DNA from: an uncultured virus (IMG/VR IMGVR_UViG_3300020161_002252)
Lineage: Duplodnaviria > Heunggongvirae > Uroviricota > Caudoviricetes > Herelleviridae
IMG/VR virus record: IMGVR_UViG_3300020161_002252
DNA length: 20,000 nucleotides
Reading direction: 5' to 3' (one strand)
Shown here: positions 1 to 20,000 of the stretch, one piece after another
How positions within the stretch are numbered: the first letter of the stretch is position 1
How the letters are laid out: each line of letters starts with the position of its first letter
Translations under genes and position numbers: made by a program
Notes under the pieces: generated by a model
The model's database searches: none
The model's input: the letters and a program-made list of their open reading frames with translations, nothing else
Told to the model about the DNA's origin: nothing

Positions 1-1007
1 CCTTTCTGGGTTTTCTTTTTTGCTTGTTCCATGAGTAAAGAAGCAATATGTTCTAATTCTTCATTGCTACAATTAGAGAAGTGATCTTTTAACATATCCT
101 TCAAGCTGGATTTTGTGATCATCTTCTTCTTAGTTTCTTTTTGCCCATAAGTCGCACTAGAAAGCTTTTTATCGATACTTTGTTGAACTAATGCACTTAG
201 AGAAGCGTCCGCATCTGGTATCGCTGGTTCTTGGTATCCCATAGATGCATTCATGGATCTAGCAATCAATTCTAAATTTGTATTTGGGTTGACTGGTGCG
301 CTTGTTACCGCAACATTTAGAACCTTAGCTTTTAGTACGCGTTTCTTATTCTGGGGATCTCTCATTTGTACCACACCTTCAATAGAAAACCCAAGATTAC
401 GATTAGCATTAGCCTTCTTAATTGCTACCGCGGTATCATAGCACTCTTTAGCCAAGGGTTTAGCTAGGTACAAAACACCTTCTACGCGGGTTCTATGATC
501 GTCTAGGCGTTCAATCTTAGTAGGATGCCCTAATACCGCTTCGGGACCTGGTCTATGTTCATGATTGAACCATCCGGAACTAAGGAAGTAATCCCAATCA
601 AGCCCGCTTTGATCAATGGTTTCCCCTTCGCGGTCTTGATCATCAGTGGATACAATACCCGCAATGTAGCCAACGCCATCAGCATTGTTATTGCCATTAG
701 GATCATCGCCAGGTTTATCACCCTTTTCAATAAGATCCATAGGAATCCACTTGGCAAAATAAGAACCCTTGTTCAATGCTTCTTCAATATCAGCTTTGAA
801 ATCGTGATCTTCCAACCACTTTTTAAATTCGCTTACGGTGAACTTGTTTTTATCTGCTCGGATGCTTTGAATCTGGGAATCCCCACCATCTTTTAAGCCC
901 AAGATTACACTCAACCCCTCTGGGAAGCCCTTGGGTGTGAATCTTCTAAAATCACTAAATGCGCTAGGGTCTACTTGTCGCGCTGCGTGTTCATTTGCAA
1001 AAGGCAT
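1..1007 (-). CDS. Prohead (capsid maturation) protease, HK97/SPO1-type serine protease, with extra ~75-aa N-terminal domain; 3' end lies beyond the window
   Basis: Hand translation from ATG at 1007 (RBS AGGAG) is open for 335 codons to the edge: MPFANEHAARQVDP...YIAGIVSTDDQDREGETIDQSGLDWDYFLSSGWFNHEH...LGFSIEG...NVAVTSAPVNPNT. The NHEH (His) and GFSIEG (Ser) motifs match phage prohead proteases. Absent from the ORF track. Confidence 0.92.
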   Translation of the reverse strand, partial: MPFANEHAARQVDPSAFSDFRRFTPKGFPEGLSVILGLKDGGDSQIQSIRADKNKFTVSEFKKWLEDHDFKADIEEALNKGSYFAKWIPMDLIEKGDKPGDDPNGNNNADGVGYIAGIVSTDDQDREGETIDQSGLDWDYFLSSGWFNHEHRPGPEAVLGHPTKIERLDDHRTRVEGVLYLAKPLAKECYDTAVAIKKANANRNLGFSIEGVVQMRDPQNKKRVLKAKVLNVAVTSAPVNPNTNLELIARSMNASMGYQEPAIPDADASLSALVQQSIDKKLSSATYGQKETKKKMITKSSLKDMLKDHFSNCSNEELEHIASLLMEQAKKKTQK

Positions 1008-1052
1008 TTATTTTACTCCTGTTTCTTTGGTTACTGGTTACTTATCAAAATA

Positions 1053-2849
1053 TTATACGATCACTTGAGAACCTTGGCCACCATCAACGCCAAAAAATGA
1101 CATTTTAAGCTTTGGATCAGAAGCAATTCTTATTGTATCTCCCCCTGTTGATAGAATACCTTGTAATGCTTCGGTAGATATGAATCTTGAGAATGATAAC
1201 CCATCTTTATTTGTTACTGGGATTTTCCCTAATGAGTAAATATAATTCTTTGGATCTTTAGAATCGCTTTGTTTAATATTTGGTGATAAATCAACAGAGA
1301 TAGTATCGTTTTCAATTTTTAATACTGCAAAAGGGTGTGTTTTTGTTTGTATTTTTAATATGTTTGTTTTCAAGTCTGAAGGAATTTTAAAGGGTTGTTC
1401 TTTTGATACGGTATTATGTAATTCTTTTACGCGCTTCAATTTAAAAGCACTATCTTCTGTTTTAAGTGCGTTAGATGCTATATGTTCTGGAAGAATAGAA
1501 ACACCTTGATCATTTGAAACATCTAATTTATTACCATTTTGTTTTATTGTTACTTTATCTTGAGAAAGAATTTTTGATAGATTTTCTGAGGATAGTTGAA
1601 AAGGCTTTGTATCTGGATCTATTTTAATATTTGAAGGTACTTTTTGTTCCATGTAGCCCTTATTTGTTAAAGTATAGAAAGAACCATCATTATAAAAAAT
1701 ATGAGTTCTAGCAAGATATTCAGCTGTAGGTTCTCTATCCCCTTTTGAATACATGCTGGATTGTTCCGATAAAGTATCAAAAATATTGCTTAATAATTTG
1801 TCATTATTTTTCATTTTAAAAGCATTTTTAGATAGGCTTATTTGTGGATTATTTAGAATATCTTCAAAAATAGTATCTACTTTTTGACTACTAAAATCTT
1901 TAATTTCTTTTTCAATTGTTTCGTTATCTGCCGTATTTTCTCTAATCCTTTTAAAAATAGAGTCCCAAATAACTGGTATTTCTTTAGATTGTCGTGCTTT
2001 TGCTGTTACAATGCTAACAAGATTCTCATATTTATAATGCTTATCAAACAAAATGTTACTTAATGGATGATTCGCAACTTCCTTTATATGCCTATTTTCA
2101 TAATATTTAGCATCATTATAAAAAGGAAAAATACTTTGCATTTGTTTATCTGATAATTCCAGTGTATCTACATTGAAAATATCATCAAATGGGAATCCAT
2201 TTTGTTCGCCAAATGTATATATCTTTTTAAGCCTCATTAATAAGCTATCAATATACCCTGATGATTGTTGAATATCGCGATCAATTTGTTTTTTAACCAA
2301 GGAAACAATTTCTTCTTTAGATTTACCTTCAAAAATACCAGTAGGTTTTGGCGCTTGTGGCGCTTCTGGTTTCTTTTTCAAAGAGTCAAGCTTGTTTACT
2401 TGAGCTTTCAATTTATCAAGAGTAGAATCTTTAACTTTATGCCCTTTTTCTTTCATTTGTTGGAAAGTGGCTAATTGCTTCTTTGCTCGTTCATGTGATC
2501 GTTCTATGCTGGTAGCATGTTCTTTGTGGATTCTATTTTGAAACTCAAGTTTAGATAGTGTTTCTTTTTGTCCTTTTTTATCCCCATCATCGTATTCAAT
2601 TGTAAGTTTATCACCATCAACGGATTTAATATGCGCATGGTACTTATTATCACCTTCACCAAATGAAAAAGAAGCATCCTTCACAAGTTCAGACTCGTGA
2701 CCTAACCCTTTACCGTGTCCTGCTTGTTCTTGGTAGTAATATTTATACTTTGTTTTACCTGTTTTTGTTCCCCCAATTGGTACACGTCTTACATATTTAT
2801 GTGTTCTTGCCTTGAGTAGATCAAGGATCACTTTGTAAAATGAAAACAT
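1053..2849 (-). CDS. Putative internal head/cargo protein A (598 aa): shared N-terminal module plus unique C-terminus with possible sliding-clamp-like fold
   Basis: RBS AGGAAAATAACA-ATG; first ~157 aa are ~88% identical to 4433-5728; located between MuF and the protease. Confidence 0.7.
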   Translation of the reverse strand: MFSFYKVILDLLKARTHKYVRRVPIGGTKTGKTKYKYYYQEQAGHGKGLGHESELVKDASFSFGEGDNKYHAHIKSVDGDKLTIEYDDGDKKGQKETLSKLEFQNRIHKEHATSIERSHERAKKQLATFQQMKEKGHKVKDSTLDKLKAQVNKLDSLKKKPEAPQAPKPTGIFEGKSKEEIVSLVKKQIDRDIQQSSGYIDSLLMRLKKIYTFGEQNGFPFDDIFNVDTLELSDKQMQSIFPFYNDAKYYENRHIKEVANHPLSNILFDKHYKYENLVSIVTAKARQSKEIPVIWDSIFKRIRENTADNETIEKEIKDFSSQKVDTIFEDILNNPQISLSKNAFKMKNNDKLLSNIFDTLSEQSSMYSKGDREPTAEYLARTHIFYNDGSFYTLTNKGYMEQKVPSNIKIDPDTKPFQLSSENLSKILSQDKVTIKQNGNKLDVSNDQGVSILPEHIASNALKTEDSAFKLKRVKELHNTVSKEQPFKIPSDLKTNILKIQTKTHPFAVLKIENDTISVDLSPNIKQSDSKDPKNYIYSLGKIPVTNKDGLSFSRFISTEALQGILSTGGDTIRIASDPKLKMSFFGVDGGQGSQVIV

Positions 2850-2861
2850 TGTTATTTTCCT
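2380..2861. repeat. Direct repeat copy 1 (~480 bp, includes RBS and 5' coding region)
   Basis: Ungapped match to 5259-5740 (offset 2879), with mostly synonymous or conservative substitutions. Confidence 0.95.
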
Positions 2862-2895
2862 TTCTTTGTTTTCTTAGTTATACTATTTTTATTAT

Positions 2896-4356
2896 TTAAT
2901 TTTTAGTTTTTAAATGATCCGCCCATAAATCCGCGTCCGCCGTTCTTCTAGTCTTTCCACCCGTCAAAAATGAATAAACGCGCGCTCTTGCCCATGCTAT
3001 TTGTGTTGCTCCTGGTCTATGCCCGCTTGTTGCCCAAGCTTCAGCCCCGCGCTTGTGTACTTCGCTTATAATGCGCTTTGAAACGCCTGTTAATTGAGAA
3101 GCTACTTTGATAAATTCTTGGGTTGTATTTCCCTTAGTTTTTTCTCTTACTGCACTGGCTAAACTGGTTCTTGAATACTTGGAAGGTTTTGTTTTGGTAT
3201 CATCACCCACCAAAGGTTTATACTTATCCTTAGCTTTGATCTTGCCTTGTTTGCGTTGTTCTATTTGTTTTGTTCTCTTCTCTTTTTCATCTGGTTCTAG
3301 TCCTCTTAGATACTTGCTAGGAATTGATTTTGTGATTGTTTCCTTGAGCATTCGCCCTTGTTTTGTAACGATAAAACCCCGTGGAATAGGTAGCGTATCG
3401 CATCTACAATTAGGATGCACTGGGAATAAGGTTGGCAATATGTTTTCTTTGGATCGCCCAACATTTACACCATTAGCAATTAATTGATCTGGTTCAAATA
3501 GCACTAGGTTTTCACCGTCTACAAATAACGATAAACAAATATCACAAGCGCTAGTATTTGGGAATCTGGCAACCAATGAATCTTGATCTATTGCATCCAA
3601 TAAGCGCCCTTCGTTATATGCTGCTTGTAACTCGGTTCTTGCGATTCTATCCCAATTTCTAGAATAGTCCTTAGTGATATCCGCCAATCTGGAAGCTAAG
3701 GCCTTGTAATCTCTCCCATCTACAATTTCATTCGCTGTTTCTTGCTTGATTGTATCTAGGATAAATTGCCGTTGTTGTTCATTAACTTCTTCTGTAATCT
3801 CAGTCCCTTCCCAACCTTCAGCAATTGCACTATTTAAATCTTCCCCTACTTGGTTACCTAAACCCCTCGCATAAATACCCGCTCTTTGTAATGCGGAACT
3901 ATACGCTTGTTTCTCTGAATCACCCATCCAAGAAGGCAAATTACGCGGGGGTTGTAATGGTTCTCCGTAAATATGTTCATAGCTTGGCGCTGGTGTTTCC
4001 ATAGTGGAATTTTGACCGTCTATCTCTGTTTGTGATGGTTCTAGTGATACAATACTTTTTAAATGTTCTTTGATCACTGGCTCCCATTCACTCAATCCCC
4101 AATCTCTAGCTTCTTTGATTTGTGTATTGTTCATCTCATTCAGCACTTGCCCCATCATAAACAAAAAAGCATAAGGATCTAAACCCGCTATTTGTAAACC
4201 CTTTGTATCTAGTTTCAATGTTCCATTTTGCGCTAAATCCTTAATGCGTTCTGGACTTAACCCGCTATTTTGTATCCCAAATAACTCAATCAAAAATAAA
4301 TCATGTTGATCTTGTACGCTTTGCAACGCTTGATCTTGTAACTCTTGTTTTTTCAT
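2896..4356 (-). CDS. MuF/SPP1 gp7-like minor head protein with C-terminal DUF5824-like extension
   Basis: RIARTELQAAYNEG...CDIC...PVHPNCRC is the MuF signature; C-terminal RGAEAWATSGHRPGATQIAWARARVYSFLTGGKTRRTADADLW; RBS AGGAG. Confidence 0.85.
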   Translation of the reverse strand: MKKQELQDQALQSVQDQHDLFLIELFGIQNSGLSPERIKDLAQNGTLKLDTKGLQIAGLDPYAFLFMMGQVLNEMNNTQIKEARDWGLSEWEPVIKEHLKSIVSLEPSQTEIDGQNSTMETPAPSYEHIYGEPLQPPRNLPSWMGDSEKQAYSSALQRAGIYARGLGNQVGEDLNSAIAEGWEGTEITEEVNEQQRQFILDTIKQETANEIVDGRDYKALASRLADITKDYSRNWDRIARTELQAAYNEGRLLDAIDQDSLVARFPNTSACDICLSLFVDGENLVLFEPDQLIANGVNVGRSKENILPTLFPVHPNCRCDTLPIPRGFIVTKQGRMLKETITKSIPSKYLRGLEPDEKEKRTKQIEQRKQGKIKAKDKYKPLVGDDTKTKPSKYSRTSLASAVREKTKGNTTQEFIKVASQLTGVSKRIISEVHKRGAEAWATSGHRPGATQIAWARARVYSFLTGGKTRRTADADLWADHLKTKN

Positions 4357-4375
4357 ACTATGCTCCTATTTTGCA

Positions 4376-4387
4376 TAGTATATCATA
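4376..4387 (-). promoter_or_regulatory. Possible extended -10 promoter element upstream of the MuF-like gene
   Basis: Minus strand reads TGATATACT (TGnTATACT) ~20 nt upstream of the ATG; no clear -35. Confidence 0.3.
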
Positions 4388-4432
4388 TATTAGTTAGTTC
4401 CGAATAACCTAAGATATTTATCACTTTGATTC

Positions 4433-5728
4433 TTATTGTCTTGAAACTGGTGCTTTGTACTTGTAATATGATAAACCTCGGCTACCTTCCTTCTTTCGGT
4501 CCCATCTGAATCCTAATCGCCAAAGTTTATCTTTATCTTTGAAATCACCTTCAACATATAAATATAAATTATCTGGATTCCTGCCTTCCATATCATCATC
4601 ATCAATCTCTGTTCCTACGCTACCATCTTCAAAAATATACGAATCGTAACCTTGATATCTTGAATTGTTATAGCGTTGAATGTAATCGTGTTGTGACTCA
4701 GTTAATTGTTTTGGCTTAGATTCTATGTTTTCATCTTGTGTAAATGTATCTTTTAAAAATTGTTTTGCCTTCTCAGTTCCAAGCTTCTGGATAAAATAGA
4801 ATGGGATTTGATATTGTAGCCCGCTTCCATGCTTATCAAAATTCAAAACGCCCATAAACTTATCCATTCCTATCGATTGTAACGCGGGTTTAATATGATT
4901 TTTCCAAGTATCCTCATCATACTTCTTTCTTGTGATCACCGCATACATCCCTTTCTCACTTGGATTATTTATTTGTTTATCGATATACTTATAAGCATTC
5001 ATTCCAATAGAATCGGAAGGTAATGTATTTAATTCATCTTTGTATTTATTGTAGTCCCCATCTTCCGAAGATTCGTTGACCTCGTTTACAATATCTTCAA
5101 TTTCTGGCGATCCCATAAAAGGGGCACTTATGAATCTTAGCCCCGCTTTATCTTTATCCCCATGACTCAAATCTCTAATAGTTTTAGCAAGAGAACCAAG
5201 CTGCTCAATGGATCTATGATATTGTTCAATATATTCTTCTTGTGCTGGAGTCTTAGCTAAAGAGTTAAGCTTCTCTACTTGAGCTTTCAATTTATCAAGA
5301 GTAGAATCTTTAACTTTTGCACCTGTGGTTTTCATCTTTTCAAAAGTAGCAAGTTGTTTCTTTGCTTTTTCATGAGCTTGTTTGATACTGGTAGCATGTT
5401 CTTTGTGGATTCTATTTTGAAACTCGGTTTTGCTTAGTGTTTCTTTTTGTCCTTTTTTATCCCCATCATCGTACTCAATTGTAAGTTTATCACCGTCAAC
5501 AGATTTAATGTGCGCATGGTATTTATTTTCACCTTCACCAAAAGCAAAAGAAGCATCCTTGACAAGTTCAGACTCATGCCCTAATCCTTTGCCGTGTCCT
5601 GCTTGCTCCTGGTAATAATATTTATATTTTGTACTGCCTGTATGAGTTGCCCCAATTGGTACGCGCCTTACATACTTATGAGTTCTTGCTTTGATCAAAT
5701 CAAGGATTACTTTGTAAAATGAAAACAT
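4433..5728 (-). CDS. Putative internal head/cargo protein B (431 aa): shared N-terminal module plus unique C-terminus ending in a DUF5710-like motif
   Basis: Same RBS and N-terminus as 1053-2849; C-terminal LYLYVEGDFKDKDKLWRLGFRWDRKK. Confidence 0.7.
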   Translation of the reverse strand: MFSFYKVILDLIKARTHKYVRRVPIGATHTGSTKYKYYYQEQAGHGKGLGHESELVKDASFAFGEGENKYHAHIKSVDGDKLTIEYDDGDKKGQKETLSKTEFQNRIHKEHATSIKQAHEKAKKQLATFEKMKTTGAKVKDSTLDKLKAQVEKLNSLAKTPAQEEYIEQYHRSIEQLGSLAKTIRDLSHGDKDKAGLRFISAPFMGSPEIEDIVNEVNESSEDGDYNKYKDELNTLPSDSIGMNAYKYIDKQINNPSEKGMYAVITRKKYDEDTWKNHIKPALQSIGMDKFMGVLNFDKHGSGLQYQIPFYFIQKLGTEKAKQFLKDTFTQDENIESKPKQLTESQHDYIQRYNNSRYQGYDSYIFEDGSVGTEIDDDDMEGRNPDNLYLYVEGDFKDKDKLWRLGFRWDRKKEGSRGLSYYKYKAPVSRQ

Positions 5729-5740
5729 TGTTATTTTCCT
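5259..5740. repeat. Direct repeat copy 2
   Basis: Ungapped match to 2380-2861. Confidence 0.95.
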
Positions 5741-5996
5741 ATCTTGGTTTAGCCTTGTTTAAAACAGTCTTTGAAATCTCATTTAATCGATCAGCATATA
5801 AGCTATTCATCTTATCCGCCAATTCATCAATCACCTTAAATTCTCCGCCCCTATGCTGCTTGTGATCTGCTTTACATAGTTGATCAGCGTAAACGGAAGC
5901 GCTAATATGTTCCGCGTGTTGAGCGATATGCTTGGCTAGTGTATCTAAGTTGAATCTCTTCAATTCTTCATTACTAAGTTCAATATTAATTTTCAT
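5739..5996 (-). CDS. Hypothetical head-module protein (85 aa, MKINIELS...)
   Basis: ATG at 5996 has RBS GAGGA and overlaps the end of the upstream gene; a better start than the ORF-track start at 6017. Confidence 0.75.
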   Translation of the reverse strand: MKINIELSNEELKRFNLDTLAKHIAQHAEHISASVYADQLCKADHKQHRGGEFKVIDELADKMNSLYADRLNEISKTVLNKAKPR

Positions 5997-6759
5997 TCTT
6001 TTGTTCCTCTCTTTCAAACTGGTTGATCATCTTTTTAGCCCAAGTAAAACCTGCATCACCACCCCAAAGAAGCCATGAGATATTAGCTTTGCTGGATTTG
6101 TCTTTGTGAAACTTTTTGTATGCACTATGCCTTGAGAAAAAGGAATACATGCGCTTGATGGTCTGCTTGGATACTCTACCTTGAATCAAATTACTTGCGC
6201 GTTGAACACCGCTACCAATTCCCAATTTACCGGCTTGTTTAGAATCTAAACCACCGTGACCATATTCGCGCCGTAATTCTAGGCCTCTTTGCGCTGCATC
6301 TCTTACACCCTGTGGAACTTCGTAACTATCTCCCCCTTTGGTTAACTTGGTTCTTCGATATATGATATCAACCATCAAGGGAACTAAGCCATATTGAATC
6401 AAATCTTGAATATGCTCAGTTAAATCTTGTTCAGTACTATGCAAAACATGTTCTAGTAATAAGTGCATATTGGCGCTTCTTGTACAATCACGATACACAC
6501 GGCTGGCGAACATCTGAATTACTGGTTTTCTTATGATTCTTTGCTTCATTCTGGCGCGTTCTTCATCGCCCACTTGAGTCAATTGTATATCCATTTGATC
6601 GCAAAGAAAATCGTATTCATTCATGATTGCATCATTGACTATATCAAACACTTGTTTTTCACTTAATATCTTTGGATGATCTGCAATCACTTCTTTTACT
6701 TCGTCAAGTCTGGGGTGCGGGTGCATTAGTGACTTGATTATCTCTTGAAACTTGATCAT
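5986..6759 (-). CDS. Two-domain head-associated protein (257 aa) with C-terminal RMYSFFSRH...ISWLLWGGDAG domain
   Basis: ATG at 6759 preceded by GAGGAAAAGAACA; C-terminal motifs resemble a small domain often seen in phage head-module genes (recalled, not searched). Confidence 0.75.
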   Translation of the reverse strand: MIKFQEIIKSLMHPHPRLDEVKEVIADHPKILSEKQVFDIVNDAIMNEYDFLCDQMDIQLTQVGDEERARMKQRIIRKPVIQMFASRVYRDCTRSANMHLLLEHVLHSTEQDLTEHIQDLIQYGLVPLMVDIIYRRTKLTKGGDSYEVPQGVRDAAQRGLELRREYGHGGLDSKQAGKLGIGSGVQRASNLIQGRVSKQTIKRMYSFFSRHSAYKKFHKDKSSKANISWLLWGGDAGFTWAKKMINQFEREEQKNEN

Positions 6760-6806
6760 TGTTCTTTTCCTCATGAAATGGGTTAAGAACATATTACTAT
6801 ATTTTA

Positions 6807-7316
6807 CTATCTATTTGTGTTTTTAGTTGCCTTGAGGGACTTTCTAATCATTTCAGCATACAAGCCAAAAGAGATACTTTTTACTACTTTTTTCTCTGAA
6901 TAGAATGTTTTTGCATTTGAAATAAAATACCAATCTATAAAAGTTTTGATAAAGGCTTCTAATTCAATAGCATCATCATAATCTAGTGTTTGAATCTGGC
7001 TTAGGAAATACCCATCATTTTGTAGTGATACTTCTTGATTTATTTTGTCACTTACAAACTCGATTAGATCCTCATTAAGATAGTTTTTCTTGACATATTG
7101 AAGCGCTTCTATCTCTTTACTTGGCTTATTCTCATGCAAAGAATACATTGCTATTAGTTCATCACAACGATTAACCAAGTATGAAGAACCCTTTAAACAA
7201 TCAAGTATGATATCTTTAATTTGTTCTTTGGAAATCTTGGTTGGCTTGGATGCTAGAATCATTTTAAGCCTATTATATTTAGATGCGTACGCATTTGATT
7301 TTCTTAATCTGGTCAT
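6807..7316 (-). CDS. Hypothetical protein (169 aa)
   Basis: ORF co-oriented with the head module; no RBS upstream because the foreign block begins just before the ATG. Confidence 0.7.
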   Translation of the reverse strand: MTRLRKSNAYASKYNRLKMILASKPTKISKEQIKDIILDCLKGSSYLVNRCDELIAMYSLHENKPSKEIEALQYVKKNYLNEDLIEFVSDKINQEVSLQNDGYFLSQIQTLDYDDAIELEAFIKTFIDWYFISNAKTFYSEKKVVKSISFGLYAEMIRKSLKATKNTNR

Positions 7317-7319
7317 TTT

Positions 7320-7985
7320 AATAATAATGTTTCACATGCTGTCCGTATGGGTGTTATCTCTCACAGTGGCAAAAAGTACAAAATGACACAATTAGGTAAA
7401 GATATCTTAGCTAATAATTCGCTCTATCCATCTATTTCTAAAGAACAGTTATTGAAGTACTATAGGGTTAACAAGGATGATGGCTCAATACTTTTCCCTT
7501 ATAGGGCAATACTCAAAATCTTTCTTGAAGTCGATTATGTTACAAGATTTGAATTTCTGTATTGCATATATTCTTTATGTGATACTAGTGAAGCATCTAT
7601 TCAGGATGCTATAGAAAGAATAAATTATCTTCGCGCAACATATCCAAATATTAATATTTTAGGTGAAAAAAACAAAGAAAAAGTTCTTGATATTATCAAC
7701 ACTAAGTATGATGTTCAATTTGGTTTCAAAGATATTTGGACCAGCAAAACCACAACATACAACCAGTTCAATTACTTTAAAAAGCATTTATGGGAGTTTA
7801 ATAACATCTTTATCACTACTGAGGAGAAAACAGATAAAGAAAAAATTCGCATTAATCCAGGCGCTCAATCATCTATCAAAGAGTTACTTGATTTGACTAG
7901 TACCATCGAAGTTTTTGCTGCCAGCAAAAATATGAACAAATTAGATGAACTATATGGAAAACGTATTTCAACCATAAACTTATAA
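7320..7985 (+). pseudogene. 5'-truncated probable type IIS restriction endonuclease (winged-helix DNA-recognition portion)
   Basis: Frame is open upstream of ATG 7347 (NNNVSHAVRMGVISHSGKKYKMTQLGKDIL, a wHTH wing pattern) with no RBS; LFPYRAILKIFLEVDYVTRFEF resembles AlwI/BpuJI-like recognition domains; convergent with two MTases; no catalytic motif evident. Confidence 0.5.
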
Positions 7986-8043
7986 TCTTCAAGTTATTAC
8001 AACACATAAAAGGTTCATTAAATTCAAAGTAGAGAGCCTCTTT

Positions 8044-9411
8044 TTATACTTTTTCTAAAACTACAATACTCTCTCGAAGCGAATTCTTTAAGTATGGATA
8101 TAGCTGTATCTGTTGTCCTGACGTTTTGGCAATTCTACAAACAATAATCTCCTTAACTCTAAAATCATAATTTTCTGCAATAGCTCCAAGAAATAAATCT
8201 GTAGGAATAATTCTTCCAAGGTATGCACTCTGATCGACAACAATATAACATTTTTTTCCAGAAATTAAAACACTTGCACTTTCAGCAATTACCTTTTCCA
8301 TGTCAGTAAAGTAACCCTTAATCATTTTAGGTACCTTTCTTGTTCTAGCATCTCTTTTCCCTGTTCTAGATTCTTTTTCAGGAATAGCTGATTCTATTTC
8401 TTCTGACATCCAATTAATAAAATCTCTTATCTCATTTCTTTCATCGGATCTACCAACAAAAGATTCTACTGCCTGTCGTCTATAAGTACTTATACCTTTC
8501 ATATCTGAAGCGTAATCTGCAAGTATTACTTCCATCTTATATGATTCAAAATAGTCAAAAGAATTAGCATATGGAGGTGAATACATTATCGCACCAAGAG
8601 TTTTATCAATGATATTCGAATACTTATTAACTGTTTCCGATAATCGCATTGCATCTCCACAATCAATCGCTGAAACTAAATTTGCAGGTATTCTAGACCT
8701 TTCAATATCTACTATCATTTCTTTGATTTTCTTTAAATAAAATGCTTCTACATTATCAACCCTAGTAGCCACTGTTTTTAAACCATTCCCGTCTCTCTTT
8801 CTATCAGAGACTTCTTCTATAATACAAATATAAGCACAAATCATTAACTCATATATTTTTGTACCAAGTAAATCCTTATTTGTATCTATAACTTGTCTTA
8901 TCGAAACAAGTCGTTCAAAATTATGTTCATTAAAAAACTTTTGGACTTCCTGATATTTATCTTTATATTCATCAAACATATTAGTTTGTTTCATACTTGT
9001 AATAATTTCAGGCAATACAGTTTTAATATGATTTATTTCTTCATTTGTATAACTCCTACATTTAACTTCTGAAATAAAAGCTGACATAGGATTTATATCT
9101 ATTCCTATTCCCGAAAAACCATTTAAAGCAGCCTCTACTACTGTTGTTCCACTTCCACAAAAAGGGTCTAATACATATTCATCTTGTGCCATTCCACATC
9201 TATGAATTAGCTCTTTTATCAAAGTATGAGAAAATCCTTCCCTATATTTAAACCAGCCATGATATTGTATATCCTTATTTTTAGAAAAATTTACAAGTTG
9301 ACTAAAAAAATCGGCTTCATTTCTTATGTTAAATCTGTTCTCTAATCCATAAATGAATGCCTTTAGATTTTTATTCGCATAAATGTTAAATTTATCAATT
9401 GCATTTATCAA
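8044..9411 (-). CDS. Amino-DNA methyltransferase, alpha class, probably N4-cytosine
   Basis: HGWFKYREGFS (motif X), VLDPFCGSGTT (motif I) before SPPY (motif IV); TTG start with RBS GAAGGTG; overlaps upstream MTase by 17 nt. Confidence 0.9.
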   Translation of the reverse strand: MINAIDKFNIYANKNLKAFIYGLENRFNIRNEADFFSQLVNFSKNKDIQYHGWFKYREGFSHTLIKELIHRCGMAQDEYVLDPFCGSGTTVVEAALNGFSGIGIDINPMSAFISEVKCRSYTNEEINHIKTVLPEIITSMKQTNMFDEYKDKYQEVQKFFNEHNFERLVSIRQVIDTNKDLLGTKIYELMICAYICIIEEVSDRKRDGNGLKTVATRVDNVEAFYLKKIKEMIVDIERSRIPANLVSAIDCGDAMRLSETVNKYSNIIDKTLGAIMYSPPYANSFDYFESYKMEVILADYASDMKGISTYRRQAVESFVGRSDERNEIRDFINWMSEEIESAIPEKESRTGKRDARTRKVPKMIKGYFTDMEKVIAESASVLISGKKCYIVVDQSAYLGRIIPTDLFLGAIAENYDFRVKEIIVCRIAKTSGQQIQLYPYLKNSLRESIVVLEKV

Positions 9412-11272
9412 TTTTTACACCTTCTTTCATTATCCATTTGTTTTCTTTTATTTCAAGATTCTGGCTCAATAAATTATCAATAAAGGTCTTTGATAACTCA
9501 TCGATTTTCTCAACTTCATCTTCTTTATTCTGGCATACAAACTTCATTATAATATTAATTAAACTACTATAGATCTTTTCATATAATTCGGTTGTCGTAT
9601 ATTCTTCTTTAATTTGATACATGTTTTTTAGACATTCGTTTACTTTGTTTTTTATCATGTGTTCAAAATTTCCTACCGGAATATCCATCTCTGGAATAGG
9701 GCCTTTTCTAAAGGAATATATAAAATCGCCGTGAATATTGCCAGAATATCTTAAATGCGCTGTATTTTTGTATTCAGAAATGAAATCTTGATAAATCACA
9801 CCATCTTCAGGTAAATAAAATCCTGCATTTAAGACAGCTTTTAACAATTGTACCCAAACATTAATATTTTTATTGTTAAATGTAAATACTAAGAATCCAC
9901 CAGGTTTCAAAACTCTACAAGCCTCGGAATAAACTTCTCTTAACATATTACCATAAAAATCTACATCCTTAGCACCTTCAAAGCACGATTTTCTATTAGC
10001 AACAGCCTCCTCATCATGATAAATGAATTTATCAAGCCCCTTGTATTCCTTATACCATATATTCCAGAATGAAGATAATTCTCCATATTGAACGTTACTA
10101 CCATATGGAGGATCTGTAATAACAGCATCTACACTTGCGTCTGGAATCGGTAAATTAGATGAACTTTGAGTTAATATCAAATAATCTTTTCCATATAGCA
10201 ATTCATCATAACTCGAAGCCTTCATTTTTTTAGAAGACAATGTTTTGTTCGTATACTCAAGGCCTTTAATAATTGCTTCTATTCTATCCTTAAGTTTAAC
10301 AAGTATATTACATTCAACATATTCATTTGGTAACCAATATGCATGTTTATCCATACAAGTAGGATTTCCATTCTCCCAATTCTCAGTTACCCTAGACATT
10401 TTACTTGTATATCTCAATGATGAACTGAATGCAAAATATAATAAATCTCTTTCCTTTGAATCCGGTAGTGACAATATTTTATTAAAAATCATGGTGTTAA
10501 TATAATAATTTTTATCTGAAAACAAATCTGAGAAATTGTATACACCTTTTTGTGGTAAACAATCCTCATACCATCTATCCCAGTTACTAGGTATTGGAAA
10601 ATCAACCGATACTACGCCTTTAAGTATTTCAAAAGTTCCTGTATTGGAAACAATATTCTTTTTTTCTTTTTCATCAAATTCATAAATGCCTTTTTCACCA
10701 TTAGAATTAAAATATTTTATCCTTAGTGGAATACTCTTATAGGGTATGCACTTTGTTCTTGTTACACCTGTTTTTGTGCGATTGTTACTCTGGCATATAG
10801 GATTTAAACATCTATATTTTCCATTTGATACTTTATTTTTTTCGGTAAGTCGAATAATATTTCCACATTCCGCACATTTAACTTCATATACCCATTCCAT
10901 CCATTCTTGTTCGACAGATTTTCCATTTATTTCATATTTATATAAATGTGCAAAGTCTCGTTCACATTCACTAAGAAATGAATGATAATATTCTTTTAGT
11001 AACTTGATATCAACTTGTTGTATTTGCATCTCGGTGATAAATGTAGCAAGTGGATTAATATCAACGCCTACAACTTTTCTATCAAGAGCTAATCCCTCAA
11101 ATACTGTAACTCCGCCTCCACAGAAACAGTCTAGGACTATATCGCCTTTTTTCGTATAATGTTCTACTAATTTTCTAAAAACATTGTAAGGGCGTCTTGC
11201 AAAATATTTATGCATTTGATATTGTGCAGTATGGCTTTGTGCACTAATAGATTCTTTTATTGGTTCGATCAT
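9395..11272 (-). CDS. N6-adenine DNA methyltransferase with Zn ribbon (COG1743-like, alpha order)
   Basis: MHKYFARRP, VLDCFCGGGVT (motif I), CAEC...CLNPIC Zn ribbon, ITDPPYGSNVQYGELS (motif IV), RVLKPGGFLVFTF. Confidence 0.9.
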   Translation of the reverse strand: MIEPIKESISAQSHTAQYQMHKYFARRPYNVFRKLVEHYTKKGDIVLDCFCGGGVTVFEGLALDRKVVGVDINPLATFITEMQIQQVDIKLLKEYYHSFLSECERDFAHLYKYEINGKSVEQEWMEWVYEVKCAECGNIIRLTEKNKVSNGKYRCLNPICQSNNRTKTGVTRTKCIPYKSIPLRIKYFNSNGEKGIYEFDEKEKKNIVSNTGTFEILKGVVSVDFPIPSNWDRWYEDCLPQKGVYNFSDLFSDKNYYINTMIFNKILSLPDSKERDLLYFAFSSSLRYTSKMSRVTENWENGNPTCMDKHAYWLPNEYVECNILVKLKDRIEAIIKGLEYTNKTLSSKKMKASSYDELLYGKDYLILTQSSSNLPIPDASVDAVITDPPYGSNVQYGELSSFWNIWYKEYKGLDKFIYHDEEAVANRKSCFEGAKDVDFYGNMLREVYSEACRVLKPGGFLVFTFNNKNINVWVQLLKAVLNAGFYLPEDGVIYQDFISEYKNTAHLRYSGNIHGDFIYSFRKGPIPEMDIPVGNFEHMIKNKVNECLKNMYQIKEEYTTTELYEKIYSSLINIIMKFVCQNKEDEVEKIDELSKTFIDNLLSQNLEIKENKWIMKEGVKIDKCN

Positions 11273-11440
11273 CTTGTTGTCCTTTGGTTAACTTAGATTA
11301 TGGGGTTTTTAAACATTTTTAATTGAAAGGGATGGATTTTTTATTTATTTTAAGCTAGTTGAAGTGGCAACACTATTGTACAAGATCAAATCATGATACT
11401 TATTTTAGAACTAAAAAGGTAATTATATTCTAGGATTCAA

Positions 11441-13057
11441 TTAAATTTCAATGCTAAATTTATGCTTAGTTGATTTCCCTATCTCTTCTTTGTTTCCTTC
11501 TGTTTCTTGTTCTTGTTGTCCTTGTTGCTCTGGTTCATTGTCTTCTTGCTCTTCATCTTGATCATTGTATTCATCATCTCCTTGATCCCCTTGATCTTGT
11601 TGTCCTTGGTCCTGTTGCGCTTGTTGTGCCATGCTTAAGCTAGTGATATATGCTTGACTTAGTACAATATCCCCGCCTTCAATGGGTTTTAAGTCGTACT
11701 TGGCGCGTATTTCATTGACCGTCATGTAATTGCTTACGCGTTGAATATCACCCGCTAAAACATCTTTCTCAGTATCCAAATCAAGACCCACGAATCTCAG
11801 TTCGTATTTATCTGAGATCTTGGATAGAATGAACATATTGATCCAATTTTGTATACTCCTAAGCAAAGGATACAACCCCTTATCTTTTGAAGCTTGGATT
11901 CTTGCCCCTGGTCCCTGTTGAGTTAAAGCGACTGTTTGTCCTTCTGTACCAAAAACAAACCCAAGTTCAGCGGGATCTATTTGAAACAACGCACAAGCTA
12001 ATTTAGTTAAATACCCTATCCAAGTGGTATAGCCCATCTCTTCCGCGGTCCCACCAATATTAACGCTCTGTAGATCCTCTTTTAGTGTAGCATCTGGATC
12101 TAATTGAACAATAGGCGTTCTCTTTGCTTGTGCTGCCCCGCTTAACATCGCGTATAAATCCCGCTTGAAATTTCTAAATGTTTGGGGTGTCATTTTACTC
12201 TTGAGAACTAAAATACTTGGTGCATGAATGCCATTTACAAAATTACTAGCATTATATGTTTCCGCGTTAACTAAATGGGTTACAACCCTTACAAGCTCCT
12301 CAAGCTCTGGGAATCCATACCCTTTAGCGAAATAGGTGGTTCTTGGCCTTCGGATGCAAAAAGCTAGTTGATCATGTTCAAAATCAGCTACTTTCTTGCC
12401 ATTGATAATCTGGATATATCCAGAAGCTTCCCAATCGCGTCTACCTTCCTTCTTTTCCTCTTCAGTCAAAGCACGGCGCCTAATGGTTGATGCATCCACG
12501 GGCACAAAACCAATAATATCACCCCTTCTATTTTTCATGATCTCAAAACACGCTTGATCATAAGTCAAACTATCGCGTAGGATCATTTTAATAAAAGCTT
12601 CAAAATTGAAAGCGCCGCCAAATCGATAGCCTTCGCCACAGGTTTCAAGCCACCTTGTTAAATCCTGGATTTCTTTTGACTCTTCCGCGCTTGGCTTCTT
12701 GCTTTGGTCTTTTAGTCGGATGATATAACCGGCTTTAAACTGGTCTTCTTGGGGTACGCAAAATTCAGCTATTTGATTGATTCTGGTTTGCAAGATTGCG
12801 CTTATCACGGGTACACGGGAAATGAATTGTAGGATATCATAATCAACGCCAAAAGTTCCCTCGTGCACATTGTCGCGATAAGTATCGGAAGCTGAATAGA
12901 TCGCTACATTTGTAGGGTCGATATCAAATGCTACTGGTTCAACCTTGCCCCCTTCATGCGCAATTTTCAAAGCTTTTTGAATCAAATTTTCACTTTCATC
13001 AGATAATTCCTCTAATGTTTCTTGCATTGCACTTTGATTTCTTCTTATTTGATACAT
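11441..13057 (-). CDS. Phage portal protein (SPO1/Twort-like), with acidic Q/D/E-rich C-terminal tail
   Basis: FIKMILRDSLTYDQACFE...VPVDASTIR...GYGFPELE...CALFQIDPAELGF...TVNEIRAKYDLKPIEGGDIVL; RBS AAGGTG. Confidence 0.93.
   Translation of the reverse strand: MYQIRRNQSAMQETLEELSDESENLIQKALKIAHEGGKVEPVAFDIDPTNVAIYSASDTYRDNVHEGTFGVDYDILQFISRVPVISAILQTRINQIAEFCVPQEDQFKAGYIIRLKDQSKKPSAEESKEIQDLTRWLETCGEGYRFGGAFNFEAFIKMILRDSLTYDQACFEIMKNRRGDIIGFVPVDASTIRRRALTEEEKKEGRRDWEASGYIQIINGKKVADFEHDQLAFCIRRPRTTYFAKGYGFPELEELVRVVTHLVNAETYNASNFVNGIHAPSILVLKSKMTPQTFRNFKRDLYAMLSGAAQAKRTPIVQLDPDATLKEDLQSVNIGGTAEEMGYTTWIGYLTKLACALFQIDPAELGFVFGTEGQTVALTQQGPGARIQASKDKGLYPLLRSIQNWINMFILSKISDKYELRFVGLDLDTEKDVLAGDIQRVSNYMTVNEIRAKYDLKPIEGGDIVLSQAYITSLSMAQQAQQDQGQQDQGDQGDDEYNDQDEEQEDNEPEQQGQQEQETEGNKEEIGKSTKHKFSIEI
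11490..11630 (-). repeat. Low-complexity coding repeat (QQDQG/DQG, E/Q-rich) in portal tail
   Basis: AQQAQQDQGQQDQGDQGDDEYNDQDEEQEDNEPEQQGQQEQE. Confidence 0.8.
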
Positions 13058-13150
13058 AGTTCACCTTATTTTCTATGGTTTATTAGGTACATAATAAGCT
13101 TTTTAACATTGTTTAACAATTGACAAAATCAATAGATTTGCGGGGTCAAT

Positions 13151-13210
13151 CAAAAATAATAAAATAATTTTGTAAAAATATTTGACAAGTCACAAAATAC
13201 AAGATACCTT
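13151..13210 (+). promoter_or_regulatory. Sigma70-type promoter with AT-rich UP element
   Basis: TTGACA (13182-13187), 17-nt spacer, TACCTT (13205-13210), A-tracts upstream; lies before gene 13267. Confidence 0.7.
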
Positions 13211-13266
13211 GAGATCACCTAAGGCAATCAAGCCACCCAACCACCCTTAAACATAGGAAAAGAAAA

Positions 13267-13608
13267 ATGTCTTTACAAAACGCTTTATCAGATGCACAAA
13301 TTGAACGCATGGAAACCGCACTTGATGAAATCTTGGCTAATTCTGGTCGTAAATTTGCAAGTCAAATCTCTTACACTGTTACAAGATTCGGAACTATCTA
13401 TTTAGAAGCTACAATCAACGATCACACCTTTGAAAGAAGAATTGAATGGTTTGTTAAGTCTGAAGATCAAATTGTATACAATGTTTACACATCAACAGGC
13501 AAAATGTATTCATGGGGTGAACCTTGTGATCTTGAAGGTGTGTTGTCCTTGGCTGGTATGGATCAAGAGATTGTTGATGGCTTTGAAGCAGATATCCTCG
13601 GACTCTAA
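13267..13608 (+). CDS. Hypothetical acidic early protein (113 aa)
   Basis: RBS AGGA; downstream of the sigma70 promoter. Confidence 0.85.
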   Translation: MSLQNALSDAQIERMETALDEILANSGRKFASQISYTVTRFGTIYLEATINDHTFERRIEWFVKSEDQIVYNVYTSTGKMYSWGEPCDLEGVLSLAGMDQEIVDGFEADILGL

Positions 13609-13640
13609 GAAACTAAACAAAAAACATAAGGAAAAACAAG

Positions 13641-13913
13641 ATGAATCATAATACAACACATAACTTCTTCTTAAAGATTTGTGATATACTTTTAGATGGT
13701 GATTGCCATGCAGTTCCAAGAGATGAAGCACTTGAGATTTTAACAAAAAGTATGCAAGATGAATCAACCAGTAAAAAGTTAAACAAATTCATCAATGATG
13801 CAGCACTAGCACAAACTGAAACCCTTCAAGTAAGTTTCTGTTTTAATAACAAAGTCAATTTTCTTTGTGCTGTGCCAAAAAGTCAAAAACTAGATTCAAG
13901 ATACGCTTTATAA
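13641..13913 (+). CDS. Hypothetical early protein (90 aa)
   Basis: RBS TAAGGA; followed by an intrinsic terminator. Confidence 0.8.
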   Translation: MNHNTTHNFFLKICDILLDGDCHAVPRDEALEILTKSMQDESTSKKLNKFINDAALAQTETLQVSFCFNNKVNFLCAVPKSQKLDSRYAL

Positions 13914-13944
13914 GATCAAGAATCAATAAATAGCGCGTTTGCTT

Positions 13945-13971
13945 AGGCTGTCTACCAAGGCAGCCTTTTTT
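13945..13971 (+). terminator. Rho-independent terminator
   Basis: Stem AGGCTGTCT / AGGCAGCCT (one G-U pair), loop ACCA, followed by a T-tract. Confidence 0.85.
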
Positions 13972-14002
13972 ATTTTGTGCTTCTGGCAACGCGTTAAATT
14001 GG

Positions 14003-14096
14003 TGTATTGGGTGCTAAGGTGCTTCGCGTTCGATCAATCACTCTTCCCAAAAAACAACATACATAAACATACACAAGGATGATCGCACCCAATACA
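14003..14096 (-). ncRNA. Candidate structured small RNA (or 19-aa sORF mRNA) closed by a perfect 12-bp inverted repeat
   Basis: TGTATTGGGTGC (14003-14014) pairs with GCACCCAATACA (14085-14096); minus-strand promoter immediately upstream. Confidence 0.4.
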
Positions 14097-14102
14097 TGAA
14101 TC

Positions 14103-14130
14103 AATATATCTCTTTATTTCACTGGGTCAA
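14103..14130 (-). promoter_or_regulatory. Possible sigma70 promoter for the sRNA candidate
   Basis: Minus strand TTGACC-N16-TATATT; predicted +1 falls at the start of the inverted repeat. Confidence 0.45.
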
Positions 14131-14133
14131 TCT

Positions 14134-14421
14134 TTATTTCTTTTTCTTAGCAGCTTCTTTGTTGGCGGTGGCAAGTATCGCATAACCCGCTAAATCTAAA
14201 TAGGGTGATTCCCCATAGGGGTCTTTGTTTTGAGCGATCCTTGAAATCTTATCTAGCATACGAACAATTACATGAATATCCGGATAGCTAGTTACTGGTA
14301 TTCCATTAGGATAAAGTAACAAAAGCATTTTTGTAGTCTTATCAAACGCGTTCCCATAAGCTAAATTTTTCTTCTCTAGCTCCTGGGCTACACCCTTAGC
14401 AATCTCTTTAAACTGTGTCAT
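14134..14421 (-). CDS. Nmad1/DUF1599-like all-alpha nucleotide-modification-associated protein
   Basis: KKNLAYGNAF...VRMLDKISRI...YLDLAGYAIL motif pattern. Confidence 0.7.
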   Translation of the reverse strand: MTQFKEIAKGVAQELEKKNLAYGNAFDKTTKMLLLLYPNGIPVTSYPDIHVIVRMLDKISRIAQNKDPYGESPYLDLAGYAILATANKEAAKKKK

Positions 14422-14549
14422 GGGTATCTCGCAATGATGGAATCAATGAAAGCTAGGACTTCTTTTTGAATGTCTTCGTGTTCCCTTAGCAATGGTTCAG
14501 CAATTTGTTTCAAAAGTCCCAAAGTTTGCACGATTAAAAATGAATCCAT
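14418..14549 (-). CDS. Small hypothetical protein (43 aa, MDSFLIVQTLG...IARYP), not in ORF track
   Basis: RBS GAGGTG; TAATG overlap with upstream gene and ATGA overlap with downstream gene. Confidence 0.75.
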   Translation of the reverse strand: MDSFLIVQTLGLLKQIAEPLLREHEDIQKEVLAFIDSIIARYP

Positions 14550-14779
14550 TATACACCTCTCAAAAGCTCAAAAGTTTCAATTACGATTAACAAGATTCCC
14601 ATAGTCAAGGGGAAATAGAAGCAAAGCAGCCCAAGGCCAAAGATACAGGCCATCATCAACCCAAGGGGTCTAGGATCATCGTAATCTCTGAGAAAGTGGA
14701 TTCCTACACCTATCACGGGGGATAGAAATAGCAAGTAGCAAAAAAATAAACCAAGTCCCATAATGTACGAAATTAACAT
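14549..14779 (-). CDS. Small membrane protein (76 aa, 2-3 TM segments)
   Basis: Long hydrophobic stretches; RBS GAGGTG; overlaps neighbours. Confidence 0.75.
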   Translation of the reverse strand: MLISYIMGLGLFFCYLLFLSPVIGVGIHFLRDYDDPRPLGLMMACIFGLGLLCFYFPLTMGILLIVIETFELLRGV

Positions 14780-15267
14780 TTATCACCTCTTTCATCGCAT
14801 CCAACGCGTTCAAAAACAATGTTCACACCATTCTCTTTTAAATAAGAAACTCCAGCATCCTGGGTTAATTGAGCGCCAAGATATCCACCGCGGATGATCA
14901 CCACGGATTCAATAGAAGCATGATGAATCAATTTAGCACACATTAAGCAAGGTTCCCCATTGACGATAACCCAAGCCCCTCGGGTGCTTACTCCCATTGA
15001 TGCAGCGTTACAAATTGCATTAGCTTCAGCATGGTGACAACCAATCTGTGGATTATCTCCACTTTGAAGCGCCAAAGCATCCCTTGAACAATAGTTCCCC
15101 GCGCATAGATGAAAATCACCCCTTGGCGCGCCATTCCAACCATCCGCAATAATTCTATTTGTCACAGGGTCAACGATAATACACCCAAATTTTCTTCTTA
15201 TACATGATGAACTTTGAGACAAAAGAAGCACTTGATTCATACGCTGTTCTAAATGCTTTGGTTTCAT
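14773..15267 (-). CDS. dCMP deaminase (ComEB/T4 cd family)
   Basis: SSCIRRKFGCIIV, GWNGAP, HAEANAI and PCLMC Zn-binding motifs. Confidence 0.93.
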   Translation of the reverse strand: MKPKHLEQRMNQVLLLSQSSSCIRRKFGCIIVDPVTNRIIADGWNGAPRGDFHLCAGNYCSRDALALQSGDNPQIGCHHAEANAICNAASMGVSTRGAWVIVNGEPCLMCAKLIHHASIESVVIIRGGYLGAQLTQDAGVSYLKENGVNIVFERVGCDERGDKC

Positions 15268-15890
15268 GTTGTGATCTTCCCGTCCACCTTGAGCAAGTGA
15301 AATACTTTTGCATAGGTTAACTCGGTGTCTCGGGGTGTTTTATAACCCTCTTGATTAAGCTGGTCCGCTATCTGGTGAAGCGTTAAACCTCGCAATCTTA
15401 ATTCTTTTGCACGGTCTTTCAATGGGACAACATTTACATTCCTATGGGATTCTAGGATATCACCGAAGCAATGGATCACATTTGCATGACTCCACGCCAT
15501 CCCGTATTTAGTGGTAAATCCATGCTCATTTAAAAGCGTTGCAATTTGCCTGCTACTCTTCTTTTCACTTGCCCAAAGATCAACCAATTTACTAGGATCT
15601 GTTGATGGTGCTCTATTAGCTAGATACTTGAATCTTAAGCTTAGATTTGTCGCCTGTTGGCTAAAAATATCTAATGCTTGGGGTTCTTTGGCTAACTTTG
15701 AAATCTGGTCCAGTAGGTGTGATGCACGAAGGCAAAGATCAGCAATATCTCTACTGAGAAGCAAGTCTTTATTTAGCTCGGTCAAGATGGTTTTCTTGCG
15801 TGTGTACGCTGGGTCCTCTTCAACCCTTTGATCTTGGGATTCTAGGTGATCCATACAAGCCAATTGCTCAATGATTTCAGTTCTAGTCAT
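15264..15890 (-). CDS. DNA-binding protein with two tandem Recombinase-domain-like winged helices, no catalytic domain
   Basis: SSRQIATLLNEHGFTTKYGMAWSHANV and LTLHQIADQLNQEGYKTPRDTELTYAKV match the IAxxLNxxGxxT...W pattern. Confidence 0.7.
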   Translation of the reverse strand: MTRTEIIEQLACMDHLESQDQRVEEDPAYTRKKTILTELNKDLLLSRDIADLCLRASHLLDQISKLAKEPQALDIFSQQATNLSLRFKYLANRAPSTDPSKLVDLWASEKKSSRQIATLLNEHGFTTKYGMAWSHANVIHCFGDILESHRNVNVVPLKDRAKELRLRGLTLHQIADQLNQEGYKTPRDTELTYAKVFHLLKVDGKITT

Positions 15891-16212
15891 GTAAAACTTC
15901 GCTTTTTAGATCGATTTCTTTGGCTGGGTTTACCATAGCTTCAGCGTACTTTTGCGCCAGGTCCTCAATCGCTTGAACTAAATTACTATCCGCCAAGCTA
16001 ATCATAGCTGTTTTAAACGCGTCTGTTTCGTTCCAAAGCTTTAACTCCGTATGTAGCGCCAAGCATAGCAACGCTTTAAATGATTGCTTATCTGTTAAGC
16101 CTGTAACCGTGTTCAAGTGACGCAAAACAAAGGTTTCAATAGGGTTCAAGTGTAAAGTCGCTTTTTGTAGTTTTTGCTTCAATTTACCTTGATTCTTTTT
16201 TGTCTTTTTCAT
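15883..16212 (-). CDS. Hypothetical protein (109 aa, MKKTKKNQ...)
   Basis: ATG at 16212 preceded by AGGAG; better start than 16245. Confidence 0.75.
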   Translation of the reverse strand: MKKTKKNQGKLKQKLQKATLHLNPIETFVLRHLNTVTGLTDKQSFKALLCLALHTELKLWNETDAFKTAMISLADSNLVQAIEDLAQKYAEAMVNPAKEIDLKSEVLHD

Positions 16213-16279
16213 GGGTTCTCCTGTGTGATAGACGATACTAAACACATGAATTTCACAATTTATTTTACTTTGTCAATTT

Positions 16280-17044
16280 TTATACAATGTTAACTATGAA
16301 TTTTATTTTATCTAGCATCAATATTTCACGCGCTGGGAAAATAGCGGGGGTCATGGTCAACTTGGTGAAATCTACGGGTATTGACTTCTTATCATACGCT
16401 CCATAAGATACACCCCTAAACACGGTCGCTACACTACTTTGCCAATATTCAAGCTCCGCTTTTAGCTGGAATCCTCCCCATGTTGCCAGGTTATATAAGA
16501 TTTCACTATTGATTCTACATTCACATTGATATTCATCTAGTCTAGTATCAATCAACACCGAAGAAAGATGATATAAACTAGGGGATAGATAAGCAAGTTC
16601 ACTTGTTGCCTGGTCATAATATTGCTTCACCGCTATTCGTTGATCATTAATGCTTTGATTCAAGTTTCTATTTACTATCTCCGAACAGGTTAAGAGGTCA
16701 CTAATCAATTTTGTTGATAGTTCATCTTCTTGCGATAGTCTAGTAACGATTAAACTTGGTGCATCTGGATCATAGGAAAGCATTTTTTCAATGTAACATG
16801 ATTTCACCTTCCACAATTTGCCCCACTGGTCCACAATTTCCCTTGAAAAACTATTGTTATTTAGCATCCTACAAAACGCGGGGTAATTGATCTCTAACTC
16901 CTCAGCTATCCACCCACGAACCTCGCAATCATTCAGCGCGCGCCTGGTGGCAAATAGTGCAGCATCACATAAACTTCTAGGTTTAATAAATTCTATAGTC
17001 TTGTACCTTCGCCTTAAGTGGCGCGTCTGTTTCAATTCTTTCAT
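16280..17044 (-). CDS. Hypothetical protein with N-terminal XRE/Cro-like HTH (254 aa)
   Basis: RGWIAEELEINYPAFCRMLNN pattern; RBS GAGGA. Confidence 0.6.
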   Translation of the reverse strand: MKELKQTRHLRRRYKTIEFIKPRSLCDAALFATRRALNDCEVRGWIAEELEINYPAFCRMLNNNSFSREIVDQWGKLWKVKSCYIEKMLSYDPDAPSLIVTRLSQEDELSTKLISDLLTCSEIVNRNLNQSINDQRIAVKQYYDQATSELAYLSPSLYHLSSVLIDTRLDEYQCECRINSEILYNLATWGGFQLKAELEYWQSSVATVFRGVSYGAYDKKSIPVDFTKLTMTPAIFPAREILMLDKIKFIVNIV

Positions 17045-17198
17045 TACACAAAGTCCTCTCTTTTACCGCTTGATACTCAATTTCTAAGAGTGTTGTGATC
17101 AAGCTGGTGATGATATGGTTATTCTCTTGCCTTCCTTGTGTAGAAAGATACGCCCTAAGCTTTTGCAGTGTGTCAATGTATGCTCTATTTTCTAGCAT
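16983..17198 (-). CDS. Hypothetical protein (71 aa)
   Basis: RBS AAGGA; overlaps next gene by 62 nt. Confidence 0.6.
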   Translation of the reverse strand: MLENRAYIDTLQKLRAYLSTQGRQENNHIITSLITTLLEIEYQAVKERTLCNERIETDAPLKAKVQDYRIY

Positions 17199-17362
17199 TT
17201 TTCATATCCTTTGTTGAAATTAAATGAAGTTTCTTTGAGTCCTGGGGGATCGATCCACCCCATCACCATAAGCGGTATTTTGATTAAAATAAGAACCCGT
17301 AGAAACTTGTTATTTTGATTAGTATAGGTAAATAGTTTCTTTATTTCAATGAATCAAATTAT

Positions 17363-17911
17363 TTAGATATGTCTAATAAATCCCTTAGCGCCAATAGTGA
17401 AATTATTGCTATCTCTCACCGGATCCACCGATAAAAGATCGATTCGTTCTGGGTGTGCTTGAAAAATAGCAAAAGATACTATGTAGAAAATGTTCTCTTC
17501 GTACGCTGGTAGACCATCAGTTTTTAATATGCCATTTTTGCGCGTTACTGGGATTTCAAAGAATCTTAGATCTTCTTTTTCAGCAAAGCAAAAGTTTTCA
17601 TATTCATTGCTAGACTCTTGGGACATCGCAACCAATCTAGGAAGAATACCACTGGGTTGGATGGTAGTAATGACCGATTGATCTTCGCGCATAATAACAA
17701 TTGGGTGCGGTGTAGCATTGAGCACTTGCTGGGGTTTGTGTTCCAAGGAATCCAGAAGTATCAAATCCTTTTTTGCAACGGCTTCTAATGCGAACCCATC
17801 TTCTATGATCACTGGGAAATTTGAATTTTTTAACGATTCACTATAAGAAAGTGTTTTAATTGTTTCTTGGATCTTTTTATCAATAAGATATTTCATATAT
17901 AAGGTACTCAT
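17363..17911 (-). CDS. Conserved phage hypothetical protein (NxTPH...PSG...GLP...YIVS...VRD family)
   Basis: LNATPHPI, QPSGILPRL, GLPAYEENIFYIVS, RIDLL, VRD motifs; RBS AAGGA. Confidence 0.65.
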   Translation of the reverse strand: MSTLYMKYLIDKKIQETIKTLSYSESLKNSNFPVIIEDGFALEAVAKKDLILLDSLEHKPQQVLNATPHPIVIMREDQSVITTIQPSGILPRLVAMSQESSNEYENFCFAEKEDLRFFEIPVTRKNGILKTDGLPAYEENIFYIVSFAIFQAHPERIDLLSVDPVRDSNNFTIGAKGFIRHI

Positions 17912-17973
17912 TTATTGTTTTTCCTTTGATGGTGGTTGAGCAGCATAATAAACCATTGCTCTAAGTTTTTATT

Positions 17974-18324
17974 TCATACACCTTTAACATCTGTAAATAA
18001 AGAATGCGCAGCAAATCTTGTTCTCTCAAAATTCTTGATACTCTTTACTTGGTCGGATTCTCTCCAAAGCCAAAAAGAACAGGCTGTGGCTACGGAAAAC
18101 AAGTAATATCTTTGATCATAGCTTAATGCTTCTTTGTCTATGGGTAAATAGATTATATATGATCTCAAGGTCTCAAAATCTTTTATCTCTGGACCCTTGA
18201 AATTTATAGCATTCCACCAATCATTTACCTTAGTGACAATAGCATCAAGATCATCAAAATTCCCCGTGTATTCTGTATATAGGGGAACATCTTTAAATTG
18301 AATATGATCAAAAAGTTTATTCAT
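17974..18324 (-). CDS. Hypothetical protein (116 aa)
   Basis: ATG directly follows the resolvase stop codon. Confidence 0.75.
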   Translation of the reverse strand: MNKLFDHIQFKDVPLYTEYTGNFDDLDAIVTKVNDWWNAINFKGPEIKDFETLRSYIIYLPIDKEALSYDQRYYLFSVATACSFWLWRESDQVKSIKNFERTRFAAHSLFTDVKGV

Positions 18325-19149
18325 TTATTTTTTTGCCTTCTTATCAAAGAATCTGGGTCTATTGGGTTCTATGTTCAAGTATCTTAGATTCTTGTATATC
18401 GTAGAAACAGATATATCTATTTTCTTGGCAATTGTAAGAAGTGGCAATCCTTGTTCATACAATGCTTTTACTTCTTGCGCTTGTTTTTGAGCTTCTTCAG
18501 ATAACCCTTTTTGTCTATTGGGTCTAATATAGCCACTCTTTTCACACTTTACTAAAGTATCTCTATTTGGCGATCCATTCGCTAATCTCAGATATTTGTA
18601 GATAGTAGCTTTTGAAGTATCACACTGTTTACAAATCTCAGCAATCGATACACCGCTATCATACAAAGATTTCACGACAAAAGCCTTTCTTTTGCCTTCT
18701 AGTGAAACACCTTTAGGCCGTCCACCAATACGCCCGCGCGCTCTAGCAGCCTTTAACCCCGCTTTGGTTCTCTCTTTAATCAAATTCAATTCCATCTCAG
18801 CCAACGCGGAAAAAATATGAAATACAAAAGTACCATAAGAATTTGAAGTATCGATCCCATCCAAGGATTTAAAATGCGCACCCTTGGCCTTGATCTTCTC
18901 CACAATAGAAATCAAATCTTTCACGGATCTACCTAAGCGATCAAGCTTCACAACCACCAAGGTATCACCAGCATTCAGGCGCTTCAAGGCTTTTTGTAAT
19001 TCTGGTCTTTCTTTCGTGGCGCTCATCTTCTCTTGGAAGCAAATATCACTATAATGCTTTAATACGTCAATTTGTGGATCTAAGCTTTGATCTTCTGTTG
19101 ATACTCTAGCGTAGCCAATTCTTAGGCCTTCTTTTTTAGTGAATAACAT
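18325..19149 (-). CDS. Serine recombinase (resolvase/invertase family) with two C-terminal HTH domains
   Basis: IGYARVSTEDQ (catalytic Ser), LVVVKLDRLGRS, ERTKAGLKAARARGRIGGRP; two HTH_7-like units (SIAEICKQCDTSKATIYKYL; LLTIAKKIDISVSTIYKNL). Confidence 0.93.
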   Translation of the reverse strand: MLFTKKEGLRIGYARVSTEDQSLDPQIDVLKHYSDICFQEKMSATKERPELQKALKRLNAGDTLVVVKLDRLGRSVKDLISIVEKIKAKGAHFKSLDGIDTSNSYGTFVFHIFSALAEMELNLIKERTKAGLKAARARGRIGGRPKGVSLEGKRKAFVVKSLYDSGVSIAEICKQCDTSKATIYKYLRLANGSPNRDTLVKCEKSGYIRPNRQKGLSEEAQKQAQEVKALYEQGLPLLTIAKKIDISVSTIYKNLRYLNIEPNRPRFFDKKAKK

Positions 19150-19215
19150 TTGTACTCTCTCTTGTTGGGGGATAGGTACTCAATAAACACATCATATTTT
19201 GATTTCATTTCATCT

Positions 19216-19244
19216 AGTTTAAAAAAGATATAATTAATTAAACT
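19216..19244. promoter_or_regulatory. Candidate resolvase binding/res-like site
   Basis: AGTTTAA...TTAAACT inverted ends spanning 29 bp with a central ATATA, directly upstream of the resolvase. Confidence 0.3.
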
Positions 19245-19250
19245 CGTATT

Positions 19251-20000
19251 CTAAGGCTGGAGCAATTGAAGCAATGGTTCATGGTTCTCTATTCGTTCCC
19301 TTGATCTTCGTACATACTCTTCACTTTGCTCTATGCAAATGTAGCGCCTATTTGCATTGATACACGCTATTGCTGTTGTTCCACTTCCTGAGCAGTTATC
19401 TAGCACTAGATCCCCTTCATTCGTGTATGTTTTGATCAGGTATTCAAATAGGGCTACGGGCTTTTGTGTTGGGTGCATCCCGCGTTCTACATTGTAGTAC
19501 AGTACATTTTTAGGGTAGTTTTCATATTCCTTACAAACAAATTCTTTATTTTCCCTTTGCCCACCATACATTTCAGAAGATAAATTATTCCTTGTTTTTG
19601 TGTACTCCCTTTTTATCGTAGCATTATGATTATAGGTGTATGGTAAATAATTAATTTTCTCTTTCATAGAAACAAGAGTATCATAAGATAAAAAGCCGTC
19701 CATTTGATCAATCTTGAAATGCGTAAGCAATTCTTCATAGGTTTTTCTTGTACATAGATCAAATTGCGATCCCCGTACGCCGTAGGAATGATGATAGCCC
19801 TTGTGTCCTAAAACATTCGCAATCTTTCCCGCAGTCAATCCAATAAACTCATTTACTAGAGTAAAATACGCCCTTAAATCCTTGTTGTATTTTCTTTCTA
19901 TATCATCTTTTCTAGGGGGTCTAAACACTAACACATTTTCAAATATTCTATGAGGCTGTATCCCTGTTAATGCGTGATTACTATTTCTATTCTTGACCCA
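19251..20000 (-). CDS. Beta-class N6-adenine/N4-cytosine DNA methyltransferase, 5' part beyond window
   Basis: Frame open to the edge (WVKNRNSNHALTGIQPHRIFENVLVF...); HPTQKPVALFEYLIKTYTNEGDLVLDNCSGSGTTAIAC. Confidence 0.92.
   Translation of the reverse strand, partial: WVKNRNSNHALTGIQPHRIFENVLVFRPPRKDDIERKYNKDLRAYFTLVNEFIGLTAGKIANVLGHKGYHHSYGVRGSQFDLCTRKTYEELLTHFKIDQMDGFLSYDTLVSMKEKINYLPYTYNHNATIKREYTKTRNNLSSEMYGGQRENKEFVCKEYENYPKNVLYYNVERGMHPTQKPVALFEYLIKTYTNEGDLVLDNCSGSGTTAIACINANRRYICIEQSEEYVRRSRERIENHEPLLQLLQP

Follow-up and report, generated by a model that had tools for sequence, protein, structure and literature searches.

Gene content of the locus

The window (the whole stretch of DNA that was analysed, 20,000 nucleotides) holds the head-assembly module of a tailed phage with a Herelleviridae-like portal and protease (Table 1). 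Between the portal and protease genes lie extra genes for a MuF-DUF5824 fusion, a pair of large paralogues, and three small proteins. The window ends inside the protease gene, and the scaffold and capsid genes were read in relatives; homologous portal, protease, and capsid protein of a Herelleviridae-type head module are present, as is its portal-protease-scaffold-capsid gene order, seen in relative L003. Herelleviridae (kayvirus 812/K and the Listeria A511-like phages) share with the clade of the window a homologous protease (34 to 38% identity), capsid protein (20 to 29%), and portal (33 to 39%) but have the portal-protease-scaffold-capsid series without MuF or intervening cargo genes. A megablast search with the head module gave no match among cultured phages.

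Table 1. Genes and candidate cleavage sites of the head module in the window
Feature	Coordinates	Strand	Remarks
Prohead protease, 335 aa	3..1007	-	phrog_1028, E 3e-49; 3' end runs off the window
Protease tail segment, aa 251-288	144..257	-	Copies first residues of capsid protein past its cut site
IARS, protease aa 248-251	255..266	-	Arg-at-P1 motif variant between core and tail
IEKG, protease aa 93-96	720..731	-	Candidate N-terminal autoprocessing site
LNKG, protease aa 78-81	765..776	-	Candidate cut between extra N-terminal domain and protease body
598-aa paralogue	1053..2849	-	13-aa leader, conserved N-domain to ~aa 165, variable C-terminal part
LLKA, aa 11-14	2808..2819	-	Leader end of 598-aa paralogue
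MuF head protein fused to DUF5824, 486 aa	2896..4356	-	Pfam Phage_Mu_F 201-321, DUF5824 346-476
ITKS, aa 341-344	3325..3336	-	MuF/DUF5824 joint
431-aa paralogue	4433..5728	-	Leader and N-domain shared with 598-aa paralogue; C-terminal part different
LIKA, aa 11-14	5687..5698	-	Leader end of 431-aa paralogue
85-aa protein	5739..5996	-	Two halves; from Met8 of 92-aa ORF, relatives begin at matching Met
LNKA, ORF aa 86-89	5751..5762	-	End of 85-aa protein
LCKA, ORF aa 47-50	5868..5879	-	Candidate cut between halves of 85-aa protein
257-aa protein	5986..6759	-	9-aa leader, helical N-domain, WGGD domain; phrog_2859 on aa 159-264
LTKG	6334..6345	-	Joint directly before WGGD domain
IIKS	6730..6741	-	End of 9-aa leader
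169-aa protein	6807..7316	-	Truncated copy of L003-type 257-aa protein N-domain
VVKS, aa 144-147	6876..6887	-	Aligns with pre-WGGD joint
LRKS, aa 4-7	7296..7307	-	Possible end of 6-aa leader
Portal protein, 538 aa	11441..13057	-	Pfam Phage_portal, phrog_12
IGKS, portal aa 526-529	11471..11482	-	Candidate removal of last 10 aa
IQKA, portal aa 26-29	12971..12982	-	Candidate removal of 28-aa N-terminus

The start of the 257-aa protein is Met12 of a 268-aa ORF, in support of the length given by an earlier reading of the sequence alone (here, the sequence-only reading). The 169-aa protein is 26% identical (E 4e-13) to the L003 orthologue of the 257-aa protein and does not significantly resemble the 257-aa protein encoded in the window, the link running via the L003-type orthologue only; its gene lies within a 4.6-kb stretch that is missing from a 97 to 98% identical contig (L002). 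In the protein atlas, the WGGD domain matched only unnamed viral clusters (~105 to 113 aa) and the 431-aa paralogue matched nothing. The paralogue N-domain had no tblastn match in cultured phages, the model of the 257-aa protein no Foldseek match at E ≤ 0.001, and the putative cargo pieces only sub-threshold matches in Pfam and NCBIfam. Pfam, PHROGs, and NCBIfam profiles detected no peptidase domain in the MuF and cargo proteins.

Inventory, placement, and conservation of the motif

The sequence-only reading had proposed that a recurring [LIV]-x-K-[ASG] motif at leader ends and domain junctions is the cleavage code of the prohead protease. All 12 tetrapeptides it named were found where it had placed them, on the minus strand, and the same head proteins contain six further matches that were absent from its list, i.e., IKKA196, VLKA224, and ITKS297 in the protease, VVKS144 and IRKS157 in the 169-aa protein, and VLKS284 in the portal. 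By raw count the excess over chance in the window is weak, with 18 sites in the eight head proteins versus 10.6 expected from shuffled sequences (P = 0.019); the 16 other ORFs have 9 versus 10.6 (shuffles, rows summed).

The motif is not randomly placed, its position and conservation both being far above chance. Ten of the 18 sites fall in leader, tail, or domain-border zones, compared to 2.9 expected (P ~ 1e-4); the zones, which were picked post hoc after data inspection, comprise the first 30 aa, the last ~15 aa of the portal, and about ±10 aa around independently defined domain borders (11.6% of residues), and the two large paralogues were counted separately though not independent. Of the 17 testable sites, eight persist in 70% or more of the relatives, versus 9 of 105 sites of control motifs of like degeneracy, the relatives sharing descent so that counts across them are not independent. 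Under the strict motif, nine of the 12 named sites are conserved amid variable flanks, and LTKG becomes the tenth only when F or M is allowed at P3. P3 can also be F, M, A, or T, and a single site in the window has Arg at P1.

Enrichment by protein class among relatives

Strict motifs in relatives were counted against shuffled expectations and proved enriched about 7-fold in scaffolds (42 versus 6.0) and about 4-fold in proteases (69 versus 16.4), with 31 versus 15.5 in portals and 20 versus 22.3 in four neck/tail proteins. The capsid protein beyond aa 40 is depleted (4 versus 14.8 expected). Ten control motifs ranged from 0- to 1.9-fold in scaffolds and from 0.3- to 1.5-fold in proteases; the control [LIV]-x-E-[ASG] gave 1.4-fold and 0.8-fold, respectively, i.e., no enrichment. 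The enrichment in scaffolds and proteases is thus specific to the Lys motif among the 11 tested.

These data bear on the possibility that a loose motif in Lys-rich proteins was selectively picked and that its conservation simply reflects homology. The modest window count and the six matches omitted from the original list are in keeping with such an explanation, as are two of the named sites, LNKA, which is not conserved, and LRKS, which has no aligning relatives. However, the conservation and enrichment tests largely refute it, control motifs being far less often conserved and none matching the enrichment in scaffolds and proteases. In addition, domain shuffling has left the motif in place at its joints, where it also persists in phage lineages whose proteins are only 20 to 40% identical. 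We therefore regard chance combined with shared ancestry as very unlikely.

Motif depletion in cargo bodies was also considered as a line of support and dropped. In the window, the candidates account for every site in the two paralogues and MuF (~5.9 sites expected over the whole proteins), but paralogue bodies show no depletion family-wide (59 versus 54.6 expected). The latter implies that recognition needs more than the tetrapeptide or that folding shields sites.

Leaders, domain joints, and portal ends

Four candidate T4-style leaders of 13, 13, 9, and 6 aa were recognized in the two paralogues and the 257- and 169-aa proteins, the first three kept in 31/33, 27/29, and 5/5 relatives, respectively. 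In most relatives of the 598-aa paralogue, the Met-to-Lys distance is 13 aa, and the leader of the 257-aa protein is kept as MFRF[ST]PL[IVL]KS. For LRKS in the 169-aa protein, no relative aligns at the N-terminus. Directly after the paralogue leader, HKY.RR.P is conserved at least as well as the motif, so that the motif may belong to an element that folds or binds.

ITKS had been placed exactly between MuF and its extra domain, and comparison with relatives bears this out. At least 21 MuF relatives without DUF5824 end within about 8 residues of the joint, while all 12 distinct DUF5824-fused relatives have [ILV]-[TNSY]-K-A there; in the deduplicated test the site was kept in 7 of 10 relatives. 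LTKG likewise lies just before the WGGD domain as claimed, coinciding with the sole internal stretch of pLDDT < 50 (residues 140 to 142) in the AlphaFold model of the 257-aa protein. All WGGD domains read from the protease-bearing clade come about 3 to 15 aa after [LIVFM]-x-K-[GS], among them a stand-alone one with an 8-aa leader, MSYSEILK, followed by S. The position and the relaxed motif thus held for LTKG but the strict motif did not, being kept in only 2 of 9 relatives because relatives carry F or M at P3. In the 169-aa protein, the aligning VVKS (followed by ISF) corresponds to FQKS (followed by MSF) of L003. Relative L017 encodes a portal-WGGD-DUF5824-like-p92-like fusion with the motif at each joint, the DUF5824-like and p92-like stretches being recognized by eye, without profile search.

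Both sites assigned to the 85-aa protein are present, but only LCKA is conserved (4/4 relatives, as L-[KNS]-K-[AG] ahead of RGGE); LNKA at the protein's end is kept in 0 of 4 and is probably no cut site, judging from the alignment. A stretch like the second half of the 85-aa protein occurs fused elsewhere (L017 and L040-L050, judged by eye). The description of head proteins as polyproteins fits MuF-DUF5824, the 257-aa and 85-aa proteins, and the protease. It is not apt for all of them, since the two large paralogues carry just a leader.

Near the portal N-terminus, IQKA is kept in 11 of 11 relatives and has counterparts in phage 812 (LTKS46), LP-124 (ISKA39), and the Chryseobacterium phage MA9V-3 (LEKA42). 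IGKS, kept in 8 of 12, lies past a variable acidic linker, about 11 to 18 aa before the conserved C-end, with FTKS541 as the C-terminal motif in MA9V-3. The PDB has the 812 portal as full-length chains, which are uninformative on trimming.

The protease and its own sites

The window protease appears to be a divergent HK97/S78-type enzyme and is close to the proteases of Twort/A511-like phages. Its match to the Pfam family of HK97 gp4 (MEROPS S78, Pfam PF04586) is weak, with a Peptidase_S78 score of E 0.011 and 16.3 bits that is below the gathering cutoff of 21 bits; 12 of the 16 clade protease members match this family at E ≤ 0.1 (best, 6.2e-5). The top Foldseek matches of its model were T4 gp21 chains (5jbl; E 1.6e-4, probability 1.00, target TM score 0.62), herpesvirus proteases being weaker matches behind them, while PDB searches with the single sequence and with a profile returned nothing useful. 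An extra N-terminal domain (aa 1 to 80) and a strand segment (81 to 95) precede the catalytic core (~96 to 247) and a C-terminal tail. The putative catalytic residues are H151 and S208, the latter in G-F-S-x-E-G, both invariant in 16 protease sequences.

LNKG and IEKG had been positioned between the N-terminal domain and the core, which agrees with the AlphaFold model and with the extent of homologues. LNKG lies in a stretch with pLDDT < 50 (residues 72 to 80), and short protease homologues begin at its position; the strict motif is kept in 4 of 10 relatives, with L053 and L023 carrying TRKS/TKKG, i.e., Thr at P3. IEKG, kept in 16 of 16 aligned relatives and followed by a low-confidence loop (97 to 109), corresponds to LKKS in phage 812, LEKS in LP-124, and FEKG in MA9V-3. 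Relatives have IAKS, LRKA, or LAKA in place of IARS, which falls within a region of pLDDT < 50 (241 to 294). Conservation alone is no proof of cutting, as illustrated by VLKA224, which is kept in 17 of 19 relatives yet sits in a core beta-strand of the model. The nonconserved IKKA196 is in a helix.

The tail past IARS resembles the capsid protein, with 49% identity over 41 aa to residues 30 to 70 of the L003 capsid protein (E 1e-6). Likewise, residues 159 to 206 of the phage 812 protease resemble its capsid protein at 19 to 64 (E 1e-6).

Lys at P1 is common among cellular serine proteases and only part of the genome is visible, so a host trypsin-like protease or a second phage peptidase encoded outside the window might cut these sites instead. 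We consider this highly improbable, given that the motif travels with the protease family across Staphylococcus, Listeria, and Chryseobacterium hosts and occurs at the protease's own termini in 16/16 relatives, and that profile searches of the head-module proteins detected no further peptidase domain.

The capsid protein and a homologous cut in cultured phages

In the solved kayvirus structures (PDB 9row/9rox/9roz), the capsid chain has Ser25 of the 463-aa precursor as its first residue, directly behind VVK24, at a site homologous to that of the clade. This is in line with the Lys-Ser processing of capsid precursors in Twort/A511-like phages on which the sequence-only reading had drawn. LP-124, an A511 relative, has ALK23 followed by S24. 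The A511 capsid protein itself is reportedly cut between Lys23 and Ser24, as Loessner and Scherer are said to have found in 1995, and to our knowledge the capsid cut is the only one documented in Herelleviridae. Within the clade, L-[RQ]-K-[SAG] directly precedes the homologous GYQT/GYGIT segment in 20 of 22 capsid rows and the other two have LNKA three residues upstream; the motif is thus at every capsid N-terminus examined.

MA9V-3, an independent cultured lineage, has the same layout as the clade, i.e., LEKA42 and FTKS541 in the portal, LQKA24 in the capsid protein, and a protease-scaffold fusion with 21 relaxed-motif matches. Phage 812 and LP-124 also resemble the clade, the motif occurring at the N-termini of both protease and portal and several times in the scaffold; no scaffold structure exists for phage 812.

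The capsid site also helps to weigh a different role for the motif, that of a docking peptide by which leaders and joints bind the scaffold, portal, or capsid interior and stay attached, the Lys-Ala/Ser being kept for binding. With the invariant HKY.RR.P behind it, the whole paralogue N-terminus does look like one functional element, and the copy of the capsid N-arm in the protease tail points to incorporation by mimicry. Against permanent attachment, the same motif stands at the capsid site that is cut in kayviruses, is enriched in scaffolds, which must be removed, and depleted in the mature capsid protein, and is located where stand-alone domains start or stop. Docking in place of cutting is on balance improbable. 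The two are compatible, however, since T4 leaders do both (PMC10052503).

A candidate cleavage code and its relation to known systems

Every computational test run agrees with the candidate code, and the motif is real, conserved, and probably a cleavage code of the prohead protease. The data establish the motif itself, where it lies and how well it is kept, how it is enriched or depleted family-wide, the family of the protease, and the homology with the kayvirus cut site; from these we infer the cutting itself, the enzyme responsible, packaging, and any cargo function. Considered jointly, they make it likely that the phage's own S78-like protease cuts after Lys at the motif in the head-assembly module. 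Most likely, cleavage would follow the Lys of [LIV, sometimes F/M/A/T]-x-K before S, A, or G within flexible stretches; LNKG, the loop past IEKG, IARS, and LTKG all lie in low-confidence linkers of the AlphaFold models. Leaders of 6 to 13 residues would be cut from both paralogues and the 257-aa protein and perhaps from the 169-aa protein. MuF would be split from DUF5824, the helical N-domain of the 257-aa protein from its WGGD domain, and the 85-aa protein into its two halves, while the portal would lose its first 28 and last 10 residues. The protease would process itself, shedding the N-terminal domain at K80 and the tail at R250 and being cut again at K95. Among relatives, this code would strip a 21- to 29-residue leader from the capsid protein and shred the scaffold. 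The short leaders, by analogy with T4, probably steer proteins into the procapsid as well, and the trimmed pieces would then remain in the head as internal or ejected cargo.

HK97 cuts its capsid protein between Lys and Ser and relies on the protease tail to place the enzyme in the procapsid. HK97 differs from the window in that a long delta domain is removed and there are no separate scaffold or cargo proteins. Head proteases of T4 and the phiKZ-like giants process packaged internal proteins at a short consensus, cutting after Glu, whereas for the far more widespread HK97/SPO1-type proteases we know only of the capsid cut after Lys.

As in the T4 gp21 system, short N-terminal leaders in the window end in the protease consensus, which recurs across the clade in scaffolds, capsid leaders, and the proteases themselves, and the protease fold is assemblin-like. 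Unlike in T4, P1 is Lys rather than Glu, the protease is S78-like rather than S77, and the portal also carries candidate sites. The T4 consensus is given as I/L-x-E (PMC12991175). With Lys at P1 and no enrichment of [LIV]-x-E-[ASG], the window system would work like that of T4 without being a member of it. Giant phages (SPN3US gp245 and phiKZ) are similar in that a single short consensus, with a preference for Ser at P1', serves to process many head and ejected proteins, and in that propeptides are removed from the portal and from the C-terminus of the protease (PMC10052503). Their consensus is A-x-E, and the propeptides are mostly long, 111 to 254 aa. Their protease and capsid lineage is, moreover, much larger and T4-like.

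Polyvalent proteins, in which MuF or portal is fused to extra domains, are thought to be packaged and injected, and their cutting has been proposed to occur mainly by in-protein metallopeptidase domains or C-terminal assemblin-like peptidases (Iyer et al. 2017, PMC5512222). MuF-DUF5824 in the window and the L017 portal-WGGD-DUF5824-like-p92-like protein are polyvalent-type fusions in a virion gene context. They differ in that the fused proteins are without a peptidase and their joints bear the consensus of a separate prohead protease. Within the full-text literature covered, outside which most subscription journals fall, no paper states an [LIV]-x-K-[ASG] consensus, cut after Lys, for this protease type or its use on cargo.

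More tentatively, and with somewhat less than an even chance of being right, phages with HK97/S78-type proteases may have independently built a T4-like addressing system, with an N-terminal peptide of 6 to 13 residues ending in [LIV]-x-K as both procapsid ticket and cut site. On this same tentative footing, domains behind a motif, or between two motifs on MuF, portal, or protease, might be loaded and released in the head, and the protease might load itself through its copy of the capsid N-arm. In that case, the proteins that a very large and mostly uncultured phage group, Herelleviridae included, packages and injects could be read from sequence, and the leader would be a tool for loading foreign proteins. 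Since the motif is most likely a cut signal, packaged cargo could be predicted from sequence; a confirmed code would let annotators do so along with mature protein ends, marking leaders, portal ends, scaffold, protease termini, and the joints of MuF and portal fusions. It would also explain why small domains such as DUF5824 and the WGGD domain move among MuF, portal, and stand-alone genes, and would offer a means of bringing proteins into such capsids. In ordinary trypsin-based virion proteomics, ends produced by cutting after Lys pass for tryptic ones and go unseen.

Gene content of the head module

Nearly all of the window's genes are encoded on the minus strand. Scaffold and capsid genes are placed beyond the window because in relatives both come after the protease gene.

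Features of the head module, genes from high to low coordinates, followed by segments discussed in the text
Feature	Coordinates	Strand	Remarks
Portal protein	11441..13057	minus	Pfam Phage_portal, phrog_12
DNA methyltransferase	9395..11272		one of two
DNA methyltransferase	8044..9411		other of two
212-aa ORF		plus	between methyltransferases and 169-aa protein
169-aa protein	6807..7316	minus	
257-aa protein	5986..6759	minus	268-aa ORF, real start Met12
85-aa protein			92-aa ORF, real start Met8; between 257-aa and 431-aa protein genes
431-aa protein	4433..5728	minus	
MuF-DUF5824 fusion	2896..4356	minus	
598-aa paralogue of 431-aa protein	1053..2849	minus	
Head maturation protease	3..1007	minus	phrog_1028, E 3e-49; runs off window
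Stretch missing from L002	6802..11440		4.6 kb
Common 5' ends of paralogues	2380..2871, 5259..5750		
Paralogue N-domain	5219..5689		
Protease extra N-terminal domain	768..1007		aa 1-80
Capsid-like protease tail	144..257		aa 251-288

The related contig L002 lacks a stretch that encodes the 169-aa protein together with the plus-strand ORF and both methyltransferases; its flanks are 97 to 98% identical to the window, with 36 bases in place of the missing DNA. The stretch looks like a methyltransferase cassette inserted in the head module between the portal and cargo genes. The 169-aa protein is similar to the N-domain of the 257-aa orthologue of the type found in L003, a relative with the full module (E 4e-13), but not to the window's own 257-aa protein. 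It stops 22 residues past the joint motif and has the look of a truncated second copy, perhaps one that arrived with the inserted cassette.

The 5' ends of the two paralogues have ~490 bases in common at ~87% nucleotide identity. In the related contig L001 (5099..5552, after the protease gene), a paralogue start is followed directly by the end of the 431-aa gene. Recombination between the repeated 5' ends may account for this different arrangement, or the contig may be chimeric through misassembly. The paralogue N-domain gave weak, sub-threshold Pfam matches at ~aa 52 to 82 to small SH3/Tudor-like barrels (RimP C-terminal SH3, Agenet), and tblastn found no such domain in cultured phages.

Motif count and placement

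The sequence-only reading had named 12 tetrapeptides of the form [LIV]-x-K-[A/S/G] as a likely prohead-protease cleavage code, and all are present where it placed them. Six further matches lie in the same proteins (IKKA196, VLKA224, and ITKS297 in the protease, VVKS144 and IRKS157 in the 169-aa protein, and VLKS284 in the portal). Shuffles that preserve composition predict 10.6 matches in the eight head proteins taken together, where 18 are seen (P = 0.019); the 16 other ORFs hold 9 against 10.6 expected (summed over ORFs). By count alone, the signal is weak. Placement is much less random: 10 of the 18 sites are found among the first 30 residues, at the very end of the portal, or no more than about 10 residues from a border between domains as set by Pfam, PHROGs, or homologue ends, against 2.9 expected (P about 1e-4), these zones having been picked post hoc with the data already seen and the two paralogues not being independent.

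The pattern is sharper across protein families, where the strict motif was counted in nonredundant members and compared with shuffles. Scaffolds carry 42 motifs against 6.0 expected (9 sequences) and proteases 69 against 16.4 (17 sequences), followed by portals (31 against 15.5; 14 sequences) and MuF proteins (51 against 34.4; 38 sequences). Capsid proteins beyond residue 40 have only 4 against 14.8 (13 sequences), and four downstream neck/tail proteins 20 against 22.3 (7 to 11 sequences each). For ten control motifs, the ratio of observed to expected was 0 to 1.9 in scaffolds and 0.3 to 1.5 in proteases; the enrichment in these two families is specific to this motif. The residue following hydrophobic-x-Lys in scaffolds is Ala, Ser, or Gly 42 times, Leu, Ile, or Val twice, and never acidic or amide. 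Such a distribution is what would be expected of a head-protease recognition pattern, which should be frequent in proteins that must be destroyed, occur in the capsid leader, and be scarce in the shell. The paralogue bodies, however, show no depletion across their family (59 against 54.6 expected), which speaks against a simple interpretation: either their folding shields them, or a tetrapeptide is not enough for recognition.

Conservation of individual sites

Scanning viral contigs with the MuF protein yielded 80 loci, comprising L001 and L002 (99% identical contigs), L003 to L014 (about 50 to 65% protein identity, full module), and lineages down to 30 to 45% identity. ORFs were called on every locus, and homologues of each window protein were collected by blastp and aligned. 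A site was scored as kept if the relative had the strict motif no more than three residues away from the aligned position, after dropping rows >90% identical to the window or to one another. This left 17 testable sites, LRKS of the 169-aa protein having no aligned relative.

Conservation of strict-motif sites among relatives
Protein	Site	Kept
Protease	IEKG93	16/16
Protease	VLKA224	17/19
Protease	LNKG78	4/10
Protease	IKKA196	4/19
Protease	ITKS297	0/11
Paralogue leader	LLKA	31/33
Paralogue leader	LIKA	27/29
Portal	IQKA26	11/11
Portal	IGKS526	8/12
Portal	VLKS284	0/15
MuF	ITKS341	7/10
257-aa protein leader	IIKS	5/5
257-aa protein	LTKG	2/9
85-aa protein	LCKA	4/4
85-aa protein	LNKA86	0/4
169-aa protein	VVKS144	0/5
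169-aa protein	IRKS157	0/4

For eight of the 17 sites, 70% or more of relatives keep the motif; among 11 comparably degenerate control motifs, this is so for 9 of 105 sites. LTKG and VVKS144 score low on the strict pattern solely because relatives carry Phe or Met at P3 (FQKS, MQKS, MKKG), and the LNKG78 position reads TRKS or TKKG in two lineages. VLKA224 is conserved although the protease model places it in a core strand, and conservation alone is therefore no proof of cutting. The nonconserved IKKA of the protease is helical in the same model, the low-confidence stretches of which are residues 72 to 80 (LNKG), 97 to 109 (just past IEKG), and 241 to 294 (containing IARS). In the AlphaFold model of the 257-aa protein, pLDDT drops below 50 only in the first five residues and at 140 to 142, coinciding with LTKG.

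Motifs at domain joints

All 12 distinct MuF-DUF5824 relatives carry [ILV]-[TNSY]-K-A at the joint, and in at least 21 relatives with a MuF lacking DUF5824, a stop codon lies within about eight residues of the joint position. Within the protease-bearing clade, [LIVFM]-x-K-[GS] stands about 3 to 15 residues upstream of each WGGD domain read by eye, e.g., LIKG (L021), LEKG (L040, L042, and L043), LKKS (L050), and LVKS (L048). The related locus L016 encodes a stand-alone WGGD domain after the eight-residue leader MSYSEILK|S. In another, L017 (2024..4510), the portal C-terminus continues into a WGGD domain, followed by one stretch resembling DUF5824 and another resembling the second half of the 85-aa protein, these two recognized by eye rather than by profile search, and each joint has a Lys motif (IEKG, LNKA, AEKS, LKKA). 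Distant giant MuF proteins (L063 to L080) carry [DE]-[EA]-K-A without the hydrophobic P3, and no protease of the window's type was found in these loci.

The protease and a solved capsid cut

The protease core is 34 to 38% identical to proteases of SPO1/Twort/A511-type phages, the portal matches theirs at 33 to 39%, and the L003 capsid protein matches theirs at 20 to 29% over about 95% of its length. Of 16 clade proteases, 12 match Pfam Peptidase_S78 at E ≤ 0.1; the window's member scores under the curated cutoff. His151 and Ser208 are invariant, and the top fold matches of the protease model are the T4 gp21 chains of 5jbl.

The kayvirus capsid chain (PDB 9row, 9rox, and 9roz) has 439 residues and begins at Ser25 of a 463-residue precursor, right after VVK24. 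A511-like LP-124 has ALK23|S24 at the homologous position, in agreement with the cut site reportedly described by Loessner and Scherer in 1995. In the clade, 20 of 22 distinct capsid N-termini show L-[RQ]-K-[SAG] immediately N-terminal to the homologous GYQT segment, and the other two have LNKA three residues upstream. The premise that Twort/A511-like capsid precursors are processed at Lys-Ser therefore holds, and the window's clade has a site homologous to the kayvirus cut.

The protease tail repeats the first ~40 residues of the capsid protein past the cut site (49% identity to the L003 protein, gene 11834..13264; E 1e-6). In phage 812, likewise, protease residues 159 to 206 resemble capsid residues 19 to 64. 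Mimicry of the capsid N-arm may be how the protease gets into the procapsid. Its extra N-terminal domain, starting MPFANEHAARQ, occurs only in the window, the L003 group, and relatives L053 and L023, and no family match was found for it; in most relatives, the protease starts about 15 to 20 residues ahead of the IEKG-type site.

Proposed processing and comparison with known systems

We propose that the S78-like protease would cut after Lys in hydrophobic-x-Lys|Ser/Ala/Gly where the motif is exposed. Leaders of 13, 13, 9, and perhaps 6 residues would be removed, MuF split from DUF5824, the helical domain of the 257-aa protein split from WGGD, the 85-aa protein cut in two, the portal trimmed at both ends, and the protease's extra N-terminal domain and tail released. 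If the T4 system is a guide, the leaders may in addition direct these proteins into the procapsid. The proposal draws directly on the motif's sequence, position, conservation, and family-wide statistics, on the enzyme's family, and on homology to one solved cut; what is inferred from these is the cutting itself, the identity of the enzyme responsible, and the packaging and possible role of the pieces.

HK97 gp4, of the Pfam family that most of the clade's proteases match, cuts at Lys|Ser. The Herelleviridae capsid cut involves the same enzyme type, but without cargo genes. T4 gp21 with its targeting leaders follows the same logic, although the protease family differs and P1 is Glu. Like these three, the giant-phage proteases and the polyvalent fusions of MuF and portal described by Iyer et al. 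belong to the systems closest to the one proposed. Our literature search, conducted with most subscription journals outside its reach, found no paper giving this consensus for this protease type or describing its use at leaders and joints. The T4 consensus is given as I/L-x-E (PMC12991175). Roles of T4 propeptides are described, as are an A-x-E code, a portal propeptide, and a protease C-terminal propeptide in SPN3US (PMC10052503), and processing of the polyvalent fusions has been proposed mainly via built-in metallopeptidases (PMC5512222).

The motif in phages outside the clade

In phage 812, the portal contains LTKS46, and the protease contains LKKS at residue 14 and LSKS ahead of the capsid-like segment of its tail; seven relaxed-motif matches lie in a 316-aa protein encoded between the protease and capsid genes. 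The layout in LP-124 is similar. The cultured Chryseobacterium phage MA9V-3 (L083, PV245944.1, record 84000..103203) has LEKA42 and FTKS541 in the portal, LQKA24 in the capsid protein, and a 532-aa protease-scaffold fusion with FEKG13 plus 21 relaxed-motif matches. Between its portal and MuF genes are proteins starting MSDDLIKA or with IAKS, LEKS, or LVKS near the N-terminus. MA9V-3 shares the motif layout and is a practical cultured system for testing the Lys code. Its homologous portal, MuF, capsid protein, and protease-scaffold fusion are all annotated as hypothetical.

Follow-up and report, generated by a model that had tools for sequence, protein, structure and literature searches.

A constant N-terminal module with variable tails in the head gene block of uncultured tailed phages: a candidate address for capsid cargo

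Two genes in the window, the 20,000-nucleotide stretch of viral DNA analysed here, encode proteins (A and B) that begin with a common N-terminal module. Across its homologs, this module is constant and under purifying selection; a flexible linker connects it to dozens of tails that are unrelated to one another, and the same module heads successive payload blocks within giant polyvalent proteins. Within complete genomes, every copy of the module (one to five per genome) sits in the head-assembly gene block. We consider it probable (roughly 60%) that the module serves as a shared ‘address’ for head-internal cargo proteins, which form a polymorphic family across a large clade of uncultured tailed phages. 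From gene context and from partner domains that occur in virion proteins elsewhere, we infer that the module proteins are packaged in the capsid and injected.

The two paralogues and their shared module

Alignment of A and B by BLASTP recovered 141 identities over residues 1–161 (E 1e-96) and no significant similarity beyond residue 161. The original prediction had counted 18 differences by hand within the first 157 residues, and the same count was read from this alignment; the unrelated C-termini that it placed after a Pro/Ala/Lys linker were likewise recovered, as tails of 441 and 274 aa between which BLASTP found nothing significant. Identity drops sharply at approximately nucleotide 485, within the linkers KKKPEAPQAPKP and AKTPAQEE, and a direct repeat (2366–2665 and 5245–5544) exhibits 85% DNA identity. 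The modules of A and B differ at 67 of 471 nucleotides, comprising 38.5 synonymous and 28.5 non-synonymous changes (Nei-Gojobori), with a dS of 0.57, a dN of 0.08, and a dN/dS of 0.14. The ratio and the number of synonymous changes substantiate the purifying selection that had been proposed for the module, and the dS of 0.57 identifies A and B as old paralogues rather than the products of a recent duplication. The ribosome-binding regions of the two genes, described as identical, are nearly but not fully so across the 18–19 nucleotides before the ATG, which include a GGAAAA Shine-Dalgarno sequence. When compared to a related group of loci (L007), identity was about 60% for the module, 67% for the portal protein, 64% for the protease, and 53% for MuF, and the module diverges at about the same pace as these three proteins.

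Table 1. Coordinates of the features in the window that are discussed in the text.
Feature	Coordinates	Strand	Remarks
Prohead (head maturation) protease	3..1007	-	phrog_1028, E 3e-49; continues beyond window edge
Paralogue A	1053..2849	-	ORF, 598 aa; module at residues 8-137 (in-house profile) and 441-aa orphan tail
Module of A	2379..2849	-	codons 1-157; 88% identity to module of B
Ribosome-binding region of A	2850..2868	-	ungapped comparison of 60 nt upstream
MuF-type minor head protein, C-terminal DUF5824	2896..4356	-	
Paralogue B	4433..5728	-	ORF, 431 aa; module at residues 8-137 (in-house profile) and 274-aa tail
Tail (candidate payload) of B	4433..5257	-	
Module of B	5258..5728	-	codons 1-157
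Proposed minimal tag of B	5600..5728	-	codons 1-43: amphipathic helix and HKYVRRVP...KYKYYY hairpin
Ribosome-binding region of B	5729..5747	-	near-match to that of A; ungapped comparison of 60 nt upstream
Two small conserved head-region ORFs, 268 aa and 92 aa	5739..6792	-	between portal and B
Portal protein	11441..13057	-	PF04860, E 2e-12; phrog_12, E 4e-42

The predicted gene order, with A and B flanking MuF between the portal and prohead protease genes, was recovered (Table 1), but the portal gene is set apart by a 4.6-kb island (6805–11440) that comprises two DNA methyltransferases and one plus-strand ORF and is missing from the nearest relative. The MuF-type ORF matched DUF5824 (PF19141, E 1.4e-18) and phrog_115 ‘minor head protein’ (E 7e-15), and it matched Phage_Mu_F (PF04233) with an E of 2.5e-5 and 25.4 bits, under the cut-off of 29.6 bits. 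The C-terminus of the 268-aa ORF matches phrog_2859 (E 4e-14), and homologs of this ORF and of the 92-aa ORF come after the portal gene in many related loci, as judged from in-house iterated profiles, which drift. The protease gene lies 46 nucleotides downstream of A and MuF lies 77 nucleotides downstream of B, which leaves no space for an immunity ORF. A megablast search with positions 1–13100 of the window returned no match among GenBank phages.

AlphaFold2 models of the B module predict a helix (residues 4–16), a hairpin (19–27 and 33–39), a small barrel (60–99), and helices (100–158), with a pLDDT of 86 for residues 1–160 and of 79 for residues 1–112. What had been described as a beta-rich segment is more exactly this small barrel, and the supposed coiled coil is instead predicted to be a helical hairpin (112–134 and 141–158). 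The hairpin is basic and aromatic (HKYxRRxP...YxYxY), whereas the barrel is His-rich and, based on weak signals, SH3/Tudor-like. Conserved residues of the module are K13, H17, K18, Y19, R22, P24, Y37, Y39, H71, H73, D87, and H111, among which the near-invariant polar residues are H17, H71, H73, D87, H111, K13, and R22. The conserved polar set (four His, Asp, Lys, Arg, and three Tyr) would also be expected of a ligand-binding, metal-binding, or catalytic domain. One metal site shared by H17 and the barrel histidines was considered and set aside; proteins that carry only the first ~43 residues of the module keep H17 and have no barrel histidines, and H17 therefore cannot depend on those histidines alone.

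A profile-based sequence search of solved structures with the module identified no relative, the sole row being a low-complexity match to eS25 (E 0.54), and Foldseek comparison of the 160-aa model with the PDB returned nothing below an E of 0.1. In a wide VIA fold search, the list for the 160-aa model was swamped by the helical hairpin. The best Z scores for the 112-aa model were 5.1 (an immunity protein), 5.0 (Tudor), and 4.6–4.8 (the TraI translocation-signal domain), with rmsd values of 3.3–3.8 over 57–77 aligned residues for the top two; Z scores of about 5 were set aside because values so low are common among unrelated chains. The best Foldseek E across searches was 0.08–0.11 (0.08 for the 112-aa model), and all fold matches are at noise level. 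SH3, Tudor, PWWP, and KOW rows were recurrent in the Foldseek lists, sub-threshold matches to Agenet and RimP-SH3 were detected, and phmmer matched module residues 64–131 to a Tudor-repeat protein (P0098) with an E of 1.2e-14 summed over 12 repeats. A BFVD fold search identified one probable member of the family, a DdrB-like protein of an uncultured phage (E 5.5e-4).

Distribution of the module, its tails, and its gene neighbourhood

The module matches 374 cluster representatives at E ≤ 1e-3, of which the best 150 were examined, and an in-house profile of the module matches 176 of the 178 proteins in the working set. Of these 176 proteins, 147 carry one N-terminal copy, 11 one internal copy, and 15 two to four copies; the module is internal or repeated in 26. 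Relatives of 1100–3600 aa hold two to four modules along with several domains of differing activity. A Pfam family was present in 12 of 14 giants, and ddrB-ParB, LPD1, InPase, methylase, or SNF2/Sno was present in 11 of the 14, with Tudor repeats in P0098. In one giant (P0042), modules at positions 22, 314, 1390, and 2341 each precede a block, including a methylase (1197–1290) and an SNF2 domain (1853–2233). Partner domains of the polyvalent type were also identified in 14 of 85 further proteins and in three of the first 40. A module that is not strictly N-terminal is a counterpoint to the address reading; an InPase or 2H domain lies upstream of the module in five proteins (P0091, P0092, P0096, P0124, and P0127) and, together with the internal modules, this excludes a purely terminal signal. 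In a tag-only form (six loci, four distinct proteins), just the first ~43 residues precede other tails.

No family match to the module was found in Pfam, PHROGs, or NCBIfam. Searches of 50,697 phage records by tblastn with the B module or with a second module protein (P0086) returned no match, and a pattern-limited scan of bacterial and archaeal genomes yielded three confirmed loci, all in metagenome-assembled genomes (MAGs). No cultured relative was therefore identified among those records. The module family seems to be confined to uncultured phages, which would explain its absence from the three family databases.

The linkage of homologs to head genes that had been anticipated was borne out. 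A module gene lies beside a homolog of the portal, MuF, or protease of the window in 61 of 65 viral loci based on plain BLASTP, and each of five long records (completeness at least 97% for three of these) has all of its two to five matches confined to a single stretch of ≤ 11 kb. The iterated in-house profiles are prone to drift, with ‘Protease’ catching a capsid protein ORF and ‘orf92’ catching MuF-type ORFs, and the plain BLASTP count is therefore the trustworthy one. Head-gene homologs were not found in four loci (L029, L047, L056, and L061), the first of which has a baseplate-J gene downstream. PF04860 or PF19141 adjoins the module gene in 19 of 26 loci scanned, and two to four module ORFs were identified in 24 of the 65 loci. 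In one locus (L009), the protease is followed by a 254-aa ORF without a family and then by the major capsid protein (phrog_752), while in another (L005) a third module gene lies between the protease and an acidic scaffold-like ORF. Complex prediction for the module and this 235-aa scaffold-like protein returned a score of 0.00 and a mark of 0.32, which is evidence neither way.

The C-termini of module proteins are not constant, in agreement with the prediction of swappable tails. At least 41 unrelated tail groups were identified among 137 module proteins, and where two modules were at least 90% identical, the tails were unrelated in 81 of 106 pairs; in one pair (P0073 and P0074) the modules are 100% identical. 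The proposed exchange of payloads through the repeat is exemplified by a locus of a closely related phage (L006) with MuF and protease that are 99% and 98.5% identical, respectively, to those of the window at the amino acid level and with flanks at about 95–97% nucleotide identity. Here, a 631-aa ddrB-ParB gene replaces A in its slot, with the left breakpoint within the module. Assembly of metagenomes can create chimeras at the repeated module (e.g., P0040 and L004), and some apparent exchanges may be artefacts.

The tails of A and B match no Pfam, PHROG, or NCBIfam family above threshold. A sequence search identified no relative of tail A among solved structures; its only relatives were the P0006 cluster (99% identical), from a search of 5.8 billion clusters, and P0047, from BLASTP. 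The Protein Atlas gave a weak, sub-threshold lead from tail A to a sliding-clamp-like cluster (score 0.86) and no match for tail B. No solved relative of tail B was detected with a single sequence or a profile, rows being returned only in helical, low-complexity parts, and its relatives were found only within the module family. Several longer tails (P0002, P0019, P0020, and P0028) end in a counterpart of the last ~170 aa of tail B (about 40% identity), and tail B is therefore itself mosaic. More generally, no domain could be recognised in 71 of 85 tails or in 37 of the first 40, so that for A and B themselves the label ‘effector’ is assumed.

Proposed role of the module and alternative explanations

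We propose that, during prohead assembly, the module would dock its payload onto a putative conserved head component, such that payloads would be encapsidated and would exit with the DNA at infection. The minimal docking tag would be the first ~43 residues, comprising the helix and the basic/aromatic hairpin, which the His-rich barrel and helical hairpin may stabilise or extend. Payloads might then function at an early stage, one example being antirestriction of the kind provided by P1 DdrB, which was found in P1 heads by LC-MS/MS (PMC9024508, Table 1). Similarly, gp47 of phi24B, an LPD1-bearing polyvalent protein, is reported in virions based on proteomics (bioRxiv 10.64898/2026.04.10.717836). 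New payloads would be acquired through recombination events in which one breakpoint falls within the conserved module and the second in the intergenic region that follows the gene.

A broader version of this proposal is possible but doubtful, namely that the module acts as a universal loading handle in a previously unrecognised phage protein-delivery system, with giants as concatenated tag-payload units and with slot-wise swapping of cassettes. Any protein behind the 43-residue tag or the 157-aa domain would then be recruited to proheads and injected, giants would be anchored or processed at each module, and phage populations would exchange cassettes at set positions around MuF and the protease as part of an arms race. 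If true, this would show, for one large clade, how giant polyvalent proteins are arranged within the capsid and loaded into it (cf. phi24B gp47).

It is unlikely that the module is instead a working part of the effector (i.e., binding nucleic acid, ligand, or metal, or enzymatic) that acts in the host, for example by holding payloads on the incoming DNA. The basic and aromatic hairpin, the near-invariant polar residues, and the module repeats of giants, which would allow multivalent binding, are consistent with such a part, as is the SH3/Tudor-like barrel, which is indicated by weak signals only (P0098, VIA, Foldseek, and sub-threshold Agenet and RimP-SH3). However, the fold matches are all at noise level (best Z of 5.1, Foldseek E never < 0.08), and an effector part explains neither the location of every copy per genome in the head block nor the forms with helix and hairpin alone. 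Moreover, packaging and DNA binding are mutually compatible.

A role as a processing unit that marks or catalyses cuts to free payload blocks from polyproteins is quite improbable. Internal modules do lie at payload-block boundaries in giants, conserved His and Asp residues are present, and a Pro/Ala/Lys-rich linker follows the module. Further, Iyer et al. (PMC5512222) ascribe a processing role in polyvalent proteins to zincin peptidases, and Pfam reported no peptidase family in the 14 giants scanned. However, the module is unlike any peptidase in sequence or fold, it is at the extreme N-terminus in 147 of 176 proteins, with nothing upstream to free, and a dedicated prohead protease gene adjoins. 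Lastly, although the genes are placed within the head gene block, most tails have no recognisable enzymatic domain, and decoration proteins typically also pair a constant N-domain with variable C-domains, it is very unlikely that module proteins are non-delivered structural or assembly parts of the head (decoration, head-fibre, or expelled scaffold-like factors), since the recognisable tails are DNA- or nucleotide-directed enzymes (ddrB-ParB, methylase, SNF2/Sno helicase, InPase, and 2H) that would be senseless on the capsid exterior or in a discarded scaffold.

The address reading bears on a process, capsid addressing of diverse cargo, that is understood only for T4 and partly for P1, where no shared signal was found; phage-packaged effectors for antirestriction and host take-over are already known. 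The module is a strongly conserved, readily recognised, address-like domain that is common to all paralogues of a phage and present in hundreds of protein clusters, whose sizes span 77-aa fragments and giants of 3600 aa. It provides a sequence handle for spotting candidate injected effectors in metagenomes, most tails having no recognisable domain, and the family offers a testable model of how polyvalent proteins are built and loaded. The module is also a possible cargo-loading tag for engineered capsids.

Comparison with known systems

In the sections of Iyer et al. (2017; PMC5512222) consulted here, polyvalent proteins are described as polypeptides with 2–15 domains of disparate biochemical activity that are predicted to be packaged and injected and that, like module proteins, are encoded beside portal/packaging genes. 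Domains of polyvalent proteins (PF18763 ddrB-ParB, PF18796 LPD1, PF18823 InPase, the methylase-helicase dyad, and 2H) share polypeptides with the module, and solo versions beside phage structural genes occur among module proteins as they do for several LPDs in those sections. A and B each show a single recognisable unit, the module, in front of one tail that matches no family, in contrast to the multi-activity giants. A recurring ‘header’ domain before each payload block was identified here, whereas the consulted sections of PMC5512222 contain no such description. Scanning of 139 of the 176 module proteins with Pfam LPD models detected no LPD at the module, and LPD1 was always outside it. LPD36 was rejected as the identity of the module; PMC5512222 describes it, in the part consulted, as a four-helix domain N-terminal to a methylase.

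MuF polymorphic toxins, as described in the consulted part of Jamet et al. (2017; PMC5576092), likewise combine a constant head-associated N-domain with C-terminal payloads that vary, and they too are encoded within the head module. However, the constant domain of A and B is not MuF, with no match to PF04233 or SPP1 gp7 in either protein, and MuF is encoded by a separate gene (2896–4356). No toxin families were found in the tails of A and B, and no toxin-immunity pair was recognised. While the MuF toxins are those of temperate phages, the module phages are uncultured and the pattern-limited scan recovered almost no copies from bacterial genomes (three loci, all MAGs).

As with T4 internal proteins and P1 DarB (PMC9024508, in part), N-terminal information would suffice to target unrelated proteins to the head interior. 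The capsid-targeting signal of DarB is reported there to lie within the N-terminal 30 residues (more than nine and at most 30 aa), which is close in size to the tag-only form (~43 aa). The P1 Dar antirestriction system (DdrB and DarB) has parallels here, in that module proteins can carry ddrB-ParB tails, slot A of L006 being one instance, and methylase-helicase blocks are present within module-bearing giants. The tails of A and B, by contrast, are unrelated to Dar proteins. Unlike the T4 and P1 signals, the module tag is strongly conserved, common to all paralogues, usually within a folded domain of ~157 aa, and can be internal or repeated. The parallel that the original prediction drew with a cleavable leader of the T4 type was not supported, since the module is a folded unit of 130–157 aa (minimally ~43 aa) that occurs internally or two to four times in giants. 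The module is best read as a variation on the theme of polyvalent proteins and capsid-targeting signals rather than a leader of that type.

A constant N-terminal domain joined to variable tails

Genes A and B of the window share a constant N-terminal domain of ~157 residues that is under selection (the module) and is followed by variable, exchanged tails, or payloads; it occurs only in the head-assembly block. We hold this descriptive account of domain, tails, and context with very high confidence. That the module is a packaging address for the payloads we consider probable (roughly 0.6).

Residues 1-161 of A and B were identical at 141 of 161 positions, and the proteins showed no relation beyond them. 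The original prediction had counted 18 differences by hand within the first 157 residues, followed by an abrupt switch at a Pro/Ala/Lys linker; alignment reproduced the count, and nucleotide identity drops off at ~nt 485, inside that linker. The 18-19 nt preceding both ATGs were almost identical. The DNA of A and B differed at 67 of 471 nt, with a dS of 0.57 and a dN/dS of 0.14, which argues that the genes are old paralogues held alike by selection rather than a fresh duplication.

AlphaFold2 models built from family alignments were called confident for residues 1-160 (pLDDT 86, pTM 0.74), with a pLDDT of 79 for residues 1-112 (predicted elements are in the table). Across 86 module instances with mutual identity < 70%, residues K13, H17, K18, Y19, R22, P24, R36, Y37, Y39, G46, G58, F61, H71, H73, G79, D87, G93, and H111 were each kept in 87-99%. 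The module matched no family above threshold in Pfam, PHROG, or NCBIfam, and sequence searches of solved structures identified no relative. Fold searches returned noise-level rows only (top VIA Z 5.1; top Foldseek E 0.08), among which SH3, Tudor, Agenet, PWWP, and KOW barrels were over-represented, and phmmer matched query residues 64-131 to the Tudor-repeat protein P0098. An SH3/Tudor-like class for the barrel is thus suggested but unproven. P0098 (2503 aa) is built of numerous repeats of the Tudor/Agenet type (Pfam Tudor_3, Tudor_5, and Agenet), matches the barrel part of the module in 12 stretches, and provides the sole sequence-level clue to the fold class. It is conceivable, if unlikely, that this His-rich barrel binds a ligand or nucleic acid or is enzymatic, a role that could coexist with that of a packaging address.

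Architectures and payloads across the family

A phmmer search of 1.84 billion representative proteins with residues 1-160 of B returned 374 proteins at E<=1e-3, of which 169 passed 1e-10. The best 150 of these 374, with 40 from a word-indexed search, gave a family set of 178 proteins in all, of which an in-house profile of 129 positions matched 176; the two misses were a possible chimera (P0040) and P0098. Most proteins (147 of 176) carried a single N-terminal copy that started at or before residue 35 and extended to profile position >=115, and 11 of the 176 carried a single internal copy starting at residue 123-563.

Between two and four copies were present in 15 of the 176 proteins, giants of 1110-3608 aa in which the first copy was usually N-terminal and each copy precedes a successive payload block. 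In the giant P0042, for example, modules begin at residues 22, 314, 1390, and 2341; residues 1197-1290 match a methylase and residues 1853-2233 an SNF2 helicase. The module might instead serve as a processing unit of polyproteins, a reading that we regard as improbable. A third, tag-only form, in which the helix and HKYIRRxP...YxYxY hairpin (~43 aa) are followed by an unrelated tail and the barrel is missing, was encoded directly after the portal in six loci (four distinct proteins).

Tails of >=100 aa were present in 137 of the 147 single-copy N-terminal proteins, and single-linkage BLASTP clustering (E<1e-4) of these tails yielded 41 clusters. Among 106 protein pairs with modules >=90% identical, 81 had unrelated tails, a count based on cluster representatives, such that near-identical full-length pairs are under-counted; the modules of one pair, P0073 and P0074, were 100% identical. 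Tail A was related to one other cluster, P0006 (99% identical; search of 5.8 billion clusters), and, by BLASTP, to P0047, while the last ~170 aa of tail B recur at the C-terminal ends of longer tails. Neither tail had a family match or a solved relative.

Pfam scans covered 139 members of the 176-protein family. The ddrB-ParB domain was present in 3 of the first 40 proteins. Of 85 further proteins, 14 had domains (LPD1 in 8, ddrB-ParB in 3, InPase in 2, and 2H, methylase, and Sno/SNF2 helicase in 1 each) and 71 matched no Pfam family. Among 14 giants, 12 had a Pfam family, comprising polyvalent-type domains in 11 and the Tudor repeats of P0098; giant P0071 had none. These payload domains are reported as signature domains of polyvalent proteins, multi-domain proteins of phages and conjugative elements that are predicted to be packaged and injected (Iyer et al., 2017; PMC5512222), and they share single polypeptides with the module.

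Genomic context and cassette exchange

The head genes of the window form a minus-strand series. The original prediction placed A and B between the portal and the prohead protease; the gene order bears this out, but a 4.6-kb island intervenes between the portal and the conserved 268-aa ORF and separates the portal from the remaining head genes. The nearest relative (L003/G001), although 97-98% identical to the window on both flanks, lacks this island. Methylases or a resolvase also lie directly upstream of the portal in L007, L008, L012, L013, L018, L022, and L025.

Coordinates of features in the window, in related loci (L-numbers), and in the module
Feature	Location	Strand	Annotation
Portal	11441-13057	-	PF04860; phrog_12
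DNA methyltransferases (N6/N4)	9395-11272 and 8044-9411		in island
ORF, 212 aa	7347-7985	+	in island; no family
ORF, 169 aa	within 6805-11440		in island
Island	6805-11440
Two small conserved ORFs	5986-6792 and 5739-6017	-
Gene B, 431 aa	4433-5728	-
MuF-type minor head protein	2896-4356	-	DUF5824 E 1.4e-18; phrog_115; Phage_Mu_F 25.4 bits (below 29.6-bit cut-off)
Gene A, 598 aa	1053-2849	-
Prohead protease	3-1007	-	phrog_1028 E 3e-49; cut off by window end
Third module gene, 456 aa	L005 687-2057		just past window's left edge, between protease and scaffold-like ORF; module 89% identical to B
Scaffold-like ORF	L005 2175-2879		acidic, Met-rich
Capsid protein	L005 2898-4316
Tag-only genes	L007 2946-3782; L011 1787-2623; L018 3517-4527; L066 2084-3094; L020 1949-2908; L013 6913-7914
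Amphipathic helix	residues 4-16		predicted; lower confidence (block means 57-61)
Long beta-hairpin	residues 19-27 and 33-39		predicted; bears HKYVRRVP...KYKYYY
Small barrel	strands 60-63, 70-78, 81-86, 95-99		predicted
Helix	residues 100-110		predicted
Helical hairpin	residues 112-134 and 141-158		predicted

The phrog_1028 match of the protease covers residues 86-296, and residues 1-85 lie outside it without a family. The C-terminal ~105 aa of the 268-aa ORF (5986-6792) match phrog_2859. Its in-house profile further matched DUF5824-bearing MuF ORFs at other loci and the N-terminal 170 aa of ORFs L053 3259-5172 and L054 6594-7672. The latter two continue into a module (residues 178-295) and would represent a fusion of the 268-aa-ORF domain with the module. 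By translation alone, ORFs 14773-15267 and 18325-19149 resemble a dCMP/cytidine deaminase and a serine recombinase.

Scanning IMG/VR with the pattern HKY[IV][RK]R[VI]P, which misses relatives without the exact motif, recovered 152 stretches; confirmation succeeded for 114, and the best 80, in 65 loci, were kept. In 24 of these loci, two to four module ORFs were present, invariably sharing a strand and frequently arranged in tandem. Plain BLASTP identified a homolog of the window portal, MuF protein, or protease in 61 of 65 loci (all but L029, L047, L056, and L061); iterated in-house profiles gave 62 of 65 with drift, and the BLASTP count is therefore the one we trust. A Pfam scan of 118 neighboring ORFs from 26 loci (near-duplicate loci were among those left out) matched portal PF04860 (13 loci), DUF5824 (12 loci), or both in 19. 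In L009, the module genes are followed by the protease (phrog_1028), a 254-aa ORF, and the major capsid protein (phrog_752). The head block of G003, a complete record, contains portal, a tag-only gene, MuF, module genes, protease, a scaffold-like ORF, and capsid protein. In five long records, three of them estimated to be >=97% complete, all two to five module matches fell within one stretch of <=11 kb. Such a position among head genes would also suit structural proteins that are not delivered, a reading that the recognizable polyvalent-type payloads leave most improbable.

L005 overlaps the left end of the window at 97% nucleotide identity and encodes a third module gene; therefore, the phage of the window probably has at least three module paralogues. 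Relative to the L007 group, identity was ~60% for the module, 67% for the portal, 64% for the protease, and 53% for MuF, such that module divergence roughly keeps pace with that of the head proteins. Cultured material contains almost no members of the family: tblastn with two members as queries gave no match among 50,697 phage records, and only three module loci, all in MAGs, were confirmed in representative prokaryote genomes.

The suggestion that payloads could be exchanged by recombination is borne out by L006, in which a cassette has been replaced. Its MuF and protease are 99% and 98.5% identical to those of the window at the amino acid level, and between them lies a 631-aa gene whose tail is of the ddrB-ParB type and whose module is only 70% identical to that of A. 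Nucleotide identity extends from MuF through module codon ~112 and restarts 13 nt past the stop codon of A, placing the breakpoints within the module and in the 3' intergenic region.

Mis-assembly at the repeated module may account for some of the apparent rearrangements. P0040 joins a homolog of ORF 13267-13608 (+) to the end of the module and tail of B, and in L004 (2538-4425) a B-like gene after the protease runs straight into sequence that matches window positions 13911-14798; these junctions could be genuine rearrangements or chimeras created during assembly.

Packaging and comparison with known systems

As a packaging address, the module would let its payload dock on a conserved component of the prohead, and the docked payload would be encapsidated and exit with the DNA. 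Analogy with characterized systems supports this reading. DdrB of P1 is reported as a head protein by LC-MS/MS, and residues 1-30 of P1 DarB are reported to suffice for loading a reporter (PMC9024508). The polyvalent protein gp47 of phi24B, which has LPD1, is described as abundant in virions (bioRxiv 10.64898/2026.04.10.717836), and MuF-borne polymorphic toxins are described with comparable logic (PMC5576092).

A constant head-associated N-terminal domain, swappable payloads, and delivery with DNA all have precedents in polyvalent proteins, MuF toxins, and T4/P1 targeting signals. What appears to be new is the module domain itself, which on sequence grounds is unmatched in Pfam, PHROGs, and NCBIfam and may equal one of the LPD1-40 domains of Iyer et al. 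that lie outside Pfam. Two other aspects also appear to be new: the three forms that the domain takes (the tag alone, one header, or several headers in giants) and the multi-slot cassettes that surround MuF and protease across this large clade of uncultured phages. Keyword searches of the literature, which cannot find a motif, returned no description of the module. For P1, the Dar N-termini are reported to lack a consensus (PMC9024508). Unlike the T4 and P1 signals, the module is common to all paralogues and strongly conserved, is predicted to be folded, and may be internal and repeated.
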